From: an uncultured Gammaproteobacteria bacterium | GTDB lineage: Bacteria > Patescibacteriota > Patescibacteriia > Magasanikbacterales > GWA2-37-8 | DNA: 64,000 bases | Direction: 5' to 3' | Assembly: GCA_964407865.1 (NCBI GenBank) | Contig: CAYOXC010000003.1 | Coordinates: forward strand, 12,760 to 76,759 | In this document: positions 1 to 64,000 of the stretch, one piece after another | How the letters are laid out: every line of letters starts with the position of its first letter | Position numbering within the stretch: the stretch's first letter is position 1 | Translations under genes and position numbers: made by a program | Notes under the pieces: generated by a model | The model's input: only the letters and a program-made list of their open reading frames with translations | Told to the model about the DNA's origin: nothing | The model's database searches: none

Positions 1-297
1 ATAAAAAAATCCCACCCAAGCGACCGCGGCCATTAGACCGCCAATTATTAAAATAGAAAAAATAGCCTTAATGATAGGGTGTTTATTTCTTTTTTGTATT
101 TTTTTCATATTCGGAATCAGCCCCGTATTACCATCTTCATAAATCGCCTTTAGTTCCTTCTCGATTCTTTGAATTTTTCCGCTTTCCAGCTTTTCTCCGG
201 TAATAGTTGCTCTATGTTTACTTGCAGATACTCGGCGGCGTATTGGTTTTTTTTTGCCAACTGGTCTCGCTTTAAACTTTTCGTCATTATTATCCAT
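1..297 (-). CDS. Partial CDS (N-terminal part; continues past the window start): hypothetical membrane-anchored protein with a basic N-terminus
   Basis: Manual minus-strand translation from ATG (297..295) is stop-free to position 1: MDNNDEKFKARPVGKKKPIRRR...IIGGLMAAVAWVGFF. It is absent from the ORF track because it has no stop inside the window. Confidence 0.4.
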   Translation of the reverse strand, partial: MDNNDEKFKARPVGKKKPIRRRVSASKHRATITGEKLESGKIQRIEKELKAIYEDGNTGLIPNMKKIQKRNKHPIIKAIFSILIIGGLMAAVAWVGFFY

Positions 298-322
298 AAT
301 AAAATAATTTTAAATTATATTA

Positions 323-2971
323 TTAATTATTATCTTTTCTCATTAATAAACTCCATATTTCATCTTTGTTCAAATCGATCGGCCCGATAGCTATGCCATT
401 GCTGGCCAAAGTTGTATTATTCCCGTCAGTCCAGTTTGGATGCCATGGTGCTGGATAAATAATTTGGCTTTCAAAAGAAGATTTAACTCCGGACTGTTTT
501 TGCACAACCAGTTGATAGCGAGAAGTAAAATAATTTTCATTTATTATTTTTCGGAATAAGTTATTCTCAGGATTTTGGCTGGGTTCGTCTAATTTAAGCC
601 TAAAAGGAAGCTGGTAGGTAAACTGAACTTGTCGTGTTTCGCCGGGCTCTAAAATTAGCCAATTACCAAATGCAGTTTTGCCAAATTCTTCAGTTATTCT
701 AGTACCAGACTGAGCATCAATTCTTATTTCTTTTTCAATGGCTAGCAAAAATTCGTCTTTGACGCTACCAGTTAAAGGAGCGCGAAATTTTCGTTCATCC
801 GGCCAGGTAAAACCGCCAGCGTTAATTAATTCACTGCCTTTTGGCACGTAAACGCGAATATAATTTATATTTGTTGATCCGTAAAGTTTTTGTGAAGGGT
901 CGCCAGTATGTTCCCGCGTGATAACAACAGTATCAATTATTGAGCCGTCATCAGTGACAACAACCTCATGATTAATTGTTTGTTTTATTTGTGCATCTGA
1001 TTTTTGTCCTTGTATGTTTGTGTTTACTACCATTAGGTAATCCTGCTCTGGTTTAATAGGTAAAATCTGACCGCTCCAGCCAAAACTTTTTATTGTATCT
1101 TCTGTTTCTTTATCAGTAAAATAGGCCTGTACCTCTTTGCCTTCCAAAGCTTCAGCCAAATTAACCATAAGCGGCATGGTTTTACTTGGGCTAGCGCTAA
1201 AAATATAGCTGATAATTTGCGGCGCTAGATCAGTAATAATTTGTTTTGGCCTGTTGTCAGCTTTTTCCGGACCTTCTTCAACAATATGCTGTATTTGAGT
1301 TATGGCAGTAGAAGAGGTTAGAGTAATTGAACGGGTTTCATCTGTAATCGGACCGAGTATGGCAATCAGCCGTTCCAGAACAGTGGCGTTAATAGCCAGT
1401 ACTCCGTCAGCTGTAATTTGACGCGCATGGCGGTAGAACCAGAGCATTTTTTCCGCGCTAGTAGGAAAATCAGCAAACCAATTTGCATCTTGAAATTCCC
1501 AACGGCGGTTAGTTAAAAGAAGCGGTACGGGTGGTTCAACAGAAACATCCAACTGGCCTTGTAGGTCATAGGATCCTCCAGGTGGTATATTTAAACCGAC
1601 TATTTTTCCGTCTTTAATATCAATTAGGGCAAAGCTGCCCAAAAATCCTCCGCTTGGCCTGATTTCATGCGGGTTTTGAAAAACTACGAGATAGCGTCTG
1701 TAGCCATTGCCGCCAAAAATTTCATCCACCACCTTTCCCAAATCAATAATATTATTCAAATCATCAAGAACCGCGGCAAAGAGTATGCGAAAATCTTTGA
1801 ATGCAGCTTGGTATTCAAAAGGCAGCACTTTTTCATCTACTGAACTAAGATCTTCAAGAGCATCGTTGTAGTTGGGCGTTGCTGCTTCTAAAAATTGAGT
1901 TAATATTTTAATTCGTTGAGTTAAAGTTTCGTTATTGTTTGTCTGGCTTTCACTGATGCCTTGTATCAAATATTGATTACCCAGTGCAATTTTTTGACCG
2001 GCAGTAATTAATTTTTGCCGCGATTGTACTTCGTTGGAGAGAATTGGTACGGCTGAAACGATTTTTTGCAGAAGTCGATGGTTGTCCTGTATAGCCTGAA
2101 TGGCGTTTTCAAATTTTTTTAGAGCTTCTGCCACTGAATGTTCAGCACTCATGATATCTGCCGAAAGAATTGCAGCAGTGGATTCTTGTAGCGCCATAAA
2201 ACCTTGTGTACCCTCGGCGGCAATTTCGCTAGTCGTTATTTTGACTGATTGGTAGTAGGAGTGTGCTTGAAAGGGGATAATACAGATAAATAAAAATACG
2301 GCTGTTCGCCAAGATAATTTAAAAATTAAATTTTTTAGCGGTAAAGTCGGCTCTGTTTTTATTTTGTTGCTCGCTATATTTTCAGCACTATCATCAATAT
2401 CAAAAATTGTTAAATCAATAATTGGTTCCGGAGTTATTTTATCGACCGATTCGTTAATCGTTTTATTTTTAACTGTTATATTAGTTTTTTCTATACTTTC
2501 CTCACGGAGAATTTTTTCCGCGATCGGCGCTTTAGCTGTTTCGACCTGGTTTTTTTTCATAGCTCGTTCCATACGAGCCATTTCTTTTGCTGCTTTTCGG
2601 CCTTCCTGCCATGAGTCAATACGGGAGAAAATATAATTTCTTAAAAAATCTTTTTTTGGTTTTAAATTTACCTTTGTTGCTATTATTACTTCTTTTGTTA
2701 TTTTTTGTTTTGTTTCTAGTTCTTGTGCTTGGCTGTTTTCAGGAGAAAAAGTTGCAATTTCTGACCAAGGATTATTATTTTGTTTGAGGTCCACAACATA
2801 GGGTGAGCGTATCGCTTGTTTTTTTTCATATAGAACCATTTTAATCGCTGATTTTTTCGGCGCTTCTTCCGTTTTTTGAGTAGCTAAAAATATCGGGCAG
2901 CGTGCTTTGTTGTGGCCCGGTTTGTGGCAGATAGTGCAAGCTCTAAGTTGAGGGCGTCGTCTTTTTTTCAT
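323..2971 (-). CDS. Large membrane protein with a DUF4012-like central domain and an N-terminal CCHC zinc-knuckle-like motif
   Basis: 882-aa ORF. The N-terminus is ...CTICHKPGHNKARCP. One TM segment follows. The block YLVVFQNPHEIRPSGGFLGSFALIDIKDGKIVGLNIPPGGSYDLQ is typical of the DUF4012 family found next to cell-wall glycosylation genes. Confidence 0.55.
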   Translation of the reverse strand: MKKRRRPQLRACTICHKPGHNKARCPIFLATQKTEEAPKKSAIKMVLYEKKQAIRSPYVVDLKQNNNPWSEIATFSPENSQAQELETKQKITKEVIIATKVNLKPKKDFLRNYIFSRIDSWQEGRKAAKEMARMERAMKKNQVETAKAPIAEKILREESIEKTNITVKNKTINESVDKITPEPIIDLTIFDIDDSAENIASNKIKTEPTLPLKNLIFKLSWRTAVFLFICIIPFQAHSYYQSVKITTSEIAAEGTQGFMALQESTAAILSADIMSAEHSVAEALKKFENAIQAIQDNHRLLQKIVSAVPILSNEVQSRQKLITAGQKIALGNQYLIQGISESQTNNNETLTQRIKILTQFLEAATPNYNDALEDLSSVDEKVLPFEYQAAFKDFRILFAAVLDDLNNIIDLGKVVDEIFGGNGYRRYLVVFQNPHEIRPSGGFLGSFALIDIKDGKIVGLNIPPGGSYDLQGQLDVSVEPPVPLLLTNRRWEFQDANWFADFPTSAEKMLWFYRHARQITADGVLAINATVLERLIAILGPITDETRSITLTSSTAITQIQHIVEEGPEKADNRPKQIITDLAPQIISYIFSASPSKTMPLMVNLAEALEGKEVQAYFTDKETEDTIKSFGWSGQILPIKPEQDYLMVVNTNIQGQKSDAQIKQTINHEVVVTDDGSIIDTVVITREHTGDPSQKLYGSTNINYIRVYVPKGSELINAGGFTWPDERKFRAPLTGSVKDEFLLAIEKEIRIDAQSGTRITEEFGKTAFGNWLILEPGETRQVQFTYQLPFRLKLDEPSQNPENNLFRKIINENYFTSRYQLVVQKQSGVKSSFESQIIYPAPWHPNWTDGNNTTLASNGIAIGPIDLNKDEIWSLLMRKDNN

Positions 2972-3043
2972 GCTGTTAAGGTCGGATACACGTCCATAAG
3001 ATTAAAAAACGCGTATGTGAATACCGTTTTTCCGTTTACATTA

Positions 3044-4195
3044 TTATAGCATTTTTTTATAGATGTCTGAAGTATCTTTTACTGTTTTTTTCCAGGAAAA
3101 ATTGTGGATAAGTTGTGCACAATTTTTGTTCAGGTTTTGGCGCAGTTTTTCGTCAGTTAGCACCTTCCAGATCGCATTAGTTATTTCATGAATATCGGAC
3201 GGATTGAAATAATAGGCTGCATTACCCAGTACTTCTGGCAAGCTTCCGGCTTGTGACGATGCCACTGGTACGCCGTATTGCATTGCTTCAAGTGGTGGTA
3301 GGCCAAAACCTTCGTAAAATGAAGGAAAAACATAGAGTGAAGCATTTTGGTAAAGTGTTGGTAGTTCTTCATCTGATACAAAGCCGGTAAAAATTACATT
3401 TTGTTTTTCAGTATTTTTTTCTTGCATCTCATAGACATACTTCTTCAATTTTTTATAGAAGTAATTATTTCTGCCGACCATAACTAGTTTATAGTTATCC
3501 CCATGTGTATCGCAAAATATTTTCCAGGCATCAATTAAACCCTTTAAGTTTTTGTGCGGATAAGCGACGCCGACGTAAAGAATATATGGTTTGGCAATTT
3601 TATATTTGTTCAAAATATTTTTTTCTGAGTTCGGAGTTTGGAGATCCAAGTTTGGTACAGGCGCTAGATGAATAGCGGTAATTTTTTCTGCGGATATTTT
3701 AAAAGTTTCAATAATATCTTTTTTGGTAAATTCGCTTGGCGTGATAATGTGCTTCGATTTTTTTATGGCATGGTTTAGAACAGCGCGATAAATAATATTT
3801 TTGAAAAAATAACTAATTGGACCAAGTGTGCTTGCCTCGCGAGTGGGATAATGCAATAAAAGTAAATCATGAATAGTGACGATAAATGGTTTGTTATAAA
3901 AAATCGGAATATTCCAGTGGGGGAAATGCATTAAATCAATTTTTTCTTTTTTTATTATTTTTGACAGAATCACCTGCTCTCTCCAGCCGTACCAGGGAAT
4001 ATCTGCTAATACTTTTTTTATTTTTGACGATTCAGGTACGAGGTTCCAGTTGTCTTTGCGCAAAAAGACAACAAGACGCGTTGGGTTGCCATGGTGAGGC
4101 GTATTTATATCAAAGTGTTTAACGAGTTGTTCAACGTACCGTCCAATACCGCCCTGTTTCGGGCCAAGCATCCGGGCATCAATACCTATGTTCAT
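3044..4195 (-). CDS. Glycosyltransferase family 4 (GT-B, GT1-like)
   Basis: 383 aa; C-terminal EGFGLPPLEAMQYGVPV motif of retaining GT4 enzymes. Confidence 0.8.
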   Translation of the reverse strand: MNIGIDARMLGPKQGGIGRYVEQLVKHFDINTPHHGNPTRLVVFLRKDNWNLVPESSKIKKVLADIPWYGWREQVILSKIIKKEKIDLMHFPHWNIPIFYNKPFIVTIHDLLLLHYPTREASTLGPISYFFKNIIYRAVLNHAIKKSKHIITPSEFTKKDIIETFKISAEKITAIHLAPVPNLDLQTPNSEKNILNKYKIAKPYILYVGVAYPHKNLKGLIDAWKIFCDTHGDNYKLVMVGRNNYFYKKLKKYVYEMQEKNTEKQNVIFTGFVSDEELPTLYQNASLYVFPSFYEGFGLPPLEAMQYGVPVASSQAGSLPEVLGNAAYYFNPSDIHEITNAIWKVLTDEKLRQNLNKNCAQLIHNFSWKKTVKDTSDIYKKML

Positions 4196-4201
4196 ATAAT
4201 T

Positions 4202-5368
4202 TTATAAACTTTTAGCTGATAAAAGCCATTCTTTGGCTGCTTTTTCCCAACTGAATTTTACCGCTTGTTCGCGTCCATTTTTTATATACAAATCGCGTAA
4301 AGCGGGTTTAGTTAGTATTTCATCAATGGCAATGGTAATTTGTTCGGGCCTAGTCGGATCGATTAGATATGCAGCAGAGCCAACGATTTCAGGGAGAGAG
4401 GAGCGGTTGGAAGTGATAACAGGCGTATCGGCGGCCATGGCTTCAAGCACGGGAAAGCCAAAACCTTCATATAAGCTTGGGTAAATAAATAATTCAGCTC
4501 CAGCATAAAGCGCCGGTTTGTCATTCGGCTCGACAAAGCCGATAAATTTAATTTTATCATTACGGCTAGATTTTTTTGCCCGTTCAAAAATCTCCTCGTT
4601 TTTCCAACCTGGAGCACCAGCGATAATCAAGTATATGTTGCTGGTAATTTTTTCAAAGGCCTCAATTAATCCAATAATATTTTTTCTAGGCTCTATCGTT
4701 CCCAGAAATAATATGTAGCTTTCCGGAAGATTATACTTCTTTTTTATCTCAGCAGTTCGAAATCCGGAATTCGGAAACTGTTTTACCCCCGGATAAATAA
4801 CTTTTATTTTTTCTGGCGAAATTTTGTAATAATCAACAATGTCTCGTTTGGTATTTTCCGATGGGGTGAGAATGGTATCAGCTCGTTCACATTGATTTTT
4901 TGGAGCAATAATTTTGTGCCACCAATATTGCTTGGCGGTTGAAAATTTCGGAAAAAGCAGAAAAGATAAATCGTGTATAGTTAAAATAAATTTTGTTTTG
5001 CGCGAAAGAGCTGTGAAATTTAAGTTTGGGGCGAAAAATATGTCTAGAGTTTGGAGTTTGGAGTCTGGAGTTAGCCGATCTAGTCGTGGTCTGCCAAGGA
5101 TGCGTATCGATCCATTGTGCAGTTTGTTTGGATAATGTTTATCGATTATTTTTACGTTTTCATAATTCCATTCGGGAATATTTTTTGAAACATCGTTCCA
5201 GGAATTATAAAATAAAAAATATTGATTTTCGCGATCAATTCTAAATATTGCATCTAAAAGTTCAAAAGTGTATTCACCCACCCCAGTGCGTGGAGTTGTC
5301 ATCAGGGGTCGAATATCAATCCCTATGTTCATAATAATTAGAGCTTCGTGCTTTGAAATATTTTCCAT
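4202..5368 (-). CDS. Glycosyltransferase family 4
   Basis: 388 aa; EGFGFPVLEAMAADTPVI motif. Confidence 0.8.
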   Translation of the reverse strand: MENISKHEALIIMNIGIDIRPLMTTPRTGVGEYTFELLDAIFRIDRENQYFLFYNSWNDVSKNIPEWNYENVKIIDKHYPNKLHNGSIRILGRPRLDRLTPDSKLQTLDIFFAPNLNFTALSRKTKFILTIHDLSFLLFPKFSTAKQYWWHKIIAPKNQCERADTILTPSENTKRDIVDYYKISPEKIKVIYPGVKQFPNSGFRTAEIKKKYNLPESYILFLGTIEPRKNIIGLIEAFEKITSNIYLIIAGAPGWKNEEIFERAKKSSRNDKIKFIGFVEPNDKPALYAGAELFIYPSLYEGFGFPVLEAMAADTPVITSNRSSLPEIVGSAAYLIDPTRPEQITIAIDEILTKPALRDLYIKNGREQAVKFSWEKAAKEWLLSAKSL

Positions 5369-6438
5369 TTCTCTTCGACAAATCTTTTCATCTTATCTTT
5401 AAAAATAGGCGTGTCAAATTTCAGAGCGTGTTCATGTATCTGATTGCTGTCCCAGTTTTCATGATTGAATTTAAGCAGAATATTATATAGTGACTCCCAA
5501 TTTTGTTTATTAAAAAACAAACCTGTTTGTCCTTCAATAATAGTTTCTGTAGCACCGCCTTTTTTGTAAGCAATTACCGGCCGACCGGCAGCCATAGCCT
5601 CAAGGGCGGTTAATCCAAAATCTTCAAGCTGTGGATTTATAAAAGCTCGAGCCCGGCTATATAGATTTCTTTTTTCTATTTCATCTATAGCGCCTAAAAA
5701 TTGGATATTGGATTTTGCTCGGCGTTTTAGTTTATTGAGTTCTGGACCGATTCCAAAAATTTTTATCGGCCATTTTAGGCGGTTAAAAGCCGAAACAATT
5801 AAATCAAAACGTTTGTAGGGCACAATTCGACCGCCAGCAAGAAAAAATTCGCCAGTTGGTTCAGGTGTAAAATTTTTGGCTTCAACCGGAGGGTGAATTA
5901 CTTCTGCATCGCGTCGATAGTATTTGTTTATTCTTTGGCGAACTGTTTCGGAATTTGCAATAAAATAATCAACTCTATCAGTACTTGATTTATCCCAAAG
6001 GCGTAGGCGATGTAGTAAATCCGGTAGTATTAACTTAACCAAGGTATTTCGCTTGAGCGAAGAAATATAACTAACTGTATCTGACCAAAGGTACCTCGGT
6101 GGGGTATGACAATAGCTTACATGCATCGTTTTAGGTAATTTGTTGACGCCTTTAGCAAAGGCGCTGGTCGAAGAGAGGATTACGTCAAATTCATTTAAAT
6201 CATATTTTTCAGTCGCTTTTGGCATTAGAGGCAGATACCAGGTATAGGCACTGCGTATAAAGGGAAAGCGAGATAGAAAAGATTGGTGTATTTTTTCTTC
6301 AGGAATATATTTAATTTTTTTTGGATCATGAAATAAAACAAAAATTGGCGCCTCAGGCCAAGTTTCGTGGAGGGTTTTAAGAACTCTTTCCGCCCCTCCA
6401 TCTTGCGAAAGATAATCGTGAACAAGTGCAATTTTCAT
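5338..6438 (-). CDS. Glycosyltransferase family 4
   Basis: 366 aa; EDFGLTALEAMAAGRPVIAYKKGG motif; overlaps the upstream GT gene by 31 nt, consistent with an operon. Confidence 0.8.
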   Translation of the reverse strand: MKIALVHDYLSQDGGAERVLKTLHETWPEAPIFVLFHDPKKIKYIPEEKIHQSFLSRFPFIRSAYTWYLPLMPKATEKYDLNEFDVILSSTSAFAKGVNKLPKTMHVSYCHTPPRYLWSDTVSYISSLKRNTLVKLILPDLLHRLRLWDKSSTDRVDYFIANSETVRQRINKYYRRDAEVIHPPVEAKNFTPEPTGEFFLAGGRIVPYKRFDLIVSAFNRLKWPIKIFGIGPELNKLKRRAKSNIQFLGAIDEIEKRNLYSRARAFINPQLEDFGLTALEAMAAGRPVIAYKKGGATETIIEGQTGLFFNKQNWESLYNILLKFNHENWDSNQIHEHALKFDTPIFKDKMKRFVEEKWKIFQSTKL

Positions 6439-6441
6439 AAT

Positions 6442-7860
6442 TTACCACGCTCCTTTTCGCCGCAGCACTACAAATGGTGTTTTTATAAGAATAATTAAGT
6501 CAATTAACAAGCTCCATTTTTCAACATAAAAAGCATCAAGTTTTACCTCTTCTTCAAAGGTTAGATTGCTACGACCGGATATTTGAGCCAATCCGGTGAT
6601 GCCAGGTTTTATTGCTAGAACAATTTTTTGGTGTTTTTCGTATTTTTCAACTTCACGCGGTTGATGTGGCCTTGGTCCGACCAAGCTCATGTCACCTTTA
6701 ATTACATTAATAAATTGCGGTAGTTCATCTATGCTAAAGCGGCGGATAAAATGACCAAATTTGGTTACCCTCGGATCGTCGGCAATTTTATAAACAGGCC
6801 CTTCTTTAATACTTTTCTTCCTGATAAGTTCCTCTTCTTTTTTAAGCGCCACTTCTCCGGCATCTCCAAACTGCTCACCGGTACAGTCTTTTTGATGCAT
6901 TGATCTGAATTTATAGGCGAAGAATTTTTTGCCATTAGCGCCAACTCGTTCGTTTTTATAAAAAATCGGACTTCCCGTTTCAAAAAGAATTATTATTGAA
7001 GTTATTAAATAAATTGGAGAGCAAATGATTAATAATATAAAGCCGCCGATAATATCGGCTGTGCGTTTAAAGATGCGACCCCAGCCGGTTAGTCTGGTTC
7101 GACCGAGCTCTATTATCGGTATGCCGGCAACAGTATTGATCGTCATGTTAGCAGAAATAGTTTCAAATAGATCCGCAGAATATTTAAAAATAATATTATT
7201 TTCATTGGCAAATTCAATTGTTTGAATCGCTTCTGACTCGTGCGCTTTTGGGTCTGTAAAAATTATTTCATCAGGCTGTATCCTTCCTATTTCGTTTGCC
7301 GTTGAACGGTCAAAGTGTGAATAAATACCAATTACTTTGTAACCAAAACCTGGCCTCATTAAAAATGCTTCCTTTATTGTGTCAGCAACTGTTTCTGAAC
7401 CAATGATAACAACATTGGATTGACCGATACCAACGCTGTAAAAAAGACGTTTCAGTCCGAGCGTGATTAACCGAATAATTATGACGAAAAAAATTGCCAA
7501 AACCCATCCAGCCAGCACTAGAAAGCGCGAATCAAATCTTTGTAATGTAAAAAAGACATAAATAGTGATACCAGCAAATCCTGTCGAACAAGCAAAAATT
7601 ATACGCCAAAAATCTCGCGCCATTCTGCGCGGCGGATAAGTGTTATATAATCCTGAGAGGGCAAAAATAATTATCCAAGTCGCAGCGACGATTAAAACTA
7701 CCGGCCAAAAATCATCCCAGGTAATATTAAAAACAATCGGCCTAATTGCTTTCATGTACTCGGTATAACGCAGAGAGTAGGCGGTGAAGCCGGCCAATAC
7801 AATAGCCAAATAGTCTAGAGGAACTTGGAAAAAGGCAAAGAACAATTCAAATTTTTTCAT
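6442..7860 (-). CDS. Polyprenyl-phosphate hexose-1-phosphate transferase (WbaP/CpsE-like bacterial sugar transferase)
   Basis: 472 aa. Multiple N-terminal TM helices. C-terminal catalytic region with PIFYKNERVG...KFRSM...DELPQFINVIKGDMSLVGPRP, the hallmark of the bacterial sugar transferase family. Confidence 0.8.
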   Translation of the reverse strand: MKKFELFFAFFQVPLDYLAIVLAGFTAYSLRYTEYMKAIRPIVFNITWDDFWPVVLIVAATWIIIFALSGLYNTYPPRRMARDFWRIIFACSTGFAGITIYVFFTLQRFDSRFLVLAGWVLAIFFVIIIRLITLGLKRLFYSVGIGQSNVVIIGSETVADTIKEAFLMRPGFGYKVIGIYSHFDRSTANEIGRIQPDEIIFTDPKAHESEAIQTIEFANENNIIFKYSADLFETISANMTINTVAGIPIIELGRTRLTGWGRIFKRTADIIGGFILLIICSPIYLITSIIILFETGSPIFYKNERVGANGKKFFAYKFRSMHQKDCTGEQFGDAGEVALKKEEELIRKKSIKEGPVYKIADDPRVTKFGHFIRRFSIDELPQFINVIKGDMSLVGPRPHQPREVEKYEKHQKIVLAIKPGITGLAQISGRSNLTFEEEVKLDAFYVEKWSLLIDLIILIKTPFVVLRRKGAW

Positions 7861-8831
7861 AACAATTCTTTAATTTTATTTTTTATTTGATGCAATACTT
7901 CATCATCATGGTCAGTTTTTATGCCCTCATCAATTTTTTTAACATAAATTGATTCAATTTTATCAGCCAATTTAGATATTGTTTCAATATAAGCAGGTGA
8001 TAAACCCCTGTGATTTTTTGCTTCTTGAACATAAAAATTTAACTGAGCGGTTATCTGCGAAAGCATTAACATTTGTGCCGGATGAGTGGAAATCTGAGTT
8101 TTTAAGGCATCTAATTTTCTACGATCCAGCTCATTTTTTCTTTCTTTTGTTTTTAGGTCTTCTATGTCTGCAGCTTTTTCTACCAGATTCATAGCTGTTG
8201 AACTTTCAAATCCTACAACCAGTGGAATAACATTGTCTAAAGAACCATGGCTTTGATCAATTGGTGATTCAAAATATTTCACTCGACGATCGTTGGAATT
8301 TCTACTAAAGGCCTTGCGACGACAAAGATCTATTTTTTTATTAATTACGTCAGTATTTTTTGCGGATGTGACATCCAAGCTTAAAGCAATTGGATTGTCT
8401 TCTGATCCAAATTGAAGTATCAAATCAACCCCATTAAAATAATCGTCAAATTTTGTCGTTCTTGAAGTATATGCTTCTTCACCAAACCAATCGTAAAGCT
8501 CGCCAAAATCAACAACTAATATTTCCATTGCTTCACTTAATTTTTTGGTAGTTTCACGTTCTTCAGCATCAGTTGGAGACTTTTTTCTTTCTTCTTCCAA
8601 GTTTTCTTGATACCCTGTTTCTTTTTGTGCTACACGAGCAGTATCTTTTTTTATTTCATCTTTTTGATATATATCGCTAAAATCATAAAGATCCGGCCTC
8701 TTTTCGTGGTTTTGAATAATTTTTTCGCACAGTCGATCAATGTGTCTTGCATACATTACCTCTCTTTTTCTTGATACAGGTTCAAATTGCTCCACTTGTT
8801 TATATGCTTCAACTGGACACATATTTAACAT
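7857..8831 (-). CDS. Hypothetical protein, charged/coiled-coil rich
   Basis: 324-aa ORF with 4-nt overlap to the downstream gene; no recognisable motif. Confidence 0.4.
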   Translation of the reverse strand: MLNMCPVEAYKQVEQFEPVSRKREVMYARHIDRLCEKIIQNHEKRPDLYDFSDIYQKDEIKKDTARVAQKETGYQENLEEERKKSPTDAEERETTKKLSEAMEILVVDFGELYDWFGEEAYTSRTTKFDDYFNGVDLILQFGSEDNPIALSLDVTSAKNTDVINKKIDLCRRKAFSRNSNDRRVKYFESPIDQSHGSLDNVIPLVVGFESSTAMNLVEKAADIEDLKTKERKNELDRRKLDALKTQISTHPAQMLMLSQITAQLNFYVQEAKNHRGLSPAYIETISKLADKIESIYVKKIDEGIKTDHDDEVLHQIKNKIKELL

Positions 8832-8865
8832 TCATTAATTGATAATATTTAATATATTTTACGCT

Positions 8866-8935
8866 GTTTTTAGCACACAGTCAAACAGTTTTTAAGATGT
8901 AAAACCGGACGCTTTTTGGGCGTCCGGTAGATGGG
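8866..8935 (-). terminator. Rho-independent terminator downstream of the HD gene
   Basis: Hairpin ccggacgc-ttttt-gggcgtccgg; on the minus strand it is followed by a T-run. Confidence 0.5.
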
Positions 8936-8943
8936 AAGGTGCA

Positions 8944-10014
8944 CTACCAGTTTAGATCTGGGTCGGTAAAGTCAATTTGGCGGTTGCTGATGAAAGGGAT
9001 GATTTCACTGACTGAGAAAGTGCTTAAAATATGAACAACATCTCGGATTTCGGTTTGGTATAAAGTTACCACTTCGTAGTCGGTCATCAGTGCCAATAGC
9101 ACGGCCGGATCAACTTCAGCAACTTTTTCCTTTATCAGTTCGTATGCATTTTCTAACATTGATGGCAATATTCGATGCCGGTTTAATTTCGGATAAACCG
9201 TATACATGGCCTTTTTAAGCAAGGCGAATTTTTGCGCTTCTTCTGATTCAGCGAAGGAAACATATCCTTTTTCTGCTGTTTCTACACAAAGAGCAGCGAC
9301 ACAGCGGCCGGTACGAATGCGTTGGTATGGCCCAAACCATTCAATTAATTCCTGTACATCGGGATAATCTTCAATTTTCAAATAACCGCGTTTGAAGATG
9401 TCGCTCACATCGGAGAAGCAATAGGCGATCTTGTCGGCATACATTACCACATCGGCTTCGGGTGAAACCTGAGAGGTGGTCATCGTTCCCTTGCCCCGTG
9501 AATGCGCGGCGATTCCTTGCAGTGTTTGCATGGTTAGGTTTAGACCGCGTGTTTCTCGTTCAATGTGCTGGGCAATGACACAGGCAAAAATTTCGTGCCG
9601 GAATTTTTTTCCAGTAACGGAAGAAATAAACTCTTCGCCAATATGGCCGAAAGGAGCGTGTCCGATGTCGTGGCCGTATGCACTGGCTTGAGCCAAAGAC
9701 GTGTTCAGACCAAGTGTTTCAGCGATCACGCCGGCAATACTAGCTACTTCAATCGTGTGAATAAGCCTGGTTCGAACGTGGCGATTGGTTTTGGGGTCGG
9801 GAAACACCTGTGTTTTTGTAGCTAAACGGCGGATGGCCTTGCTGTGTTGAATTTTGTATACGTCAAGAATATACTCGCCGCTTATTGGTCCAATGTAGTC
9901 ATCTACATCGACCTCGCTGGAAAATTTTCTTCTTGCTTTATTTGATTTTGTAGCAGAAGAGCCGAGACAACCCTGTACCTCTTTGAATTTATTATAAAGA
10001 GCTTGTTCGTTCAT
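8944..10014 (-). CDS. HD-domain phosphohydrolase, dGTP triphosphohydrolase-like
   Basis: 356 aa; HD motif context HDIGHAPFGH plus a second DK..Y motif, typical of the dGTPase-like HD family. Confidence 0.6.
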   Translation of the reverse strand: MNEQALYNKFKEVQGCLGSSATKSNKARRKFSSEVDVDDYIGPISGEYILDVYKIQHSKAIRRLATKTQVFPDPKTNRHVRTRLIHTIEVASIAGVIAETLGLNTSLAQASAYGHDIGHAPFGHIGEEFISSVTGKKFRHEIFACVIAQHIERETRGLNLTMQTLQGIAAHSRGKGTMTTSQVSPEADVVMYADKIAYCFSDVSDIFKRGYLKIEDYPDVQELIEWFGPYQRIRTGRCVAALCVETAEKGYVSFAESEEAQKFALLKKAMYTVYPKLNRHRILPSMLENAYELIKEKVAEVDPAVLLALMTDYEVVTLYQTEIRDVVHILSTFSVSEIIPFISNRQIDFTDPDLNW

Positions 10015-10099
10015 TTATTCCTCCTTATTGTTCTGGCTTTAAGCTACCAGATGTTCAGCAAATGTCAAGAAACTATATTCAATAGAGCTATTAATAGAT

Positions 10100-10203
10100 T
10101 TTACTGGGTTGACTGCGTACAATCATTTCGCGATCACGCGGTCAATCGCGTAGGCCATTAGGCCTTATACGCGATTGACAAAACCCTTATTTTATGCTAT
10201 ATT
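10100..10203 (+). promoter_or_regulatory. Promoter module for rnpB: nested ACCGCG-containing palindromes followed by a sigma70 -35 TTGACA (10175..10180), a 17-nt spacer and -10 TATATT (10198..10203)
   Basis: TTGACA/17 nt/TATATT ends about 6 nt before the RNase P P1 helix. The upstream part carries ttgactgcgtacaa / cgatcacgcggtcaatcgcgta / ttatacgcgattgacaa palindromes. A second copy of the whole module is at 60176..60275. Confidence 0.6.
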
Positions 10204-10208
10204 TATTA

Positions 10209-10599
10209 GGTTCATTACAGGCAATCGCTGTGTATATTTATACATGGAGGAAAGTCCGAACACGCCCGCGCACATTTTACGCGGAGCAGGGTAGCGGGTA
10301 ACGCCCGTCGGGAGTGATCCCAGAGGTGCGAGCAGAGACGTCTGTGGTCGAAAGGCCAAAGAGAGCAAACCCCAAGTAGTTGATTAATCAATTATGAGCT
10401 TAGCTTCAATCAAGGGGATAAAAGATTGAAGGTGAAACGGCTAAATCCTTACCTGCGTGCAAGAGCAATGTTTCCGTTTTTAAATGGATTCAAAAAGTTA
10501 GCTCGCTTGATCGCTTAAAGTAATTTACGCGACAGATAAATGATTGCTCTCTGACCTTGCGTCGGAGTACAAAATTCGGCTTATTATAATGAACATTAA
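10209..10599 (+). ncRNA. rnpB: RNase P RNA (bacterial type A)
   Basis: Conserved blocks ggaggaaagtccg (10247), agggtagcgggtaacgcc, aaagagagcaaacc, aaggtgaaacgg and ttcggcttat near the 3' end. The P1 pairing is 10211..10219 with 10588..10596. An intrinsic terminator follows immediately. Confidence 0.8.
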
Positions 10600-10600
10600 A

Positions 10601-10626
10601 AAACTCCCTGACGGGAGTTTTTTAAT
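10601..10626 (+). terminator. Rho-independent terminator after rnpB
   Basis: aaaaactccctgacgggagtttttt: a GC stem followed by a T-run. Confidence 0.65.
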
Positions 10627-10714
10627 TTGGGTAAAATAAATTATATATTTTTATCACAACAGGCAACACCACTCGCCTTCGTCCCTTCGGGACTACGGAC
10701 GGGCAAGTCGGCCT

Positions 10715-12496
10715 CTATACTTGAATCACAACCGGTAACACCATCGGTCGCTTTTCTGTTTTTGAGAACAAGAACTGTCCGACATAGTCGCGAATTTTAT
10801 TTCTGATTTCATTGGTGTCTGCCCAGGAAAGCGGATCTGAATCATGAATTAGTTTTTTAACTCTATGGCGTAGATCTTCAATTAGTTCTTTGTTTTCTTT
10901 CAAGAAAACAAATCCGCGAGAAATAATATCTGGGTTTTGCACCAATTGGCCGGTTTTTGAGTGCACCGTGGCAATAACCACAATCATGCCATCTTCTGCC
11001 AGCACCTGGCGATCGCGAAGTACAATATTGGTTTCATCTGATACTCCCAGTCCATCAACAAAGACATAGTCAGACGGTACTTCTTCTTTGGTAAGCTTGC
11101 CAATGCCGCGCGAAAATTCCATCACTTGTCCATTGTCGGCAATAAAAATATTATCTTTTGGTATGCCGACTGATTCGGCTACGCGAGCATTGTAATGCAA
11201 AAGAAAATGATTGCCTTCGATCGGCACAAAATATTTGGGGTTTAAAAGTCGAATCATTAATTTAACATCGTCTGCCTTGGCGTGTCCACCAGCGTGTACA
11301 TCCATCATTTGGTAGTGGATTACATCGGCGCCTTTTCTAAATAAAGTGTCTTTTAGGCGCTGCACGGTTCGTTCATTGCCCGGCACAACAGATGAAGAAA
11401 AAATAACCGTATCTCCAGAAACAAGTTTAACCAAGCGATGTTCACCGCTAGCAATACGCATCAGTGAGGCATTTTTTTCACCTTGGGCGCCAGTACAGAC
11501 AATTACAACTTTATTATCAGGATAGTCATGAGCGCGCCTGAGATCAATCAAAGTTTTCGGGCTAAATTTCATGTATCCCAAGGCTTTAGCTATTTCTACA
11601 TTATTTTTCATGGAATATCCGTCTAGCGCAACGACCTTGCCGTTTTTTTCCGATAATTCAATAATTTGTTTGATACGAGAAAGTAGAGAAGCAAAGGTGC
11701 CAATAATAATTCTGCCTGGCGCCTTTTTGATCAGATCTTCTAGATTTGTAGAGATTTCCGATTCTGACATTTGATGTCCTGGGTGCGAAGCGTTGGTTGA
11801 ATCAGATAATAGGGCGAGAACTCCTTTTGAACCAATTTGGGCGATGCGTTGAAGATCGGCTGGTTCTTCGCCGACTGGTTGGTAATCAAATTTCCAATCC
11901 CCGGAATGAACGATCGTGCCCTCTGGTGTGTGAACAACGACGCCCATTGAGTCGGGAATATTGTGATTTAAATGAAGAAATTCTAATTCAAACGAACCTA
12001 AACGAAGCTTATCTTCAAGAGCGATGTTGTGAATGTTTAAAGGCTGTACATTTTTAAAATCGTCCTGACGTTTTTTGATAATCGCGGTAGTTAAGGGCAA
12101 TCCGTATATCGGAGGATAGCCCAATGTAGGAATTAAATGCGGAATACCGCCGATATGATCATAGTGGGCGTGAGTAATAATTACTCCGCGGATATTTTTT
12201 TCTTTGCCTTTCAGATAAGACATGTTCGGGATAATATAATCAATACCTGGCATGTCTTCTTCGGGAAATTGCAAACCCATATCGATAATAATAATATCGC
12301 CATTATATTCAATCATGGTGCAATTGCGACCGACTTCCTCAAGTCCGCCTAGTACGGCCACGCGAAGTTTTGTTTCTGTACCGCGAAAACGCGAAAACGA
12401 CGGCCGTTCAAACGAGCTCGGCGCGCCTTTATCTCTGGTCCGGCCGAATGTTCGGCGGGGCCGTCTATGAGTCTTGCTTGGATGTTTTGTTATCAT
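10715..12496 (-). CDS. rnj: Ribonuclease J (metallo-beta-lactamase / beta-CASP RNase) with a ~45-aa basic N-terminal extension
   Basis: 593 aa; HAHYDHIGG metallo-beta-lactamase motif; RNase J-like architecture across the whole length. Confidence 0.85.
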   Translation of the reverse strand: MITKHPSKTHRRPRRTFGRTRDKGAPSSFERPSFSRFRGTETKLRVAVLGGLEEVGRNCTMIEYNGDIIIIDMGLQFPEEDMPGIDYIIPNMSYLKGKEKNIRGVIITHAHYDHIGGIPHLIPTLGYPPIYGLPLTTAIIKKRQDDFKNVQPLNIHNIALEDKLRLGSFELEFLHLNHNIPDSMGVVVHTPEGTIVHSGDWKFDYQPVGEEPADLQRIAQIGSKGVLALLSDSTNASHPGHQMSESEISTNLEDLIKKAPGRIIIGTFASLLSRIKQIIELSEKNGKVVALDGYSMKNNVEIAKALGYMKFSPKTLIDLRRAHDYPDNKVVIVCTGAQGEKNASLMRIASGEHRLVKLVSGDTVIFSSSVVPGNERTVQRLKDTLFRKGADVIHYQMMDVHAGGHAKADDVKLMIRLLNPKYFVPIEGNHFLLHYNARVAESVGIPKDNIFIADNGQVMEFSRGIGKLTKEEVPSDYVFVDGLGVSDETNIVLRDRQVLAEDGMIVVIATVHSKTGQLVQNPDIISRGFVFLKENKELIEDLRHRVKKLIHDSDPLSWADTNEIRNKIRDYVGQFLFSKTEKRPMVLPVVIQV

Positions 12497-12616
12497 AAAA
12501 ATTGTGTCTCAAAAATAATTTGAGAAAAATAAATTAAATTAATAAGAAGTAGTTCCTCATAAGAGGAAATATTTTTTTAAAAAATATTAAGTGAGTTGGT
12601 TTGGTTATCGCTTTTG

Positions 12617-12698
12617 TGCGGACGGAGAGACTCGAACTCTCAAGGCCGAAGCCATACGCTTCTGAGACGTACGCGTATACCAGTTCCGCCACGTCCGC
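12617..12698 (-). tRNA. tRNA-Leu (anticodon CAG), class II with a long variable arm
   Basis: Minus-strand read GCGGACG...CGTCCGC-A; anticodon stem TACGT/GCGTA with loop CTCAGAA; T-arm GAGAGTTCGAGTCTCTC; 82 nt. Confidence 0.8.
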
Positions 12699-12759
12699 AA
12701 GTGTTAGAGTTATATTAAAAAACTATTTTAAGTTGCAGACTTGTTTTTAGGCACTCTCG

Positions 12760-12850
12760 CCCTGTAGTGACGCAAAAAGCGTCTTACTACCAGGGGGTTC
12801 CGCCACGCCTGCCTTGTAGTGGCGCAAAGCGCCTACTATCAGGGTCCGCG
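12760..12850. repeat. Two tandem ~45-nt hairpin-forming repeats between the OppA-like gene and tRNA-Leu
   Basis: The two repeats are ccctgtagtgacgcaaaaagcgtcttactaccaggg and ccttgtagtggcgcaaagcgcctactatcaggg. Each is an imperfect stem-loop. Confidence 0.4.
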
Positions 12851-12973
12851 AGTGTTTGTTGAACCACGCCTAAGTAGAGATGTAGATCAGTTTCTATTGA
12901 GACCCGCTAATGTTTGAAGAAATAGTAAGTGATAATAATATCACAAAAATCAGTAGTTGTCAATAGTATCGCT

Positions 12974-14926
12974 CTAGTTATCAGATTTTTTAAGAGACCA
13001 CTTTGTTTTTATGTACCAGTTTGAGAGATTGTTAAATCGGTCAGAAGGTGAAAAAATTCGGCCAAAATCAACGCCTTTGACTTTTTTATCAATTAAATAA
13101 TCATAGGTCGGAGAGTAGAGAAAAACTGCCGGTAGTTCCTTTACTAGTATATCCTGAAATATTCTGTATATGCCGGCCCTTGCCTCGGAGCTGGTGGCGA
13201 TACGGGCGTTTTCGAGCAGGGTATCAGCATGTCTGTCGGAAAACATAGCCAGGTTTAAGCCGGGGTATTCTGTTTGTGATGAATGCCAAAAAGGAAACGG
13301 ATCAGGGTCATCTCCAATGATTTCGCTAAAAAGTAAAACATTATATTGCCGCCCTTTTAGTGTTTCTCTACTAATATTTTTTCCTGGTACAATTATAACA
13401 TGTGTCTGCACGCCGATTGCCCGCCAAAATAAGGCGATAGATTCAGCTGCGTTTTGATATTCTGGTGTATCAGCAGTTGTTAGATTAATGTTAAGGATTT
13501 CATTTTTTGAATTTTTTCGGTAATAGGTTTGATCAGGCCGCATTATTGCGCGCACTGAATCCTCAACTTCACTTTTCAGATTAGCTGACAAGGTGCTTGA
13601 GTTTGCCTCATAGTCAGGAAGATTTTTTATTTCTTGTTCTCGTTCTTTGAACAAGCTTTCACTTTTTAGCGAAAAATATTCATCAGGATCAATTCTCGGC
13701 CAATCTTTGTCCAAAAGAGCAGCTGCCTCATCAGCATTAAAATTAATTTTTTCAATGTCAGGATAATAACCGAGAAAGCCGGGTATAATGGGTGAATTAA
13801 CGATTTCTCCGTTATCGCCAAGCGCTGATTGCATAACAATATTTTTATCAATTGCTTGAGTCAATGCCTTGCGCACATCAATATTTTTTAGTGCCGCCAG
13901 AGAATCATCGTTGAAAAATAATGCGGTATATTGAGGCAATCGCATTTTATAACTTTGAAAATTTTTACCGCCATAAGTTTCACTTAGATTGCGTGGTATA
14001 AAAGCTAGACCCATAAAAGATCGGACCTTCAAATCATCAGCCGCCGGCACAAAGTCTTGATAAAATTTAAAAGTTATTTTTTTTATGTATGGAATTTCTC
14101 CAAAGTAACGGTCGTTGCGCTCAAGTGAAAATGTTTCAACACCCCCTTCGTTTTTAATCATTTTGCTGAATTTCCATGGTCCCGAGGTTATTTTTGGTTG
14201 TAAATTGTCTTTTGCCAGGCGCAGGTTAGCCGGTGCTATCATGCCAAAAATATGCTCAGGAATAACACCAAGCGCTAAGTTGGAGGCAAAAGGGGCAAAT
14301 GGCTCTTTGAGTGTAAATGTAATTTCAAAAGGGCCAGTTTTTTCTACGGTCACACCATTGAAAGAAGGGTAGAGCGGGCTTTGTACTTCGGGATTTTGGA
14401 TTACTTCAAGAGTATAGGCGATGTCGTCTGCATCAATTTTTTCTCCATCAGTCCAAAAGGCGTCTTCGCGCAGTTTAACAGCGTAAGTTTTTCTATCTTC
14501 GCTTATAGTCAAACTAGCCGCTAGTTCAGGGATTAATTTTTGATCCTCGCTGATTTTAAAAAGACGCGAATATAGTAAGGGTGAAATATCCGCATCTACA
14601 TCGTTTGCTGGTGCGAATATTGGGTTGATAATTTTTGGCTGTCCAATTAGCGCTTCTGAATATTCTCCTCCTTGTCTTGGTTCAAAAGAAAGATAATTTG
14701 GAGCGGTGATTATTATAAGAGCAGTAAAAGCCCCAATTGCTGAAAATATCGCAATGCCAATAATCGTTTTTTCAAGAGGTGAAAGAAATCTTCCGATATA
14801 GCAAAATTGGCGCCAGGTTGGCCAACGTCGTTTGCGAAGATTTTTGACCAACTTGGTATCAAAATCACGAACCAAAGGTTTTGGCTTATTTTTAATAAAC
14901 CGTCGGAAGATGTTTTTCCAATCCAT
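12974..14926 (-). CDS. ABC transporter substrate-binding protein, family 5 (oligopeptide/dipeptide-binding, OppA-like) with an N-terminal TM anchor
   Basis: 650 aa; N-terminal TM helix; overall SBP_bac_5-like layout (GGEYSEALIGQPKIINP... near the N-terminus of the mature domain). Confidence 0.55.
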   Translation of the reverse strand: MDWKNIFRRFIKNKPKPLVRDFDTKLVKNLRKRRWPTWRQFCYIGRFLSPLEKTIIGIAIFSAIGAFTALIIITAPNYLSFEPRQGGEYSEALIGQPKIINPIFAPANDVDADISPLLYSRLFKISEDQKLIPELAASLTISEDRKTYAVKLREDAFWTDGEKIDADDIAYTLEVIQNPEVQSPLYPSFNGVTVEKTGPFEITFTLKEPFAPFASNLALGVIPEHIFGMIAPANLRLAKDNLQPKITSGPWKFSKMIKNEGGVETFSLERNDRYFGEIPYIKKITFKFYQDFVPAADDLKVRSFMGLAFIPRNLSETYGGKNFQSYKMRLPQYTALFFNDDSLAALKNIDVRKALTQAIDKNIVMQSALGDNGEIVNSPIIPGFLGYYPDIEKINFNADEAAALLDKDWPRIDPDEYFSLKSESLFKEREQEIKNLPDYEANSSTLSANLKSEVEDSVRAIMRPDQTYYRKNSKNEILNINLTTADTPEYQNAAESIALFWRAIGVQTHVIIVPGKNISRETLKGRQYNVLLFSEIIGDDPDPFPFWHSSQTEYPGLNLAMFSDRHADTLLENARIATSSEARAGIYRIFQDILVKELPAVFLYSPTYDYLIDKKVKGVDFGRIFSPSDRFNNLSNWYIKTKWSLKKSDN

Positions 14927-14969
14927 GTAAGACGATTATGGAAGTATTATTGGTTTGCCTTGTAAGCAA

Positions 14970-15212
14970 TTAGAAAAAAAGGCGACTAAAGGAAAAGCCA
15001 AAAAATAAACAGGCAATAACGATTGTTGCGTAAAAAAGTATTTTGTCTACACCTCGTTTGGTGCTGTAAACATTTGAGGATCCGCCGAAAACACCGCCTA
15101 ACCCAGCGCCTTTTTGCTGAAGTAGAATTACAATAACGAGAAGCAGTGAAAGTATAATCTGTATTATATCGTAGAATTTGTTCATATCCGGCATATCAAC
15201 TTCCAGAGACAA
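14970..15212 (-). CDS. secG: Preprotein translocase subunit SecG (likely true start ATG at 15194 or 15185)
   Basis: Two TM helices flank LLQQKGAGLGGVFGGSS, the SecG signature. The TTG chosen by the ORF caller lies inside a conserved upstream motif. Confidence 0.7.
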   Translation of the reverse strand: MSLEVDMPDMNKFYDIIQIILSLLLVIVILLQQKGAGLGGVFGGSSNVYSTKRGVDKILFYATIVIACLFFGFSFSRLFF

Positions 15213-15357
15213 ATAATTTTAAAGATTTGTCTTCGGAAATAGAGTAATTATTAATAAATTATTTTTAGTAAGTTTTATTATTTTGACAACCGCTGAGAAG
15301 GAATGATGGCTTACCCGACAGCAGACAAACTGGAAGTTGTATTGCCGGGCACATTTC
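15181..15357. repeat. Paired inverted ~30-nt arms (family copy 1) bracketing the secG promoter region; the downstream arm covers the secG RBS and start
   Basis: Plus strand gttcatatccggcatatcaacttccagagacaaa (15181..15213) and cagacaaactggaagttgtattgccgggcacatttc (15322..15357); 10/10 inverted core caacttccag/ctggaagttg. Confidence 0.7.
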
Positions 15358-15500
15358 TAATAAAACAGACAAAAACATTGTACCAATTGAAACGGCAGAT
15401 GTCAACCATGCTAGGCATGTTATATTTTATATTATAGCTTTTTGATAATTGGCATGCTACGGCCAGCTGTGGTAAAATATGTAAAAGAAAAACAACCAAC

Positions 15501-16262
15501 ATGGCCGACTTTTATTTGCCTAAAACAAAGCATTGGTATTCAAAGTGGTGGGGAATTACCATTTTAGCGACTTTGTGTTTTATATTTGCCGCAGCAATAG
15601 CCTTTGCGTTGTTGATTTTTAATTATTGGCAGTTAATAAAGAGCGGTCAAGGAGATTGGCTAAAGCAACAGTTTTATTCTGATTCATTTATTCAAGCAGA
15701 AACACCGGAGATAAAAGCATTGCGCGAAGGATTAGAAACATTAGATGATCCATATCTTGGCAGTGTCAATGCTGATTTGGTGATAGTGGGGTTCATGGAT
15801 TTTAAGTGCCCTTTTTGCCGGGCGCAAATGCCAGATTTGGAAAAATTAGTATCCAAATATGGTTATATGATAAAAGTTATTGTTCGAGATTTTCCTATGG
15901 AATCAGTTCACGCAGGGACGGCTCGGCTGCATGAGATTGCTTCCTGCGCCAATGAGCAGGGTTTGTATTGGCCTTTTTCAGATTATTTTTATATTAATCA
16001 GGATGTTTTAGAAACATTATCAAACGAAGAAGTCGATGGCTTAATGGACGAACTTGGCGGAGATAAAGAAAAAATGAATGAATGTTTAAATAGTGGTCGA
16101 GGAAGAACAGAGGTCAGCCAGGATTATGCCGATGGTTACAAATTTGGTATAAAGCGCGGTACGCCAACATTTTTTGTAAATGGCAGAATGGTAGGCGAAG
16201 GCGGTCTGGTGCCATATGAAAGCTGGGAAACATTATTTGCAAATTTAGGACTTACTAATTGA
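15501..16262 (+). CDS. DsbA/thioredoxin-fold thiol:disulfide oxidoreductase, membrane-anchored
   Basis: 253 aa; N-terminal TM; CPFC active-site motif in a thioredoxin-like context. Confidence 0.7.
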   Translation: MADFYLPKTKHWYSKWWGITILATLCFIFAAAIAFALLIFNYWQLIKSGQGDWLKQQFYSDSFIQAETPEIKALREGLETLDDPYLGSVNADLVIVGFMDFKCPFCRAQMPDLEKLVSKYGYMIKVIVRDFPMESVHAGTARLHEIASCANEQGLYWPFSDYFYINQDVLETLSNEEVDGLMDELGGDKEKMNECLNSGRGRTEVSQDYADGYKFGIKRGTPTFFVNGRMVGEGGLVPYESWETLFANLGLTN

Positions 16263-16263
16263 T

Positions 16264-18048
16264 ATGAAATTTATTAAACAAATAATTTTGTTTTTCTTTC
16301 TTTTTTCTGTATTTTGTCCGATAAAATTTGTTTATGCCCAAGGCGTAGACACAGGCGTGTCAATGGCCAATCCTATGTGTTGGACAAAGGAGGCTTGTGA
16401 AAACAAGAGAAAACAATTACTGGGAGCAAACCCCGGTTCATACGAAGGTGGCTGGGTGCAAGAAGATCCTTGTACTGGCGACTGGGGTAAATGTTTGCCT
16501 GTTGGGGTAACAAAAGCCCAAATTTCTTTTGGCGGCGACCAAGAGTTTAGTGAAGCCGGCAGTTATATTCGCGCGGTTTATAACTATGGCATTGCTGCCA
16601 TCGGAATTGTTGCTGTTGTTGTGATTATCATTGCTGGAGCACAGTGGATAACTTCAGCTGGTAATGCTGAAGTAATTGGTCGAGCAAAAAAACGGATAAG
16701 CGGGGCGATTATAGGTTTGTTTATTGCCTATATGTCCTATGCTATTTTACAGACTATTAATCCAGCAACTGTTAGTTTGCGCCTGCCGCAGGTGTGGCTT
16801 ATCGCACCAGTTGAAGAACGAGGCGTTGAAGTGGCTGAAGGAGATTACTGTGATCCGACCGGTGGGCCGACTAAATCAGAGTGCGAATCTGGCGGAGATA
16901 AAATATGTTTTACCATTGGTTATGACAAGGATCGCGAGGGGCCTTGTGCCAAGGCGGCTTATTGGATATCGGTTGGTTCAGTTTCAATGCTTGGAGCGGC
17001 AGCTGGTGTCGGAGGTGCCCTTGGTAATGCAGGATCAAGAATAGTTAGTAGTGGTGGCAATGCTATTTCTAAGTTCGTTACAAAGATTCCAGCCAAAGAA
17101 TTGCTTAATTATTCAAAATCAGAGATCGCTAAGAGTACTTTAAAGAATGTTGGTTCAAAAGTTATTTCTTTGAATGGTTTAAAGTGGGGCGCTACTGCCG
17201 TTGGTGCCGGGGTTGTCTGTAGTAAAATATCAGAAGCCGCAGCCGACTCAGTTAGTTGTGGTCAAATTGCTATTAGCACGGCTGAGGGCGTAGTTAATTT
17301 AGCTATTGAGGAGTTTGATGATTTTTTTGCCAATCATAACGGTGTGTGTTTGCCAAAGGCCGAAGCCTTGAAAAATGGAGAAATGTGTAAAATTGGTTCC
17401 TCACAATGCGCAGAGGGTAAATGTGTAATGCTAGAAGGTGTTACAGCAATTTTTAAATGCTGGGCTAACACGGAAATTGGTTTTTGTTCTGATGGAAAAA
17501 ATAAAGCCATGTGCGCCAGCGATGCTGATTGCCAGTCAGGTTTAAAATGTATATTAGATCAATATGTACCAAGCTGTTCTGATGGCAGCAATGATTCACC
17601 TTGTGCTGTAGATGCAGACTGTGCACCAGGTTTAACCTGTAGCCTAAGAGCTTATGGCGGCCTCGGTCGTTGTGTTGGTTCAACGGTTGGTATCGGGAAT
17701 ATGTGTAAAACAAATTTTGAGTGTGCAGAGGGTGTGAGTTCTTGTTATGCTGTTAAAAATGAAAGTTGCCAGTTTAGTGCCTTGGTCACAGACGAAAGCT
17801 CCTCTGCTTCATGGGGGTTGATGAATTTAAATTCTGGAAATGTGATGCGAGGATATGGAATATGCGCAAGAAACCCTAGTGCAAGTGAGATTGGACCATA
17901 TATGGGAGATTATATGTTTTATTATCACGGAACGGCATGCGGGTGGACAGGAACTTCACTAAAATCTTATATTTTATGCCAGGACGATTCGGTGTGTGGA
18001 GGTAAAACTTGTACTTTTGGTGGTACTGATTTAGGAATTTGTATTTAA
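16264..18048 (+). CDS. Secreted/membrane protein with a TrbC/VirB2-like (T4SS pilin-like) two-TM module and C-terminal Cys-rich (Dickkopf-like CxxDADCxxGLxC) repeats
   Basis: 594 aa; signal peptide; AGAQWITSAGN...AKKRISGAIIGLFIAY two-helix module; repeated CASDADCQSGLKC / CAVDADCAPGLTC units. Confidence 0.4.
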   Translation: MKFIKQIILFFFLFSVFCPIKFVYAQGVDTGVSMANPMCWTKEACENKRKQLLGANPGSYEGGWVQEDPCTGDWGKCLPVGVTKAQISFGGDQEFSEAGSYIRAVYNYGIAAIGIVAVVVIIIAGAQWITSAGNAEVIGRAKKRISGAIIGLFIAYMSYAILQTINPATVSLRLPQVWLIAPVEERGVEVAEGDYCDPTGGPTKSECESGGDKICFTIGYDKDREGPCAKAAYWISVGSVSMLGAAAGVGGALGNAGSRIVSSGGNAISKFVTKIPAKELLNYSKSEIAKSTLKNVGSKVISLNGLKWGATAVGAGVVCSKISEAAADSVSCGQIAISTAEGVVNLAIEEFDDFFANHNGVCLPKAEALKNGEMCKIGSSQCAEGKCVMLEGVTAIFKCWANTEIGFCSDGKNKAMCASDADCQSGLKCILDQYVPSCSDGSNDSPCAVDADCAPGLTCSLRAYGGLGRCVGSTVGIGNMCKTNFECAEGVSSCYAVKNESCQFSALVTDESSSASWGLMNLNSGNVMRGYGICARNPSASEIGPYMGDYMFYYHGTACGWTGTSLKSYILCQDDSVCGGKTCTFGGTDLGICI

Positions 18049-18201
18049 TTTTTTGTTATTTTGAATACAAGTAATATTGTTTTTTGCTTGGTTTTACTAT
18101 TGACCTTGATCAAAAAAAGTGTTAGGATTAGTTGTCAAATAATTAAATTTAGCTGAATTTTGGCTAAATATAGATAACAATCATCCTAATACTTTTTTGT
18201 T

Positions 18202-21012
18202 ATGCCGGATAAAATCAAAATCAAAGGCGCCCGAGTGCACAATTTGAAGAATGTCAGTTTGGAAATTCCAAAGAATAAGTTTATTGTCATTACCGGACTA
18301 TCTGGTTCAGGAAAATCATCCCTTGCCTTTGATACGATATATGCCGAAGGTCAGCGCCGTTACGCTGAATCGCTCTCATCTTTTGCCCGCCAGTTTATGG
18401 AGGTGCGCGACAAGCCGGATATTGACTCCATGGAAGGTCTTTCTCCAACAATCGCTATTGACCAGCGCGCTTCTACCCAAAACCCTCGTTCAACCGTTGG
18501 AACAATAACAGAAATCTATGATTTTTTACGCTTGCTTTTTGCTCGAGCCGGTGAACAGTTTTGTCCTGATTGCGGTGTAAAAGTAGCGGCTTATACAACA
18601 GGTGAAATAGCGGAAAAAGTCAGAGGACTCGCTCGTAAGGGCGCGGTTTTTATTTTATCGCCATTAATACGAGATCAATTTGTTGAATCAAAAAGTTTGA
18701 TTGAAGAAGTTGAACAGTCCGGTTTAGACACTGTTTGGATTGATGGAGAATTTATTAAAATAAACGATTTGGTTAATTTCAATTTTAAACCGCAAAAAAA
18801 GTACAATATCAGTTTATTGGTTCAAAAAATTGAAGACATAAAAAAGGATGATCCAATGAAGCCGGTGGAAACAGCTCTAGATTTATCCAATGGACTTGTT
18901 GGTGTTCTTTATAATGGCAAGCCAGATCTTTTTTCAACTTCCGGGCTCTGTACTTCCTGCGGTAAATTAATGCCGGCATCAGATATTCGCAATTTTAGTT
19001 TTAATAGCCCAATGGGCGCTTGTCCGCGCTGTACAGGACTTGGTATTACTATGGAAGTTGATGTTGACTTGGTAATTCCAAATCCGCGTCTTACTATTGC
19101 CGAGGGCGCAATTCAGCCCTGGACGCGCATCACCGGCAATCAGGCCTGGTATCAGAAACTGCTTGCAGCTGTCGCTGATCGACATGGATTTTCATTGGAT
19201 ACGTCTTTCGGTGAATTAACGAAAATTGCCCGCGATATTGTATTAGCGGGTACAGGAATCGACACCTACATAATAGATGGAAAAAAAGCATGCTTTCTCG
19301 GAGTGGTTGAAGATTTAAGATCACGACATTTATCGACCGATTCAGAATATGTGCGCAAAGAGATTGAACAGTATATGCGCGAGCAAGTTTGTTCAGAGTG
19401 TCATGGCAAGCGTTTAAAACCCGAGTCTTTAGCGGTTAAAATAAACGGACGTAATATTGCCGAAGTAGCTGCTTTGAATATTGAAGAGGCTCGGGAGTAT
19501 TTTAAAACATTAAATGGCAATGGTAATGGCAATGGAAGTAAAAAAAATACGAAGTCAACAATAGCGACACCTATAGTAAAAGAAATAGTAGCTCGTCTTA
19601 CAAATTTAGCAAAAGTCGGATTGGATTATTTAAGCATAGACCGCGCCATGAATACTTTGTCCGGCGGCGAGGTGACGCGAGTGCGGCTTTCAACCCAGCT
19701 TACTTCTGGCTTAACTGGCGTTATTTATATTCTTGATGAGCCGTCTGTCGGTTTACACCCGCGCGACATTAAAAAATTAATTGAAACAATTAAGTTTTTA
19801 CGAGATTTAGGCAATACAGTCATTGTGGTTGAGCATGATGCAACCATAATGAGCGCGGCTGATTATTTGATTGATGTTGGTCCTGGAGCCGGATTATATG
19901 GCGGTGAAATTATGGCCAAAGGAACTCTTTCCGAAATTAAAAAATCTAAAAATTCTTTAACTGGCGATTATTTATCCGGCCGAATAAAAATAAAACGCAG
20001 TACATCAAGACAAAAAACTGATAAAATTACTAAAAAAATTCGCATTGTTGGCGCCAAGGCCTTTAATTTAAAAAATATTACAGTTGATTTTCCTTTAGCC
20101 AAGCTGGTTTGTGTTACCGGCGTATCTGGTTCAGGCAAGTCAACTTTGGTGGTAGAAATATTAAGCAAAGTTTTATCAAAACATTTTTATCGCGCTAAAG
20201 ATGAGCCGGGACAGCACAAGGGTGTTGAAGGTATCAATAATATTGATAAAGTAATTGCCATTGACCAAGCGCCGATTGGCCGGACTCCACGATCAAACCC
20301 AGCAACATATACAGGCGTGTTTACTTTAATTAGAGATTTATTTTCTGCCCTGCCAGAAGCAAAGATGCGACGCTATGACTCCGGTAAGTTTAGTTTCAAT
20401 GTAAAAGGCGGAGGCAGGTGCGAAGCATGTTCAGGCGAAGGCTATGTTAGGATACCAATGCAATTTTTAGCCGACGTTTTTGTCGTTTGCGATGAATGCA
20501 ATGGTTCGCGCTACAACCAGGAGGCACTCGAGATTCATTATCAGGGCAAAAATATTGCCGATGTGCTTAATATGACAGTGGAGGAAGCATTTAAGTTTTT
20601 TGTAAGTGATAGACAAATCGCTCAAAAATTAAATGTATTGCGTGATGTTGGCTTAGGTTATTTGCGTCTTGGCCAGCCGGCCACGACTCTCTCAGGCGGC
20701 GAGGCCCAGCGAATTAAATTAGCCACTGAATTGGCTCGAGTTTCAACTGGCAAAACTTTGTATATTCTGGATGAGCCGACGACCGGCCTTCATTTCGAAG
20801 ATATTGGTCGATTGTTACGCGTCCTCGAGCAATTGGTTGACAAGGGCAACACGGTTTTAATTATTGAGCACAATATAGATGTAATAAAAAATTGTGATTG
20901 GGTGATAGAGCTTGGTCCCGAAGGCGGTAAGGGCGGCGGAGAGTTGATTGTTTCTGGACCATTAGAAAAGCTGAAGAAAACAAAAAAAAGCTGGACAGCA
21001 AAATATCTTTAA
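18202..21012 (+). CDS. uvrA: Excinuclease ABC subunit A
   Basis: 936 aa; two ABC ATPase modules ([20 protein letters not shown]); zinc-finger cysteines; LSGGE signature motifs; contains an NGNGNGNGS low-complexity insert. Confidence 0.95.
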
Positions 21013-21043
21013 AAATAAAAATTCCGACCAAAGTCGGAATTTT
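21013..21043. terminator. Bidirectional intrinsic terminator between uvrA and rplS
   Basis: aaaaattccgaccaaagtcggaatttttt: a hairpin flanked by an A-run and a T-run. Confidence 0.6.
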
Positions 21044-21370
21044 TTATTTCTTTTTTTCTTTAAGTCCGCGTTTATATTTTGGGTTGCGCAGAAAGTGAAG
21101 TTTGGCTCTGCGTGTTTCGTGTTCGCGAAGAACTTCGATCTCTGCTACGACTGGCGAGAAGATGGGAAATATTTTTTCTACGCCAACTCCGTTAGAAATT
21201 TTACGCACAGTTATAGTCGCTCCTGGTTCTTGGCCGTGCTTGACGCCAAGAATAGTGCCTTCAAATATCTGAATGCGTTCTTTTTCCTCGCCCTTAACAT
21301 TCATTTCTTTGATTTTATGATGAACCTTTACGGTCATGCCAGGCTTATAAATAGTTTTTGTTTCAGTCAT
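21044..21370 (-). CDS. rplS: 50S ribosomal protein L19
   Basis: 108 aa; conserved L19 core FEGTILGVKHG...TVRKIS.GVGVEKIFP. Confidence 0.9.
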   Translation of the reverse strand: MTETKTIYKPGMTVKVHHKIKEMNVKGEEKERIQIFEGTILGVKHGQEPGATITVRKISNGVGVEKIFPIFSPVVAEIEVLREHETRRAKLHFLRNPKYKRGLKEKKK

Positions 21371-21420
21371 AGTAAATATAGCAATAGTTAGAAAGTGCGA
21401 TAATATTAGCTGATTTATGA

Positions 21421-21999
21421 TTATTTGTCAATACTGCTTTTATTTAAAGCATTTTTTATAATATTTTCCGCTTCTTCTACTGTTTTATCTAGCTGGCCCT
21501 CGGTATTAACTATTGAATAATCATAAATATTCGACTCAGCCATTTCTTTTTTAGCTGTTTCAAGTCTTTTTTCAATAATTTCCGGAGTTAGACCGCCTCT
21601 TTTTATTATTCTATTTTTAAGCACTTCAAGGTTTTCGGGCAGCAAAAAGATTGAAATATTGGCCCAACCAGATTTGTCAAAATTTTTCTTTCCGTTTATT
21701 TCAATGTTGGAAAAAACTACATCAAATTTATTGAGCATTTCTTGCATTCGGTCTTTTTCGGTTCCGTAATAATTATCCGCGTATTTATTATATTCAATAA
21801 GTTCGTCATTGTTGATTAATTTTTCAAACTCCTCTCGGCTGATAAAATTATAATCAAAGCCGTTTTGTTCGCCCGGTCGCGGCGGTCGCGTTGTGGTAGT
21901 TAAAAACCTTGCTGAGTTCGGTATTTTGTTTAATAGAGCTCGGATAACGGAATCCTTGCCGCCTCCGGACGGAGAAGATATGATAACCAGTAATCCCAT
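21421..21999 (-). CDS. gmk: Guanylate kinase
   Basis: 192 aa; P-loop SSPSGGGK; TTRPPRPGEQNGFDYNFISREEF matches the Gmk substrate-binding region. Confidence 0.85.
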   Translation of the reverse strand: MGLLVIISSPSGGGKDSVIRALLNKIPNSARFLTTTTRPPRPGEQNGFDYNFISREEFEKLINNDELIEYNKYADNYYGTEKDRMQEMLNKFDVVFSNIEINGKKNFDKSGWANISIFLLPENLEVLKNRIIKRGGLTPEIIEKRLETAKKEMAESNIYDYSIVNTEGQLDKTVEEAENIIKNALNKSSIDK

Positions 22000-22000
22000 A

Positions 22001-22981
22001 TTAATTTTTAATTGTTTTTATAAAGTTTTCTAATTCTTTTGGCAGTGTTGATTCAAAAGTTTGTTTGTAACCATCTAAATCCGTAAAACTTAGTCTGGTG
22101 CAGTGTAAAAAAAGACGGCCGCATTTTTTATCCCAGGTTTTTTTTTGTTTTTTGTGAAAATAAAGCGGATCTCCTACAATCGGGTGGTTGTAGGCAAATA
22201 GATGCGCTCTTATTTGATGAGTTCTTCCGGTATAAATTTTTACTTTTAGTAGAGTAAAATTAATAAATCTTTTTTCCACATCAATCTCTGTTGTAGCTTC
22301 TTTGCCGGCATCACTTGGCAGGCCTTTTACTGTTTTTGGAACAGCGGCCATTTTTTCAGAATTTTCAGAGCGAGAGATAGGGAAGTCGATAATATCGTTA
22401 TCCTTTTCAATTCTGCCGTGTGCCAGAACTACATACTCCTTTTCAATTGTCCTGTTTTTAAACTGACTTTTTAAATGTTCAAACATTTCTTGTGTTCTGG
22501 CGATAACCAAAAGGCCTGACGCTTCTTTGTCCAGGCGGTGGACAATGCCGGGGCGGATTGGGTCTTCACCCACACCTTTGTTTTTAGGAAATTTTTTAAC
22601 TACCCATCCAGCCAATGTATTTTTTTCATTTGCCTGTGTTGGGTGGGTAAGTAGTCCTGTCGGTTTGTTAACGACAATATAATCAGCTGTTTTAGCAATA
22701 ATTTGCGGTTCAACAATCATGGTCTCTGTAGAATTTTTTTTATGAATAAAATTATCCGGTTTTTTTATTGCCTTCTCTATTTCTTTTTTAAACAGAACAA
22801 CATCGCCTTTTTTTACAATTACACCAAATTTTTTTGGTAATTCATCATTTATATAAATTTGTTCTTGTTTAATAAATTTTTGTGCCTGTGAACGAGATAT
22901 ATCTAAATTTTCAGATAATAAAATATCCAGTCTCGTATTTGCCTGATTTTCCTTAATTTTTATTATTGAATTTTTTGTCAT
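22001..22981 (-). CDS. RluA-family pseudouridine synthase (RluD-like) with an N-terminal S4 domain
   Basis: 326 aa; HRLDKEASGLLVIART catalytic-Asp motif. Confidence 0.8.
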   Translation of the reverse strand: MTKNSIIKIKENQANTRLDILLSENLDISRSQAQKFIKQEQIYINDELPKKFGVIVKKGDVVLFKKEIEKAIKKPDNFIHKKNSTETMIVEPQIIAKTADYIVVNKPTGLLTHPTQANEKNTLAGWVVKKFPKNKGVGEDPIRPGIVHRLDKEASGLLVIARTQEMFEHLKSQFKNRTIEKEYVVLAHGRIEKDNDIIDFPISRSENSEKMAAVPKTVKGLPSDAGKEATTEIDVEKRFINFTLLKVKIYTGRTHQIRAHLFAYNHPIVGDPLYFHKKQKKTWDKKCGRLFLHCTRLSFTDLDGYKQTFESTLPKELENFIKTIKN

Positions 22982-23262
22982 AATTTTTCTATTGCTTTAT
23001 GTTAGCAGAAAATGATGTTTTTTGCTAATTAACGTGTAAAATGAAAAAACCTCGGATAAGGAGCTTGAAAAAGAGTGGAGTTATTATAGTCATTTGGAAA
23101 GAGGGGTTTATTTACGCAACCGACGTATCAAAAAATCGAAGGTTGTGAGTACGGATGAATGAGAACCTGCCTGTCGGTAGGCAGGCCATCAACTTACAGC
23201 TTACCCGAGCAGGAAGGCTTTTCAGAGAAAAAATGTCGCTCACAAAAAATAAGAATATTTCG

Positions 23263-23335
23263 TGCGCCTGGATGGATTTGAACCATCGACTTCCACCTTA
23301 TAAGGGTGGCACTCTAACCGCTGAGTTACAGGCGC
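23263..23335 (-). tRNA. tRNA-Ile with the unusual anticodon UAU
   Basis: Minus-strand read GCGCCTG TA ACTC AGCGGTTAGAGT G CCACC CTTATAA GGTGG AAGTC GATGG TTCAAAT CCATC CAGGCGC A gives a canonical cloverleaf. Anticodon positions 34-36 read TAT. Confidence 0.65.
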
Positions 23336-23465
23336 ACAAAATATTCTTACTTTGTTGCTCGTTAGTTTTTTAAAGGGTGGCGTGCGGCGATATTATATCT
23401 TTTTGTTTGTTTTTTCGCAAGAAAAAGCCCGGTTGGTCCGGGCGATAAAGGGCGGGCGAAATATT

Positions 23466-23612
23466 TTAGCGTGATTCAGTTCTGGGCAGAGTCGTCAAAT
23501 CGCGGTCGGTGTCGGCAGCTGATCTGATACTGAACAGGCCGAATATTAGCAAGCCGAGAATGATTACGACCGTAAAGCACAATATCAGCACTTGAAAATC
23601 TTCTTTTTTCAC
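23466..23612 (-). CDS. Small hypothetical membrane peptide (48 aa), missed by the >=60-aa ORF filter
   Basis: GTG start preceded by GGAGGTG 8 nt upstream; a single hydrophobic helix (VLILCFTVVIILGLLIFGLF); followed by the hairpin gcccggttggtccgggc plus a T-run on the minus strand. Confidence 0.3.
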   Translation of the reverse strand: MKKEDFQVLILCFTVVIILGLLIFGLFSIRSAADTDRDLTTLPRTESR

Positions 23613-23732
23613 GGTTTTGCACCTCCTTTTGATTGTTAAATTTTGCAGAAAACTACAATAGACTATAATATTTTTAGCGTTTTGTCAACCCTTTATTTAT
23701 TTTGGAATGTTTGATAAAATAGCGCTTGAAAT

Positions 23733-24260
23733 ATGCGAAATTATAATTTAGATTTATTTAACAAAATCAATAATTTAGTGGGCAAGAACAAGTGGCTGGA
23801 TGCTTTTGGTCGCGCCGGAGCAGAGTGGGTAATAATTGCATCTTGTGGCTGGTTTATTGCATCAGCATTTATTTCCTATTCGCCGTTCTGGATTAGCGCT
23901 TTTGCGCCACTAATTACTTTTGCTGCTGCCTGGATTTTTGCCTGGACTCTAAACATAGCTTTGGGTTTTATTGTTCATGAGCCGCGCCCGCAAATATCAG
24001 AACCGCAGACACGGGAACTTTTTCATCCGTTAATGCATTGGAAATCTTTTCCTTCAGACCATGCGATGTCATCATTCCTTTTATTTTTCATGGCTTTAAT
24101 TTTTGGATTGCCTGGAAGTTGGGCTTTGTTGGTTTTTGCTTTTTGGGTAATATTTGGAAGGGTATTTGCCGGCGTACATTATCCGATTGATGTTATCGGG
24201 GGTTTTTCAGTTGCTGCCTGTGTTGCCACCTGGACGGCAGTACTTTTATCTACAGTATAG
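23733..24260 (+). CDS. PAP2-superfamily membrane phosphatase (undecaprenyl-diphosphatase / BcrC-like)
   Basis: 175 aa; 4-5 TM; FPSDHA and GVHYPIDV motifs (PSGH and SRx5Hx3D-like). Confidence 0.6.
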   Translation: MRNYNLDLFNKINNLVGKNKWLDAFGRAGAEWVIIASCGWFIASAFISYSPFWISAFAPLITFAAAWIFAWTLNIALGFIVHEPRPQISEPQTRELFHPLMHWKSFPSDHAMSSFLLFFMALIFGLPGSWALLVFAFWVIFGRVFAGVHYPIDVIGGFSVAACVATWTAVLLSTV

Positions 24261-24474
24261 ATTATATCCAGCAATACAACTTTCAGTGTGTTTTGTTATT
24301 AAAATAAACATTAGTTCTTAAAGTATTGCGTTATTAGGATAAATCTGATTTCAACAGGCAGACAAACACAAAAAAATAATTTAAATTAAAGAATAAAAAT
24401 AATTAAATCAAATTTTTAGAGTATAAACATGGTTATTATGTTTGTCTCTGAAAGCTGATATGCTGGATATGAAT
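24261..24474. repeat. Paired inverted arms (family copy 3) upstream of the nucleotidyltransferase gene
   Basis: attatatccagcaatacaactttcagtgtgttttg (24261..24295) and tttgtctctgaaagctgatatgctggatatgaat (24441..24474). Both arms share the locus-specific TTTCAG/CTGAAAG variant. Confidence 0.7.
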
Positions 24475-25155
24475 GCAATAATTCTTTGCGGAGGGCTCTC
24501 CACTCGTTTGGGAGATATAACAAAATCCATTCCAAAAATTTTGTTAGACATAAAAGGCAAAACAGTTTTGGATAGACAATTAGACAAACTTAGAGAACTT
24601 GGAGTAAATAGTGTTGTTATGGCCGCGGGCCACTTGTCTCAGGAGCTGCAAAAAAGTGCCGGTAATTATCGCCAGGGTATTGATTTGATATATGCAGTAG
24701 AAAAAGAAAGATTAGGAACGGGAGGGGCGATAAAATTCGCCTGGTCTCATTTATCAGATCAGGATTCGCCGGTGATAATTTTAAACGGCGATGTTTTGAC
24801 TTTGGATAGTTTAAATACGATGCGTGATAAATTAAGGACAGAAAGTGAAGGAATAATTTTTGGCGCACGAGTTCCAGACGCTTCTACTTATGGCACATTA
24901 ATGTTTGAGAAAGATAATCGTTTATTAGAGTTCAAAGAAAAAGAAGGTGTTAATATGCCTGGTTACATAAATGGTGGAGTATATTTATTTACAAAACACG
25001 CTCGCAGGCATTTTCCCGAAATAAATGCCTTTAGCATTGAGTATGATGTTTTTCCAAACATGAAAGACCTTGATGTTCACGCTTCAGATGCGCCTTGGAT
25101 AGATATTGGCTTGCCCGATCGTTTGGCTTGGGCGCGTGAGCATTGGCTTGAATAA
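24442..25155 (+). CDS. Sugar-phosphate nucleotidyltransferase (NTP_transferase family); likely true start ATG at 24460 or 24469
   Basis: MNAIILCGGLSTRLG, the N-terminal GGxGTRL pyrophosphorylase motif. The TTG at 24442 lies inside the conserved arm. Confidence 0.7.
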   Translation: MSLKADMLDMNAIILCGGLSTRLGDITKSIPKILLDIKGKTVLDRQLDKLRELGVNSVVMAAGHLSQELQKSAGNYRQGIDLIYAVEKERLGTGGAIKFAWSHLSDQDSPVIILNGDVLTLDSLNTMRDKLRTESEGIIFGARVPDASTYGTLMFEKDNRLLEFKEKEGVNMPGYINGGVYLFTKHARRHFPEINAFSIEYDVFPNMKDLDVHASDAPWIDIGLPDRLAWAREHWLE

Positions 25156-25158
25156 TAT

Positions 25159-26025
25159 ATGTCCTTATCAACAAAATTAAATTGTTTTTTTGGTTTCGTT
25201 ATCATCGCTTTTGTGGCTGGTGGTTATTTTTATTTTCAATCTACACGACCGAATTACGAGCCGCTGCCAATTGAACTCAGACCTGAAATTAACCTGACAA
25301 TTATTCCGGGTTGGAATCTGAGAAACATCGCTGATGATTGGGTTAAGAAGGGGATAATAAAAAACCCTGAAGAGCTGTATATTTTGCTTGGCCGTCCGGC
25401 TCTTAATTATAAAGCAGCAGGCGATGTTGCGCCAAAATTAGAGCTGGCAGAGGATCCTGAGTGGCGAGAGCTTTTTGAGGATAAACCAAGCAATGTTTCT
25501 TATGAAGGTTATTTATTTCCAGATACCTACCGTGTTTATACTGACGCCAGTCCTGAAGATGTTTTGAAAAAAATATTTACTAATTTAAATAAAAAAATTT
25601 CCGAAGAGCTACGTAATGAGATAAAAAGACAGGATAAAACAGTATATGAAATTTTGACCATGGCATCTGTTGTGGAACGAGAGGCGCCGAGCAAAGAAGA
25701 GATGGCTATGGTGGCGGATATTTTTTGGCGTCGCTATGAGAGAAATTGGGCTTTGCAGTCATGTGCTACTGTTAACTACATCACTGCAAAAAATGACCCA
25801 GGCGTATCTTCAGAAGATAAAAAAATTGATTCTTTGTTTAACACCTATAAGTATCCTGGTTTGCCACTTGGAGCAATTAGTAATCCCGGCCTTGAGGCGA
25901 TTAAAGCAGTTATTTATCCTAAAGAAAACAGCTATTGGTATTTTATGAGCGATGCAGAGGGTGTTACTCATTGGGCAAAAACATTGGATGAGCACAATGC
26001 TAATGTGGCGAAGTATTTGCGGTAA
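25159..26025 (+). CDS. mltG: Endolytic murein transglycosylase MltG (YceG family)
   Basis: 288 aa; N-terminal TM; YceG-like blocks ILTMASVVEREA, SCATVNY, YNTYKYPGLPLGAISNPG. Confidence 0.8.
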   Translation: MSLSTKLNCFFGFVIIAFVAGGYFYFQSTRPNYEPLPIELRPEINLTIIPGWNLRNIADDWVKKGIIKNPEELYILLGRPALNYKAAGDVAPKLELAEDPEWRELFEDKPSNVSYEGYLFPDTYRVYTDASPEDVLKKIFTNLNKKISEELRNEIKRQDKTVYEILTMASVVEREAPSKEEMAMVADIFWRRYERNWALQSCATVNYITAKNDPGVSSEDKKIDSLFNTYKYPGLPLGAISNPGLEAIKAVIYPKENSYWYFMSDAEGVTHWAKTLDEHNANVAKYLR

Positions 26026-26091
26026 TTTACTTGACACCGACTCATCGGATTTTTTCGTATAATTCATTGTCCGCTTTTTTAAAAATGCAAT

Positions 26092-27192
26092 ATGTTAACT
26101 TCAGATTTTGAATATAATTTACCCTCAGAACTTATCGCTCAAACTCCGGCTGAACCGCGCGATTCATCGAGATTGATGGTTGTTGACCGCAAAAGTGGAA
26201 AGATTGAACACCGTCATTTCAGTGATATTGGTGATTTTTTAAGACCGGGCGACTTATTAGTTTGGAATAATACTAAGGTTTTTAAGGCGCGCTTGAAAGG
26301 CCATATTCAGCTCAACCCTGATTCAGCTTTTGTTAAATCCCGAGGCGGTTCTGATTTGGTTATCAATGTTTCTTCGGTTGAAATATTTTTACTTAGACCA
26401 GCTGAAAATAAAGGTGTATGGAGAGTTTTAGCTCGTCCCGCCAGAAAACTTCGTCTAGGCATGAAAATTATTTTTGCTGAGGATTTTTCTTGTGAAATAG
26501 TCGCCAAAGAGTCAAATGGAACCTTGTTAGTTCAATTCAGCGATGAGGATATTGTGGTAAGAGAGAAAGCTAATCATTATGGAGAGGTGCCAACACCGCC
26601 TTATATAAAAATTAAAACCCCCTTTGTCGGTTTAGTTGAGAAATACCAAACGATATACGCTAAAAAAGAGGGTTCGGTTGCCGCGCCAACAGCCGGTTTT
26701 CATTTCACAACAGAGTTGATTGAAAAACTAAAATTATTTGGAGTAGAATTTGCTGAAGTGACGCTTCATGTTGGCTTAGGTACTTTTCAGCCGGTAAAAA
26801 CAAAAAAAATTGAAGATCATAAAATGCACGAGGAGTGGGTTGAGTTAACTGATAAAAACGCTGAAATAATTAACCATGCTAAAGTTGAAGGAAGGCGAGT
26901 TGTAGCTGTTGGCACAACTACTGTTCGAGCTCTTGAAGCGGTTGCTGATAACAATGGAGTGCTAAGGCCGCACAACGGAGAAGTTAATATTTTTATTTAT
27001 CCCGGATACAAATTTAAAGTAATTGATGCATTGATCACAAATTTTCATCTACCGAAGTCAACTTTGCTTATGCTTGTTTCGGCTTTCGCAGGAGACAGAA
27101 ATTTTATTTTGAAATGCTACGAAGAAGCAGTAGAAAAAAAATATCGTTTTTATTCATTTGGCGATGCAATGTTGGTGGTTGATGGAAAATAG
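26092..27192 (+). CDS. queA: S-adenosylmethionine:tRNA ribosyltransferase-isomerase
   Basis: 366 aa; DFEYNLPSELIAQTPAEPRDSSRLMVV N-terminus and full-length QueA architecture. Confidence 0.9.
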   Translation: MLTSDFEYNLPSELIAQTPAEPRDSSRLMVVDRKSGKIEHRHFSDIGDFLRPGDLLVWNNTKVFKARLKGHIQLNPDSAFVKSRGGSDLVINVSSVEIFLLRPAENKGVWRVLARPARKLRLGMKIIFAEDFSCEIVAKESNGTLLVQFSDEDIVVREKANHYGEVPTPPYIKIKTPFVGLVEKYQTIYAKKEGSVAAPTAGFHFTTELIEKLKLFGVEFAEVTLHVGLGTFQPVKTKKIEDHKMHEEWVELTDKNAEIINHAKVEGRRVVAVGTTTVRALEAVADNNGVLRPHNGEVNIFIYPGYKFKVIDALITNFHLPKSTLLMLVSAFAGDRNFILKCYEEAVEKKYRFYSFGDAMLVVDGK

Positions 27193-27215
27193 ACCGTGTT
27201 TTACTAGAATGATGG

Positions 27216-27250
27216 AATAAAAAATAACCGATATATCGGTTATTTTTTAT
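27216..27250. terminator. Bidirectional intrinsic terminator between queA and rplK
   Basis: aaaaaataaccgatatatcggttatttttt. Confidence 0.6.
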
Positions 27251-27289
27251 AATTTTTCAATTCAGTAATTACAAACTACAAATTATTTA

Positions 27290-27721
27290 TTACTCAATAG
27301 TGATGCCCATCTGTTTAGCCGTGCCTTCAACCATTCTCATCGCGCCTTCAATATCTTTAGCATTCATATCCGGCATTTTCTTTTCGGCAATTTCTTTAAC
27401 TTGAGCTTTGGTGATTTTACCCACCTTATCCTGAAGGGGTTTAGCTGAACCTTTTTTAAGGCCGGCTGCTTTTTTGATCATTTCTGCTACTGGTTCCACC
27501 TTCATGATAAAGGTAAAACTGCGATCGTCATAGACAGTTATCACAACTGGCACGACTTCACCTTGCTTGTCTTTGGTTTTATCGTTAAATTCTTTGCAGA
27601 ATCCGGCGATATTTACTCCGTGCTGGCCTAGAGCCGGTCCAACCGGAGGAGCTGGGTTAGCAGCACCACCTACAATCTGTAACTTAATTTGTGTTAATAC
27701 TTTTTTAGGCATAATTAACAA
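27290..27721 (-). CDS. rplK: 50S ribosomal protein L11
   Basis: 143 aa; [26 protein letters not shown], the L11 N-terminal domain. Confidence 0.9.
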
Positions 27722-27792
27722 AATTTTTAATTTTATAATTTTATAATTTTTAAAATGAGAAGCCGGAATTTATCCGCATTTTAAAACATTAT

Positions 27793-28338
27793 CTATATTT
27801 TTTTAGCTTGCAGTGCATCTAATTCAACCGGAGTTTCGCGTCCGAACATGGTTACCATCACTTTAATTTTACCGCGTTCGTGGTCCACCGCGCTAACTTT
27901 TCCTTCAAAATTTTTAAATGGCCCGTCAATAATACGAACAACATCATTTGCCTCTAAGTCAATGGTGTGCTGTGGTTCTTCAGCTGAAACTCGCTTCATT
28001 AGTCGCTCAACCTCTTTGTTATCCACTGGCGTTGGAGTAGTACCTGATCCGACAAAACCGGTTACATTCGGCGTATTTCTGACCACATACCAGGAATCAT
28101 CGGTTACAACCATTTCTACCAGCACATAACCTGGAAATATTTTTTCTTCAATCACGGTTCGTTTACCGTTTTTGATTTTAATCTTTTTTTCTTTAGGCAC
28201 TATAACACCAAAAATTTTATCCTTCATGTCAAAAGAGTCAACACGCTGTTCCAGGTTGCTTTTTACATTTTCTTCATAACCGCTATAAGTGTGTAATACA
28301 TACCAGCGGCGGCCTAAGTTTAATGTTTGTTTAGCCAT
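27793..28338 (-). CDS. nusG: Transcription termination/antitermination factor NusG
   Basis: 181 aa; WYVLHTYSGYEENV NGN domain and C-terminal KOW. Confidence 0.9.
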   Translation of the reverse strand: MAKQTLNLGRRWYVLHTYSGYEENVKSNLEQRVDSFDMKDKIFGVIVPKEKKIKIKNGKRTVIEEKIFPGYVLVEMVVTDDSWYVVRNTPNVTGFVGSGTTPTPVDNKEVERLMKRVSAEEPQHTIDLEANDVVRIIDGPFKNFEGKVSAVDHERGKIKVMVTMFGRETPVELDALQAKKI

Positions 28339-28344
28339 ACCTCC

Positions 28345-28557
28345 TTATTTAATTACAAATATTTCAAAGCCGTAATTGAAAAAGTAGTCCAGCACCATGA
28401 AAAATAAGGCAAACCCGACGGATAAGCCAATGACCAAAACACTATAGTTAAAAGTCTGCTTTTTGGTCGGCCAGGAAACCTTTTTCATTTCAGCGTATGA
28501 TGTTTTGAAATAATTAATTATTTTGTTCATACCTAGCATATCAACTTCCAGAGACAA
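28345..28557 (-). CDS. secE: Preprotein translocase subunit SecE (likely true start ATG at 28539 or 28530)
   Basis: A single C-terminal TM helix preceded by EMKKVSWPTKKQT (the SecE KKV.WP motif). The gene sits directly upstream of nusG, the canonical arrangement. Confidence 0.75.
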   Translation of the reverse strand: MSLEVDMLGMNKIINYFKTSYAEMKKVSWPTKKQTFNYSVLVIGLSVGFALFFMVLDYFFNYGFEIFVIK

Positions 28558-28738
28558 ACACTTTATAGTGTTGTTGCTCTGAAAAATAATTTAAAGTATT
28601 TAATTTAAGTTAAAAATATAATTTACCGTGTTTGTCTGGTTTTAAAATTTTTATAATTTGTATTATATAATTTTTTTATTAACGCAGCTTTGTTTATGTC
28701 CAAAAACACACTGGAAGTTGTATTGCTGGGCATATTTC
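28521..28738. repeat. Paired inverted arms (family copy 2) bracketing the secE promoter region
   Basis: ttttgttcatacctagcatatcaacttccagagacaaaca (28521..28560) and caaaaacacactggaagttgtattgctgggcatatttc (28701..28738). Confidence 0.7.
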
Positions 28739-28810
28739 AGTATTTAAAAACGGCCTAGGGCCGCAATGCTCTAAATATACATTATATATGTTTAACTGTC
28801 AATAGTATCA

Positions 28811-28836
28811 AAAACCCCGGTGTAAGGCCGGGGTTT
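28811..28836 (-). terminator. Intrinsic terminator downstream of gyrB
   Basis: aaaaccccggtgtaaggccggggttt; on the minus strand the hairpin is followed by a T-run. Confidence 0.6.
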
Positions 28837-28841
28837 AACTT

Positions 28842-31130
<2,289 letters not shown>

Positions 31131-31353
31131 TTAAGTTTAAAGTTCGCTAATATTTTATCATTTTTTACCCTTTTTGACAAGGTAAAACTGTGGGCAATTT
31201 TAGGCTTTAAAAGAGGTTTAAAATAAGGTATAATATTAGCACCTAAATACACAAGCACCTAAACATAAAATATAATGCCGCAGTATTGTGGTGTTTAGTT
31301 GTGGCGATAATGTGCTATGGTGATTACGTTTTTATCTGTTTTAAAATTTTTTT

Positions 31354-32322
31354 ATGGTAAATTTTTATAGTCAGAAAAGTCGGCAAAATGGTTCGGTCAA
31401 AGAAGAGTCTGATAATAAAATAGTAAACAATGCACAGAAAAGTAAAGCAAGTTTTCAGAAATACACTGATCCGACAGGGGAATTTGGCACTAGCCAGTTT
31501 AAGCGAGCGCTTTGGTTTGTAAAGAATAAATTATTGCTTTACCGTCTTTTGATAATTTTTTTGATAATTTTTAGCACCATAACCATCGGCTTTTCTTTAT
31601 GGAACGGATTTAATTTATTAATGTATGATTTGACGGTAAAGCCAGAATTAGAACGTCAGCTTTCCATGTCAGTGGATTATACTGCACTGCATCCTGTTTT
31701 TAGTCCAATACCGATTGAAATTTTAAACTCCTATGTTTTGCCGGGAGGAACGAATAAAGTTGATGCTTTATCAGAAGCAACTAATCCCAACCAGAGATTC
31801 ATCGTTTATTTTGACTATTATTATGATTTTAACGGCATTGTCACTGAGCGACGTTCAACTTTTCTTTTGCCTGGCGAAAGCCGACCGATAACGGTTTTTG
31901 GATTAGACTCCACGGCTTATGCTGGTTCAGCCAATTTGATGGTCGAAAATGTTCGTTTTAAAAGAGTTGATGCTCATTCAGTGCCCGATGTTATTTCCTG
32001 GCAGGAGCAAAGAATGGATTTTTCAACCAGCGATTTTACCTATGCCTTCGCCGGCGAAGCCGGACAGAGCGCTCATGCTATTAGATTTTCTTTAAAAAAT
32101 AATACTGCATACGGCTATAAAAATCCCAAATTCTTATTGGGCCTTTACCAGAACGGTGGCATGGTTGGTATAATGCCGTTTGATCTGACAAATTTTGATT
32201 CACTTGAGTCGCGTCAAATTGATTTGAGAAATTTTGTTCAGAATTTAGTTGTCTCTGAAATTCGTCTTTATCCTCTTATTGACCTCTATAATAAAGAAGT
32301 GTATCTTCCACCTAAGAAGTAG
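31354..32322 (+). CDS. Hypothetical membrane-anchored protein
   Basis: 322 aa; one TM helix near residue 60; no known motif. Confidence 0.4.
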   Translation: MVNFYSQKSRQNGSVKEESDNKIVNNAQKSKASFQKYTDPTGEFGTSQFKRALWFVKNKLLLYRLLIIFLIIFSTITIGFSLWNGFNLLMYDLTVKPELERQLSMSVDYTALHPVFSPIPIEILNSYVLPGGTNKVDALSEATNPNQRFIVYFDYYYDFNGIVTERRSTFLLPGESRPITVFGLDSTAYAGSANLMVENVRFKRVDAHSVPDVISWQEQRMDFSTSDFTYAFAGEAGQSAHAIRFSLKNNTAYGYKNPKFLLGLYQNGGMVGIMPFDLTNFDSLESRQIDLRNFVQNLVVSEIRLYPLIDLYNKEVYLPPKK

Positions 32323-32341
32323 TTTTTTATTTGGAAGATAA

Positions 32342-33448
32342 ATGTTTATGTTCAGTTTTGACCGCTTGTCATGGCGCGGTTTTGATTGGGCGCTTGTAGC
32401 GGCCGTTTTTTTACTCTGCGCCATTGGCTTTGCCGCGATTTATAGCGTTGATTTGTCTCGCGGTACAGCGCTTATTTATAGTAAAAAACAGCTTATTGCC
32501 TTTAGTCTTGGCACTATATTTTTATTTGTCGCCGGTTTTTCCGCGCCGACATTTTTCAAATCATACTCCAAGTGGTTTTATGTGTTGACGCTAGTTTTAT
32601 TAGTAGCGGTTTTATTGTTTGGCCGAACAATTAGAGGCACGACCGGTTGGTTTTCATTCGGCGGTTTTTCCTTGCAGCCAGTCGAGTATGCCAAAATCAC
32701 TTTAATATTAATGCTTTCTTATGTGATTGCGCATTTTGGGCGTCGTTTTGAAAAACCGCTTTTTTTCTTTGGCACCGGTGCGATTGCTTTGATACCGATT
32801 GTTTTAACTTTAATTCAGCCGGATTTGGGCTCGGCAATTCTTCTTGGCATTGTTTGGTTTGGACTGATGTGGCTGGTCGGAGCGAGAAAAATCTTTTTAT
32901 TGATACTGGCTGTAATTCTGGCTGGTGTGGCAACTTTATCCTGGTTTTATTTTATGGCTCCGTATCAGAAAGAAAGAATAATTACTTTTGTGGATCCCTC
33001 ACGCGACCCGCTTGGCTCTGGCTACAACATCATCCAATCAACTATTGCCGTAGGTTCAGGCGGTATTTTTGGTCGGGGGCTGGGGTTTGGCTCGCAGTCG
33101 CAGCTTAGGTTTTTGCCGGAAACGCAGACTGACTTTGTTTTTTCGGTTATTGGCGAAGAACTGGGATTGGCTGGAGTAATAGTAGTTCTTATTCTTTACG
33201 CAATTATCTTTCTGCGCCTTAATCGTTTAGCTCGGCAATCCAATGATGACTTTGCCGCTTTTGCCGCCATTGGCGTGGCGGTTTTATTTTTTGCTCAGTT
33301 TTTTATTAACATAGGCGCTAATATTGGAATTTTGCCGGTTACTGGAGTAACCCTGCCTTTTCTTTCTTACGGCGGATCGTCGCTTACAGCAAATATGTTG
33401 CTTGTAGGCATTGTTATCAGTTTAAGCAAGCGATATAATTCAGTCTAA
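32342..33448 (+). CDS. SEDS-family peptidoglycan glycosyltransferase (FtsW/RodA)
   Basis: 368 aa; about 10 TM; PETQTDFVFSVIGEELG block. Confidence 0.85.
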   Translation: MFMFSFDRLSWRGFDWALVAAVFLLCAIGFAAIYSVDLSRGTALIYSKKQLIAFSLGTIFLFVAGFSAPTFFKSYSKWFYVLTLVLLVAVLLFGRTIRGTTGWFSFGGFSLQPVEYAKITLILMLSYVIAHFGRRFEKPLFFFGTGAIALIPIVLTLIQPDLGSAILLGIVWFGLMWLVGARKIFLLILAVILAGVATLSWFYFMAPYQKERIITFVDPSRDPLGSGYNIIQSTIAVGSGGIFGRGLGFGSQSQLRFLPETQTDFVFSVIGEELGLAGVIVVLILYAIIFLRLNRLARQSNDDFAAFAAIGVAVLFFAQFFINIGANIGILPVTGVTLPFLSYGGSSLTANMLLVGIVISLSKRYNSV

Positions 33449-33455
33449 TTTTTTT

Positions 33456-34532
33456 ATGATCAAAGATCGACTGGAAAATTTAAAACAAAAAATCATAGAT
33501 ACCCAGGAACTTCTTCGTGTTGCTGACCTCAAAAAAAAGATGAAACAATTGTCTGATGAAATGAACTTGCCAGATTTTTGGTCTAATCAGGAAAACGCCC
33601 AGGCAGTATCCAGTGACTATGAAGAATTGAGAAAGGAAACAGAAAAATGGGATGCAATTGAAAAAAGAGTCGACGATCTTCTTGAACTTGCCCAGTCAAA
33701 TGATAAAAGTTTAGAAGATGAGCTTGAAGGGCAAACCATTGAATTGGAAAAACAATTTTCTGAATACGAATTTTATCTGCTTTTAAACGGACCGTACGAT
33801 GCTAGTTCGGCTATTGTTGCCGTTCATGCTGGTTCTGGCGGCACTGAAGCGCAAGATTGGGCAGAGATGATAGCTCGAATGATAATTCGTTTTTCTGAAA
33901 AAATGGGCTGGCAGGTTAGAGTAATCGATGAGTCCCGTGGCGCTGAAGCAGGGTATAAGTCGGCGACTTTTGAAATAAAAGGACGATATGCCTATGGATA
34001 TTTAAAATCCGAACACGGAGTGCACCGTTTGGTTAGAATTTCACCTTTTGACGCGGAAAAAATGCGCCATACCTCATTTGCCCTGATGGAAGTTTTGCCG
34101 GAACTTGATGAAAAAATAAAAATTGAAATTAAGCCTGAAGATTTACGAGTAGACACGTTTATGTCAGGAGGGCATGGCGGACAAAGTGTAAATACCACTT
34201 ATTCAGCAGTACGCATTGTCCATATTCCAACCGGCATTAGCGTTACTTGCCAGAATGAACGTTCGCAACAGCAAAACAAAGAAACAGCGATGAAAGTCTT
34301 AAAGGCGAAACTTTTTCGTCTTGAACAGGAAAAGTTAGCGCAGGAAAAATCCGAACTCAGAGGAGAATACAAATCAGCAGAGTGGGGGAACCAGATTCGC
34401 TCTTATGTTCTGCACCCGTATCATATGGTTAAAGATCACCGGACCGAGTATGAATCAACTGATCCAGAAAGTGTTTTAGAAGGCAGCCTCCTGCCTTTGA
34501 GCGAAGCTTATTTGAAATGGATAAAACAGTAG
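33456..34532 (+). CDS. prfB: Peptide chain release factor 2 (single uninterrupted ORF, no programmed frameshift)
   Basis: 358 aa; SPF tripeptide (RISPFDAE) and GGQ motif (SGGHGGQSVN). Confidence 0.85.
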   Translation: MIKDRLENLKQKIIDTQELLRVADLKKKMKQLSDEMNLPDFWSNQENAQAVSSDYEELRKETEKWDAIEKRVDDLLELAQSNDKSLEDELEGQTIELEKQFSEYEFYLLLNGPYDASSAIVAVHAGSGGTEAQDWAEMIARMIIRFSEKMGWQVRVIDESRGAEAGYKSATFEIKGRYAYGYLKSEHGVHRLVRISPFDAEKMRHTSFALMEVLPELDEKIKIEIKPEDLRVDTFMSGGHGGQSVNTTYSAVRIVHIPTGISVTCQNERSQQQNKETAMKVLKAKLFRLEQEKLAQEKSELRGEYKSAEWGNQIRSYVLHPYHMVKDHRTEYESTDPESVLEGSLLPLSEAYLKWIKQ

Positions 34533-34574
34533 ATTTTTATTGTGATAATTTTTTAAAGATTAAAAATTAAAATT

Positions 34575-34609
34575 TATTTACAAAATTAAAAATTCAAAAA
34601 TTAAAAATT
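34575..34609 (+). promoter_or_regulatory. Conserved AT-rich promoter-like motif (copy 1 of 3)
   Basis: atttacaaaattaaaaattcaaaaattaaaaatt. Near-identical copies lie at 36478..36512 and 54025..54058, each directly upstream of a start codon. Confidence 0.45.
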
Positions 34610-36409
34610 TTGTTATTGGTTATGGATGTAATTTCCAAAAATGATTTTCTAGAACTAGCGCGTCGTTTTCACCGGGGACAGGTAGTTGTTTTTCCCACAG
34701 AAAGCTCTTATGGGCTGGGCGGTGATGCTACGAGCCAGGCTGTGGCAGATCGCATTTTTCGCATTAAAAGCCGCTCTGTCCTCAAGGCTCTTCTTATTAT
34801 TGTGCCTGATATTGAAACAGCAAAAAAATATTTGGTTTGGAATGAAGAAATCGATGAGTTAGCGGAAAAATACTGGCCGGGACAGCTTACTATAGTAGGT
34901 AAATACCGCGAACCGCAAGATGGTGGTGTTTCTTTAGCTAGAGGCGTAGTCGGTTTTGACAGAACCATTGCAGTTCGTGTTACCGCGGATCCATGGCTAA
35001 AAGAGCTTTTGTTAAAAACCGGTAAACCGATCATTGCTACCTCAGCCAATTTATCCGGAGAAAAAGAAATTTACGATTCAAACGAAGCGCTTAAAACATT
35101 TTCTGAATTTGATGAGCAACCAGACGCTGTTGTTGACGCAGGACTTTTGTCGCAAAATCCAGCCAGTACTATTATCAGTGTTTTGCAAGGCAGAAGGCAG
35201 ATTATCCGTCAGGGTGCTGTTAAAATAAAAAATAGTTTTAAATTCAATCTCAAAATTAAATTAAATCTTGGCGGTTATGGCATGAGAAGAGGGTTCGTTC
35301 ACTTAGCGGTTATTTTTTCAATTGCCTTGCTATCAGCACTAGTTATTTTTTATTTTTGGAAAATTTCTTTAATAAACATTGAAAACACCACGCGACTAAC
35401 AAATAGTTTTTCGTTGCCGACTTTTATACCAGAAGTGCGCAATCCTTTAGTCAAAGTTAAAGGTCTTTATTTAACTGCTTATTCAGCCGGAAGTAAAAGT
35501 AAAATTGATGAGATAATAAATTTGATTGAGCGCACCGAACTCAATGCCGTGGTGATTGATATAAAAGATTATAGTGGTTATGTACTTTATGATAGTCAAA
35601 TAGCTTTGGTTAACGAGCTTCAAACTGAAGACAATCGACTTGGCAATGTCAGTGCTTTGATCCGTAAATTACATGAACACAATATTTATGCTATTGCCAG
35701 GCAGACAGTTTTTCAGGATCCGATACTAGCTGAAAAAAAAATAGAGTGGGCGATAAAAAGTAAAAGCGGTGGAACTTGGCGCGACCGCAAGGGATTGGCT
35801 TGGGTTGACCCGACAAGGCAGGAAGTTTGGGAATATAATTTAGCTATCGCCAAAGAAGCGGCAGGTTTTGGTTTTGATGAAATAAATTTTGACTATGTTC
35901 GTTTTCCTTCTGACGGTAACATGGAAAATGTTATTTATAACATCGGCAATAAGAAGAAATACGAGGTGATGGAAGAATTTTATCGTTTTTTAAGCCGTCG
36001 GCTTCAAAGTCAGCCGATTTGGATATCTTTGGATATGTTTGGTTTTGTTATGGAAAAATCCGGAGAAGACGATATGAACATCGGTCAGCGTTTGGCTGAC
36101 GCGGTTCAAAACACTGATTATGTTTGTCCGATGATGTATCCTTCGCACTATCCTTCGGGTCACTTGGGACTCAGAAATCCAGCTGATTATCCGGAAAGAG
36201 TTTTTGAAAACGGTATGCAGAAAGGTGCGCCATTGTTTACAGATAGTCGGGCAAAACTTCGTCCATGGATTCAGGCTTTTAACCTCGGCGCTGTTTATGA
36301 TGCCAGTAAAATCCGCGCTCAGATTACTGTGACGGAAAATTACACTGACGCCGGATGGCTTTTGTGGAACGCTTCAAATAGGTACACTGAAGCCGGGTTG
36401 AAAAAATAA
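34610..36409 (+). CDS. Fusion protein: N-terminal TsaC/YrdC/Sua5 domain, a TM helix, and a C-terminal putative TIM-barrel glycoside-hydrolase-like extracytoplasmic domain. Likely true start ATG at 34622
   Basis: The VVVFPTESSYGLGGDATS...KPIIATSANLSGE block is YrdC-like. Then comes a hydrophobic helix (LAVIFSIALLSALVIFYFW). Then NAVVIDIKDYSG...GFGFDEINFDYVRFP, which resembles DUF4015-type hydrolase domains. Confidence 0.55.
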   Translation: MLLVMDVISKNDFLELARRFHRGQVVVFPTESSYGLGGDATSQAVADRIFRIKSRSVLKALLIIVPDIETAKKYLVWNEEIDELAEKYWPGQLTIVGKYREPQDGGVSLARGVVGFDRTIAVRVTADPWLKELLLKTGKPIIATSANLSGEKEIYDSNEALKTFSEFDEQPDAVVDAGLLSQNPASTIISVLQGRRQIIRQGAVKIKNSFKFNLKIKLNLGGYGMRRGFVHLAVIFSIALLSALVIFYFWKISLINIENTTRLTNSFSLPTFIPEVRNPLVKVKGLYLTAYSAGSKSKIDEIINLIERTELNAVVIDIKDYSGYVLYDSQIALVNELQTEDNRLGNVSALIRKLHEHNIYAIARQTVFQDPILAEKKIEWAIKSKSGGTWRDRKGLAWVDPTRQEVWEYNLAIAKEAAGFGFDEINFDYVRFPSDGNMENVIYNIGNKKKYEVMEEFYRFLSRRLQSQPIWISLDMFGFVMEKSGEDDMNIGQRLADAVQNTDYVCPMMYPSHYPSGHLGLRNPADYPERVFENGMQKGAPLFTDSRAKLRPWIQAFNLGAVYDASKIRAQITVTENYTDAGWLLWNASNRYTEAGLKK

Positions 36410-36474
36410 TTTTGTAATTTTAAATTTTTAAATAAATCAAAATTATTAATGTTTAAAAATTAGTATATTTAAAC

Positions 36475-37356
36475 TTGTTTACAAAATTAAAAATTCAAAA
36501 ATTAAAAATTTCTACCATGAATAAATTATTCAACCCCGATTATCTTCAATTTCTTTGCCAGAAGTATGGCCTTAAACCGAGTAAGAAATACGGTCAGAAT
36601 TTTTTGATTGACCCTGAACCGATAGAAAAGATGCTTGAAGCGGGCCAGGTGGACAAAAATGATGCCGTTATAGAAATTGGTCCGGGATTTGGTGTTTTAA
36701 CTTTTGCCTTGTCTGAAAAGGTGAAAGAGATTATTGCTTATGAGATTGAAAAAAAATTGATACCGTATTGGGAAAAACACAAACCAGAAAATGTCCAAAT
36801 TGAGTGGGGGAATGTATTAAAAAGTCAAAAGTCAAAAGTCAAAAGTCAAAAGCACAAAGTTGTCGCCAATCTTCCCTATCAAATTACTTCGGCTCTAATT
36901 CGTACTTTTTTAGAGTCAGACAATCCGCCAGAGCTTATGGTGCTTATGGTGCAAAAAGAGGTGGCGGAAAGAATCTGTGCGAAAAAAGGTCAGATGTCGC
37001 TTCTGTCTGTGGCCGTGCAGTATTATGCTGATCCGGAAATTGTCGCTATTGTTCCGCATTCTTATTTTTGGCCAGAGCCAAAAGTGGACTCAGCGATAAT
37101 CAAGTTAAAAGTCCATAATCTGCCGGCTGGCGGACAAAAGTCCATAAAGTCGGAGGAGTTTTTTCGTCTGGTTAAGGCCGGGTTTGCCAACAGGCGGAAA
37201 TTACTGATAAAAAATTTAGAAGTGATTTTAGGTAAAAAAAATAAAGAAAAGCTGAAAGAAATTTTTGCCGAGCTTGGGCTTCAGGAAACTGTCCGGGCGC
37301 AGGAGCTCGGGGTGGAGGACTGGATAAATATAGTGAAAATTCTAAGTTCTAAGTAA
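36475..37356 (+). CDS. rsmA: 16S rRNA (adenine1518/1519-N6)-dimethyltransferase RsmA/KsgA; likely true start ATG at 36517
   Basis: YGQNFLIDPEPIEKM and VIEIGPGFGVLT SAM motifs. The first 14 codons overlap the conserved promoter-like motif. Confidence 0.85.
   Translation: MFTKLKIQKLKISTMNKLFNPDYLQFLCQKYGLKPSKKYGQNFLIDPEPIEKMLEAGQVDKNDAVIEIGPGFGVLTFALSEKVKEIIAYEIEKKLIPYWEKHKPENVQIEWGNVLKSQKSKVKSQKHKVVANLPYQITSALIRTFLESDNPPELMVLMVQKEVAERICAKKGQMSLLSVAVQYYADPEIVAIVPHSYFWPEPKVDSAIIKLKVHNLPAGGQKSIKSEEFFRLVKAGFANRRKLLIKNLEVILGKKNKEKLKEIFAELGLQETVRAQELGVEDWINIVKILSSK
36820..36853 (+). repeat. Heptanucleotide tandem repeat (aaaagtc) x4.7 inside rsmA coding sequence
   Basis: aaaagtc aaaagtc aaaagtc aaaagtc aaaagc, encoding KSQKSKVKSQKHK. 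The unit length is not a multiple of 3. Confidence 0.8.
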
Positions 37357-37490
37357 TTTGGATTTTTAACTTTCATTTGTTTATAATTTAGGATTTTGAG
37401 TTTAGGGCTTATTAAGATTTATCCACTCCTAGATGCTTGGCGTTCAGTAGTTTTATGGTATAATAATATAGTAAAAATATTTTAGAAATT

Positions 37491-38150
37491 ATGGCGGAAG
37501 AGCAACCGCGTATTACTCACGAACAGAAGATCGGATTGATTTTGCTGTCAGCTTTTATTTTGTTAGCCGTCACTTTGGGTTTGATTCAAATGCGCAATAC
37601 CATATACAAGCCGTTTGCTCTGAATAAATCCATTCCGCCCATGATAGGTGAGCAGGTGAATACGCCTGAAGCTTTGCGCTACCGCGACACTGATTATGAT
37701 GGTTTGAATGATTTTGATGAATTATATGTTTATACTACCAGCCCATATTTAGCAGATTCTGATTCAGACGGCATTAGCGACAAAGACGAAATAGAGGGCG
37801 GCAAAAACCCAAATTGTCCCGAGGGCAAAAATTGCGGTGTCACCATTGTCACTGAAGGTTCGGCCATGCCTCAAACTCCGAATCAGCCGGAATTGTTTAA
37901 TTATTCTTTCCCAGAAGATCTTGAGGGTTTATTTCAAGAACCGGAGATAATCAGAGCCATGCTTCTGGAATCTGGTTTAAGCCTGGATGTGGTTAGTAAA
38001 ATTTCTGATGAAGATTTAAAATCAATGGCGGCGGAGATATTTACTTCAAGTACTTTGATGCAGGGTATTAGTAGTGCCACAACCACCTCAAATGTGACCA
38101 GCACGATTCAATTTATAAATGAATTAATGACCGAGGAGCCAGTAGAGTAA
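37491..38150 (+). CDS. Hypothetical secreted/membrane-anchored protein with Asp-rich calcium-binding-like (thrombospondin type-3-like DxDxDG) motifs
   Basis: 219 aa; N-terminal TM; YRDTDYDGLNDFDE and DSDSDGISDKDE. Confidence 0.4.
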   Translation: MAEEQPRITHEQKIGLILLSAFILLAVTLGLIQMRNTIYKPFALNKSIPPMIGEQVNTPEALRYRDTDYDGLNDFDELYVYTTSPYLADSDSDGISDKDEIEGGKNPNCPEGKNCGVTIVTEGSAMPQTPNQPELFNYSFPEDLEGLFQEPEIIRAMLLESGLSLDVVSKISDEDLKSMAAEIFTSSTLMQGISSATTTSNVTSTIQFINELMTEEPVE

Positions 38151-38157
38151 AATTTTT

Positions 38158-41100
38158 ATGCTTGGAAAATCAAAAAAATTTGGTTTAGGATTTATTGCAG
38201 CAGTAGTTGTTTTTGTCTCTCTGTTTGGGGCGGTTTTTTTAGCACCTCAGAAAGCGCAAGCCCAGATGGCTGTTTACGTTGTTCAAAACCCGTATGAAGA
38301 TACTAGATCTATAATTGAAAAAATCAAAGACGAAGGCCTCCTCATGGTTATGTCAGCCATTATGAATGGCCTGAATTATTTTACCAATAAAATCGCCTAT
38401 GACATGGGTGTTTGGCTGGCTTCTGGCGATTGGGGGCAGGGCCCATTTGCTTCTGGCGAGAGTTTTGGCAATTATCTGGCGCAAACAGCCGGCGATTCTT
38501 TGGGTGAAGCACTCGGTTCTTTAAGCGAAAGCTTAGGCCTAAACCTCTGCGATTTGCCGGATATTCGCTTGGATTTATTGCTTCAGCTCGGTTTTCATTT
38601 TAATTATGGCCCTCCCACGCCAAAGTGTTCTTTTCAGCAGTTAAAGGCCGCTTATAATGTGGACAACATCCGTTCGCAGTATGCTTCTGTTCAAGGATTG
38701 ACCAGTCGAGTTAGTTTGGGTGTACAGGTTTCAGATTCGGATTTAGGTGTTTGGTTAAAATCAAAAGAAACCATTGATACCATGGCTTGGGAACAGCAAA
38801 CAGGCGCCTCGCTTGATCGCCAGGAAGGCGATGGAATATTTCCAATGTCAGAAATTATTTCGGGAAAGACCACTGTTCCGGCCACTGTAATGAGAGATGA
38901 GTGGAATGCTAAGTCAGCGGCAGCGGAAAAAAAAGGCAGGGACGCGGATAAAACCGCCATGCTTGGCGCGGCCTTGCAAAAAGGCGGAGTTTCACTTGCT
39001 TTAAATACTGTTTCAACATTTGTAAATACTTTACTTGGTACAGTTTTGAACAATTTTCTTACCGAAGGTCTTTTGCCAGGCGGAGCAAAAGTATGTAACC
39101 CGGGCTTAAGCATCAGTGGAGTTGGTTGGGATCAGTGCGATGAGTCAGATACGGCAGAATATCTTGCCGGCAGCTACTATGGTGCCGGCAGTACTGGCGG
39201 ACAGAGGCGAGCGGCCCAGGAGCTTTTTAGCGAATATCTTGTGCCTAAAATTAAAACAGTGGATAACTATAATATTTTAGGCACCATGGCCGATTGTTCT
39301 CCTGACAATCTTTTGCCCGAGGCTTGTACTATCGATCAGTCATTTTTGCAGATTTTACAGGAGGGCGATCAATCGGGTGAACCATTGACGATAAAACAGG
39401 CATTAGAGAAGGGTTATTTACATGCTGATTGGCGATTGATTCCAGAAAGCGATGCTGCCAATAACGAAAGTCAGGATTGCGCCTTAAAAGCATATTGTCA
39501 ACGTAATATTAAATTTTTGAGGTTAATGCGTATTTTACCGCTTGGTTTTGAAATAGCAGCAAGTGAATCGCCTGCGGACAATCCATGGACTTTAGGGGAT
39601 GTGGTTGATGCTTTTTACGATTCTGGTTCGGGGCATAGCAGTTCGAAGAGAGGTTTGATAAATCCATATTGGGTTATAAAATATCCAAAAACCAGATGCG
39701 GCAATTTAGCATATAGTCAAACCGCCATGAGTGGGATGCATTTACAGAGTTGCGTGGATATCCAGCATTGCGTCGCTTACAACAAAGACGGATCTTGTGC
39801 CGCTTGGGGATATTGTTTGCGCGAACAGCCGCTTTGGAAAATCAGTGCAAATTATTGCGACAAACAATATGCCACCTGTCGCAGTTTTGTTAGCGGAGAT
39901 GGCGACACTGGCTCATATTTACTTCGCACTTTGCAGGCCGAGGACTGCAATGCTGACAATGACGGTTGTACTCGCTATTCAAAATATAAATATTATTTAA
40001 CAGAATCAATTCAGGATTGGTTTGCCCTGGGTACTTATCAAGCAATTACAAACGGTCATATTTTTTATAATAATAGCCTATATTTTAATAAGAAATTACC
40101 CACTTGCGATGTCTCACAAGCTGGTTGCAACGCTTTTAAATTGGCAAGCGACCAAAATACAACAGTATTTTTGAAAAAAGCGCCGGATTATTTGGGTTGT
40201 TATGATGCAGATAGCAATGAAGATTCGGACAAACTGATGCTGTTGGTCAAAAAAATCCGTGATGGCATTAGCTGGCCAACAACTTTATCAGATTTAAATT
40301 TGATCAATCCACAGGATCCGGAAGCCTGCAATAATTACGCCCAGGTTTGTTTGCCAGAAGAAGAAAATTGCAATTATTACACCTCAGCTTTAACGGGCGA
40401 CACCGTGCCGGGCAAGTTTACCCCAGCCGTGGTTGAGGGTGGCCAAGTTACTTGGAATGATCAGTGCGACGCCAAATGCGTCGGTTATGCCGCTTACAGA
40501 GAAATGCCTTCAAATTATACCAACGGGCAAAGCATAGCTTACATTATTCCTTCATCAGGAAAGAGTTGTTCTGCCTCTGAGGCTGGTTGTAGCTCGTTTA
40601 CAAATTTATCTACTGAGCAGGGAGGGTTAGAAAATAACGAATATTTTTCATATTTGCGTCTTTGTGCTCTGCCCGATCAAAACATACAGCGAAATTACAC
40701 AGTTTATGAAAGTTCCGAATCAGGCGGATACCAAATAAAAACTTATACACTGGTTAAAAACAACAGCAATGAAGGTCCGAAACAGATTTTCCGTGACCAG
40801 CAGGAATACAATAAATTTTCCGCTTTGTGTAATTCAACCGTATATGCTAATGGTACGGCCGATCCAGATTGCCACCAGTTTATAGATGGAAACGGTGGAG
40901 TGCATTATGCCCTTTTATCAAAAACCATTGTCGTTAGTGATCAATGCACTCCGTATCGTTTGAACAACACCGAATTAGTACCTTACGGAACGCAACTCCG
41001 ATGTCCGTTTGATTTTGACAACAGCGCCAGTGACAAAAGGACCGGTACTTATACGGTTGAGTTTAAGAATAACTCCTGCTATTACATGGGCTTTACCGGT

Positions 41101-44100
41101 AATACAGGCGGAGCGGGCGATAGTATTTCCTGTACCAGTGATGTTGAGACTTGTCAGGCATATAAAGGCAATGCCGGTTATAATGTCCGTACATTATATA
41201 GCGAAAATTTTGAAGGCGGTGAACTTGAGGGTTGGAATGATGTAAGTTCGAATGTGGATACCAGTCTTTCAGCTGAATCAACTCAAATTGACGGCCATTC
41301 AATGAAAATAGCGGCAACGGATATTTCTTATAGTTCGGTTGGTGTTTATAACGAAGAGCCTTTGCTCATGCTTCAAGGTAAACAGTATATGGTTTCTTTC
41401 TGGGCGAAAGGCACTTTAGATATTTCTGAAATCGGTTTTATGTCTGGTGAAACAAATTATCCACTGGAAGATACACAGGTTCAGCCAACGGGTGTATGGC
41501 GTAATTATTCATTTGGACCATTTGATTATGAAGATATTTTTGCGGGCGGCCCAGCAAGTGATGAAATGGCTACGACTTATTTAAATTTTAAACTTGGTCA
41601 GGCAGGGGCTACAACAGATAATTTGTTTATCGACAATCTAAAAGTAACAGAAGTCGCCGATTATCTTTATCTGGTAAAAAATTCTTTATCCGTCGATCCA
41701 ATCTGCGACAGTTCCCCCAACGACAATTTGCCGGGCGAGGCTCTTGGTTGTATGGCCTACAAAACGCCGGCTGGCACAACATTTAATCTGGTTAATTTTA
41801 GCTATCTTTGCCGCGAAGCTGCTGTCGGTTGTACTGCGGTTTTAGACACCTACAACACTCCAGATGATCCGGATTATCGGGTTCACAATATCTGGCTTAA
41901 AGGCACTTCTGGAAATTTAGCTACTGTCACCGTAGAAGAAAAAACTTATTCTTGTCAGGTACCGGTTGGTGAAGCTGGCTGTTATGTTAATATGACTGGT
42001 ATAAAAAGCATGCATAGCCTGGAATTGCCAACAAAATTAGAATTTAAAAATTCTACCGTGGTTATCCATGCTGACACGCCAACTTCTTCACCAATATATC
42101 TGGTAGCAAACAAAGGTTCAAGTTGTAAGGCGGAAAATATGGGTTGCGAATTGGTTGGAAGATCAACACCGAGCATGTCTGGCTTGTCATACTACGCCGA
42201 TATTGGTTTGGGCACAGATTTACAACACCATTATGAAACATTTGATGAGGTGGCGATAAAGAACGATCCGGCATTGTATAGCTCAACTTTGTGCCAGGCA
42301 GAAGCCGTAGGTTGTAAAACCTGGTCTTCAGGTGAAAGCGCTTATTATTTTAAAGATCCAAAGAAGATCGGCAATCTGGTCTGTGAATACAAGGAAGAGT
42401 TTTATCCTCCTCAGCTTGATGTAATAACTGTTTGGAATCCATTATTGGGAATTGATGTTCCAGTTGTCCTTGGTTTAGAAGGTTCAGCCCAGCCGTTTTC
42501 CGGTTGGGCCTGGAAAGATGTTGGTACATGTTCTGTCGGTGATACCACTTATCCTATGGGCAAATATTGCAATTCAGATGCTGACTGCTCGGTTGCGGAT
42601 TCAGATATTACTGGAAAATGTTTATTTAAAGGCGCCATTCCTTGTTATCCAAACATAAAAGACAACGCACACACCCCTCCTGAATACCAAATTATCTCAT
42701 ACGGAACGACCAATCTGTATAAAGGTTATGCCGGAGAGTGTCCGGCCGAGCAGTCAGGCTGTTCACAGTTTGTAGATCACAGCTCTTCGCTAGGAGAAAA
42801 TAAAAAGTGTCTGATAACCGGGAAAAAATGTGATTTTGATAGTGATTGCAATGAAGCAGAAAATGACAAATGTGCGGCAAATTATATGAGCGCTTATTAT
42901 TTGATTGAAAACCAAAAACTCGATGTTTTGCAGGCGGCTTGCAATGGTAAAGTTAGTCAAGCCGAAGGCTGTGTCCTTTTGGATAAAACCTCCAATCCAA
43001 ACAAATACTGGAATGCGGCTGAAAGCTATAGCGCTTCTGTTGCAGACAATGAAGGCATGGTTACCCCTGTATCAAATACATCCAATGATTCCAACATCAT
43101 TATGAAAGTCGTCCATGACCGTGAGTGCGCCGAATGGGCTTATTGTGATTTGAAACAAACCTTTGAAAATGAAGATACCGGCGAAGAAGAAGAGCGCTGT
43201 TACCATCTCGGAGCGTGCGACAAAGCCGGTATTACACAACCAATGGCCGGTGTGGCGCCGAAAGAATGTGGTCATCCTTTGACTGATTGGGACATGAAAA
43301 ATAAGGAATTAACGATTAGTCAGTACCGTTCTTTTATTGGGAGTTGGGATTCAAAAGATTTTTCCGGTTATTCAATGTATAGCACTTTCCAGGTGCCGGA
43401 TCTTACAGTTAGATATTTTGGATCAGACGATATACCGCGCTTAGTCAACGTTAATGAAATGTATAGTTTTTATTCTCCCTGTTCAGTTAGTGATAAATGC
43501 GCCCAAGGAAACACCGGCGCTTCTTGCGGTCCTTCCGGTTATACAGGTACATGCATAAACGGAGAGTGTATGAGCGCTTTGTGGAACGGCAACCCTGAAT
43601 CATCAAGAAAATTGGCTTGCCGAGCATACGCTGAACAGGATGCCCCGTTTGATGATCATGTTTTATCAAGTGGAGATGAAAATGTTGAAGTTTATAAAGA
43701 AGGTTATGAAGGGGTAAATCTATGTTATTCAGAAGGTGGTAATCCGGTAAGTTGTGACGCTTATATGAATGGAGGCACAACGGTTCAATGTCAGTATCGA
43801 AAAATAAAAACTTCCGGAGGCATAGTTTACAAACAGACTGATGAAGTGTTGGAAGGAAATTTTATTTGTAGCGACGGGGTCAATAAAGGCAATTATTGTG
43901 ATGATTTAGAAGACTCAGGTACAGATTGCGCCGGTGGCAGTTGTTCACAAATACAGAGTATTCAGGTGAATCAAAATATGATGGGCTATTGCATAGACTG
44001 GGACAAACGCCATCGCATAAACGGCACGGCTGAAACTGCTTGTATGGCTTGGTGGCCGATTGATACACCTCCTGGTACACCTATTTTTTGGGAAACCGAT

Positions 44101-46512
44101 GAAAACGCCGGTTATGAGGTGGGCGAAAAAAAGGACCGCTTTATATGTTTGGAAAATATTCCGCTTATTAAAAAAAATCACCCGAATGTTGCATTTGGTG
44201 TTGGGACTGGAAATGCGAACGATTTTCCCGCAACTTTACCAAATGACATGTATTTTAAGAGGGCAGATCCGTGGGTGCCATCATCAATAAGAGATTTACT
44301 TGATACCCCTGTTTATGTGCGGAATATTCCAACAAACGCTATTCTGATCGGCTGCAATCATCGTAATGAACTTGATAATTGGGATATGCTTTATTACAAT
44401 GATATCGAAGCTTCTGAAGGATGGTATTGCCCGATAAATACTCGTAATACGTATGTAGATGATGTTTCCCAGGCTTATTGCGACGGCGGTAATGAGGACG
44501 GGTGCAAAAATAATGAGGATTGGTGGTGGAACGGCAATAACAATCGGTGGTTAAATGACTCCAACACAACATATATCCACATGAATGAAATTGAACGTAT
44601 AGATGTAGTGATAGATAAAGATACCGGTAACAACAATGCGCCAGTAAGCGGAGGAACAGTGAGTTTTATACGCGATATTGTCGATGCTGATGAGGAAAGA
44701 TCTTTTACTTTGCTGGAATCAACTTGGATGTCAAAGAAGGACGGTGTCGGGACTACATATTATACATCAAAATCGGATTTGGAAAATTTATGTGGAGATG
44801 GCGAGGATTGGTTGGCTTGGACGTGGGAAGCCAGGCTGGCTGGTCACCCGGGCAATTGGCTTACACAGTGGCTGGAAGACGAAAGTACAGTCGATGGAAA
44901 GTTGGCTATTGCCAAAGAAGGTATTTGCTTGGATGAATATAAAAATGTTTCCCATGATTTTGACGACGGTAAAAGAATTGTCGGTGTTCGAGTTGTTTTC
45001 GATGATCAGAATTATTTTAGAGGCATTTGGATAAATGGCGAAGATGATGACGCCTCTGGCGCTATTGACCTGGGGTTTTTCTTCGTCATCCATTTTACTC
45101 ATGGAAAGTGCAATAAATTTGCCCAAGTTTCGACAAGCGATAGCTCAAATAAATTTGCCTTCAAACCATACACTAATAACATGAAAACCGGAAGGACCTC
45201 GGTAGACGAAGAATGGTATGATAGTTCGAGAATCTATCGTACTGGTCGAACTCCTGATATAAACGGCGGGGGGTGGGGTTTAGCCATGAATGAGGCAGGA
45301 TCATATATAAATCCGTCAAGTAAAAATGTTACTTTTGTTAATCCCTTTACAGCCTATCCCGGTGGCTGGGATTTTACATTTTCTCAGAGTGGAAGCTTAG
45401 AAAGTAATTACGATATTACCGGATATAATGCTGGCATTCCGCTTCTTACAACTTATATTAAAGCACACGGATTAACCTCTGACGCACCAGACTATATACT
45501 TGTTGATCAGTCATATTTTGAATATGGTTCTCCAAGTGATTTTAATAATAAACCATACGGCGATTTGCTAGAAAATATGTATGCTAAAAATTATAATTTT
45601 TGGCGTATGACTCAAGATTCTGGTCACGCATCTGGTTATGAGTCGTATCATTCACCAGACGACGCGGCTAATCCAACTTTGGCGCAAGCCCTTGGCCGAT
45701 CTGTTTATCCTCCGATGATTGCCGCGCCGACAGATAGTGGTAGTTGGGAAGAGGGTGCCATATCGATGAAAAATCAAACTTCCGGAAATATATATCTTTT
45801 ATCGGGCTCGCAAGTAACAATGAAATTTTACGCCTGGGCGCATAATCATCAGATGCCTCTTCGCAGAGTAATCGCCGATAAAGGCGATGGTTTGACAGTT
45901 GATACCGGCATGAACGACTCACTGGGTAATAGAAAATACAAATGCACCAGCAGTGGTATTTGTGGTGATGACAACTACTCAACTCAATTTCCATGTACTG
46001 GTAATTCAGATTGCTCGCCGGTTGATCCGGGGTATTGGGGGACTGGACTTGGTTCCAATTCATGTGACACATCAGATATTACCGACTCTATGAGTTTTGG
46101 CAACACCGACGATACCGGTTGCAAAGCAGAGCCGTGGGAGTTCACTATGGATTATATTTGTCCGGGTGGAGCTGGCGGGATGGAAATTGTTGATAATCCC
46201 GGTGACGACCCATATACTCCTGTTCCTTATGGTATTGATTGGGATTATATAGAAAGTGAATGGCATGAAGTGCCGTATGTTTGTGTCGCTCAGCCCAGAG
46301 CATATGCTCTAGACAACTGGGGCTGGTGCGCTAGTCGGCCGACTCCCGGCGGTTGCGGTTCGGAAAATTTATACATAGACGGGTATGGTTGTTATGGGGA
46401 TACAGTCACCAATCTGTGTGACCCAGGAAGCGGTAAGCCATGGGTTCATTATGGTGGTAAGGTGATTGTAATACCGCTTTTAGGCGATACGCCCGATACT
46501 TGTTTACCTTAA
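38158..46512 (+). CDS. Giant (2784-aa) Cys-rich secreted surface protein with a CBM4/9-like carbohydrate-binding / concanavalin-like module
   Basis: N-terminal signal/TM. There are hundreds of Cys in spaced patterns. The segment ENFEGGELEGWNDVSS...MVSFWAKG...NLFIDNLKV resembles CBM_4_9 jelly-roll modules. Confidence 0.6.
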   Translation: MLGKSKKFGLGFIAAVVVFVSLFGAVFLAPQKAQAQMAVYVVQNPYEDTRSIIEKIKDEGLLMVMSAIMNGLNYFTNKIAYDMGVWLASGDWGQGPFASGESFGNYLAQTAGDSLGEALGSLSESLGLNLCDLPDIRLDLLLQLGFHFNYGPPTPKCSFQQLKAAYNVDNIRSQYASVQGLTSRVSLGVQVSDSDLGVWLKSKETIDTMAWEQQTGASLDRQEGDGIFPMSEIISGKTTVPATVMRDEWNAKSAAAEKKGRDADKTAMLGAALQKGGVSLALNTVSTFVNTLLGTVLNNFLTEGLLPGGAKVCNPGLSISGVGWDQCDESDTAEYLAGSYYGAGSTGGQRRAAQELFSEYLVPKIKTVDNYNILGTMADCSPDNLLPEACTIDQSFLQILQEGDQSGEPLTIKQALEKGYLHADWRLIPESDAANNESQDCALKAYCQRNIKFLRLMRILPLGFEIAASESPADNPWTLGDVVDAFYDSGSGHSSSKRGLINPYWVIKYPKTRCGNLAYSQTAMSGMHLQSCVDIQHCVAYNKDGSCAAWGYCLREQPLWKISANYCDKQYATCRSFVSGDGDTGSYLLRTLQAEDCNADNDGCTRYSKYKYYLTESIQDWFALGTYQAITNGHIFYNNSLYFNKKLPTCDVSQAGCNAFKLASDQNTTVFLKKAPDYLGCYDADSNEDSDKLMLLVKKIRDGISWPTTLSDLNLINPQDPEACNNYAQVCLPEEENCNYYTSALTGDTVPGKFTPAVVEGGQVTWNDQCDAKCVGYAAYREMPSNYTNGQSIAYIIPSSGKSCSASEAGCSSFTNLSTEQGGLENNEYFSYLRLCALPDQNIQRNYTVYESSESGGYQIKTYTLVKNNSNEGPKQIFRDQQEYNKFSALCNSTVYANGTADPDCHQFIDGNGGVHYALLSKTIVVSDQCTPYRLNNTELVPYGTQLRCPFDFDNSASDKRTGTYTVEFKNNSCYYMGFTGNTGGAGDSISCTSDVETCQAYKGNAGYNVRTLYSENFEGGELEGWNDVSSNVDTSLSAESTQIDGHSMKIAATDISYSSVGVYNEEPLLMLQGKQYMVSFWAKGTLDISEIGFMSGETNYPLEDTQVQPTGVWRNYSFGPFDYEDIFAGGPASDEMATTYLNFKLGQAGATTDNLFIDNLKVTEVADYLYLVKNSLSVDPICDSSPNDNLPGEALGCMAYKTPAGTTFNLVNFSYLCREAAVGCTAVLDTYNTPDDPDYRVHNIWLKGTSGNLATVTVEEKTYSCQVPVGEAGCYVNMTGIKSMHSLELPTKLEFKNSTVVIHADTPTSSPIYLVANKGSSCKAENMGCELVGRSTPSMSGLSYYADIGLGTDLQHHYETFDEVAIKNDPALYSSTLCQAEAVGCKTWSSGESAYYFKDPKKIGNLVCEYKEEFYPPQLDVITVWNPLLGIDVPVVLGLEGSAQPFSGWAWKDVGTCSVGDTTYPMGKYCNSDADCSVADSDITGKCLFKGAIPCYPNIKDNAHTPPEYQIISYGTTNLYKGYAGECPAEQSGCSQFVDHSSSLGENKKCLITGKKCDFDSDCNEAENDKCAANYMSAYYLIENQKLDVLQAACNGKVSQAEGCVLLDKTSNPNKYWNAAESYSASVADNEGMVTPVSNTSNDSNIIMKVVHDRECAEWAYCDLKQTFENEDTGEEEERCYHLGACDKAGITQPMAGVAPKECGHPLTDWDMKNKELTISQYRSFIGSWDSKDFSGYSMYSTFQVPDLTVRYFGSDDIPRLVNVNEMYSFYSPCSVSDKCAQGNTGASCGPSGYTGTCINGECMSALWNGNPESSRKLACRAYAEQDAPFDDHVLSSGDENVEVYKEGYEGVNLCYSEGGNPVSCDAYMNGGTTVQCQYRKIKTSGGIVYKQTDEVLEGNFICSDGVNKGNYCDDLEDSGTDCAGGSCSQIQSIQVNQNMMGYCIDWDKRHRINGTAETACMAWWPIDTPPGTPIFWETDENAGYEVGEKKDRFICLENIPLIKKNHPNVAFGVGTGNANDFPATLPNDMYFKRADPWVPSSIRDLLDTPVYVRNIPTNAILIGCNHRNELDNWDMLYYNDIEASEGWYCPINTRNTYVDDVSQAYCDGGNEDGCKNNEDWWWNGNNNRWLNDSNTTYIHMNEIERIDVVIDKDTGNNNAPVSGGTVSFIRDIVDADEERSFTLLESTWMSKKDGVGTTYYTSKSDLENLCGDGEDWLAWTWEARLAGHPGNWLTQWLEDESTVDGKLAIAKEGICLDEYKNVSHDFDDGKRIVGVRVVFDDQNYFRGIWINGEDDDASGAIDLGFFFVIHFTHGKCNKFAQVSTSDSSNKFAFKPYTNNMKTGRTSVDEEWYDSSRIYRTGRTPDINGGGWGLAMNEAGSYINPSSKNVTFVNPFTAYPGGWDFTFSQSGSLESNYDITGYNAGIPLLTTYIKAHGLTSDAPDYILVDQSYFEYGSPSDFNNKPYGDLLENMYAKNYNFWRMTQDSGHASGYESYHSPDDAANPTLAQALGRSVYPPMIAAPTDSGSWEEGAISMKNQTSGNIYLLSGSQVTMKFYAWAHNHQMPLRRVIADKGDGLTVDTGMNDSLGNRKYKCTSSGICGDDNYSTQFPCTGNSDCSPVDPGYWGTGLGSNSCDTSDITDSMSFGNTDDTGCKAEPWEFTMDYICPGGAGGMEIVDNPGDDPYTPVPYGIDWDYIESEWHEVPYVCVAQPRAYALDNWGWCASRPTPGGCGSENLYIDGYGCYGDTVTNLCDPGSGKPWVHYGGKVIVIPLLGDTPDTCLP

Positions 46513-46522
46513 AAATTACAAA

Positions 46523-46590
46523 ATCCTCAGCCTTGGGCTGAGGATTTTAAAAAATAAAAAACCCGCGCTGAATTTGCGCGGGCAGTTGGA
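46523..46590. terminator. Convergent terminator pair between the giant gene and the minus-strand lipoprotein gene
   Basis: cctcagccttgggctgagg + atttt (terminates the plus-strand gene) and aaaaaacccgcgctgaatttgcgcggg (terminates the minus-strand gene). Confidence 0.6.
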
Positions 46591-46637
46591 GCGGGGTGCT
46601 CCATAGGCAGTGTGTTGGTAGAGGACGGGGAGGCGGG

Positions 46638-47198
46638 CTATCGTATGTAGGTAAAGACCTCGAAATCATCGGGTGCCGATGAATATACTTTTTTTAAAAA
46701 AAGGTTGACCCCATCTGAGTAGATGGTTAATACTATACCCGTGTCTTCGTCAATGTACTCGAGAGGAAGAGAATTACCTTCCATTGTTGCCGTGAACGCG
46801 GCTCCATCGCCACTGGGTGTAGAAGAGCAAATGTCTCCTGTAACACTGGTGACGTTCATTGTATTGCTGTCGGTAATCCTGGTCCATTCGCCTTGAATGT
46901 CGAAGCAGTACTCGCCCTCTTCTGGGTCGGCGTCCGTGTCCGGGCCGTCTCCGCTCTTCAGGCACTCGCAGTAGTCCTCGGTGTCGGTGTCCGTGTCGCT
47001 ATCGCTGTCGGAATCCGTGTCCGAGTCAGTATCGCCGTCGGTGTCGCTGTCGCTGTCGGCATCGCTGTCCGCGTCCGTGTCGCCGTCGCTGTCGCAGTCG
47101 TCGCCGATGCAGTCGTCGTCGCCCTCGTCGCACGCAGCGAGAGAGAACATGAGAACGGTGAACAGAGCCACGAGCACGATATTCATTTCTTTCTTCAT
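46638..47198 (-). CDS. GC-rich lipoprotein-like secreted protein with (D-S/T)n repeats
   Basis: 186 aa; signal peptide ending LAAC (lipobox-like); long [28 protein letters not shown] repeat; markedly higher GC than the neighbours; paralogous to 60336..60989. Confidence 0.5.
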   Translation of the reverse strand: MKKEMNIVLVALFTVLMFSLAACDEGDDDCIGDDCDSDGDTDADSDADSDSDTDGDTDSDTDSDSDSDTDTDTEDYCECLKSGDGPDTDADPEEGEYCFDIQGEWTRITDSNTMNVTSVTGDICSSTPSGDGAAFTATMEGNSLPLEYIDEDTGIVLTIYSDGVNLFLKKVYSSAPDDFEVFTYIR

Positions 47199-47274
47199 CT
47201 TTCATTCTCCTTTTTTTCTCCGCGCTCGGCGCGGTATCGTTTTGTGGTTGTGCCCTTTCGGGCGTACCCTGGAT

Positions 47275-47417
47275 AGCCCAGAGTTTTGGATGTATTGGTC
47301 TCATTTCCTCTTTCGGCTTAGCCGGTAAATATGTTCTGTAGGAAATGTTTTCAAGTTTCTTTTAACAAGCTCTGTCAGAATTGCTCGATTTCATCCGAAT
47401 ATATCCAAAACTCTGGG
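47275..47417. repeat. 20-nt inverted repeat pair in the GC-shifted noncoding region upstream of the radical-SAM gene
   Basis: tagcccagagttttggatgtat (47275..47296) vs atatccaaaactctgggcta (47398..47417), enclosing ~100 nt. Confidence 0.5.
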
Positions 47418-47734
47418 CTACACTGTTATATCCCCGTTAAATACTCGCTTCGCGAGCCTCGTCACATGGACGAATTTAACAGGGTAAACCTGCCTTTAAG
47501 CTGTTTTTCGCTATTCCGCGAAATTCAGCACTTTGTAATGAACTACTCATATTTTAGGCCAATATTAGGCACTAAACAAGTCATTATAGCACAATTTGAC
47601 CCTTTTGTCAAGGGGTGTTTGCAGCGAATGTGAGTGTATGAGATTGTTCCTTTTAGGATGATGAATTGACATTTCAGCGCTTAAGTGCGTACCATACATA
47701 TAGTTAGCATTCTTTGACAATTCGGAGGTGATCA

Positions 47735-48772
47735 ATGCCAAATTTAATACAAGGCGCTTGGCTGACAGTGAATCGGAAATGTAATTTGCGGTGTCGTTGG
47801 TGTTATGCTGAAGCGCCGGCTGACAAACATGAAGAAGACATGACTTTTGGTTTGGCTGAATCCCTGGTTGGTTTTTTGGCCCGCCTGGGTGTGGGCCAAG
47901 TTATTGTTCTTGGCGGTGAGCCGTTGTTGTGGCAATATTTATCTGACTTGTCTCAAGTGGCCGAAGTGAATAATCTCAAAACAGTTCTAGTGACGAACGG
48001 AATAATGTTTAGCAGATTGCCAGTTGTTGAAATGGTAAAAAGAAGTAAATTTCACGCCATTGATCTGTCTGTTAAGGCAGATAGCGATGCCGCTTATAAA
48101 GAGATAACCGGCGTTAAAGCTTATTCGCGTTTGGTGCGGGGAATGCGAAATTTATCGCGCGAGAATGTTGATTTTACTGCGTCAATAACAGTCAACAGGT
48201 TGAACGCGCATTGTATTGCAGAAATGGTAAAAATGGCAGTAGAAAACGGGGCTCGACGAGTTACTCTTCAATTTTGCGCTGCGACGATGGATGATTTTCG
48301 TTTTTCTAGCAAATACATGCTCGAGCCATTTGTGGCAGCTCAAAGCGTAGTTGAGGCGTATAATAAATTAAGACCAGCTATCAAGAAAAAAGTTGTCATT
48401 GAGCAGTCGTTACCTTTTTGCGTCTGGCCGAAGGATTTTCTCGAACATTTGAAAGAATCCGGCAGTATTTTTTCCGGTTGCCATGTTTTTAAACGCAATG
48501 GGCTTATATTCAGTACGCGAGGGGATGTATTGCCATGTAATTGCCTACATGAAATTATACTGGGAAGATATGGAAACGAGTTTGACGATCCGGCAAGCTT
48601 TGAAAGCTTTTGGCTTGACGCTCAGGTAGTTGAATTCTATAATAAATTAATCAGCTACCCATCGCGTAGGTGTATGGATTGTGAGGATTATATGGAATGC
48701 GGCGGCGGCTGCCCTTTACAATGGTTTGTGTTTAGACCGCGGGATGTCATAGCCCGCAGAAAGAAGAGGTGA
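47735..48772 (+). CDS. Radical SAM enzyme with a C-terminal SPASM domain (peptide-modifying maturase type)
   Basis: 345 aa; CNLRCRWC (Cx3Cx2C) at residues 16-23; C-terminal CMDCEDYMECGGGCP (Cx2Cx5Cx3C SPASM signature); GGAGGTGA RBS 5 nt before the ATG. Confidence 0.8.
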   Translation: MPNLIQGAWLTVNRKCNLRCRWCYAEAPADKHEEDMTFGLAESLVGFLARLGVGQVIVLGGEPLLWQYLSDLSQVAEVNNLKTVLVTNGIMFSRLPVVEMVKRSKFHAIDLSVKADSDAAYKEITGVKAYSRLVRGMRNLSRENVDFTASITVNRLNAHCIAEMVKMAVENGARRVTLQFCAATMDDFRFSSKYMLEPFVAAQSVVEAYNKLRPAIKKKVVIEQSLPFCVWPKDFLEHLKESGSIFSGCHVFKRNGLIFSTRGDVLPCNCLHEIILGRYGNEFDDPASFESFWLDAQVVEFYNKLISYPSRRCMDCEDYMECGGGCPLQWFVFRPRDVIARRKKR

Positions 48773-48774
48773 GT

Positions 48775-48945
48775 TTGAAGAAAGCGATAAAAATGTTGAG
48801 CAGGCGTCATGCTACGCGAATCACCCCCAAACGCCGTCCAACCGGCCTGGCACTGAAAAAGAGCCGTGAACCAAGCTATGGTGACTGCGGCGTATGCAAT
48901 GTTTGTTGCTTCGGCGGCGGGCATTGCCAGTGTCACTGTTCTTAG
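48775..48945 (+). CDS. Cys-rich 56-aa peptide, a candidate RiPP precursor (SCIFF/ranthipeptide-like), translationally coupled to the rSAM gene
   Basis: Manual translation gives MKKAIKMLSRRHATRITPKRRPTGLALKKSREPSYGDCGVCNVCCFGGGHCQCHCS. The TTG start is 5 nt after AGAGG and 2 nt after the rSAM stop. Eight Cys are clustered in the last 21 residues. It is below the 60-aa track cutoff. Confidence 0.5.
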   Translation: MKKAIKMLSRRHATRITPKRRPTGLALKKSREPSYGDCGVCNVCCFGGGHCQCHCS

Positions 48946-48987
48946 GGCTAACAGCCCGTTTCGGCTCCTGACCGTGTTTCTCGCAAC

Positions 48988-49488
48988 ATGCGGGCAGGAG
49001 CCATAATTTTTAATATGTCTATTTCATTAAATTTTCGTGCAAACAATTCAGATGAAGAGCGCAAGATGATTCAGTTCATTTCCGGTAAAAAAAAGTGGTT
49101 TGATAAGAACGGTTATAAATACATTCTTCCTTCAGAGAAGAGGGGGTTACATTACGATAAGAAAAAATATCAAATAATCATTAGTAAAATAAAAAATAAC
49201 TGGCTATCTCGCGACGGGTCGATTTTTTTGAAAAAGGTTTCGGTTTTTTTCAATATTAATTACAGGAAAAAAATCTTAGTTAATATAACCATGTATGGCA
49301 CCGGCGGCATGTATGATGTAAATTCGGGCAGTATTTTTATTAATCCAAAATTAGGGTATGATTCAATAAGTGTAATAAAGCACGAAATTATCCATTTGTT
49401 TCTGGAAAAATACGTAAGACAATTCGCAGTCAGTCACGAAAAAAAGGAAAAAATGGTGCAAAGCATATTCTTGCTTCTTGGGAGCTGA
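48988..49488 (+). CDS. Hypothetical protein with an HExxH motif (HEIIH); true start probably at an internal Met
   Basis: 166-aa ORF; low GC unlike the adjacent island; HEIIHLF near the C-terminus. Confidence 0.3.
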   Translation: MRAGAIIFNMSISLNFRANNSDEERKMIQFISGKKKWFDKNGYKYILPSEKRGLHYDKKKYQIIISKIKNNWLSRDGSIFLKKVSVFFNINYRKKILVNITMYGTGGMYDVNSGSIFINPKLGYDSISVIKHEIIHLFLEKYVRQFAVSHEKKEKMVQSIFLLLGS

Positions 49489-49698
49489 ACAGCATAGGGG
49501 GTTTTTGCTAATTTTGCAGTTCGTATAAAAAAAGACGGTTTATACAAAACCGTTTTTTGTTTTGGAAAAATAGAATTTGATTCATTAAATCATTGTTTAT
49601 TTAATGTTTTTACTTGTGGATATAACTGACTAATCTATTTTGTTTTAGCAAAGATATTGTGATATAATAATAAAGTAAATATAAGCCAAATAGGCTTT

Positions 49699-52431
49699 AT
49701 GCTGAATTCCCTCAAAGAAAAAGGGAGACTCATTTTGAATATTCTCAAACCGCGACGGCGGTTGAATTTAGCGTCAGCACTTCTTCTCGGAGCAGGCGCT
49801 ATTTTTGCGTTGTTTATATATGGCGCATCAGCACTGGCTGAAGGTGCTAGTTCTGGTTCCATCGCACAGTCAATTGTTCAGGCGATTTCTGAAGGTATTC
49901 TTTGGATTGCTTCCATATTCAATTCTATTACAATATTTATTGTTAATTTTGTTGTTGAAATTGCATCTTACAATAATTATATTAATTCCGGAGCGGTAAC
50001 TCTAGGCTGGGTTTTAGTCAGAGATGTGACCAATATGCTTTTTGTCATTATTTTAATGGTGATAGCTTTTGGTACTGTGCTAGGTCTGGAACAATATGAA
50101 TGGAAAAAGATGTTGGTAAAATTTGTTTTGGCGGCTATTTTAGTAAATTTCTCGCGCATTATTTGTGGCATCATTATAGACGCAGCTCAGGTTTTTATGA
50201 TGACATTTATTTCCGGCGTGGCTGCGATTGCCGGGGGCAATTTAATGCAAGCTTTGGGTATGCAACAGATTAATTCTTTTTCCGCACAGACCAATCCTGA
50301 AGCTATGACTTATGCAAATATTTTTGCCTCTTCCATCATGATAATGATTTTTTCTTTCGCCGCCATGGTGATCATCGGGGCATATCTGGTAGTACTGATG
50401 GGTCGTGTGGTGGCGCTTTGGATATTGATTATACTTTCACCTCTTGCTTTTGTTCTGGGTGTTATTCCAAAGTTTCAATCATACGCCAGTGAATGGTGGC
50501 AACAATTCACCAACAATGTTATTTCCGGGCCAGTATTGGCATTTTTCTTATGGTTGTCGTTTGCGGTGGCAGGAAGCGGCGGAGTACACAATGCTGAATT
50601 TGGCGGAAGCAATGTTGCTTATCCTTTAAGCAATACTCAAGCTGAAATGGATCAAGCCACCAGGGATAGTGGGGAGGGCAGTACTTTATTGCTTGAAATA
50701 TTACAAATGGAAAATTTAGCCAGTTTTATTATTGCCGCCGCTTTGCTTATGGCCGGAGTCAAAGTTACCCAGCGGTTGGCAGGTGTTGGCGCTGGCGTGC
50801 TTGGTGCTGCAGCTGGCGCGGCGACTAAATTTGCCACAGTGGCCGGCGGAGTAGCCGCGGCCAGGTGGGCTGTTGGAGCGGCCGCTACTGGAGCGAAGAA
50901 AGTTGGTAAAGGAGTTTTAATGAAAGCGCCTTTGGTTGGCGGTGAAGCTTGGATGAGGCGAGGCAGGGGGTTAAAAGCACAAGTAGGAATGCGATACCAG
51001 GATTTAGCCCAAAAGTATGAAGCCAAAACTGCTGCCGGGCTTAAAAAAGCAGAAGGTCAAAAAGGGGTGGGCGCGGCATTAAAGCGTGGTTTTTTTAGAA
51101 CCGCATTAACACCGGCGCAAAAAGAAAAAAGAACCGCCTTTCTTGAGGGAGCTGCAAAGGCGGCCAAAGATGAGCGTATGGAGAAGTTGGGTATGGGCGG
51201 AACCGATATAGGTAAATTAGCTGGTTCACGTTTGATGCGGGCGGAAATAGCCAAACAAGAAGCGGAACGCGACAAAAAAAGAGGTCTTGGTTTTGCCAAA
51301 GCTCAGGAGTATCGCCGTGTTGGAAAGCATGATTTGGCCGATATGGTAGATGCCGGGGTGTCAGCTGAAATATTTGAAGAGGATACGAAAAAATATGCGA
51401 ATTTAGATTTTGCCGGAAAAGTAAATTTAGCCCGTGAAATGGCATCAACAACACAGAAAATAAGAGATAATTTAATGTCTGCAGTTCAGTCCGGAGATGA
51501 AAAAATGATAGAGGCATCAAAGAGTGCCCTGAAAGAACAGACAATAAAAAATATGAATTTTCAGGCCATGGCATCCTCAGACAGAGAAACCAGAGAAGCT
51601 GTTGATGGTGTTTTCTTAAAAAATTCTGGCTATAGCGGAGATATTGGGACTGAAAATTCGGCGGCCATGGAAATGTCAAAAATGACCGGGTTAGACGCAG
51701 CTAATATTGATCATCAAAGCATATTAAAAGATTTACAGAATAATTTGGAAAAGGATTCAAATTTTCAAACTTCTGCAAAAAATTTAGCAAAAGCGGAATT
51801 TGGTTTGTATTCGCAAACTGGAGATATGCGTTACGCTAGCGCTTTTAGTCAAGGGGTTTCAAAAGATTCAGCAACCGGAAGAATGAAAGTAGTTTATGGC
51901 ATGGGCGCAAATGTTGGCACGCACGATTTAGAAGGCAACGAACGCACTGAAGCGCGTGATATGTTTACCACTGATAAAGGAAAAATAGAATATTTATCCA
52001 CAACAGCTCGTCCGAATTTCCAGCAAAATGTAAATGCGGAGATTATTATGAAGCAAAAAGATCGGGCGACAGGAGAGGTAAGACAATTAGACGGCAAGCA
52101 GATGGAAGCTATGAGCGGATATTTAAGCACTGTTTCGCCACAAATGATGCGTCGTGCTTTTTCACCAAAGTTTGTGACAGATATAAATAAATTAGCTAGC
52201 GAGGGGAAAATGAGCTCCGAACAAGCATCAGAGTTTTTAAATACGATTACTTCCAAGATGACAAACGACCAACAAAAAGCTGAATTGCGCCGAGTGCTTA
52301 AAGATTTAGACAAATTAGCCGGAGGTAGTACTACCGGAGGTGGTGCGGTCGGCCGCGGCGGTGGAACAGAAGAAGATGAAATTGAGGCAGCGGACGCGGA
52401 TGAAGGGTTTCCTGGTGGGAGAAGAACTTAA
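49699..52431 (+). CDS. Large polytopic membrane protein, VirB6/TrbL-like N-terminal domain with a long Ala/Gly/Lys-rich helical C-terminal region
   Basis: 910 aa; at least 6 TM in the first 300 aa with Trp-containing loops (WWQQF); C-terminal low-complexity region. Confidence 0.4.
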   Translation: MLNSLKEKGRLILNILKPRRRLNLASALLLGAGAIFALFIYGASALAEGASSGSIAQSIVQAISEGILWIASIFNSITIFIVNFVVEIASYNNYINSGAVTLGWVLVRDVTNMLFVIILMVIAFGTVLGLEQYEWKKMLVKFVLAAILVNFSRIICGIIIDAAQVFMMTFISGVAAIAGGNLMQALGMQQINSFSAQTNPEAMTYANIFASSIMIMIFSFAAMVIIGAYLVVLMGRVVALWILIILSPLAFVLGVIPKFQSYASEWWQQFTNNVISGPVLAFFLWLSFAVAGSGGVHNAEFGGSNVAYPLSNTQAEMDQATRDSGEGSTLLLEILQMENLASFIIAAALLMAGVKVTQRLAGVGAGVLGAAAGAATKFATVAGGVAAARWAVGAAATGAKKVGKGVLMKAPLVGGEAWMRRGRGLKAQVGMRYQDLAQKYEAKTAAGLKKAEGQKGVGAALKRGFFRTALTPAQKEKRTAFLEGAAKAAKDERMEKLGMGGTDIGKLAGSRLMRAEIAKQEAERDKKRGLGFAKAQEYRRVGKHDLADMVDAGVSAEIFEEDTKKYANLDFAGKVNLAREMASTTQKIRDNLMSAVQSGDEKMIEASKSALKEQTIKNMNFQAMASSDRETREAVDGVFLKNSGYSGDIGTENSAAMEMSKMTGLDAANIDHQSILKDLQNNLEKDSNFQTSAKNLAKAEFGLYSQTGDMRYASAFSQGVSKDSATGRMKVVYGMGANVGTHDLEGNERTEARDMFTTDKGKIEYLSTTARPNFQQNVNAEIIMKQKDRATGEVRQLDGKQMEAMSGYLSTVSPQMMRRAFSPKFVTDINKLASEGKMSSEQASEFLNTITSKMTNDQQKAELRRVLKDLDKLAGGSTTGGGAVGRGGGTEEDEIEAADADEGFPGGRRT

Positions 52432-52442
52432 TATTAAAAAAT

Positions 52443-53510
52443 ATGCGTTCATATAACCCAGAAAATACAAGTAAAATACCGCCACAAGATTTGGTAAAAT
52501 CATTTTTTGAAGAAGATGTTTTTGCGGCTGATGCTTTTTTGCATTTTAAAAAAGAATTATTTGATTATTTTGCATCTAACCCAGATGCAAAAAAAGCGTT
52601 TAGAACACATTGGATTTTGAATGTTCATGCAACCTGGACATTTTTAAACCAGCTAGACTCCGATGATTTTCTAAATTATGGCATTGAACAGATTCCAGAG
52701 GCGGTTCGTCAAGGGTTTGATGTTGCGGAAAAATTGGTTTGGTATATGGCTATCAATTTTCGCAATCCTAAATTGATGACATTGTTTTATTCACAGTTAC
52801 GATCCAAATTTTACGGCTCAGAAGCACTCGTCGGATTAACCGGCGAAGAATTAAAAATATCTGATTTAGTACAGCAAGTTCGCCTGCTAAATAGTTACGC
52901 CGGCGATACCATTCGCGCCGCTGAATTATACGATAAGTTGCAGCATACAATTTTTAGCGGGTCTGAAAAAGACGCTAGCAATGACTATGTAATGGTTGAT
53001 AATAAGGAAGCGGTAATAAATTTAGTAAATTTGACGAATTTCTTTTTGCAAGTTGAACCTGAGGTTATTTGGGAATCGGTTAATACCTATACCTTTTCTC
53101 AAGAGACGGGAATGCCGGCGGAGCAAGTTGTTGCCCCAGTTATACAGCCGATTTTAGATCCAGAAGACGCGCCAGAATTAACAGATAAAGAAAAAGAAAA
53201 ATTGGCTTCAGAAATGCAAGTTGAAAAAAATTCAAAAGAAGAACCTAAAACAGAAAAAACTATGGATCCAGCCAAATCAAACACGAAGCAAATTCCAGTA
53301 GAGGAAACAGCGAGTGATATTAAGCCAACCTACGCTGAAATACGCGCCAAAGTTGATTCAGTTTTTCCCAAAGACAAAAGCGGAGTTTATAAGGATTTGG
53401 ACGGGGTACTCATGGCACTTGAGAAAGCGGCGGACAAATACAATGACCCAAAAATTGCAGAGTTGTATTATTTTGATGAGGCATCAGGCGCCTTTACGTG
53501 GAATGTTTAA
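52443..53510 (+). CDS. Hypothetical protein
   Basis: 355-aa ORF; acidic C-terminal half; no motif. Confidence 0.4.
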   Translation: MRSYNPENTSKIPPQDLVKSFFEEDVFAADAFLHFKKELFDYFASNPDAKKAFRTHWILNVHATWTFLNQLDSDDFLNYGIEQIPEAVRQGFDVAEKLVWYMAINFRNPKLMTLFYSQLRSKFYGSEALVGLTGEELKISDLVQQVRLLNSYAGDTIRAAELYDKLQHTIFSGSEKDASNDYVMVDNKEAVINLVNLTNFFLQVEPEVIWESVNTYTFSQETGMPAEQVVAPVIQPILDPEDAPELTDKEKEKLASEMQVEKNSKEEPKTEKTMDPAKSNTKQIPVEETASDIKPTYAEIRAKVDSVFPKDKSGVYKDLDGVLMALEKAADKYNDPKIAELYYFDEASGAFTWNV

Positions 53511-53656
53511 AAATTTTTAATTTTATAATTTTGTAATTTTAAAGGGCAAAGCCCATTTTATCTGCGCTCCGCTCGGAAAAACAAATAAGCTTGTTTTTCT
53601 CTCGCTACGCTTGATAATAAATAAATCATAATTTTTATAACAGTCAAAAAGATTTT

Positions 53657-53998
53657 ATGAATTATGATTTGGAGGAAAGATCGGCGAGATTTGGTGAAGA
53701 AGTAATAAGGTTCGTTAAAACACTGCCTGATAGCAATATAAATAGACCGCTTGTCAATCAAATTATTCGTTCTGCTACTAGTATTGGTGCGAATTATATG
53801 GAAGCTAATCAGGCGAGCTCAAAAAAGGATTTCAGGAACAAAATTAAAATCTGTCAAAAAGAGTCAAATGAAACGAAACACTGGATAAGGATGGTCGCGG
53901 TTGCAAATCCTGGTGCAAGTGATAAATGTCGCATATTATGGAAAGAAGCGCATGAACTAACTTTAATTTTTGCGAAAATATCCAGAAATTGTCAGTAA
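53657..53998 (+). CDS. Four-helix-bundle protein (23S rRNA intervening-sequence protein family)
   Basis: 113 aa; SIGANYMEANQASSKKDFRNKIKICQKESNETKHW matches the four-helix bundle family (TIGR02436-like) pattern. Confidence 0.65.
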   Translation: MNYDLEERSARFGEEVIRFVKTLPDSNINRPLVNQIIRSATSIGANYMEANQASSKKDFRNKIKICQKESNETKHWIRMVAVANPGASDKCRILWKEAHELTLIFAKISRNCQ

Positions 53999-54024
53999 GT
54001 TAAAAATTGAGAGATTAAAAATTA

Positions 54025-54058
54025 TTTACAAAATTAAAAATTTAAAAATTAAAAATTA
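54025..54058 (+). promoter_or_regulatory. Conserved AT-rich promoter-like motif (copy 3)
   Basis: aaattatttacaaaattaaaaatttaaaaattaaaaatt directly upstream of the ATG at 54064. Confidence 0.45.
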
Positions 54059-54063
54059 TACAA

Positions 54064-55284
54064 ATGCCTACGCCTTTAATTCCAATCAAACATCCGGACG
54101 GAACCATCGAGAAAGTGACACTCGATGAGTTTAAGGCACGGCAAAAAAAGGCGACTGTGCCAAAATCCGCAGTACCTGCTCCGGTAAAACCGTCAGAACC
54201 GGCAATAAAAAAACCAGAACTAACAAAAATTACACCAAAACCTATTGAAAAAAAGATTGAAAAGTCAACACCGACCCCGCCGCCAGCCAAACCAGATCCG
54301 GTAAAAGAAAAAAAACCGATAACATCAATGCCGCAAGCGGCAAAAACCGAAGAAGGCAAATCGCTTCTTGAAGAAGAGTTGCCCCTAGCGAAACAGTCAA
54401 CCCCCATGGCGAGCGCCGATCGCAGAGAAGAAGCAGAGACAATAGTGAAAAAATTAAACTTACAGATAAGCGAAGAGGCTAAAAAACGGTTGATTGGCCT
54501 GGTACAATTGCGCCTAAAAGATGTTCGCGGCGAAACGGAAGTTAAAGAGTGGCTGACAAAGGCAGAAAATGAAATGGGTATTGGTTTGAGCGAAGAAAAA
54601 GCAGAATCAGTTCTTAGCGCAGTCCGTGAAATATTGAAGCAGCCAAGAAAGGATGATATGCCGATTATCCCCTTAAAACGACCTTTGGGCACTCCGAGCA
54701 ACATTCCGGCCACACCGACAAGTACTGTTTTTGGCGCAACCAAGGCACTGGCAAAAGAGGAACGAGAGCCTCTGCCAGCCGTAAATACCCCAGTCAATTC
54801 ATTTATTCACCCTGAACGCGTTTCAATCAATTCGTCTTCTAACAAAATGCCTAAATCATTAGATGAATTAGTAAAAAAAGAATCAGCTGCATTTGAACCA
54901 AGTATCGAGTCTCTTATGCCCAACAAGGGACAGCCAGCGCGCACTATAGTTCGTGATATTTCAACAGCTAAACCGACCCATCTTGGCCCGGTGGAGGAAT
55001 TGCGCTATATTACACTGACTGATTTTAGGCGGCTTTCAACCAACCCGGAAGAAGCTGCAGCGAGATTAAGACAAAAGTTTTTTAACTTAAAAGATGAATC
55101 TTATATTTTGTATATGAATGGCTTGACTGCGTGGAGGCAGAGTCCGCTTTTTACCGATTATACCAATGCGGCCATATCGGCTTTGAACTCAAAAATTAAA
55201 ATGACGGATGAAAGTATGGATAAGGAAAAAATTCAGATTCCGGAAATTCAGGCGCTGGTCGTAATGCAAAAACAGTTGGTTTAA
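54064..55284 (+). CDS. Hypothetical protein, Pro/Lys-rich N-terminal region
   Basis: 406-aa ORF. Confidence 0.4.
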   Translation: MPTPLIPIKHPDGTIEKVTLDEFKARQKKATVPKSAVPAPVKPSEPAIKKPELTKITPKPIEKKIEKSTPTPPPAKPDPVKEKKPITSMPQAAKTEEGKSLLEEELPLAKQSTPMASADRREEAETIVKKLNLQISEEAKKRLIGLVQLRLKDVRGETEVKEWLTKAENEMGIGLSEEKAESVLSAVREILKQPRKDDMPIIPLKRPLGTPSNIPATPTSTVFGATKALAKEEREPLPAVNTPVNSFIHPERVSINSSSNKMPKSLDELVKKESAAFEPSIESLMPNKGQPARTIVRDISTAKPTHLGPVEELRYITLTDFRRLSTNPEEAAARLRQKFFNLKDESYILYMNGLTAWRQSPLFTDYTNAAISALNSKIKMTDESMDKEKIQIPEIQALVVMQKQLV

Positions 55285-55415
55285 TTTTATGAAAATAAAA
55301 TTTGTAAATTTGGACGATAGAAGTAAAAATTTTGTAAACAATTTTTAAAATATTAAAAATTAAGATTTGTTTAAAAATTAAGAATTAAAAATTCAAAAAT
55401 TGGAGTGAAATAATT

Positions 55416-55853
55416 ATGCCCGTTCAGACGCAATTCGTTGTACCACAATTTATTGATGTTGAAGATAAAATATTTGGCCCAATTACGGCTCGCCAGTTTG
55501 TCATACTTTTGGTTGCCGGCCTGCTTTTATTCCTTGCCTATAAATTGGCAGATTTTGGACTTTTTGTTTTTCTTTTAGTTACCCTTGGCGGCGGGTCGCT
55601 GATTGTTGCCTTTGTAAAAATTAACGGTCAGCCATTTCATTATTTTCTATTAAATATTGCTCAAACTTTGCGTCGTCCACCTCTCAGAATTTGGAACAAA
55701 GTCTATTCAAAAGACGAACTTAAACGGCTGCAGGAAGAGGGAAGAGTGGTCGTTCCAGAACCGCCTAAAAAAATAAAAAGGGCGTCTTATAGTCGAATCC
55801 GTGATTTATCATTAACCGTCAATACCGGAGGCTATTATGAAGCCGAGGAGTGA
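55416..55853 (+). CDS. Small two-TM membrane protein, VirB3/PrgI-like (T4SS)
   Basis: 145 aa; two hydrophobic helices; it sits upstream of the VirB4 genes, as PrgI/VirB3 does in T4SS loci. Confidence 0.35.
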   Translation: MPVQTQFVVPQFIDVEDKIFGPITARQFVILLVAGLLLFLAYKLADFGLFVFLLVTLGGGSLIVAFVKINGQPFHYFLLNIAQTLRRPPLRIWNKVYSKDELKRLQEEGRVVVPEPPKKIKRASYSRIRDLSLTVNTGGYYEAEE

Positions 55854-56157
55854 TATACCCAGTAATACAGCTTCCAGTGTGTCCTTCTACATTTATGTGT
55901 TAGAGAGCAAAAAAGACGGAAAAAGATACATTGGTTATACGAATAATTTAAGAAAAAGAATCGAAGAACACAATAAAGGGTTAACTATTTCAACGAGCTA
56001 CAGATTGCCGGTTAAATTAATTTATTTTGAAGGTTGTTTAAATATGCAAGATGCCAAACGCAGAGAGCGTTATTTAAAAACAAACGTAGGTAGAAAATTT
56101 TTAGGCCTAAGATTAATTGAGTACAAACGCTGTGCGGCGTTTGGCTCTGGAAGCTGA
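55837..56157 (+). CDS. GIY-YIG nuclease-family small protein
   Basis: FYIYVLESKKDGKRYIGYT has GIY and YIG about 11 residues apart. LRKRIEEHN carries the conserved Arg/Glu. A strong GGAGG RBS lies 5 nt upstream of the ATG at 55837. Confidence 0.75.
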   Translation: MKPRSDIPSNTASSVSFYIYVLESKKDGKRYIGYTNNLRKRIEEHNKGLTISTSYRLPVKLIYFEGCLNMQDAKRRERYLKTNVGRKFLGLRLIEYKRCAAFGSGS

Positions 56158-56176
56158 TATACTGGGTATGAAAAAT
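55852..56176. repeat. Paired inverted arms (family copy 4), this time flanking the GIY-YIG gene; the downstream arm covers the RBS and start of the VirB4 N-domain gene
   Basis: gatatacccagtaatacagcttccagtgtgtcc (55852..55884) and ggctctggaagctgatatactgggtatgaaaaat (56143..56176). The arms share the locus-specific variants CAGCTTCCAG/CTGGAAGCTG and CCCAGTA/TACTGGG. Confidence 0.7.
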
Positions 56177-56854
56177 AAAAAAGCGACTAATAAAAGAGCG
56201 GCAATTCCAACAACACAGAAAAATGTTGCCATTGCTGAAATAAAAAACGATACTATTATCATGAAAGACGGTACTTTGCGTTCCGTACTTATGGTATCAA
56301 GCATAAACTTTGCTTTGAAAAATGATGATGAGCAGCAGGCTGTCATAAGCTCTTATGTCTCTTTTTTAAACGGCCTGGAAGCTCCGCTGCAGATTGTCAT
56401 TCAGTCGCGCCAGTTGAACATTAAACCATATTTGGAAAAGCTTATCGTTAAAGAGCGGGAACAGCCAAATGAACTGCTACGAATGCAGATTGCCGATTAC
56501 CGATCATTTGTCGCCGAATTGGTAAGTTTGGGAAAAATTATGAGCAAGAATTTTTATGCCGTTGTTCCGTATGATCCATTAACTAATAAAAAGCGAAGTT
56601 TTTGGTCAAGATTGAGTGATGTAATCAATCCGGCTATTACCGTGCGTCTTAAAGATGAGCGTTTCTTGAAACGCAAGCATGATCTGGATATGCGCGTTCG
56701 TCAGATTGAAGCCGGCTTAACTTCCATGGGTCTTGAGGTAGTGCGTTTAGATACTCAGTCATTGATTGAACTTTTTTATTCAACTTACAATCCGGATATA
56801 GCGCTTTTACAGCCGCTTGCGTCAATTGAAGAATTTAATTTAGAAGCAGTTTAA
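56117..56854 (+). CDS. VirB4/TrbE-like N-terminal domain encoded as a separate ORF (likely true start ATG at 56168)
   Basis: IIMKDGTLRSVLMVSSINFAL...SYVSFLNGLEAPLQIVIQS resembles the N-terminal CagE_TrbE_VirB domain. The ORF ends at TAA, followed 3 nt later, in the same frame, by the ATG of the ATPase ORF. Confidence 0.5.
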   Translation: MSTNAVRRLALEADILGMKNKKATNKRAAIPTTQKNVAIAEIKNDTIIMKDGTLRSVLMVSSINFALKNDDEQQAVISSYVSFLNGLEAPLQIVIQSRQLNIKPYLEKLIVKEREQPNELLRMQIADYRSFVAELVSLGKIMSKNFYAVVPYDPLTNKKRSFWSRLSDVINPAITVRLKDERFLKRKHDLDMRVRQIEAGLTSMGLEVVRLDTQSLIELFYSTYNPDIALLQPLASIEEFNLEAV

Positions 56855-56857
56855 TTT

Positions 56858-58726
56858 ATGGCTTTTAAACCGACAATAACTAAAGAAGACAAGAAAGCGC
56901 CGACTCGTTTGGATAAAGAAACCAGCGAAATAAAAAAGAAGACATCGGAAGAGATGGCTTCCCTTGAAGAAGAGCGTGTATATCGTGAAGGTGTAGTTTC
57001 AATTCGCGATTTGGTAGCACCCGCTTCGTTTCGGGTTGAATCAAGTTTTATTCAGCTCGGCGATATTTATTGCCGCACTCTTTTTATCACCGCCTATCCA
57101 CGCTACATTTCTATTGGTTGGGCTTCTCCGGTTATCAATTTGTCTATTACCATGGATGTAGGGATGTATTTTTATCCCGTAAAATCAGCCGTAATTTTAA
57201 AACAATTAAAAAATAAAGTCGGCGCTCTGGAAGCGCAGATAAATGCGGATTCGGAAAAGGGTGCGCCGCGCGACCCAATCAGAGAAACAGCGCTGCGAGA
57301 CATTGAACAGCTTCGCGACAATCTGACTCAGGGAACAGAGCATTTTTTCCAGTTTTGTTTCTATGTTACGATTTATGCTCGCAATAAAGACGAGCTGGAA
57401 CAGACGACGGAAGATATTGAAAATATTTTTGGCGGCAAGCTAATTATTACGCGCAAGGTTTTGTTTCAAGCCGAGCAGGGTTTTAATTCTACACTGCCTT
57501 TGAGCAATGACGAACTATATGTTGCTTTCAACATGAACAGCTCTCCGATTGCCGCTTCTTTCCCTTTTATTTCTGCTGAACTTACTTCTGACGACGGTAT
57601 ACTTTACGGTATCAATCGACACAACAACAGTTTGATTTTGTTCAATAGATTTTCTTTGCAAAATGCCAATATGGTGGTTTTTGCCACTTCTGGAGCAGGC
57701 AAAAGTTATACTATAAAGCTGGAGATATTACGAACCATGATGATGGGCGTTGATGTAATTGTTATTGACCCTGAAATGGAATATAAGCATTTAAGTGACG
57801 CGGTTGGCGGTACTTATGTAAATATTTCACTTTCTTCTGAGGCAAAAATAAATCCTTTTGATTTGCCGCGCCCGATGGGTATGGAAATTTCTACTGAAGA
57901 TGTTATTCGGAGTGCAGTTATCACTATGAAAGGTTTGCTTCGCATCATGCTTGGTGGTCTTTCGGTGGAGCAGGACGCTATTATTGACCGTGCCTTAATT
58001 GAGGCTTATGCCAAAAAAGATATTACTCCTGACTGCGATTTAAATACGGTCAAACCTCCAATTATGCAGGATTTGGTTGAAGTGCTTGAAGGCATGCAGG
58101 GCTCGGGAGAGCTGGTTTTAAAACTTCAAAAATATACCGAAGGAACTTTTTCCGGACTTTTCAATTCTCCGACAAATGTGGATATGAAAAACCAGCTGGT
58201 TATATTTTCTGTTCGTGATTTGGAAGAAGAACTCCGGCCAATCGCTATATATTCTATTATTAATTACATTTGGAATGTTGTTCGCTCCGAGCGTAAGCGA
58301 AGAATCATGGTAATTGACGAGGCCTGGTGGCTGATGATGCATGAAGATTCTGCTCGCTTTATTTTTGCTTTGGTAAAGAGGTGTCGTAAATATTATCTCG
58401 GCGTCACCACAATCACTCAGGATGTCAATGACTTTCTTCGTTCTCAATATGGGCAGGCGATTGTAACTAACTCCGCTTTGCAGCTGCTTTTGCGTCAGTC
58501 GCCAGCGTCAATTGATTTAATCCAGAAAGTTTTTGTTTTAACCGATAGTGAAAAATATTTGCTTTTAGAGTCATCTGTTGGTGAGGGTATATTTTTTGCC
58601 GGCCTGAAACACGCTGCTATCAAGGTAGTCGCTTCATATACCGAAGATCAAATTGTCACCACTAATCCCGAACAGCTTTTGGCTATTGAACAGGCAAAAA
58701 AGGAGTTTAAAGCTGCTGAAAAATAA
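56858..58726 (+). CDS. VirB4/TraC-family T4SS ATPase (ATPase domain)
   Basis: 622 aa; Walker A FATSGAGKSYT; Walker B RIMVIDEAWWLM (the DEAW of VirB4). Confidence 0.8.
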   Translation: MAFKPTITKEDKKAPTRLDKETSEIKKKTSEEMASLEEERVYREGVVSIRDLVAPASFRVESSFIQLGDIYCRTLFITAYPRYISIGWASPVINLSITMDVGMYFYPVKSAVILKQLKNKVGALEAQINADSEKGAPRDPIRETALRDIEQLRDNLTQGTEHFFQFCFYVTIYARNKDELEQTTEDIENIFGGKLIITRKVLFQAEQGFNSTLPLSNDELYVAFNMNSSPIAASFPFISAELTSDDGILYGINRHNNSLILFNRFSLQNANMVVFATSGAGKSYTIKLEILRTMMMGVDVIVIDPEMEYKHLSDAVGGTYVNISLSSEAKINPFDLPRPMGMEISTEDVIRSAVITMKGLLRIMLGGLSVEQDAIIDRALIEAYAKKDITPDCDLNTVKPPIMQDLVEVLEGMQGSGELVLKLQKYTEGTFSGLFNSPTNVDMKNQLVIFSVRDLEEELRPIAIYSIINYIWNVVRSERKRRIMVIDEAWWLMMHEDSARFIFALVKRCRKYYLGVTTITQDVNDFLRSQYGQAIVTNSALQLLLRQSPASIDLIQKVFVLTDSEKYLLLESSVGEGIFFAGLKHAAIKVVASYTEDQIVTTNPEQLLAIEQAKKEFKAAEK

Positions 58727-58747
58727 TTTACCTTTATATTCAAAATT

Positions 58748-59347
58748 ATGATGACACTCCGTTCTCGAATCTTTATTATCGCAAGCATTGTAGTGCTTGT
58801 GATTTTGGCCATAAGCATTTCATTATATATTTTTGGTAAAAAAGAAGGACCAGCAAGCGATGAAACTGCTGAACCAACAGCAACAGGTCAAGTCGATGAA
58901 GATAATATCCCAGAAGCGATTACCGCTCCGCCTCCGACAGTAATTCCGGCCAGTCCTACCGTAAAGCCGCTTTCAAGCGAAGACGTTTTAAAAAATGCCG
59001 CCAAACAGCTTGCCAAGATATTTATTGAGCGGTATGGCACCTATTCGTCGGAAAATAATGGAGAGAATATCAAAGAATGTGAATCGCTTGTGACAGAGGA
59101 TCTTTACGCTGAAATCAGCAAGCGAATCGGTGTTCAGCCGCCAAACGGCGAATTTACCGGCGCGACGACAAAAGCTATCGCCGTGGATTTAGCCGAATAT
59201 AGCGATACTGCGGCTAAAGCAGAACTTGGAGTAAATAGAATAATAACTAAAGGCGATAGTATTGAAGAAAAGCCGTCTAGGGTAAATGTATGGCTAACAA
59301 GATCAGGTGATGGTTGGCTGGTAAGTAAGTTCGAGTGGTTGCAGTAA
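58748..59347 (+). CDS. Hypothetical membrane-anchored secreted protein
   Basis: 199 aa; N-terminal TM; no motif. Confidence 0.4.
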   Translation: MMTLRSRIFIIASIVVLVILAISISLYIFGKKEGPASDETAEPTATGQVDEDNIPEAITAPPPTVIPASPTVKPLSSEDVLKNAAKQLAKIFIERYGTYSSENNGENIKECESLVTEDLYAEISKRIGVQPPNGEFTGATTKAIAVDLAEYSDTAAKAELGVNRIITKGDSIEEKPSRVNVWLTRSGDGWLVSKFEWLQ

Positions 59348-59414
59348 GTTAAAAATATTACAAGATAAAAAACAAAAAACACCATTATTAATAGTGGTGT
59401 TTTTAAATAAATAA

Positions 59415-60143
59415 ATGTTTAATAAAATTTTACAATCAATTAAAGATTTGTTATTTCCTGTTTTTTGTGTTAAATGCGGTTTGGAGGGAGATTGGTTGTG
59501 TGAGAAATGTTTTTTAAAGGTTCAGCTTAAACCTGTTTTGCGTTGTCCTGCTTGTCGTAAAAAAAACGACGGATCGCTTTGTCTTGGCTGTCAGGGGTTT
59601 TTTTCATTGGACGGCGTATGTGCCGTGTTTGAATACAAGGAAGATGAACCGCTCGGACAATTGGTAAGGGATTTTAAATATCATTACGCGCGCGATATTA
59701 TATTTGTTTGGAAAAAAATATTCGAACAATTTTTTGATTCAGATTGTCCAGATTTTTTAAATGGTGAAAATCAATGGACGGTAGTCTCGGTGCCGCTATA
59801 TCCAAGGCGGGAACGTGAAAGAGGGTATAATCAAGCAGCGCTTTTAGCTCAAATTATTTGCCAAAAAATAAATTCATTAAAACCAGAAAAAGTACTTGTG
59901 ATGAATAATATTTTAAAACGCGTTCGTCCGACATCGCAACAGGCCAAATTAACCAAAGAAGAAAGAGTAAAAAATGTTGAGAATGCGTTTGTCGTGATAT
60001 CTGAAAATATTCCTAAAAATGTTATTTTAGTTGATGATGTTTTTACATCAGGCGTCACACTTTTTGAGTGTGCCCGTTTATTAAAGCAGAGTGGTGTAAA
60101 GCGCGTTTGGGCGATTACACTTTCAAGGAGCTTGTTTGATTAG
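59415..60143 (+). CDS. comFC: ComF-family protein (ComFC-like phosphoribosyltransferase-domain competence protein)
   Basis: N-terminal Cys4 zinc ribbon (CVKCGL...CEKC...CPAC...CLGC) and C-terminal PRTase motif VILVDDVFTSGVTL. Confidence 0.75.
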   Translation: MFNKILQSIKDLLFPVFCVKCGLEGDWLCEKCFLKVQLKPVLRCPACRKKNDGSLCLGCQGFFSLDGVCAVFEYKEDEPLGQLVRDFKYHYARDIIFVWKKIFEQFFDSDCPDFLNGENQWTVVSVPLYPRRERERGYNQAALLAQIICQKINSLKPEKVLVMNNILKRVRPTSQQAKLTKEERVKNVENAFVVISENIPKNVILVDDVFTSGVTLFECARLLKQSGVKRVWAITLSRSLFD

Positions 60144-60175
60144 GGATTGATCCGGTAGAGCTCTTTAGAGATTCT

Positions 60176-60275
60176 ACCGGGTTGACCGCGTATAATCGCT
60201 TTGCGATCACGCGGTCAACCGCGTAGGTCATAAGCCTTATACGCGGTTGACAAAATGGCTAAAATATGCTATATT
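60176..60275 (+). promoter_or_regulatory. Second copy of the rnpB promoter module: palindromes plus -35 TTGACA (60247..60252), a 17-nt spacer and -10 TATATT (60270..60275)
   Basis: ggttgaccgcgtataatcgctttgcgatcacgcggtcaaccgcgtaggtcataagccttatacgcggttgacaaaatggctaaaatatgctatatt is ~85% identical to 10104..10203. The similarity extends to gttcatta just downstream of the -10. Confidence 0.6.
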
Positions 60276-60335
60276 CTTTCGTTGGATAAGTTCATTAAAA
60301 ACACCAAAAAACCCGAAAGGGAAGGAGAGTAAAAA

Positions 60336-60989
<654 letters not shown>

Positions 60990-61007
60990 CCTTTCCTCAT
61001 TGCTCTT

Positions 61008-61035
61008 TTCAAACATTGCCCCGACATCACGTCGG
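61008..61035 (+). terminator. Intrinsic terminator after the D/T-repeat gene
   Basis: ccccgacatcacgtcgggg + ttttttt. Confidence 0.65.
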
Positions 61036-61042
61036 GGTTTTT

Positions 61043-62614
61043 TTATATTTTTTTCCAGATTCGACAGATTTGATCTTCGTACACCAAAATCCATTCATTG
61101 CTTCGCGTTAGCATTTTTTCAAGCTGAGATTCTTCTTCCATGTGAATTAAAGAAAGATCGCGATTTGAAAAAATAATCCTATTAACAACATTCGGTTTGG
61201 GATAAGAAGATATATTGCGGTTTATAATTGCATAATTTGCTTGTGTGGAATTGAGCTCTCTTAAACCGTTAATTTCAAATTTCATTTGTCTATATTTTTT
61301 TAGGAGATTCATACCCTCATTATTGTTCCAGGTGACTGTACCGCGGCCATCGAGATAAACAAGCGCTTCCGGCAAGCTCCAGTTAAGATAGCCACCCCAG
61401 CGGAATTCGTTAAATAGAAAAATGTTATTTCTTAATCCTTCCTGCTTCAGAAACAGTGTTGCTTGATAAGGATAAGGCCGGTGGGCAAGGTATTTAGGGT
61501 CTGTCCAAATATCACTTGAGACATAAATACTGCTTGCGTTAAATGCAATTATGATCAGCCCAAAGGCAATATATATACAGAGGCGTATTATTTTTAAATT
61601 AACCTTATTCAATTTCAGAAGCGACATAATTTTTGCTTCAGCTTCGGTCAGTGCGATGGATATTATTGGCAAACTAAAAAAAACGAGATATAGATTGTTC
61701 CTTTTATAACTCCAGGCCGCATAAAAGAAAGCGGCAAAAAGCAAAAGCTCGGCAAGAGAAAGCCGTTTATTTTTATATCCGATGACGGCAAACACCGCGG
61801 CCACAGAACCGATAATTAGCGGTAGAAGATAAACTGGATATGCATAGCTCGGTATCCATTCGTTAATAATTGTTTTAAAATATGTCCCCTGGGATATATA
61901 AGCGGCAATTTCGCCGTATATTTTTAGACCATAGGGGTTAGCTAAAACGGCGATCGCGGAAATGACTAGCCAGATAGCAATTGTGAAAAATGTTTTTGCA
62001 GACCAGTTTGTCTCTTTTCCAGAAAATAGCGGGAAGTAGCGTTTTAAGATAATAGCGAACAGATTGCCACCGATATATATGAATGTAATAATGAATCCTA
62101 TAAACCAACTGCCGTGTAGGATTGACCAAAGCCAGAAGATAAAAGGCCATAAATATAATAAATTTTTTTGCGGCAACACCTTAAGGGTGTAGATAAGCGG
62201 GGGTATAAGTGCAAGTACCACAAAAGCCGGTCTGACAGCAAAAATGAAGTCAAGGGACCAGACGCAGAAAATTGCAAGTAAAATTGAAAGTGGAGATAAT
62301 TTATTAGTAAATATTTTTACTATCCATAAAAAAGCCAGCCAAATAATAACAGCTATGGTTATGGATAAAGCAAAGTAGCCAAGGTCGGCGTAAATTAACC
62401 AGAAAAAAAGGTCACTGCCCCATTCGTGGTTTGTCCAGGGCTCGCCAAAATTTGTCCAGGTGTAGCTATCCGTGTATTGAAATTGCCCAGCAAAAGCATC
62501 CATGCCAAAGCGAAGATGCCAGCCAAGGTCAGCATCAATTATATTAGCGACAAGATGAAGTGTTAGAACAAACCCAGCTGTAATAAGTATGATTTTTGTG
62601 ATTTTTTCAAGCAT
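61043..62614 (-). CDS. Polytopic membrane protein (~14 TM), possibly a GT-C-type glycosyltransferase (ArnT/PMT-like or DUF2079-like)
   Basis: 523 aa; hydrophobic throughout with short loops; only a low-specificity resemblance. Confidence 0.3.
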   Translation of the reverse strand: MLEKITKIILITAGFVLTLHLVANIIDADLGWHLRFGMDAFAGQFQYTDSYTWTNFGEPWTNHEWGSDLFFWLIYADLGYFALSITIAVIIWLAFLWIVKIFTNKLSPLSILLAIFCVWSLDFIFAVRPAFVVLALIPPLIYTLKVLPQKNLLYLWPFIFWLWSILHGSWFIGFIITFIYIGGNLFAIILKRYFPLFSGKETNWSAKTFFTIAIWLVISAIAVLANPYGLKIYGEIAAYISQGTYFKTIINEWIPSYAYPVYLLPLIIGSVAAVFAVIGYKNKRLSLAELLLFAAFFYAAWSYKRNNLYLVFFSLPIISIALTEAEAKIMSLLKLNKVNLKIIRLCIYIAFGLIIIAFNASSIYVSSDIWTDPKYLAHRPYPYQATLFLKQEGLRNNIFLFNEFRWGGYLNWSLPEALVYLDGRGTVTWNNNEGMNLLKKYRQMKFEINGLRELNSTQANYAIINRNISSYPKPNVVNRIIFSNRDLSLIHMEEESQLEKMLTRSNEWILVYEDQICRIWKKI

Positions 62615-62632
62615 ATTATCATTGTGTAAACA

Positions 62633-63064
62633 TTGACTTTAAGTGTTTTTTGTGCTAATATTATAGCACGTATTAGTAATTTGTATTTAGTAATTTATGT
62701 TTGGGGAGGGGAATGTATGTTTGATTTTGAAAATTTAGAAGTTTACAAGAAAGCATTTGATCTAAACCATGAGATATTAAATTTTTTAAGATCAAATAAG
62801 AATATTGATTATTTTTTAAATGATCAATTGAAAAGAGCATCAATAAGTATTGTGATTAATTTAGCCGAGGGTACAGGAAAATTTTCTAAGCCTGATAAAA
62901 GAAATTTTTATATAATTGCCAGAGGTTCTTTATATGAATGCGTTGCTTTATTAGAAATTATAAAGAAAGAGAATGCGATCAATCAAGAAAATCACGAATA
63001 TTTTTATAAAAAATTTGAAGTAATATCAAAAATGTTAAGTGGATTAATAAATAGTCAAAGGTAA
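62633..63064 (+). CDS. Four-helix-bundle protein (23S rRNA IVS protein family); likely true start ATG at 62717 after GGGAGGGG
   Basis: FENLEVYKKAFDLNHEILNFL...INLAEGTGKFSKPDKRNFYIIARGSLYECVALLEI is the canonical pattern of this family. Confidence 0.75.
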   Translation: MTLSVFCANIIARISNLYLVIYVWGGECMFDFENLEVYKKAFDLNHEILNFLRSNKNIDYFLNDQLKRASISIVINLAEGTGKFSKPDKRNFYIIARGSLYECVALLEIIKKENAINQENHEYFYKKFEVISKMLSGLINSQR

Positions 63065-63105
63065 GTTTTTTCTAATTACAAAGCACAAATTACAAATTAC
63101 TATTT

Positions 63106-63197
63106 GGAGAGGTGGCTGAGTTGGTCGAAAGCGGCACACTGCTAATGTGTTGTGCAGCCTTAAAACTGCACCGAGGGTTCGAATCCCTCCCTCTCCG
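63106..63197 (+). tRNA. tRNA-Ser (anticodon GCU), class II
   Basis: GGAGAGG TG GCT..AGC anticodon stem GCACA/TGTGT with loop CTGCTAA; long variable arm TGCAG..CTGCA; T-arm GAGGGTTCGAATCCCTC; acceptor 3' strand CCTCTCC-G. Confidence 0.85.
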
Positions 63198-63199
63198 CA

Positions 63200-63392
63200 C
63201 GGAAAAAACCTGTCCGTCAGGCAGGTTTTTGAGTACGGAGAGGAGCGACCAAATTGATTTGGTCGCGCGAGGGATGAGAACGCCGGAGCGATGTCGCGCC
63301 GACTTACTGGGAGGCGCGACCGCGAGGCGGTGGCTAGCCCGAGGAGGCGGAAGCCGACGAGAGGCGAAGCCGATCCCTCCCTCTCCGCACTC
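63200..63392 (+). other. GC-rich (~60%) 170-bp segment immediately 3' of tRNA-Ser, ending in a 17-nt direct repeat of the tRNA 3' end (att-like)
   Basis: aatccctccctctccgcac (63183..63201) recurs as gatccctccctctccgcac (63373..63391). The terminator-like hairpin aacctgtccgtcaggcaggttttt lies at 63207..63230. Confidence 0.5.
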
Positions 63393-63400
63393 TTTTTTTA

Positions 63401-63673
63401 TTATGTAATTTTTATCGCCTTGCCGTTTATTAGTGCCTCGGCGATTTTTTTATAGGCAGAGCCCAAAATTCTCTGAAGAGTGCTGGTTGAAGTGTTCATT
63501 TTTTTGGCGCATCCGGCCTGGTCAAAATCCTCTAAATTTTTTAATCTTATTGCTTCAAGTTCTTCAGTGGTTAACTCAACAATTTCCAAATTTTTCATTT
63601 GGATTCCTTGAGGTTTAAAGTAAGTAACGCGTGGATTAATGCGTATGCGACGGCAAAGTCTTGGTCTTGGCAT
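63401..63673 (-). CDS. DUF134/UPF0251-family predicted DNA-binding protein
   Basis: MPRPRLCRRI...LTTEELEAIRLKNLEDFDQAGCAKKMNTSTSTLQRILGSAYKKIAEALINGKAIKI matches the DUF134 HTH pattern. Confidence 0.65.
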   Translation of the reverse strand: MPRPRLCRRIRINPRVTYFKPQGIQMKNLEIVELTTEELEAIRLKNLEDFDQAGCAKKMNTSTSTLQRILGSAYKKIAEALINGKAIKIT

Positions 63674-63732
63674 AGATGTATTTTTAAAAAAACCTCGCCC
63701 TGCTTTACGAGCAGGGTTTAAGAGGTTCTCTG

Positions 63733-63933
63733 TTAGGCATTATTGTTGCCTTGGCCAAAACGACCTCGTAAACCTCGTCCCATTCCTCGTCCTCGGCCTC
63801 CACGACCGCATCCCATTCCTTGTCCACGTCCGTCAAATGGCCTGCCTTGAGGTTTGGCGTCAGAGCATTTTCCCATCTGTCCGCCTGTTTTTGCACCTTT
63901 TTGAGCAGGGCCTGTACCGTCAAATATAGGCAT
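63733..63933 (-). CDS. Small Gly/Arg-rich protein, DUF5320-like (commonly paired with DUF134)
   Basis: MPIFDGTGPAQKGAKTGGQMGKC...GRGGRGRGMGRG; the frame was chosen over the overlapping 63705..63923 alternative by family resemblance. Confidence 0.35.
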   Translation of the reverse strand: MPIFDGTGPAQKGAKTGGQMGKCSDAKPQGRPFDGRGQGMGCGRGGRGRGMGRGLRGRFGQGNNNA

Positions 63934-64000
63934 ATATTTGTATATTAAAGGTTATTTAAGTGATAGCCGACCTTTATGATTCACTATCTATTATGAGTAT

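What the first reader, a model, noticed from the sequence alone, without database searches (positions are those of the whole stretch)
46638..47198. Two paralogous GC-rich (D-S/T)n repeat lipoprotein-like genes with skewed composition
The genes at 46638-47198 (minus) and 60336-60989 (plus) both encode signal-peptide/lipobox proteins dominated by [11 protein letters not shown]-type repeats built from GAC/ACC/AGC hexanucleotide tandems. Both have conspicuously higher GC than the flanking genes and strong intrinsic terminators. Antisense frames of both yield long spurious ORFs, which is a repeat artefact. Such acidic repeats are plausible Ca2+-binding or cell-surface spacer regions, and the tandem hexamers are prone to expansion and contraction.
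Basis: seen in the sequence. Interest (0 to 1): 0.5.

Follow-up and report, generated by a model that had tools for sequence, protein, structure and literature searches.

The report
Two GC-rich acidic-tether lipoprotein genes
Two small, unrelated surface-lipoprotein genes in an AT-rich, probably Patescibacteria (CPR) genome share only a long, very negative Asp-Ser/Thr spacer and stand out as GC-rich, probably foreign DNA; one belongs to a small unnamed cysteine-rich family and the other is an orphan, so this is real but fairly ordinary.

Summary
Both ORFs are real: g1 is 46638-47198 (-), 186 aa; g2 is 60336-60989 (+), 217 aa. Each has a ribosome-binding site, a signal peptide with a lipobox Cys, a D-[S/T/G/A] tract (52 and 88 aa) and an intrinsic terminator.

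They are the strongest compositional outliers in the window. GC3 is 0.67 and 0.72, against 0.34±0.05 for 43 other genes (z = 6.5 and 7.4).

"Paralogous" is not supported. Outside the low-complexity tract the two proteins show no similarity.

g2 belongs to a small unnamed family with four homologues, one from a Candidatus Magasanikbacteria MAG. Members share the same architecture and a C-terminal domain with 12 invariant Cys under purifying selection (dN/dS 0.09-0.24). They are GC3-rich in every host and sit next to tRNA-Leu in the two long contigs.

g1's C-terminal domain has no credible relative among 1.84 billion representative proteins.

Slippage is evident only in g2, which has an exact 42-nt tandem duplication. 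g1's tract is codon-scrambled and identical in three samples.

The same lipobox, D[ST] tether and small head layout recurs in hundreds of metagenomic proteins. The best reading is membrane-anchored surface proteins held out on a polyanionic spacer, acquired horizontally. Interest is modest.

The parts
46638..47198 (-). g1 coding sequence, 186 aa, an orphan lipoprotein-like gene
   Evidence: ORF. The identical protein was called in NCBI and Logan assemblies (P0001). GC 0.538, GC3 0.668.
47130..47198 (-). g1 signal peptide with lipobox (aa 1-23, ...FSLAAC)
   Evidence: Matches the PROSITE-type lipobox pattern with K2 and K3 in the n-region.
46974..47129 (-). g1 acidic D-[S/T/G/A] tract (aa 24-75). 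It holds 28 D/E and no K/R, and is flanked by Cys30/Cys35 and Cys77/Cys79.
   Evidence: GC3 is 0.90. The longest exact internal DNA repeat is only 11 nt.
46641..46973 (-). g1 C-terminal domain (aa 76-186), predicted all-beta, with no credible homologue
47207..47211 (-). g1 ribosome-binding site AGGAG, 8 nt before the ATG
   Evidence: Read directly from the sequence.
46551..46583 (-). g1 intrinsic terminator (GCCCGCGC-loop-GCGCGGGT followed by a T-run)
47583..47611 (-). Candidate g1 promoter (TTGACA-17-TATAAT with TG, 12/12 matches), about 385 nt upstream of the ATG
   Evidence: No terminator was predicted on this strand between it and g1.
47199..47578 (-). Structured 5' leader or intergenic RNA upstream of g1. 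It includes a 23-nt inverted repeat at 47274-47296 / 47398-47420.
   Evidence: MFE is -124.5 kcal/mol, z = -7.1 against shuffles. Inverted repeat. No Rfam match.
60336..60989 (+). g2 coding sequence, 217 aa, a member of a small unnamed lipoprotein family
   Evidence: ORF. Homologues are P0009, P0010, P0011 and P0014. tblastn gives 45% and 40% identity over the C-terminal domain.
60336..60377 (+). g2 signal peptide with lipobox (aa 1-14, ...AAISC). Its composition is host-like (GC3 0.36 over aa 1-25).
   Evidence: Family members carry L[GA]C at Cys16.
60411..60674 (+). g2 acidic D-[S/T/G/A] tract (aa 26-113), with 38 D/E and no K/R
60468..60551 (+). Exact 42-nt tandem duplication ([14 protein letters not shown] x2) inside the g2 tract
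   Evidence: Logan short-read contigs break at 60497 and 60620-60623.
60675..60986 (+). g2 C-terminal Cys-rich domain (aa 114-217), with 12 invariant Cys and the motifs CWD, YWSP and PACCLKNxGE
   Evidence: Alignments A1 and A5. dN/dS is 0.09-0.24 in relatives. No Pfam, NCBIfam or PDB match. GC3 is 0.79.
60177..60277 (+). g2 upstream module. It contains the promoter TTGACA-17-TATATT (60247-60275) and inverted TACGCGGTTGAC copies, and is a duplicate of the module upstream of the RNase P RNA gene (10105-10205).
   Evidence: The two modules have 88% column identity. RNase P RNA lies at 10209-10599.
60324..60327 (+). g2 ribosome-binding site (AAGGAGAG, core GGAG), 8 nt before the ATG
   Evidence: Read directly from the sequence.
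61018..61048 (+). g2 intrinsic terminator (GCCCCGAC-loop-GTCGGGGT followed by a T-run)

Best explanation
g1 and g2 are two evolutionarily unrelated small secreted proteins built to the same plan.

**Architecture.** A Sec/lipoprotein signal peptide ends in a lipobox Cys, which would be lipid-modified and anchor the protein in the cytoplasmic membrane. A long, lysine/arginine-free D-[S/T] tract follows (52 and 88 residues). The mature proteins carry net charges of -45 and -62. Each ends in a small globular 'head' of about 105-110 aa.

**Proposed mechanism (inferred).** The tract is a disordered, self-repelling polyanionic tether. It holds the head away from the membrane, through or above the wall or S-layer. 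This is the job proposed for the Ser-Asp repeat region of staphylococcal Clf/Sdr adhesins, but here the tether is attached to an N-terminal lipid anchor. The heads carry the specific function, probably ligand or partner-cell binding. g2's head is a disulfide-rich 12-Cys domain conserved in a small Patescibacteria family. g1's head is an orphan all-beta domain, possibly a small barrel.

**Origin.** Both genes are foreign to the local composition.
- g2 was probably acquired from another Patescibacterium. Its only homologues are there, and in both long contigs recovered (L008, L010) they sit in a GC-rich two-lipoprotein cassette directly downstream of tRNA-Leu(UAG). In this genome g2 is expressed from a duplicated copy of the RNase P RNA promoter module.
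- g1's donor is unknown.

**Tract dynamics.** Tract length changes by duplication or slippage in g2 and its family. g1's tract is codon-scrambled and stable.

**Shown:** gene reality, architecture, composition, lack of paralogy, family membership of g2, and purifying selection.
**Inferred:** lipidation, tether function, surface display and horizontal transfer.
For: **Gene signals.** Ribosome-binding sites, promoters and terminators are present. Both proteins match the lipobox pattern and are the only two lipobox candidates among 46 window ORFs.

**Tether.** The tracts have 28/52 and 38/88 D+E and no K/R. Both proteins have pI 4.05, while the window proteome has a median pI of 8.5, so this is not a halophile-wide trait. 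NCBIfam matches fall only on the SD-repeat region of ClfA/ClfB/SdrC/SdrD. That SDR region lies between the anchor and the ligand domain and has been proposed to span the wall (PMC3794999).

**Recurring architecture.** Among the 120 best D[ST]-tract hits, 77 have a lipobox-like Cys and 109 start the tract within 60 aa. The median is 161 aa after the tract, and the heads are diverse, including DUF1566 and FGE-sulfatase.

**g2 family.** Alignment A1 shows 12 invariant Cys. dN/dS is 0.09 and 0.24. Family members evolve faster than housekeeping neighbours: 48% identity against 83-86%.

**Foreign composition.** GC3 z-scores are 6.5 and 7.4. Codon choice is opposite to the host's, including in the non-repetitive g2 head: TAC 5/5, GAG 7/8, TGC 9/12, ATC 4/5. 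Ribosomal and other host genes are not GC3-rich. A D[ST]-tract lipoprotein in another 40%-GC Patescibacteria MAG uses host-like codons (GC3 0.38), so the tract itself does not force high GC3.

**Family context.** Homologues are GC3-rich in all four contigs. In the two long contigs they lie directly downstream of tRNA-Leu(UAG).

**Assembly check.** The junctions of both genes with host DNA are reproduced at 100% identity in independent Logan assemblies of three runs. HGT within Patescibacteria is reported as common (PMC12455944).
Against: - Lipidation was not tested. lgt and lspA could not be looked for because the genome is not in the searchable collections. g2's Cys is at position 14, just outside the usual positional rule.
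- No donor was identified for either gene, and no flanking direct repeats or integrase were found.
- In the g2 family, synonymous sites are saturated (dS > 1) yet GC3 stays high in hosts of 40-50% GC. Simple 'recent transfer then amelioration' does not fully explain this.
- g1's last 56 codons are host-like, so g1 may be a mosaic.
- Cys30/Cys35 and Cys77/Cys79 bracket g1's tract. They could close it into a loop rather than leaving it as an extended tether.
- Both head-domain structure models are low confidence (pLDDT 47 and 49).
- The g2 tract copy number rests on one assembly.
Confidence: 0.6

Rival explanations
1. The two genes are recent paralogues, produced by duplication within this genome, whose non-repeat parts have diverged.
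For: They share the same overall layout, the same type of tract, and both are GC-rich with strong terminators.
Against: BLASTP gives a best E of 1.0, and phmmer/blastp of the head domains find no cross-match. The longest shared DNA word is 14 nt, and Ser/Thr codon preferences differ between the tracts. g2's signal peptide and head align with a family to which g1 does not belong. g1 is also unrelated to the partner lipoprotein of that family. The same layout is found with dozens of unrelated heads.
Confidence: 0.05
2. The GC excess is a by-product of the repeats, not of foreign origin. A GC-rich seed unit (GAC-ACC/AGC) was amplified by slippage, and amino-acid composition does the rest.
For: The tracts are the GC maxima (GC3 0.90 in g1, 0.73 in g2). 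g2 contains an exact 42-nt duplication and a (GACACC)n run. In g1 the GC3 excess fades towards the 3' end.
Against: g2's non-repetitive head has the highest GC3 of that gene (0.79), with non-host codon choices. g1's signal peptide, 5' UTR and 3' UTR are also GC-enriched. g1's tract has no exact repeats longer than 11 nt, so it is not a recent amplification. A comparable tract in another 40%-GC Patescibacteria genome has host-like GC3 of 0.38.
Confidence: 0.15
3. The tract is mainly a functional polyanion: a divalent-cation (Ca2+/Mg2+) binding or buffering element, or a mineral or partner-surface binding element. It may be O-glycosylated on Ser/Thr. On this view it is not a passive spacer.
For: The Asp density is extreme, with alternating hydroxyl residues. 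Staphylococcal SD repeats are known substrates of dedicated glycosyltransferases (PMC3794999). Glycosyltransferase genes exist elsewhere in the window at 3044-6438 (ORFs, not analysed further). The whole mature proteins, heads included, are acidic.
Against: There is no match to the Ca-binding thrombospondin type 3 model. A true TSP3-like motif does occur in a neighbouring host-composition protein. No glycosyltransferase is adjacent to either gene. Tract length and sequence vary freely among family members, which is typical of linkers. This rival is compatible with the spacer model rather than exclusive of it.
Confidence: 0.2
4. One or both ORFs are not genuine genes. They could be chance ORFs in GC-rich repetitive DNA, or a chimeric assembly joining DNA of a GC-rich organism to the AT-rich contig.
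For: GC-rich repeats create long ORFs in several frames. g1 has no homologue, so its coding status cannot be tested by conservation. g2's exact protein is absent from the protein collection. Short-read contigs break inside the g2 tract.
Against: Independent assemblies from three runs reproduce both junctions of g1, and both outer junctions of g2, at 100% identity. Each chosen frame alone combines a ribosome-binding site, signal peptide, lipobox and terminator. The g2 frame is conserved in four homologues with dN/dS well below 1. g1's 111 non-repetitive codons are open only in this frame.
Confidence: 0.04

Closest known systems
Ser-Asp repeat (SDR, 'R region') of staphylococcal MSCRAMM adhesins ClfA/ClfB/SdrC/SdrD
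   Same: Both are long dipeptide-type Asp/hydroxy-amino-acid tracts placed between the cell anchor and the functional domain. The NCBIfam models of these proteins hit only through their SD region (E 1e-5 to 2e-13). The SDR region has been proposed to span the wall and display the ligand domain (PMC3794999).
   Different: The anchor here is an N-terminal lipobox, not a C-terminal LPXTG, and neither protein has an LPXTG motif. The tract is D-T/D-S/D-G/D-A mixed rather than pure SD. The heads are about 105 aa and unrelated to the Ig-like A domains. Scores are far below the family cut-offs (23-49 bits against 999-2500). No SdgA/SdgB-like gene is adjacent.
Unnamed lipobox-D[ST] tract-head proteins of metagenomic Myxococcota/'Deltaproteobacteria', Chloroflexi and Patescibacteria (for example P0021, P0069, P0043)
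   Same: The order of parts is the same: signal peptide with lipobox, about 17 aa, a D[ST] tract of about 70 aa, then a head of 100-240 aa.
   Different: The heads differ (DUF1566/Lcl-like, FGE-sulfatase, others). Only the tract matches, so this is a shared module or a convergent solution, not a protein family. In P0043 the gene has host-like codon usage.
g2 homologues P0009, P0010 (MAG annotated Candidatus Magasanikbacteria, GCA_026396515.1), P0011 and P0014
   Same: Homology is full-length: lipobox, tract, and a head with 12 invariant Cys and the motifs CWD, YWSP and PACCLKNxGE. All are GC3-rich relative to their hosts.
   Different: Where enough flank was recovered, the homologues are followed by a second small lipoprotein (all four contigs) and preceded by tRNA-Leu(UAG) (L008, L010). 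g2 is solitary, lies between comF-like and membrane-protein genes, and has a different promoter and 5'UTR. g2 also has the longest tract and a shorter signal peptide.
Thrombospondin type 3 (TSP3) calcium-binding repeats (Pfam PF02412)
   Same: Both are Asp-rich, with occasional DxDxDG strings (DSDTDGDTD).
   Different: No Pfam hit at E <= 1 for either protein. The DxDxDGxxDxxD spacing is not kept. A genuine TSP3-like motif (DTDYDGLNDFDE, DSDSDGISDKDE) sits instead in the unrelated 219-aa protein at 37491-38150.
Bacterial lipocalin/calycin-type lipoproteins (for g1's head only)

Membership tests
Bacterial lipoproteins (Lgt/LspA substrates) | N-terminal signal peptide with a basic n-region, a hydrophobic h-region and a lipobox [LVI..][AST..][GAS]C (PROSITE PS51257-type pattern) | tested here: met
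   The pattern matches in g1 (Cys23), g2 (Cys14) and all four g2 homologues (Cys16), and K/R is present within the first 7 residues.
Bacterial lipoproteins (Lgt/LspA substrates) | Lipobox Cys located at positions 15-35 | tested here: inconclusive
   g1 meets it with Cys23. g2's Cys14 is one residue short. The homologues have Cys16.
Bacterial lipoproteins (Lgt/LspA substrates) | Genome encodes Lgt and LspA, and the protein is lipid-modified | not testable with these tools
   The source genome was not found in genome contigs or metagenome contigs. Only 64 kb is available.
Staphylococcal SDR/MSCRAMM adhesins (Clf/Sdr) | Whole-protein match to the family models above their cut-offs | tested here: not met
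   Scores are 23-49 bits against cut-offs of 999-2500, and the hits are confined to the SD-repeat part of the models.
Staphylococcal SDR/MSCRAMM adhesins (Clf/Sdr) | C-terminal LPXTG sortase signal and an N-terminal Ig-like ligand-binding A domain | tested here: not met
   Neither sequence contains an LPXTG motif, and the anchor is N-terminal (translations). No Pfam domain was found.
Thrombospondin type 3 Ca-binding repeats (PF02412) | Match to the TSP_3 profile (DxDxDGxxDxxD) | tested here: not met
   No TSP_3 hit at E <= 1 for either protein.
g2-type 12-Cys lipoprotein family (unnamed, defined here by alignments A1 and A5) | Lipobox, D[ST] tract and a C-terminal domain with 12 conserved Cys and the CWD / YWSP / PACCLKNxGE motifs | tested here: met
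   g2 aligns end to end with P0009, P0010, P0011 and P0014, and all 12 Cys are invariant. tblastn gives E 1.7e-20 and 1.5e-13. g1 does not match.
g2-type 12-Cys lipoprotein family (unnamed) | Genomic context: downstream of tRNA-Leu(UAG) and followed by a second small lipoprotein | tested here: not met
   The tRNA context is seen in L008 and L010, and a partner gene in all four contigs. The window has no partner homologue, and g2 lies between comF-like and membrane-protein genes.
Lipocalin/calycin fold (g1 head) | Eight-stranded antiparallel barrel supported by a profile hit or a confident structure | tested here: inconclusive
Substrates of radical SAM/SPASM peptide maturases (ranthipeptide-like Cys-Asp thioethers) | Adjacent dedicated maturase of a defined family, a leader recognised by an RRE domain, and CX3D/E motifs | tested here: inconclusive
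   A generic rSAM/SPASM gene is divergently adjacent at 47735-48772. Its best NCBIfam scores are far below every cut-off, and PapB scores 55 bits against 340. g1 has two CX3D strings (C23DEGD, C30IGDD), but these are expected by chance in a roughly 50% Asp stretch. g1 has a secretion signal, not a RiPP leader. The PapB chemistry is taken from PMC9413430.

The most novel reading that the evidence does not exclude
g1 may be a protein substrate of the divergently adjacent radical SAM/SPASM enzyme (47735-48772). The enzyme would install Cys-to-Asp (ranthionine-type) thioether cross-links in the Cys/Asp-rich segment that follows the lipobox (C23DEGDDDC30IGDDC35DSD...), before export. The product would be a lipid-anchored, RiPP-like cross-linked surface protein. 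The long structured leader upstream of g1 would regulate the pair. Nothing here excludes this reading. It rests only on adjacency and on motifs that are expected by chance in an Asp-rich sequence.
Probability: 0.04. Interest if true: 0.7.

Novelty: new member of a known kind. Interest (0 to 1): 0.3.

Why it matters
Patescibacteria (CPR) are thought to live attached to other cells, so their surface proteins are the likely contact points, and most of these proteins are unannotated.

This case supplies three things:
- A clean, checkable example of a recurring but unnamed building plan: lipid anchor, polyanionic D[ST] tether, small head.
- A small new disulfide-rich head family that could be modelled and expressed.
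- Evidence that such genes behave as compositionally foreign, fast-evolving cassettes in otherwise streamlined genomes.

It also gives two annotation warnings. The tracts spawn long false ORFs and break short-read assemblies. Shared low-complexity tracts should not be read as paralogy.

None of this overturns current understanding.

Tried and rejected
**Homologue searches for the two heads**
- The word-indexed search with g2's head alone found nothing. With g1's head it found only self.
- The exhaustive phmmer search of g1's head against 1.84 billion representatives returned only repetitive beta-rich proteins. Their scores are sums of roughly 10-bit repeats, and one is a translated DNA repeat array. 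I rejected these as homologues.
- Genome contigs and metagenome-contig scans with the g2 head, g1 head and the radical SAM neighbour were all empty. The source organism's name and close relatives could not be obtained.
- Exact look-ups of eight window proteins returned no names and only singleton clusters.

**Apparent length variant**
- P0002 (223 aa) looked like a repeat-length variant. It is the same DNA with the TAG stop read through by a gene caller.

**Structure**
- Single-sequence AF2 models of both heads have low confidence.
- Foldseek against PDB with the g2 model gave nothing with E < 1.5.
- The afdb50 library was unavailable.

**Profile and collection searches**
- Pfam, NCBIfam and PDB-sequence searches with proteins and family alignments gave no family.
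- Phage, plasmid and IMG/VR searches gave no match.

**Other tests**
- g1 against the partner lipoprotein of the g2 cassette showed no relation.
- No direct repeats or target-site duplications flank either gene.
- Translational selection as the cause of high GC3 was rejected, because ribosomal and other host genes are not GC3-rich and GAG/CCC/CTC are also enriched.
- A halophile-type acidic proteome was rejected (median pI 8.5).
- A literature search for the SRA runs found nothing.
Full report
**What is there**

The window has 39.9% GC. It carries typical bacterial housekeeping genes:
- a bacterial class A RNase P RNA and three tRNAs;
- a UvrA-length ORF and T4SS-like genes, identified from ORFs and Pfam marks.

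Its proteins are all singletons at 90% identity. Together with the affiliation of the g2 homologues (see "g2 belongs to a small family"), I infer a Patescibacteria/CPR MAG. This is an inference.

Their gene signals are:

| Feature | g1 | g2 |
|---|---|---|
| Ribosome-binding site | AGGAG, 8 nt before the ATG | GGAG, 8 nt before the ATG |
| Lipobox | FTVLMFSLAAC, Cys23 | [11 protein letters not shown], Cys14 (one short of the usual 15-35 rule) |
| Terminator | GC hairpin plus T-run | GC hairpin plus T-run |
| Promoter | 12/12 consensus, about 385 nt upstream | TTGACA-17-TATATT with TG, 60 nt upstream |

**The tracts**

- g1 aa 24-75 and g2 aa 26-113 are D-[S/T/G/A] tracts with 28/52 and 38/88 acidic residues and no Lys or Arg.
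- They are the only such tracts in any frame of the 64 kb.
- Tandem Repeats Finder reports periods 6/12/48 and 6/12/18/42.
- At the DNA level the two differ. g2 holds an exact 42/43-nt tandem duplication (60468 and 60510) and a (GACACC)n run. g1's longest exact internal repeat is 11 nt, so its tract is periodic in protein but scrambled in codons.
- The mature proteins have net charges of -45 and -62 and pI 4.05. They are the two most acidic of 46 ORFs, in a proteome with a median pI of 8.5.

**Composition**

Forty-three other genes have GC 0.391±0.037 and GC3 0.341±0.051, with a maximum GC3 of 0.437.

| Gene | GC | GC3 | GC3 z-score |
|---|---|---|---|
| g1 | 0.538 | 0.668 | 6.5 |
| g2 | 0.595 | 0.716 | 7.4 |

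The excess is not confined to the tracts:
- g2's non-repetitive head has GC3 0.79 and codon choices opposite to the host's: TAC 5/5, GAG 7/8, TGC 9/12, ATC 4/5. The host prefers TAT, GAA, TGT and ATT.
- g1's signal peptide and UTRs are GC-enriched, while its last 56 codons are host-like.
- In g2 the composition steps up at about 60400, after a host-like promoter, ribosome-binding site and signal peptide.

**Not paralogues**

- BLASTP of g1 against g2 gives nothing (best E = 1.0).
- The two heads match only themselves among all window ORFs.
- The longest shared DNA word is 14 nt.

**g2 belongs to a small family**

Searching with g2's head alone failed. Searching with the whole protein used the tract words to collect candidates, and four full-length homologues surfaced: P0009, P0010, P0011 and P0014. 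P0010 comes from a MAG annotated as Candidatus Magasanikbacteria, GCA_026396515.1.

The family has these properties:
- All members have a lipobox (L[GA]C-GVQ), a D[ST] tract of variable length, and a head with 12 invariant Cys and the motifs CWD, YWSP and PACCLKNxGE.
- tblastn gives 45% and 40% identity to g2's head.
- For the two closest pairs, dN/dS over the head is 0.09 and 0.24 with dS > 1. The frame is therefore coding and constrained.
- The family still evolves much faster than its neighbours: 48% identity against 83-86% for PNPase and others between L008 and L010.
- In L008 and L010 the gene lies directly downstream of tRNA-Leu(UAG), behind a conserved promoter and 5'UTR.
- In all four contigs it is followed by a second small lipoprotein with a short acidic linker.
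- The cassette is GC3-rich in every host: 0.58-0.80 against about 0.40-0.50.
- No Pfam, NCBIfam, PDB, phage, plasmid or IMG/VR relative exists.

In the window g2 differs from its relatives in three ways:
- It is solitary, with no partner homologue.
- It sits at a different locus.
- It lies behind a roughly 100-nt upstream module that is 88% identical to the one upstream of the RNase P RNA gene.

**g1 is an orphan**

- An exhaustive phmmer search of its head against 1.84 billion representatives returns itself plus repetitive beta-rich proteins. Their E-values are sums of many roughly 10-bit repeat matches, so they are not credible homologues.
- The g1 locus, tract included, is 100% identical in Logan assemblies of three runs. 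No length polymorphism is seen.
- For g2 the short-read contigs stop at 60497 and 60620-60623, that is, at the exact repeats. Its copy number is therefore unverified.

**How it most likely works**

The same order of parts recurs in the 120 best tract hits:
- 77 have a lipobox-like Cys.
- 109 start the tract within 60 residues.
- The median is 161 residues after the tract.
- The heads are as different as DUF1566 and FGE-sulfatase.
- Many come from MAGs labelled Myxococcota or Deltaproteobacteria, and some from Patescibacteria.

The only curated models that touch g1 and g2 are staphylococcal Clf/Sdr adhesins, and only through their Ser-Asp repeat. That region sits between the wall anchor and the ligand domain. 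It has been proposed to span the wall, and it is glycosylated by SdgA/SdgB (PMC3794999).

By analogy I propose that the tract is a disordered, self-repelling tether between an N-terminal lipid anchor and a small binding head. This is inferred, not shown. Cation binding or O-glycosylation of the tract is compatible with this and untested. The TSP3 calcium-binding model does not match.

**Origin**

A control argues that the tract does not force GC-rich codons. P0043, a D[ST]-tract lipoprotein in another 40%-GC Patescibacteria contig, has GC3 0.38, like its neighbours. Host ribosomal genes are not GC3-rich, so translational selection is unlikely.

Horizontal acquisition is therefore the best explanation. 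For g2 the most likely source is another Patescibacterium, because the only homologues are there. This agrees with reports that most transfers into Patescibacteria come from other Patescibacteria (PMC12455944).

Caveats:
- No donor was identified.
- No insertion scars were found.
- High GC3 persists across a family whose synonymous sites are saturated. Simple amelioration does not explain this, and I leave it open.

**Surroundings of g1**

- g1 is convergent with a 2784-aa Cys-rich giant protein.
- It is divergent from a generic radical SAM/SPASM gene.
- Its best promoter lies about 385 nt upstream, and the intervening 380 nt fold unusually well (z = -7.1). They include a 23-nt inverted repeat and have no Rfam match.

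PapB-type SPASM enzymes link Cys to Asp in CX3D motifs (PMC9413430), and g1 has two such strings after its lipobox. In a stretch that is about half Asp this is expected by chance, and g1 carries a secretion signal rather than a RiPP leader. I keep this only as the low-probability novel reading.

**Verdict**

- The paralogy claim fails.
- The spacer idea is reasonable.
- Slippage applies to g2 only.
- These are new members (one small new family, one orphan) of a widespread but unnamed kind of tethered surface lipoprotein, and they are probably horizontally acquired.
- Interest is modest.

Noticed in passing
window 10105-10205 and 60177-60277: A roughly 100-nt upstream module occurs twice, before the RNase P RNA gene and before g2, at 88% identity. 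It reads GGGTTGACyGCGTAyAAT...CACGCGGTCAAyCGCGTAGG...TACGCGrTTGACAAAA...TGCTATATT. It contains inverted copies of TACGCGrTTGAC and a near-consensus extended -10 promoter. Its function is unknown; it could be a strong promoter cassette or an operator.
   Followed up: partly
window 15191-15212 (-), 24442-24463 (+), 28536-28557 (-), 56141-56162 (+): A conserved motif, TTGTCTCTGGAAGYTGATATGC(N)GRTATGAAY, runs straight into the start codon of four unrelated genes. There are 4 matches against 0 expected by chance. It creates false 'LSLEVDMLGMN' N-terminal extensions in ORF lists. It may be a promoter or leaderless-start signal, or a 5' RNA motif.
   Followed up: partly
window 47199-47578 (-): The 380 nt between a 12/12 consensus promoter and g1's start fold at -124.5 kcal/mol (z = -7.1). 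They contain a 23-nt inverted repeat (47274-47296 / 47398-47420) and a compact three-way junction around 47440-47495. There is no Rfam match. This could be an unknown cis-regulatory leader, an sRNA or a MITE-like remnant. No relatives are available to test covariation.
   Followed up: partly
window 47735-48772 (+): A radical SAM/SPASM protein of no defined subfamily lies divergently adjacent to g1. Its best hits are NirJ2, GeoRSP, PqqE, mycofactocin, PapB and anSME, all far below their cut-offs. A weak SprT-like metallopeptidase ORF follows at 48988-49488.
   Followed up: partly
window 37491-38150 (+) and 38158-46512 (+): A 219-aa membrane-anchored protein carries genuine thrombospondin-type-3-like motifs (DTDYDGLNDFDE, DSDSDGISDKDE). 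It lies directly upstream of a 2784-aa Cys-rich giant protein with an N-terminal signal or TM segment. Both are acidic (pI 4.1-4.5) and host-like in composition, and they may form a surface apparatus.
   Followed up: no
window 23262-23335 (-): A tRNA-Ile with anticodon UAU. Many bacteria decode AUA instead with a lysidine-modified CAU tRNA (from general knowledge, not tested here).
   Followed up: no
window 55416-58726 (+): A T4SS-like gene set (PrgI-like, TraC-like, VirB4/DUF87 ATPase) with a small GIY-YIG ORF wedged in at 55837-56157. Two 23S-rRNA-IVP-family genes are nearby.
   Followed up: no
L010 1201-2569: In the roughly 50%-GC contig carrying the g2 homologue P0014, two pyrimidine-biosynthesis-like genes (Pribosyltran, OMPdecase) have GC3 of 0.84-0.88. 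This is another strongly foreign-looking islet in a Patescibacteria-like contig.
   Followed up: no
L003 888-1559 (= window 46527-47198 region): One automatic annotation (P0002, 223 aa) read g1's TAG stop as a sense codon and extended the protein through the terminator. It is a gene-caller or genetic-code artefact, not a variant.
   Followed up: yes
window 46520-46548: A perfect 13-bp palindromic hairpin (AAAATCCTCAGCC-AAG-GGCTGAGGATTTT) lies between the convergent giant gene and g1. It could act as a bidirectional terminator alongside g1's own GC hairpin.
   Followed up: no

What the first reader, a model, noticed from the sequence alone, without database searches (positions are those of the whole stretch)
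49699..60143. T4SS-like / competence-associated cluster with VirB4 split by an in-frame TAA and interrupted by a GIY-YIG gene
The cluster holds a VirB6/TrbL-like polytopic protein (49699), a VirB3/PrgI-like two-TM protein (55416) and VirB4. VirB4 is encoded as an N-domain ORF (to 56854) and a Walker A/DEAW ATPase ORF (from 56858) in the same frame, separated only by TAA-TTT. ComFC follows at 59415. A VirB2/TrbC-like pilin with Cys-rich repeats lies distantly at 16264. A small GIY-YIG nuclease gene sits immediately upstream of, and overlaps, the VirB4 N-domain start. Either the split is real (a two-polypeptide VirB4) or it is a recent nonsense mutation or pseudogenisation.
Basis: partly seen in the sequence, partly recalled or inferred. 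Interest (0 to 1): 0.6.

Follow-up and report, generated by a model that had tools for sequence, protein, structure and literature searches.

The report
Known T4SS; start-codon GIY-YIG transposon
The "split VirB4" is the normal, conserved two-gene form (TrsD plus VirB4) of the secretion system already described in Patescibacteria, but the small GIY-YIG gene beside it is a tiny mobile element, apparently undescribed, that sits exactly on gene start codons.

Summary
The sequence features are real. [quoted passage not shown] Its order is VirB6-like, two unknowns, PrgI/VirB3, TrsD-like, VirB4, VirB8-like, ComFC.

The "VirB4 N-domain ORF" is a stand-alone TrsD/TraD-family protein of 228 aa that starts at ATG 56168.
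- Thousands of homologues are 225-231 aa long, and none of the best 150 distant cluster representatives is fused to an ATPase.
- In ten relatives the two genes are separated by 3 to about 100 nt, in different frames, after TAA or TGA. The in-frame TAA-TTT-ATG here is therefore coincidence, not a nonsense mutation or readthrough.
- pSK41 has the same trsC-trsD-trsE order.

This part is already known.

The GIY-YIG gene does not interrupt VirB4. It is a roughly 312-nt cassette with 20-23-nt complementary ends, inserted between prgI and trsD, and it is absent from 11 relatives.
- About 50 independent copies in metagenomes have the same ends with compensatory changes.
- Each copy sits exactly at the start codon of a different housekeeping gene and regenerates the ATG.
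- The window holds three more ORF-less copies, at secE, secG and a nucleotidyltransferase gene.
- Two nested copies show a 4-bp target duplication.

I found no published description of this element.

The parts
49699..52431 (+). VirB6/TrbL-like polytopic membrane protein (910 aa) with a long hydrophilic C-terminal extension
   Evidence: About 8 predicted TM segments in residues 1-350. No direct Pfam or NCBIfam hit. Homologues of the N-terminal 400 aa include proteins carrying PF04610 TrbL or PF19590. 2 of 15 family members hit Pfam TrbL, best E 7.3e-7. hhalign against the pSK41 TrbL-family protein gives E 7.9e-4, probability 25%, over the conserved R..LWILIILSPLAF..WW stretch. It is the first gene of the cluster in relatives where that region was fetched (L001-L006, L010; also L007, L012).
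52443..53510 (+). Conserved hypothetical protein (355 aa), no TM, function unknown
   Evidence: Syntenic in L001-L006, L010 and L012 at 26-43% identity. No Pfam, NCBIfam or PDB sequence match.
53511..54063 (+). Second window-specific insertion: a cassette that encodes a 23S rRNA-intervening-sequence protein (ORF 53657-53998)
   Evidence: Pfam 23S_rRNA_IVP E 3.9e-17. Flanked by 25-nt arms that are 92% complementary, 53512-53536 and 54026-54050. No match to it was found in any related locus, and the two flanking genes abut or overlap in most of them.
54064..55284 (+). Conserved hypothetical protein (406 aa), Pro-rich N-terminal half, function unknown
   Evidence: Syntenic in all relatives at 30-48% identity. 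No family or PDB match.
55416..55853 (+). PrgI / VirB3-like two-TM protein
   Evidence: Pfam PrgI E 4.4e-10, above cutoff. Two predicted TM helices. 62-81% identical in relatives, and always directly upstream of the TrsD-like gene.
55854..56167 (+). GIY-YIG cassette. The element proper is 55858-56166. Complementary ends are at 55855-55877 and 56147-56169. The ORF runs 55837-56157. The flanking repeat is TATA (degenerate) / TATG.
   Evidence: GIY-YIG domain E 1.7e-15. A 23-nt inverted repeat, 87% complementary, is the only one in the region. Relatives have 2-24 nt here, or up to 97 nt of unrelated sequence. The same ends occur in about 50 independent metagenome copies. Pairing is supported by covariation. 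The terminal stem is in the MFE fold, z = -4.85.
56168..56854 (+). TrsD/TraD-family protein (228 aa), the stand-alone N-terminal module of VirB4
   Evidence: 4551 homologues. The best 120 are nearly all 225-231 aa (range 215-245) and carry PF26593 TraC-like. 2034 representative clusters were found, and the best 150 are all 452 aa or shorter. NCBIfam: TrsD E 1.1e-7, VirB4_plasma positions 90-229, CD1110 positions 2-96. hhalign against pSK41 TrsD: E 7.7e-5, 173 columns. The AlphaFold model (pLDDT 68.5) hits only TrwK/VirB4 chains at probability 1.00.
56852..56860 (+). Junction TAA-TTT-ATG between the two genes
   Evidence: Read directly. In relatives the spacer is 3, 3, 4, 4, 5, 8, 10, 20, about 40 and about 100 nt, after TAA or TGA, so the frame relation is not conserved.
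56858..58726 (+). VirB4 ATPase (622 aa; TrsE-like, lacking the TrsD module)
   Evidence: conju_CD1110 E 2.9e-105, model positions 173-728 of 752. P-loop_TraG, DUF87, AAA_10 and CagE_TrbE_VirB. PDB 4AG5 E 9.4e-49. BLASTP against pSK41 TrsE E 6e-46, colinear. 79-90% identical in relatives, length 622-633 aa.
58748..59347 (+). VirB8-like protein: N-terminal TM helix, disordered linker, NTF2-like domain
   Evidence: One predicted TM. AlphaFold model pLDDT 83.5, domain above 90. Top Foldseek hits are CagV, TcpC, PrgL VirB8 domain, Rickettsia VirB8, pIP501 TraH, pKM101 TraE, DotI and TrwG, E from 2e-5, probability 1.00. Syntenic wherever the region downstream of virB4 was fetched (9 loci).
59415..60143 (+). 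ComFC-like phosphoribosyltransferase-fold protein
   Evidence: TIGR00201 comF E 1.9e-29, GntX E 1.1e-23. It directly follows the VirB8-like gene in 8 related loci, and lies 3 kb further downstream in L003. It is not present in the distant lineage L053.
16264..18048 (+). Distant pilin-like protein (594 aa) with a T4SS-pilin-type two-TM segment at residues about 100-165
   Evidence: PF18895 T4SS_pilin E 1.5e-5, 25.4 bits against a cutoff of 26.6. NCBIfam Mbov_0395 pilin-like E 7.5e-5, below cutoff. A DsbA-like gene lies directly upstream.
24264..24468 (+). ORF-less copy of the same element, ending at the ATG (24469) of a nucleotidyltransferase gene
   Evidence: Arms TCCAGCAATACAACTTTCAG / CTGAAAGCTGATATGCTGGA. 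Downstream ORF: NTP_transferase, profile position 2 at residue 3. Terminal stem in the MFE fold, z = -3.2.
28531..28733 (-). ORF-less copy ending at the ATG (28530, minus strand) of secE
   Evidence: Arms CCCAGCAATACAACTTCCAG / CTGGAAGTTGATATGCTAGG, flanked by TATG on both sides. SecE profile position 1 at residue 5. Terminal stem in the MFE fold, z = -3.2.
15186..15354 (-). ORF-less copy ending at the ATG (15185, minus strand) of secG
   Evidence: Arms CCCGGCAATACAACTTCCAG / CTGGAAGTTGATATGCCGGA. SecG profile position 4 at residue 7.

Best explanation
(1) The locus is the chromosomal, relaxase-less, MPF-FATA-like type IV secretion system typical of Patescibacteria. Its parts are a VirB6-like channel protein, two lineage-specific unknowns, PrgI/VirB3, a two-gene VirB4 (TrsD-like N-module plus ATPase) and a VirB8-like protein, followed by ComFC.

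(2) The 'split' is the ancestral state of this lineage. TrsD and VirB4 are separate, closely spaced genes, as in the trsC-trsD-trsE genes of pSK41/pGO1. I infer that the two proteins assemble into the equivalent of a full-length VirB4 anchored by PrgI/VirB3. The in-frame TAA is a coincidence of a 3-nt spacer.

(3) The GIY-YIG gene is the coding member of a family of very small mobile elements of about 310 nt. The element proper runs CCC(A/C)GTAATACAAC...GTTGATATAC(T/G)GGG. It has 20-23-nt complementary ends, a 4-bp target duplication and ORF-less derivatives of about 70-220 nt.

In this genome the element landed on the TATG at the trsD start. The upstream ATG copy, here decayed to ATA, and the host's translation signals serve the nuclease ORF. 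The downstream ATG copy restores the trsD start. The nuclease stop codon lies inside the 3' arm, 10 nt before that ATG. I infer that trsD is translated by termination-reinitiation coupling and/or after the terminal stem forms, which would make the insertion nearly harmless.

Shown here: the anatomy, the conservation, the copy family, the covariation, the start-codon placement and the 4-bp duplication. Inferred: that the GIY-YIG protein moves the element, how start codons are found, and how the host gene stays expressed.
For: T4SS and TrsD:
- Domain and fold assignments.
- Conserved synteny in 12 Magasanikbacteria/Patescibacteria loci.
- 4551 stand-alone homologues of about 228 aa, and no fusion among the best 150 of 2034 representative clusters.
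- Variable spacer, frame and stop codon between the two genes.
- The two ORFs tile full-length VirB4 models without overlap: CD1110 2-96 and 173-728; TIGR00929 19-180 and 239-725; VirB4_plasma 90-229 and 282-889.
- pSK41 has TrsD (227 aa) directly before TrsE (672 aa). hhalign to TrsD gives E 7.7e-5, and BLASTP to TrsE gives E 6e-46.
- PMC12102498 reports TrsD as the commonest T4SS component in Patescibacteria: 2272 homologues, 1664 of them next to virB4.

Cassette:
- Absent at this site in 11 relatives.
- 49 distinct cassettes align end to end.
- In the terminal stem 98.6% of cells are paired, and 8 of 17 pairs show compensatory double changes. 0 of 500 shuffles reach this, and slid controls give 17-46% paired.
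- ORF diversity by codon position is 0.24/0.13/0.50, against 0.08 in the arms. 45 of 49 ORFs are intact.
- In 51 distinct contexts, 47 are flanked by NATG and the 3' ATG opens a long ORF. Only 16% of random ATGs open an ORF of 100 or more codons.
- Ten downstream ORFs are full-length LeuRS, MurG, DnaB, RadA, ChlI/ComM, phosphoglucomutase, PBP1, a T4CP-like protein, PilM and an inositol-phosphatase-like protein, mostly matched from near their first residues.
- The window holds three ORF-less copies, at the secE, secG and NTP-transferase starts.
- Nested copies restore an intact 3' arm (L045, TTGA) and an intact GIY ORF (L073, CAAG) when the copy and one repeat are removed.
Against: T4SS:
- The VirB6 assignment is indirect (hhalign probability 25%).
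- The TrsD match is far below NCBIfam's curated cutoff (32 against 200 bits).
- The TrsD model is only moderately confident (pLDDT 68.5).
- No physical TrsD-VirB4 interaction was tested, and the function of the system is unknown.

Cassette:
- No known prokaryotic transposase is a lone 92-106-aa GIY-YIG domain, so the enzyme-element link rests only on association. My search started from the protein, so it could only find copies that encode the nuclease.
- Targets that are not start codons (TTGA, CAAG, TAGGA) show that the insertion chemistry does not itself require ATG. Start-codon placement could therefore be mostly a survival filter.
- One-sided changes in the stem are 8 wobble against 12 mismatches, which does not separate RNA pairing from DNA or protein recognition.
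- A minority of junctions do not fit a clean 4-bp duplication.
- No expression data were available.
Confidence: 0.8

Rival explanations
1. VirB4 was recently broken by a nonsense mutation (TAA), or the stop is an assembly or sequencing error. On this reading the N-terminal ORF is a pseudogene fragment.
For: The two ORFs are in the same frame, separated only by TAA-TTT. Together they tile a full-length VirB4 model.
Against: The 228-aa protein exists as a stand-alone gene in thousands of genomes at 69-89% identity, and down to 34% identity among representatives, never fused. The second gene has its own conserved start, MAFKP. Relatives have spacers of 3 to about 100 nt in all frames. Two independent assemblies are identical at the junction.
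Confidence: 0.01
2. The in-frame TAA is read through or recoded, so that one fused VirB4 polypeptide is made.
For: In-frame arrangement in the window, and also in L006 and L007 (3-nt spacers).
Against: In L001, L002, L003, L004 and L005 the spacer is 4, 4, 5, 8 and 10 nt, so the genes are out of frame. L010, L008 and L009 have longer spacers, and in L010 the spacer contains further stop triplets. L003 and L008 use TGA rather than TAA. About one third of random spacers would be in frame.
Confidence: 0.02
3. The GIY-YIG gene is a classical free-standing homing endonuclease that homes specifically to the prgI-trsD junction of T4SS operons. Alternatively it is a resident operon member that serves the secretion system.
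For: A 74%-identical GIY-YIG cassette sits at exactly the same place (prgI - GIY - trsD - virB4) in a distant Patescibacteria lineage, whose TrsD is only 35% identical and whose VirB4 is only 45% identical (L053/54/55/57/62). Other copies lie next to ComFC/pilM (L058) and at a T4CP-like gene (L072).
Against: The gene is absent from 11 close relatives. The same cassette is found at about 50 unrelated genes with no shared flanking sequence. The window's cassette is closest to L014, which sits at leuS, not to L053. The protein lacks the DNA-binding domain of I-TevI-type enzymes, since it is only 92-106 aa. With about 50 contexts and roughly 800-1000 genes per genome, one coincidence of site has a chance of about 5%.
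Confidence: 0.07
4. The complementary ends are mainly an RNA feature, an IVS-like stem cut by RNase III as in 23S rRNA intervening sequences. On this reading the GIY-YIG ORF is cargo of an element moved by some other, unidentified enzyme, and the nuclease is not the transposase.
For: In CPR rRNA genes, GIY-YIG and 23S_rRNA_IVP ORFs occur in non-intron insertions that seem 'outside the context of homing' (PMC11270868). The same operon also carries an IVP cassette with 25-nt complementary flanks. The stem is a continuous 7+10-bp helix with a 3-nt internal loop. It is predicted in the MFE fold of all three copies that were folded, with z from -3.2 to -4.9. G-U pairs are tolerated in 8 cells.
Against: ORF-less copies keep just the ends and about 30 nt of subterminal sequence shared with the coding copy, which is the usual relation of non-autonomous to autonomous elements. 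The ORF is under strong purifying selection in 45 of 49 copies. No other candidate enzyme was seen next to the copies. RNA processing and DNA mobility are not mutually exclusive.
Confidence: 0.25

Closest known systems
Patescibacteria-clade T4SS (MPF-FATA-like), Quinonero-Coronel et al. 2025, PMC12102498
   Same: Chromosomal virB4 with TrsD, PrgI/VirB3 and VirB6 next to it. No relaxase, T4CP or VirB9/10 in the cluster. VirB8-like proteins were detected mainly in class ABY1. A VirB2-like pilin is encoded elsewhere in the genome.
   Different: Nothing essential. This locus adds a confident structure-based VirB8 assignment for the 199-aa gene. It also shows ComFC adjacency conserved within Magasanikbacteria; ComFC is not mentioned in that paper.
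trsC-trsD-trsE of Staphylococcus plasmids pSK41/pGO1 (and TraD/TraE of pIP501)
   Same: Same gene order: a VirB3-like gene, then a roughly 227-aa TrsD, then the VirB4 ATPase, as separate adjacent genes. TrsD is 227 aa against 228 aa here. TrsE is colinear with the 622-aa ORF.
   Different: Sequence identity is low (about 25% for both). The plasmid systems are conjugative, with a relaxase and T4CP. The window's system has neither nearby. The window uses a PrgI-type rather than a TrsC-type VirB3.
Full-length VirB4 of Firmicutes/Mollicutes ICEs (NCBIfam CD1110 and Mbov_0397 families) and R388 TrwK
   Same: The TrsD-like protein plus the 622-aa protein cover the whole model in order. The TrsD model superposes on TrwK chains.
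   Different: In those proteins the N-module is fused. Here, and in pGO1-type systems, it is a separate polypeptide.
IS/MITE-type DNA transposons with terminal inverted repeats and target-site duplication
   Same: Terminal inverted repeats of 20-23 nt. A 4-bp flanking duplication shown by two reconstructable empty sites. Several copies per genome. Coding and ORF-less members that share only their ends. Nested and tandem insertions.
   Different: The only ORF is a 92-106-aa GIY-YIG nuclease domain, not a DDE, serine, tyrosine or HUH transposase. The whole coding element is only about 310 nt. About 90% of distinct copies sit exactly on a start codon, in the orientation of the gene, and the ORF runs through both arms.
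Free-standing GIY-YIG homing endonuclease genes (phage T4 Seg proteins, I-TevI relatives, fungal mitochondrial GIY-YIG ORFs fused to host genes)
   Same: GIY-YIG catalytic domain. A small selfish gene placed so that host genes remain functional.
   Different: No DNA-binding domain. No intron or intein. No conserved target gene or flanking homology. It has terminal inverted repeats and non-coding derivatives, which homing endonuclease genes lack.
Non-intron insertions encoding GIY-YIG or 23S_rRNA_IVP proteins in CPR rRNA genes (PMC11270868) and RNase III-excised 23S rRNA intervening sequences
   Same: Same two protein families, same phylum, insertions not related to group I/II introns. IVS elements are also closed by a long stem.
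   Different: Those sit in rRNA genes. The copies here sit at start codons of protein-coding genes. Whether the rRNA insertions carry the same ends was not reported and could not be tested here.

Membership tests
Patescibacteria / MPF-FATA-type T4SS | VirB4-family ATPase with Walker motifs | tested here: met
   conju_CD1110 353 bits, above the cutoff of 325. 4AG5 E 9.4e-49.
Patescibacteria / MPF-FATA-type T4SS | VirB3/PrgI-type small two-TM protein next to virB4 | tested here: met
   Pfam PrgI 40.4 bits, above the cutoff of 27. Two predicted TM helices. Conserved position.
Patescibacteria / MPF-FATA-type T4SS | VirB6/TrbL-type polytopic protein | tested here: inconclusive
   No direct profile hit. 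About 8 predicted TM segments. Transitive link through homologues with PF04610/PF19590. hhalign probability 25%.
Patescibacteria / MPF-FATA-type T4SS | VirB8-like bitopic protein with an NTF2-like domain | tested here: met
   Model pLDDT 83.5. Top structural matches are VirB8 homologues (CagV, TcpC, PrgL, TraH, TraE, DotI, TrwG), probability 1.00.
Patescibacteria / MPF-FATA-type T4SS | No relaxase or coupling protein in the cluster (the feature that separates the Patescibacteria clade from conjugative systems) | tested here: met
   None among the cluster genes, nor among the other window ORFs that were scanned. Not every ORF of the 64-kb window was scanned.
TrsD/TraD family (NF041427; Pfam PF26593 TraC-like) | Sequence match to the family model | tested here: inconclusive
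   NF041427 E 1.1e-7, but 31.9 bits against a curated cutoff of 200. PF26593 is precomputed for the identical protein and for all listed homologues. hhalign against pSK41 TrsD: E 7.7e-5, probability 62%.
TrsD/TraD family (NF041427; Pfam PF26593 TraC-like) | Stand-alone protein of about 200-230 aa, encoded directly upstream of virB4 and after the VirB3-like gene | tested here: met
   228 aa. Same order in 12 related loci and in pSK41.
TrsD/TraD family (NF041427; Pfam PF26593 TraC-like) | Homology to the N-terminal part of VirB4 | tested here: met
   Matches N-terminal positions of three full-length VirB4 models. Foldseek hits only TrwK/VirB4 at probability 1.00, TM-score 0.41-0.49 normalised to the query.
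Pseudogene / recent nonsense mutation | Intact single ORF in close relatives; the stop unique to this genome | tested here: not met
   All relatives have two genes.
ComF (ComFC) family | Match to the ComF model with an N-terminal zinc ribbon and a C-terminal PRTase fold | tested here: inconclusive
   TIGR00201 E 1.9e-29, but 103 bits against a cutoff of 233.6. Pribosyltran and double zinc ribbon hits.
GIY-YIG homing endonuclease (I-TevI / Seg type) | GIY-YIG catalytic domain | tested here: met
   PF01541 57.5 bits. YIGYT, EEH and DAKRRE codons are invariant in 49 copies.
GIY-YIG homing endonuclease (I-TevI / Seg type) | Separate DNA-binding domain and a defined homing site in a cognate gene | tested here: not met
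   The protein is only 92-106 aa. About 50 different target genes, with no shared flanks beyond NATG.
TIR transposon with non-autonomous (MITE-like) derivatives | Terminal inverted repeats conserved across copies | tested here: met
TIR transposon with non-autonomous (MITE-like) derivatives | Target-site duplication of fixed length, shown by empty sites | tested here: met
   Two nested copies reconstruct intact host sequence with 4-bp repeats, TTGA and CAAG. TATG/TATG in 38 of 51 contexts and CATG/CATG in one; about 12 junctions do not fit cleanly. The empty prgI-trsD site is seen in 11 relatives.
TIR transposon with non-autonomous (MITE-like) derivatives | Several copies per genome, both coding and ORF-less | tested here: met
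   Four copies in this 64-kb window, one coding and three ORF-less. Short copies of 68-218 nt in other loci.
TIR transposon with non-autonomous (MITE-like) derivatives | Encoded protein is the transposase (a known transposase family, or activity shown) | not testable with these tools
   GIY-YIG is not a known stand-alone prokaryotic transposase. This needs biochemistry or a mobility assay.

The most novel reading that the evidence does not exclude
The roughly 310-nt cassette is the autonomous member of an undescribed class of prokaryotic transposon. On this reading its only protein, a 92-106-aa GIY-YIG nuclease, is the transposase. It actively seeks start codons (TATG), takes over the host gene's translation start for itself, and hands ribosomes on to the host gene through a stop codon placed 10 nt before the regenerated ATG. 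In this way it would colonise essential genes of minimal genomes without killing them.
Probability: 0.3. Interest if true: 0.85.

Novelty: new variant of a known kind. Interest (0 to 1): 0.55.

Why it matters
The T4SS part matters little beyond annotation. The split VirB4 should be named TrsD + VirB4, and the 199-aa gene can be named VirB8-like, a component reported as hard to find in this phylum.

The cassette matters more.
- It shows how a selfish element can spread in genomes with almost no spare DNA, by sitting exactly on start codons of essential genes (leuS, dnaB, murG, secE, secG, trsD) while regenerating the start.
- If the 92-aa GIY-YIG domain is the mobilising enzyme, it would be among the smallest autonomous DNA transposons and a new transposase class in prokaryotes.
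- It would also provide a natural model for translational coupling and stem-mediated start-site selection.
- Practically, these cassettes cause wrong gene starts. They also add spurious 'GIY-YIG nuclease' genes inside operons of CPR genomes.

Tried and rejected
- A PDB sequence search with the TrsD profile found nothing, even at E 10. Only the fold search showed the VirB4 relation.
- A PDB sequence search with the VirB6-like N-terminus found nothing. The two hypotheticals gave nothing useful. Pfam and NCBIfam also gave nothing for them.
- Rfam, at gathering threshold and at E up to 5, has no family over any copy of the element.
- An exact scan of viral contigs for the 3' arm plus ATG found nothing.
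- Six literature searches combined GIY-YIG with CPR/Patescibacteria, start codon, inverted repeats, MITEs and transposon, or used COG2827/YhbQ/UPF0213. None found a description of the cassette.
- My first target-site tabulation was contaminated, because the near-palindromic arms were also detected on the reverse strand. I redid it with an orientation filter.
- I considered that the T before the 3' ATG belongs to the element rather than to a duplication. The nested copies favour a 4-bp duplication, but about 12 of 51 junctions do not fit cleanly.
- I tested whether G-U pairs could separate RNA-level from DNA-level constraint on the stem. With 8 wobble against 12 mismatched cells, they cannot.
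- I considered that the same-site insertion in L053 means site-specific homing. I rejected this as the main explanation, because the window's cassette is closer to the one at leuS in L014.

Full report
**Observation.** ORFs at 49699, 52443, 54064, 55416, 55837, 56117/56168, 56858, 58748 and 59415 all lie on the + strand. The junction reads GAA GCA GTT TAA TTT ATG GCT, so the two VirB4-related ORFs are in the same frame, separated by a stop and one codon. The exact GIY-YIG protein was looked up in public assemblies. It returned contigs from three sequencing runs with the same gene order. Those of SRR14492172 and SRR14492170 are identical to the window over 3321 and 1604 nt, including the TAA. 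The features are therefore real.

**What the cluster is.**
- Pfam and NCBIfam identify PrgI/VirB3 at 55416, a VirB4 ATPase at 56858, a ComF-family protein at 59415, a GIY-YIG nuclease at 55837 and a 23S-rRNA-IVS protein at 53657.
- For the VirB4 ATPase, conju_CD1110 gives E 2.9e-105, and the best solved relative is the Thermoanaerobacter VirB4 C-terminal domain 4AG5 at E 9.4e-49.
- The 910-aa protein at 49699 has about eight predicted TM segments in its first 350 residues. It has no direct family hit. Some of its homologues carry TrbL/VirB6 domains, and a profile of the family aligns weakly to the TrbL-family protein of pSK41.
- The 199-aa protein at 58748 has one predicted TM helix. Its model is confident (pLDDT 83.5), and the NTF2-like domain matches VirB8 homologues first: CagV, TcpC, PrgL, TraH, TraE, DotI and TrwG.
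- The two proteins at 52443 and 54064 remain unassigned.
- Twelve related loci from Magasanikbacteria and other Patescibacteria MAGs keep the order VirB6-like, h355, h406, PrgI, 228-aa protein, VirB4, VirB8-like, ComFC wherever the fetched stretch covers it.
- This is the relaxase-less, MPF-FATA-like T4SS described for Patescibacteria in 2025 (PMC12102498).

**The 'split VirB4'.** The upstream ORF really starts at ATG 56168 (MKNKKA...), as in all relatives.
- It has 4551 homologues. The best 120, down to 69% identity, are almost all 225-231 aa and carry PF26593 (TraC-like).
- An exhaustive search of 1.8 billion cluster representatives found 2034 related clusters. The best 150, down to 34% identity, are all 452 aa or shorter, so none is fused to an ATPase.
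- In ten related loci the spacer to the ATPase gene is 3, 3, 4, 4, 5, 8, 10, 20, about 40 and about 100 nt. The stop is TAA or TGA, and the second gene always begins MAFKP. The frame relation in the window is therefore chance. Nonsense mutation, pseudogenisation and readthrough are excluded.
- NCBIfam places the 228-aa protein on the N-terminal positions of full-length VirB4 models and the 622-aa protein on the rest, without overlap. It also matches the TrsD/TraD family, weakly.
- The AlphaFold model of the 228-aa protein (pLDDT 68.5) matches only TrwK/VirB4 chains of the R388 machine.
- pSK41 has the same layout: a VirB3-like gene, trsD (227 aa), then trsE (672 aa). The window's proteins align to both.
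- The 2025 paper reports TrsD as the most abundant T4SS component of Patescibacteria, usually next to virB4, and listed as essential in Southlakia epibionticum.
The in-frame TAA is not a feature.

**The GIY-YIG gene.**
- In relatives, prgI ends ...NTGGYY(Q/E)AE(D/E)* and the 228-aa gene starts 2-24 nt later. Three loci have 82-97 nt of unrelated repeats instead. The window has 314 nt there.
- The only inverted repeat in the region is 55855-55877 against 56147-56169 (23 nt, 87% complementary), exactly at the ends of the extra DNA.
- A metagenome scan with the nuclease sequence returned 79 loci. In about 70 of them the gene is bounded by the same ends: [ATG]CCCAGTAATACAACTTCCAG ... CTGGAAGTTGATATACTGGGT[ATG].
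- The distance between the ends is 309-315 nt in most copies.
- 49 distinct cassettes align over their whole length.
- The 17 proposed pairs between the ends are formed in 98.6% of cells. Eight pairs show compensatory double changes (for example A-U to C-G in ten sequences). No shuffle out of 500 reaches this, and slid controls give 17-46% pairing.
- Nucleotide diversity in the ORF is 0.24, 0.13 and 0.50 at codon positions 1, 2 and 3, against 0.08 in the arms. 45 of 49 ORFs are intact. Both the protein and the ends are therefore under selection.

**Placement of the cassette.**
- In 51 distinct, non-tandem contexts the four bases before the element are NATG in 47 cases. The same ATG reappears after it.
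- That second ATG opens a long ORF in nearly every context with enough sequence, whereas only 16% of random ATGs in the same loci open 100 codons or more.
- Ten of these ORFs were scanned. They are LeuRS, MurG, DnaB, RadA, a ChlI/ComM-type ATPase, phosphoglucomutase, a class A PBP, a T4CP-like ATPase, PilM and an inositol-phosphatase-like protein. Most were matched from the first few residues of the family profiles.
- The element therefore sits exactly on native start codons, in the orientation of the gene.
- The nuclease ORF begins at the upstream ATG and ends at a TGA inside the 3' arm, 10 nt before the downstream ATG.
- In the window the upstream copy has decayed to ATA, and the ORF reaches back to an in-frame ATG at 55837 inside the end of prgI.

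**A family with non-coding members.**
- Searching the window for the arms found three more copies without an ORF (163-201 nt between the arm ends). Each ends in ...GATATGC(T/C)(G/A)G(A/G)TATG at the start codon of a gene: a nucleotidyltransferase (24469), secE (28530, minus strand) and secG (15185, minus strand).
- They share with the coding copy only the arms and about 30 nt next to each arm.
- The terminal stem is part of the minimum-energy fold in all three copies folded, with z from -3.2 to -4.9.
- Other loci contain 68-218-nt copies, tandem arrays that share one ATG, and nested copies.
- Two nested copies give clean empty sites. Removing the copy and one repeat restores an intact 3' arm in L045 (repeat TTGA) and an intact nuclease reading frame in L073 (repeat CAAG). 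This shows insertion with a 4-bp duplication.
- TATG/TATG in 38 contexts and CATG/CATG in one fit the same rule. About a dozen junctions do not fit cleanly.

**How it probably works.**
- Shown: a small element with complementary ends, a 4-bp duplication, and coding and non-coding members, found almost only on start codons.
- Inferred: because the duplication includes the ATG, the element's ORF inherits the host gene's ribosome-binding context, and the host gene keeps an ATG.
- Inferred: the stop 10 nt upstream allows reinitiation. The stem, whose base includes both ATGs, may also bring the host's upstream signals next to the second ATG, or may be an RNase III site.
- Open: whether start codons are actively targeted or merely the only survivable sites in these compact genomes. 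The non-ATG duplications in nested copies show that the chemistry does not need ATG.
- Open: whether the GIY-YIG protein is the mobilising enzyme. That idea rests on association, on purifying selection and on the autonomous/non-autonomous pattern.

**Same site in a distant lineage.** Loci L053, L054, L055, L057 and L062 are one population seen in several samples. They carry a 74%-identical cassette at the same prgI-trsD junction, although their TrsD and VirB4 are only 35% and 45% identical to the window's. The window's cassette is closer to the one at leuS in L014, so these are independent insertions. With about 50 contexts, one such coincidence has a chance of roughly 5%, so I do not claim a preference.

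**What is known.** The T4SS and the TrsD/VirB4 arrangement are published. For the cassette, six full-text searches found no description. Rfam has no family over any copy. The nearest report is that GIY-YIG and 23S_rRNA_IVP ORFs occur in non-intron insertions of CPR rRNA genes and seem not to spread by homing (PMC11270868). Fittingly, the same operon in the window also carries an IVP cassette with 25-nt complementary flanks, for which no match was found in any related locus.

**Verdict.**
- The secretion system and its split ATPase are ordinary and already described.
- The GIY-YIG cassette is a well-supported, apparently undescribed variant of a TIR transposon with an unusual enzyme and an unusual niche.
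- The overall interest of 0.55 is driven by the cassette.

Noticed in passing
window 53511-54063: A 553-nt insertion between the 355-aa and 406-aa genes carries a 23S-rRNA-intervening-sequence protein gene (53657-53998). It is bounded by AT-rich 25-nt arms that are 92% complementary. No match to it was found in any related locus, and the flanking genes abut or overlap in most of them.
   Followed up: partly
window 62672-63097: A second 23S_rRNA_IVP gene (62705-63064, E 7.6e-28) lies just upstream of a tRNA gene (63106-63197). It is also flanked by 24-nt arms that are 83% complementary (62672-62695 / 63074-63097).
   Followed up: no
window 47735-48945: A radical-SAM enzyme with a Cys-rich C-terminal (SPASM-like) end is followed, with a 4-nt overlap, by a 58-aa ORF that ends in CGVCNVCCFGGGHCQCHCS. 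This looks like a RiPP maturase with its precursor peptide.
   Followed up: no
window 46638-47198 (-) and 60336-60989 (+): Two proteins with long Asp/Ser/Thr-Asp repeats (DSDTDGDTD...) flank the T4SS cluster on either side. The first has a lipoprotein-like signal peptide. A homologue follows ComFC in L006.
   Followed up: no
window 38158-46512: A giant 2784-aa ORF just upstream of the cluster. Its only domain hit is a carbohydrate-binding module (CBM_4_9).
   Followed up: no
This suggests disulfide formation in an extracellular protein.
   Followed up: no
L086 3313-3588 and L087 2236-2511: More distant GIY-YIG genes (40-47% identity) lie between a truncated 5' copy of a tRNA gene and the full tRNA gene. 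In the truncated copy the middle is replaced by a GC hairpin, and the tRNA's TAAGGAG serves as a Shine-Dalgarno for the nuclease gene. This is a different, tRNA-gene-associated layout.
   Followed up: no
L083 around 4001-4231; L076 50-325; L080 664-960: Subfamilies of the GIY-YIG cassette have different but again mutually complementary ends. Examples are GATACGTGAAAT / ATTTCACGTATC in L083, and a perfect 20-bp pair CCCAGTAACTCAACTTTGAA / TTCAAAGTTGAGTTACTGGG in L080.
   Followed up: partly
L018 3821-4289 and L019 56-657: Tandem arrays of two or three elements, coding and ORF-less, share single ATGs between neighbours. This is as expected if each element's own ATG is again a target.
   Followed up: partly
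L008 2875-2971 and 3659-3760; L009 5724-5805: In two related loci the prgI-trsD spacer, and in L008 also the trsD-virB4 spacer, hold short direct and inverted repeats (such as gactttacagactttaaggactttacagactttaagg). These are unrelated to the GIY-YIG element and may be another small repeat family.
   Followed up: no
L072 3980-6143 and L058 119-2498: Other copies of the cassette sit at the start codon of a T4CP-like ATPase (TrwB_AAD_bind) and of pilM. The pilM copy has a ComFC-like gene on the opposite strand just upstream. Together with trsD this makes three DNA-transfer or pilus genes among about 50 contexts.
   Followed up: no

What the first reader, a model, noticed from the sequence alone, without database searches (positions are those of the whole stretch)
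63106..63392. tRNA-Ser(GCU) followed by a GC-rich 170-bp segment that ends in a duplicated tRNA 3' end (integration-site scar?)
The last ~17 nt of the tRNA (aatccctccctctccgcac) recur 175 nt downstream after a stretch of ~60% GC that is atypical for this genome. Direct repeats of a tRNA 3' end are the established attL/attR signature of integrase-mediated insertion at tRNA genes. Here the intervening DNA is tiny. That suggests a remnant left after deletion or excision of an integrated element, or a tRNA 3'-fragment duplication.
Basis: partly seen in the sequence, partly recalled or inferred. Interest (0 to 1): 0.5.

Follow-up and report, generated by a model that had tools for sequence, protein, structure and literature searches.

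The report
Structured tRNA-mimicking element after tRNA-Ser
The repeated tRNA end is not the scar of a lost mobile element: it is one strand of a 162-base, strongly folded element that copies the top half of the neighbouring tRNA-Ser, and it belongs to a large family, absent from Rfam and not found in the papers searched, that sits behind tRNA genes of all kinds in Patescibacteria.

Summary
tRNA-Ser(GCU) lies at 63106-63198, and its last 18 nt (ATCCCTCCCTCTCCGCAC) recur exactly 190 nt downstream after 172 nt of 63% GC DNA in a 40% GC window.

The second copy is the 3' strand of two helices of a 162-nt element (63231-63392):
- an acceptor-like stem (12 of 13 bp);
- a T-stem-like stem (7 bp);
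- a 9-bp D-arm-like hairpin;
- a conserved GA-rich three-way-junction core where the T-loop would be.

The same core was found about 100 times in a capped metagenome scan. It lies 45-110 nt behind tRNA genes of 19 amino-acid specificities, and each copy ends in the 3' end of its own tRNA. Covariation is strong: 88.9% of cells are paired against 32-45% in slid controls, and 0 of 500 shuffles reach the observed score.

No Rfam family matches, no integrase or other protein recurs nearby, and phage collections lack it. A syntenic relative carries the element with arms changed to match its own tRNA-Ser; two other relatives have empty sites.

Most likely this is a tRNA-linked structured RNA transcribed with tRNA-Ser. 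Its function is unknown. A tiny integrative element that recombines in the T-loop is the main rival.

The parts
63106..63198 (+). tRNA-Ser(GCU), intact, CCA not encoded. The 3' end from the T-loop onward (63183-63200) is repeat copy 1.
   Evidence: ARAGORN; Rfam RF00005 at 61.9 bits; repeat.
63204..63230 (+). Spacer hairpin flanked by an A-run and a U-run (AAAAACCUG.CC GUCA GG CAGGUUUUU). Terminator-like, probably leaky, and could act in both directions.
   Evidence: MFE fold; terminator scan flags it on the minus strand. A comparable hairpin lies between tRNA and element in 33 of 85 family members.
63231..63243 (+). P0 5' strand (GAGUACGGAGAGG). It contains a copy of the tRNA acceptor 5' strand GGAGAGG (63237-63243) and pairs with 63380-63392.
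   Evidence: 12 of 13 bp (pair I9). P0 of at least 7 contiguous bp occurs in 19 of 79 family members against 9% in mismatched-partner controls.
63245..63266 (+). D-arm-like hairpin: 9-bp stem GCGACCAAA/UUUGGUCGC with loop UUGA.
   Evidence: (I19). All 8 stem pairs in the family alignment show compensatory changes (columns 33-40/72-79).
63269..63275 (+). P1 5' strand (GAGGGAU), a T-stem 5' mimic. It pairs with 63373-63379.
   Evidence: Five of 6 P1 pairs covary in the family.
63276..63372 (+). Conserved core at the place of the T-loop, forming a three-way junction. P2 63281-84/63326-29; tandem G.A 63286-87/63324-25; P2b 63288-90/63321-23; P3 63293-63300/63313-20; P4 63332-35/63368-71 plus 63337-40/63361,63363-65; tandem G.A 63341-42/63359-60; P5 63343-48/63353-58 with a GGAA loop.
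   Evidence: Covariance model R1 hit at 63270-63382, 95.5 bits, E=3e-22, the only hit in the window. Covariation. Single-sequence MFE gives the same fold, -94.2 kcal/mol, z=-7.65.
63373..63392 (+). 3' arm: P1 3' strand (AUCCCUC), then P0 3' strand (CCUCUCCGCACUC). Positions 63373-63390 are repeat copy 2 of the tRNA 3' end.
63393..63399 (+). Run of seven T directly after the closing stem; probable end of the transcription unit.
   Evidence: Sequence. That this is a termination site is an inference.

Best explanation
The segment 63231-63392 is one copy of a widespread, so far uncurated family of structured elements that trail tRNA genes in Patescibacteria (the window comes from a relative of Candidatus Magasanikbacteria). 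Shown: the element folds like the top half of its neighbouring tRNA. It has an acceptor-like stem P0, a D-arm-like hairpin, and a T-stem-like stem P1 stacked directly on P0. A conserved GA-rich three-way-junction domain of about 95 nt sits where the T-loop would be, and there is no anticodon arm. The 'duplicated tRNA 3' end' is simply the 3' strand of P1 and P0. Inferred: the element acts as RNA on the tRNA strand. It is transcribed together with tRNA-Ser by read-through of the weak spacer hairpin and ends at the run of seven T. Because it presents the same acceptor/T-stem helix and 3' end as the tRNA, it is probably handled by tRNA end-processing enzymes and accumulates as a stable RNA of about 150-160 nt. 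Its conserved core would then bind an unknown partner. The match between the arms and the local tRNA is kept up either by selection for mimicry or by recombination with the adjacent gene, and the same repeats allow precise loss or tandem gain. My estimates: conserved structured family member rather than scar, about 0.9; functions as RNA, about 0.6; processed like a tRNA, about 0.3.
For: Fold: MFE -94.2 kcal/mol, z=-7.65, with no shuffle folding as well, and it equals the family consensus. These lie 45-110 nt behind tRNAs of 19 specificities, usually ending in at least 12 nt of that tRNA's own 3' end. Covariation: 32 of 40 pairs are compensatory; 88.9% of cells are paired against 32-45% when partners are slid; the covariation score is 0.425 against 0.06-0.12; 0 of 500 shuffles reach it. 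Strand: G-U outnumbers A-C by 49:13 in the D-like hairpin and about 32:12 in the core, and the plus strand folds 7.7 kcal/mol better than the minus strand. Long-term constraint rather than a recent burst: copies in one genome differ by compensatory changes (L225). The syntenic L124 element is 77% identical while its tRNA is 76% identical, and its P1 (GUGGG/CCCAC), 3' arm and partly its P0 have changed to match its own tRNA-Ser. Co-transcription: there is no room for a promoter in the 37-nt spacer. In L225 tRNAs and elements alternate on one strand about 50 nt apart. 52 of 85 members have no terminator-like hairpin between tRNA and element. No protein partner or integrase recurs. One viral-contig scan gave only a chance hit and a phage-record search gave no match.
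Against: No expression data could be consulted. About 39% of members, including the window, have a terminator-like hairpin between tRNA and element, which would limit read-through. P0 is clear in only about a quarter of members, and where present it also pairs the discriminator and following bases, which is not an ideal RNase P or RNase Z substrate. When P1 is included the G-U versus A-C excess is weak (58:41), so a single-stranded DNA role is not excluded. Identity to the tRNA usually runs 2-6 nt past the mature 3' end, and its left edge is sharply in the T-loop; this looks more like a DNA recombination footprint than selection on a mature RNA. L149 carries a hybrid element with Ser-type 5' arms and an Asp-type 3' arm. 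The function of the core is unknown.
Confidence: 0.5

Rival explanations
1. A miniature, gene-less integrative element. It would be a circle of about 190 bp carrying a tRNA-like attP whose crossover lies in the T-loop. It integrates into the cognate tRNA gene and supplies a replacement 3' end, so the repeats are true attL/attR. The conserved structure would be either its cargo RNA or a folded recombination substrate, and mobilisation would be in trans by a host recombinase.
For: The repeat's left boundary is fixed at T-loop C56 in 51 of 82 cases, and the right boundary lies just past the tRNA end. Presence and absence alternate at a syntenic locus. Tandem and partial tandem copies bounded by the repeat occur (L124; L179 and L225; L023 and L035). 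L149 has a hybrid junction with Ser-type 5' arms, an Asp-type 3' arm and a preceding Asp/Ser hybrid tRNA fragment. The element occurs behind every kind of tRNA.
Against: No integrase or other recombinase recurs near about 85 copies. The attP-side sequence lacks the inverted T-stem half-site next to the crossover that tyrosine integrases normally need (sequence). Paralogues within a genome are diverged with compensatory changes rather than near-identical. The window and L124 elements have diverged as much as their tRNAs, 77% versus 76%, which fits vertical descent. No larger, autonomous relative turned up in the loci examined. Nothing was found in the viral-contig scan or the phage-record search.
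Confidence: 0.25
2. A purely cis-acting 3' module of the tRNA-Ser transcription unit. It would be a GC-rich structure serving as terminator, exonuclease block or processing landmark, with no function as a free RNA. In this view the tRNA-like arms are a by-product of its origin.
For: Position directly behind tRNAs. In the window a closing stem is followed by seven U. Terminator-like hairpins lie within 110 nt after the element in 40 of 97 members against 13% background. The empty sites in L126 and L128 carry an ordinary hairpin or nothing.
Against: A terminator or exonuclease block does not need about 26 near-invariant unpaired nucleotides, only about half of which were forced by the search pattern, nor three tandem G.A motifs and five covarying helices. 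Most members are followed by a separate terminator or by another tRNA rather than by a U-run. Many tRNAs in the same genomes do without the element.
Confidence: 0.12
3. Scar of a larger genomic island or prophage that integrated at tRNA-Ser and was later deleted or excised imperfectly.
For: Direct repeat of a tRNA 3' end. Gene content downstream of this tRNA differs between relatives, as expected at an integration hot spot. Genuine att-type duplicates exist in other fetched loci (tRNA-Ile in L014 and L096).
Against: The intervening DNA has constant size, architecture and sequence in about 100 independent loci behind different tRNAs. It shows RNA-type covariation. Its 5' half pairs with the repeat. 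No integrase lies in the window's last kb or recurs in the family.
Confidence: 0.03
4. A decaying tandem duplicate (pseudogene) of tRNA-Ser.
For: The acceptor 5' strand, T-stem 5' strand and 3' end are all tRNA-Ser-like. An 11-nt stretch of the D region is 10 of 11 identical (family D13).
Against: Neutral decay would not keep perfect stems, nor produce the same non-tRNA core behind 19 kinds of tRNA. The D-like hairpin loop and linker are family-wide features, not derived from the local D-arm. Neither ARAGORN nor the Rfam tRNA model calls it.
Confidence: 0.03

Closest known systems
attL/attR tRNA-gene fragments left by integrase-mediated integration (Williams 2002 sublocation classes; reviewed in PMC9897764)
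   Same: Direct repeat of the tRNA 3' portion downstream of an intact tRNA. The repeat starts in the T-loop, one of the classical crossover sublocations. Presence varies between related genomes, and tandem accumulation occurs.
   Different: Only 172 bp lie between the repeats. There is no integrase and there are no genes. The intervening DNA is a conserved covarying structure whose 5' half base-pairs with the repeat. The T-stem 5' mimic is separated from the repeat by about 95 nt, so no normal core site exists.
tRNA-like domains of non-tRNA molecules: tmRNA tRNA-like domain, bacterial YrlA (Y RNA), viral 3' tRNA-like structures
   Same: An acceptor-like helix stacked on a T-stem-like helix, no anticodon arm, and an extra functional domain grafted on.
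   Different: Those keep an intact T-loop and mimic one fixed tRNA identity. Here the T-loop itself is replaced by the extra domain, and each copy mimics whichever tRNA gene lies upstream. ARAGORN finds no tmRNA and there is no tag reading frame. No Rfam hit.
Non-coding RNAs that ride on tRNA transcription and processing: MALAT1-mascRNA, plant dicistronic tRNA-snoRNA genes (cited in PMC12045711), E. coli 3'ETS-leuZ
   Same: A non-tRNA RNA placed directly next to a tRNA or tRNA-like structure in one transcript and released by tRNA-processing enzymes. This is the working model proposed here.
   Different: Those are single loci or eukaryotic systems. None is a multi-copy bacterial family whose stems copy the adjacent tRNA. 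Processing has not been shown here.
Rfam RF02223 sX4 (Xanthomonas sRNA covering a tRNA-Ser plus its trailer)
   Same: It is the only non-tRNA Rfam model giving a weak match: 33.3 bits against a gathering score of 70. Its consensus also pairs the tRNA's C-rich 3' part with a downstream G-rich stretch.
   Different: The match is carried almost entirely by the tRNA-Ser part and stays far below threshold. The core of the present family is not modelled.
Miniature repeated palindromic elements (REP/BIME, MITEs, Rickettsia palindromic elements)
   Same: Short, GC-rich, hairpin-forming, multi-copy, gene-less and located behind genes. The terminal inverted repeat (P0) looks like a transposon terminal inverted repeat.
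   Different: The terminal repeats differ from copy to copy and equal the local tRNA end. There is no constant target-site duplication. The internal structure is a multi-helix junction with compensatory evolution between copies in the same genome.

Membership tests
Integrative-element att scar (attL/attR at a tRNA gene) | Direct repeat of the tRNA 3' portion flanking the inserted DNA | tested here: met
   18-nt exact repeat at 63183-63200 and 63373-63390. In the family the repeat starts at T-loop C56.
Integrative-element att scar (attL/attR at a tRNA gene) | Integrase gene, or a remnant of one, at one end of the insert | tested here: not met
   No ORF fits between the repeats. Neighbours are 23S_rRNA_IVP, DUF134 and DUF5320. 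No recombinase recurs near about 85 family copies. The window ends 600 bp further on, so more distant genes were not seen.
Integrative-element att scar (attL/attR at a tRNA gene) | Insert is foreign, variable DNA (kb-scale, or a degenerate remnant) unrelated between independent sites | tested here: not met
   The same core of about 110 nt with strong covariation lies behind about 100 different tRNA genes.
tRNA gene or tRNA pseudogene | Cloverleaf with anticodon arm and T-loop, recognised by tRNA models | tested here: not met
   ARAGORN and RF00005 call only 63106-63198. The element has no anticodon arm, and the T-loop is replaced by a 97-nt domain.
tmRNA | tRNA-Ala-like acceptor, intact T-arm, tag reading frame and pseudoknots | tested here: not met
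   ARAGORN finds no tmRNA. No Rfam tmRNA hit even at E up to 10. The acceptor is that of tRNA-Ser, and no T-loop is present.
Any curated Rfam 15 family | Score at or above the family's gathering threshold | tested here: not met
   Nothing but the tRNA reaches threshold in the window or in 14 other loci carrying family members.
Intrinsic (Rho-independent) terminator | GC-rich stem followed directly by a U-run | tested here: inconclusive
   The closing stem P0 is followed by seven U, but the stem encloses 136 nt of branched structure, and most family members lack a U-run at this place.
MITE or REP-type repeated element | Constant terminal inverted repeats and target-site duplication; near-identical copies within a genome | tested here: not met
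   The terminal repeats equal the local tRNA end and differ between copies. Copies within L225 differ by compensatory changes.
Group I intron in a T-loop (as in tmRNA genes, PMC11915505) | An intron of roughly 200 nt or more with P1-P9 architecture, interrupting an otherwise complete gene | tested here: not met
   The core is about 95 nt. There is no Rfam intron hit. The host 'gene' lacks an anticodon arm.
New family proposed here (tRNA-trailing T-loop-core element; model R1) | Core helices P1-P5 with invariant GGAGCGAUG / CGCGAG.CGGUG junction strands, flanked 3' by the T-loop-to-3'-end sequence of the upstream tRNA | tested here: met
   Window hit of 95.5 bits over all 108 model positions; arms as described.
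New family proposed here (tRNA-trailing T-loop-core element; model R1) | Expressed as a discrete RNA | not testable with these tools
   No transcriptome data were available.

The most novel reading that the evidence does not exclude
Patescibacteria, and some Elusimicrobia, carry a previously undescribed class of 'companion' RNAs, one behind many of their tRNA genes. Each reproduces the acceptor/T-stem helix and the 3' end of its own tRNA and replaces the T-loop with a conserved GA-rich three-way-junction domain. This would be either a new layer of tRNA biology in reduced genomes (a decoy, a quality-control or processing partner, or a chargeable minihelix), or the smallest known integrative elements, which use a tRNA-like RNA gene as their attachment site.
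Probability: 0.45. Interest if true: 0.85.

Novelty: new variant of a known kind. Interest (0 to 1): 0.7.

Why it matters
A repeat of a tRNA 3' end is routinely read as the footprint of an integrated island. Here it marks something else: a conserved, covarying structured element that is abundant in a major bacterial radiation, follows tRNA genes of every kind, and is absent from Rfam 15 and from the papers I could search. If it is an RNA, it is a large unexplored family tied to tRNA biology in organisms with minimal genomes. If it is mobile DNA, it is an unusually small, gene-less integrative unit. Either way it gives a directly testable object: the covariance model and coordinates are in hand, and cultivated Saccharibacteria may carry relatives. 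It also warns that island-finding and tRNA-annotation pipelines will misread these loci.

Tried and rejected
- Rfam at permissive thresholds, on the window region and on 14 other loci: only tRNA hits and a sub-threshold sX4 match carried by the tRNA part.
- Similarity to phage records: none. Viral-contig scan with the core pattern: one hit, a chance match in GC-rich DNA lacking the flanking motifs.
- Other tRNAs of the window, Leu(CAG) and Ile(UAU): no trailing element.
- Looking beyond the window end for an integrase: only short contigs of 1-2.6 kb of the same organism were retrievable.
- Neighbour-protein clustering over about 85 loci and reading 30 downstream ORFs: no recurrent partner. There was one Xer-like recombinase, and a serine recombinase in 4 loci at varying distances.
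- Comparison by eye with tmRNA, YrlA, group I intron, hammerhead, hairpin ribozyme, K-turn/box C/D, integron attC and 5S rRNA. The three-way-junction topology resembles 5S rRNA and hammerhead, but the junction strands do not fit, and Rfam models of these families do not hit.
- A kissing interaction between the D-like hairpin loop (often CUGC) and the P3 loop (often GCAG): not consistent across members, and the window has UUGA.
- Literature searches: nothing describing this element. The nearest topics are group I introns in Patescibacteria tRNAs (PMC13011429), T-loop introns in tmRNA genes (PMC11915505), tRNA gene fragments from integration (PMC9897764) and TIGR-Tas (PMC12045711).
- Contigs of the same organism end at window positions 63197, 63118, 63308 and 63388, that is, at or near the element. 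I considered this as a sign of filled/empty heterogeneity, but the break points do not fit the repeat edges cleanly, so I make no claim.

Full report
**1. The observation**

ARAGORN and the Rfam tRNA model place a normal tRNA-Ser(GCU) at 63106-63198. Its last 18 nt plus two trailer bases, ATCCCTCCCTCTCCGCAC (63183-63200), recur exactly at 63373-63390. Shuffles of the window give 0.03 matches on average even with three mismatches allowed.

The 172 nt between the copies are 63.4% GC, and the element proper (63231-63392) is 66.7% GC, in a window of 39.9% GC. The description is therefore correct, apart from small corrections to the lengths.

**2.

The GC-rich segment is not featureless. Its 5' side is complementary to the repeated 3' end in two blocks:
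- GAGUACGGAGAGG (63231-43) pairs with CCUCUCCGCACUC (63380-92), 12 of 13 bp. This block includes an exact copy of the tRNA's acceptor 5' strand, GGAGAGG.
- GAGGGAU (63269-75) pairs with AUCCCUC (63373-79), which reproduces the tRNA's T stem.

Between the two 5' blocks lies a perfect 9-bp hairpin (63245-66), at the place of a D arm. Between the two T-stem strands, where the T-loop would be, lie 97 nt that fold into two further arms.

The 162-nt unit folds at -94.2 kcal/mol, against -62.3 +/- 4.2 for shuffles (z = -7.65, no shuffle as good). An A-run/hairpin/U-run (63204-30) separates it from the tRNA, and seven T follow it. The repeat is thus one strand of a tRNA-like helix stack.

**3. It is one member of a large family**

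A first scan of species-representative genomes, with a pattern based on the acceptor and 3' end, returned chance hits mixed with clear relatives behind tRNA-Ser genes of Saccharibacteria, other Patescibacteria and one Elusimicrobiales genome.

Orthologues of the neighbouring 523-aa membrane protein identify the source as a relative of Candidatus Magasanikbacteria. They also gave three syntenic loci:
- L124 has the element behind its tRNA-Ser(GCU).
- L126 and L128 have the same tRNA and no element.

About 100 of the hits are genuine; the rest are chance matches in high-GC coding DNA.

In these loci the core lies 45-110 nt behind tRNA genes for Ser, Leu, Gly, Asp, Met, Arg, Gln, Lys, Val, Pro, Tyr, Ile, Trp, Glu, Thr, Ala, Cys, His and Phe. 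In most cases the last 12 nt or more of that particular tRNA recur at a fixed distance after the core. The phenomenon is therefore neither Ser-specific nor locus-specific.

**4. The structure is under selection**

- On 79 sequences, RNAalifold predicts the D-like hairpin, P1, P2/P2b/P3 and P4/P5. Of 40 predicted pairs, 32 show changes on both sides.
- For a structure written by hand on the core alignment (74 sequences, 33 pairs), 88.9% of cells are paired, against 32-45% when the 3' partners are slid by 1-3 columns. The covariation score is 0.425 against 0.06-0.12, and no shuffle of 500 reaches any of the five measures.
- The single-sequence fold of the window copy is the same structure.
- Unpaired junction nucleotides are highly conserved. 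About half of them were forced by my search pattern; the others were not (GAAC before P2, the A bulges, CGAG/CGAGAG).
- Three tandem G.A/A.G motifs are present.
- A covariance model built from this alignment finds exactly one copy in the window (95.5 bits). It also finds copies in L124, L053, L020, L029, L071, L072 and L022, and several copies per locus elsewhere.

**5. RNA or DNA, and which strand**

All copies lie on the strand of the upstream tRNA.
- G-U pairs exceed A-C mismatches 49:13 in the D-like hairpin and about 32:12 in the core.
- With P1 included the excess is weaker, 58:41.
- The plus strand of the window copy folds 7.7 kcal/mol better than the minus strand.

This favours a function as RNA, or as single-stranded DNA, of the tRNA strand. 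It does not prove transcription.

The 37-nt spacer leaves no room for a separate promoter, so transcription would be by read-through from tRNA-Ser. In L225 tRNAs and elements alternate about 50 nt apart on one strand. In 52 of 85 members no terminator-like hairpin separates tRNA and element; in 33, including the window, one does.

**6. How the arms relate to the tRNA**

- The identity with the tRNA starts sharply at T-loop position C56 in 51 of 82 cases. It usually ends 0-6 nt past the tRNA end. In about 20 cases it runs on for 10-75 nt and then includes the trailer, a terminator or the start of a tandem copy.
- The 5' arm of P1 is the complement of the 3' arm, including two to four T-loop bases. 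It is not a copy of the T-loop 5' half.
- The acceptor-like stem P0 is clear (at least 7 contiguous bp) in 19 of 79 members, against 9% in controls where 5' and 3' segments from different members were combined. The window has one of the best examples.
- In the syntenic L124 the tRNA-Ser has a different T stem (GUGGG/CCCAC) and acceptor (GGAAGGG). The element there has changed in the same way on both strands of P1, on the whole 3' arm and on 5 of 7 positions of P0. Meanwhile the element as a whole is 77% identical to the window copy and the tRNA 76%.

Equal divergence fits long co-residence of tRNA and element, with the arms tracking the tRNA.

**7. Mobile element or resident RNA gene**

Points for a DNA-level, integration-like process:
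- the sharp T-loop boundary and the few trailer bases included in the repeat;
- empty sites in relatives;
- tandem and truncated tandem copies bounded by the repeat;
- one hybrid (L149) in which Ser-type 5' arms are joined to an Asp-type 3' arm next to an Asp/Ser hybrid tRNA fragment.

Points against a classical integrative element or a recently active MITE:
- No recombinase or any other protein recurs near about 85 copies.
- Nothing turned up in phage records or viral contigs.
- No kb-scale relative was seen.
- The attP-side sequence lacks the inverted half-site next to the crossover.
- Copies within a genome are diverged with compensatory substitutions and look mosaic. This is how paralogous functional RNAs behave, not burst-amplified repeats.

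The repeats themselves are enough to explain precise loss and tandem gain by ordinary recombination.

**8. Best explanation and its limits**

I conclude with high confidence (about 0.9) that the finding is a copy of a conserved structured element and not a degenerate scar.

I consider it most likely (about 0.6) that it works as RNA made together with tRNA-Ser. I consider it possible (about 0.3) that its tRNA-like helix stack and 3' end make it a substrate of tRNA end-processing enzymes, as happens for mascRNA or for plant tRNA-snoRNA transcripts. The conserved GA-rich core would then be the part that binds a partner.

What that partner is, and why each copy should look like its own tRNA, remains open. 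Possible roles are a decoy for factors that recognise tRNA 3' ends, a processing or quality-control companion, or a chargeable minihelix.

The main rival (0.25) is a gene-less mini-integrative element whose attachment site is its own tRNA-like 3' end. A purely cis-acting terminator or stability module (0.12), an island scar (0.03) and a decaying tRNA duplicate (0.03) fit the data poorly.

**9. Comparison with what is known**

No Rfam 15 family matches, either in the window or in 14 other loci. The only weak hit, sX4 at 33 bits against a threshold of 70, is carried by the tRNA part.
- tmRNA, YrlA and viral tRNA-like structures share the idea of an acceptor/T-stem mimic with a grafted domain. 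They keep the T-loop and mimic one fixed tRNA.
- att fragments share the repeat and its T-loop start but none of the other defining features.
- MITE and REP elements share size and copy number but not the variable, tRNA-matched termini.

Eight literature searches found no description of this element. The library is incomplete, so prior description elsewhere cannot be excluded.

**10. Verdict**

The object is a new variant of a known kind (tRNA-mimicking or tRNA-linked structured element). It is abundant, well supported by covariation and functionally unexplained. Interest 0.7.

Noticed in passing
L089 73-234 (+); L103; L110 (genome-contig loci): tRNA-Ser genes that look complete up to GGTTCGA of the T-loop, then carry a structured insert of 70-90 nt, then continue with (C)AATCCCTC and the acceptor 3' strand, with no duplication. 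In L110 the insert contains a terminator-like hairpin. The Rfam tRNA model does not call the L089 copy. Whether these are disrupted genes or tolerated or spliced insertions is unknown.
   Followed up: partly
L009, L112, L083, L115, L010, L080, L030, L078: Behind tRNA-Ser genes of Patescibacteria and Bacteroidota lie tandem arrays (up to 3 or more units of 62-78 nt). Each unit is a T-arm split in the T-loop by one or two GC-rich hairpins, followed by the acceptor 3' strand and the repeated trailer. This is a simpler relative of the element studied here, without the conserved core.
   Followed up: partly
L005, L007, L017, L034, L094, L097, L118 and others: The mirror image upstream of tRNA-Ser genes: a copy of the tRNA's first 14 nt or so (acceptor 5' strand plus the start of the D arm), interrupted by a hairpin at the D-loop, lies 40-80 nt before the real gene. 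In the fetched loci 33 of 147 tRNA-Ser genes had such a 5' duplicate, but my search pattern selected for an upstream GGAGAGG, so the frequency is biased.
   Followed up: no
L149 800-1330 (-): A nested mosaic of tRNA pieces, in this order: a tRNA-Asp 5' half, a 38-nt block, a complete tRNA-Asp, the inverted copy of that block, an Asp anticodon-to-T-arm piece ending in a Ser-type acceptor strand, and then a family element with Ser-type 5' arms and an Asp-type 3' arm. This is evidence for recombination between tRNA-like units in the T-arm and anticodon loop.
   Followed up: partly
L075 (Saccharibacteria), L023, L035, L002, L069, L105: Divergent subfamilies with the same architecture (acceptor 5' mimic, hairpin, GGGAUUCGAA, insert, tRNA 3' end) but other cores, for example one with the motif CGCGCACAGAAGCUUGCUUCGAGCA. 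In L075 this core sits behind two different tRNA-Ser genes and a tRNA-Arg. Model R1 does not detect them at E up to 0.1.
   Followed up: partly
L014 6-80 and L096 4209-4283 (tRNA-Ile UAU): Classical att-type duplicates: the tRNA from the anticodon loop to the 3' end is repeated about 60 nt downstream, next to what looks like the end of a gene on the other strand. These serve as a contrast to the element studied here.
   Followed up: no
window 60336-60989 (+): A second GC-rich island (about 62% GC) is not an RNA. It is a 217-aa ORF with a signal-like N-terminus and long Asp-Thr/Asp-Ser repeats followed by a Cys-rich tail.
   Followed up: partly
window 62717-63064 (+); L126 393-641; L128 5629-5934: The slot between the conserved membrane-protein gene and tRNA-Ser holds a 23S-rRNA-intervening-sequence-type four-helix-bundle gene (PF05635) in the window, but a small GIY-YIG nuclease gene in the two relatives that lack the element. 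Both are gene types often linked to selfish insertions. No link to the element was established.
   Followed up: no
window 23262-23335 (-) and 10209-10599 (+): A tRNA-Ile with anticodon UAU, which is unusual for bacteria. The RNase P RNA scores only just above the Rfam threshold (107.7 against 100), so it is a divergent type A RNA.
   Followed up: no
L120-L123 (short contigs of the same organism): All four retrievable contigs break at or inside the tRNA-element region, at window positions 63197, 63118, 63308 and 63388. This could reflect low coverage of GC-rich DNA or heterogeneity in copy number or presence. It was not resolved.
   Followed up: partly
window 63190-63207 versus 63226-63243 (pair I1): The tRNA's own 3' strand can pair with the element's 5' arm (83% over 18 nt). 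A read-through transcript therefore has an alternative 'swapped' fold in which the tRNA body pairs with the distal 3' arm. This may be only a by-product of the shared sequence.
   Followed up: no
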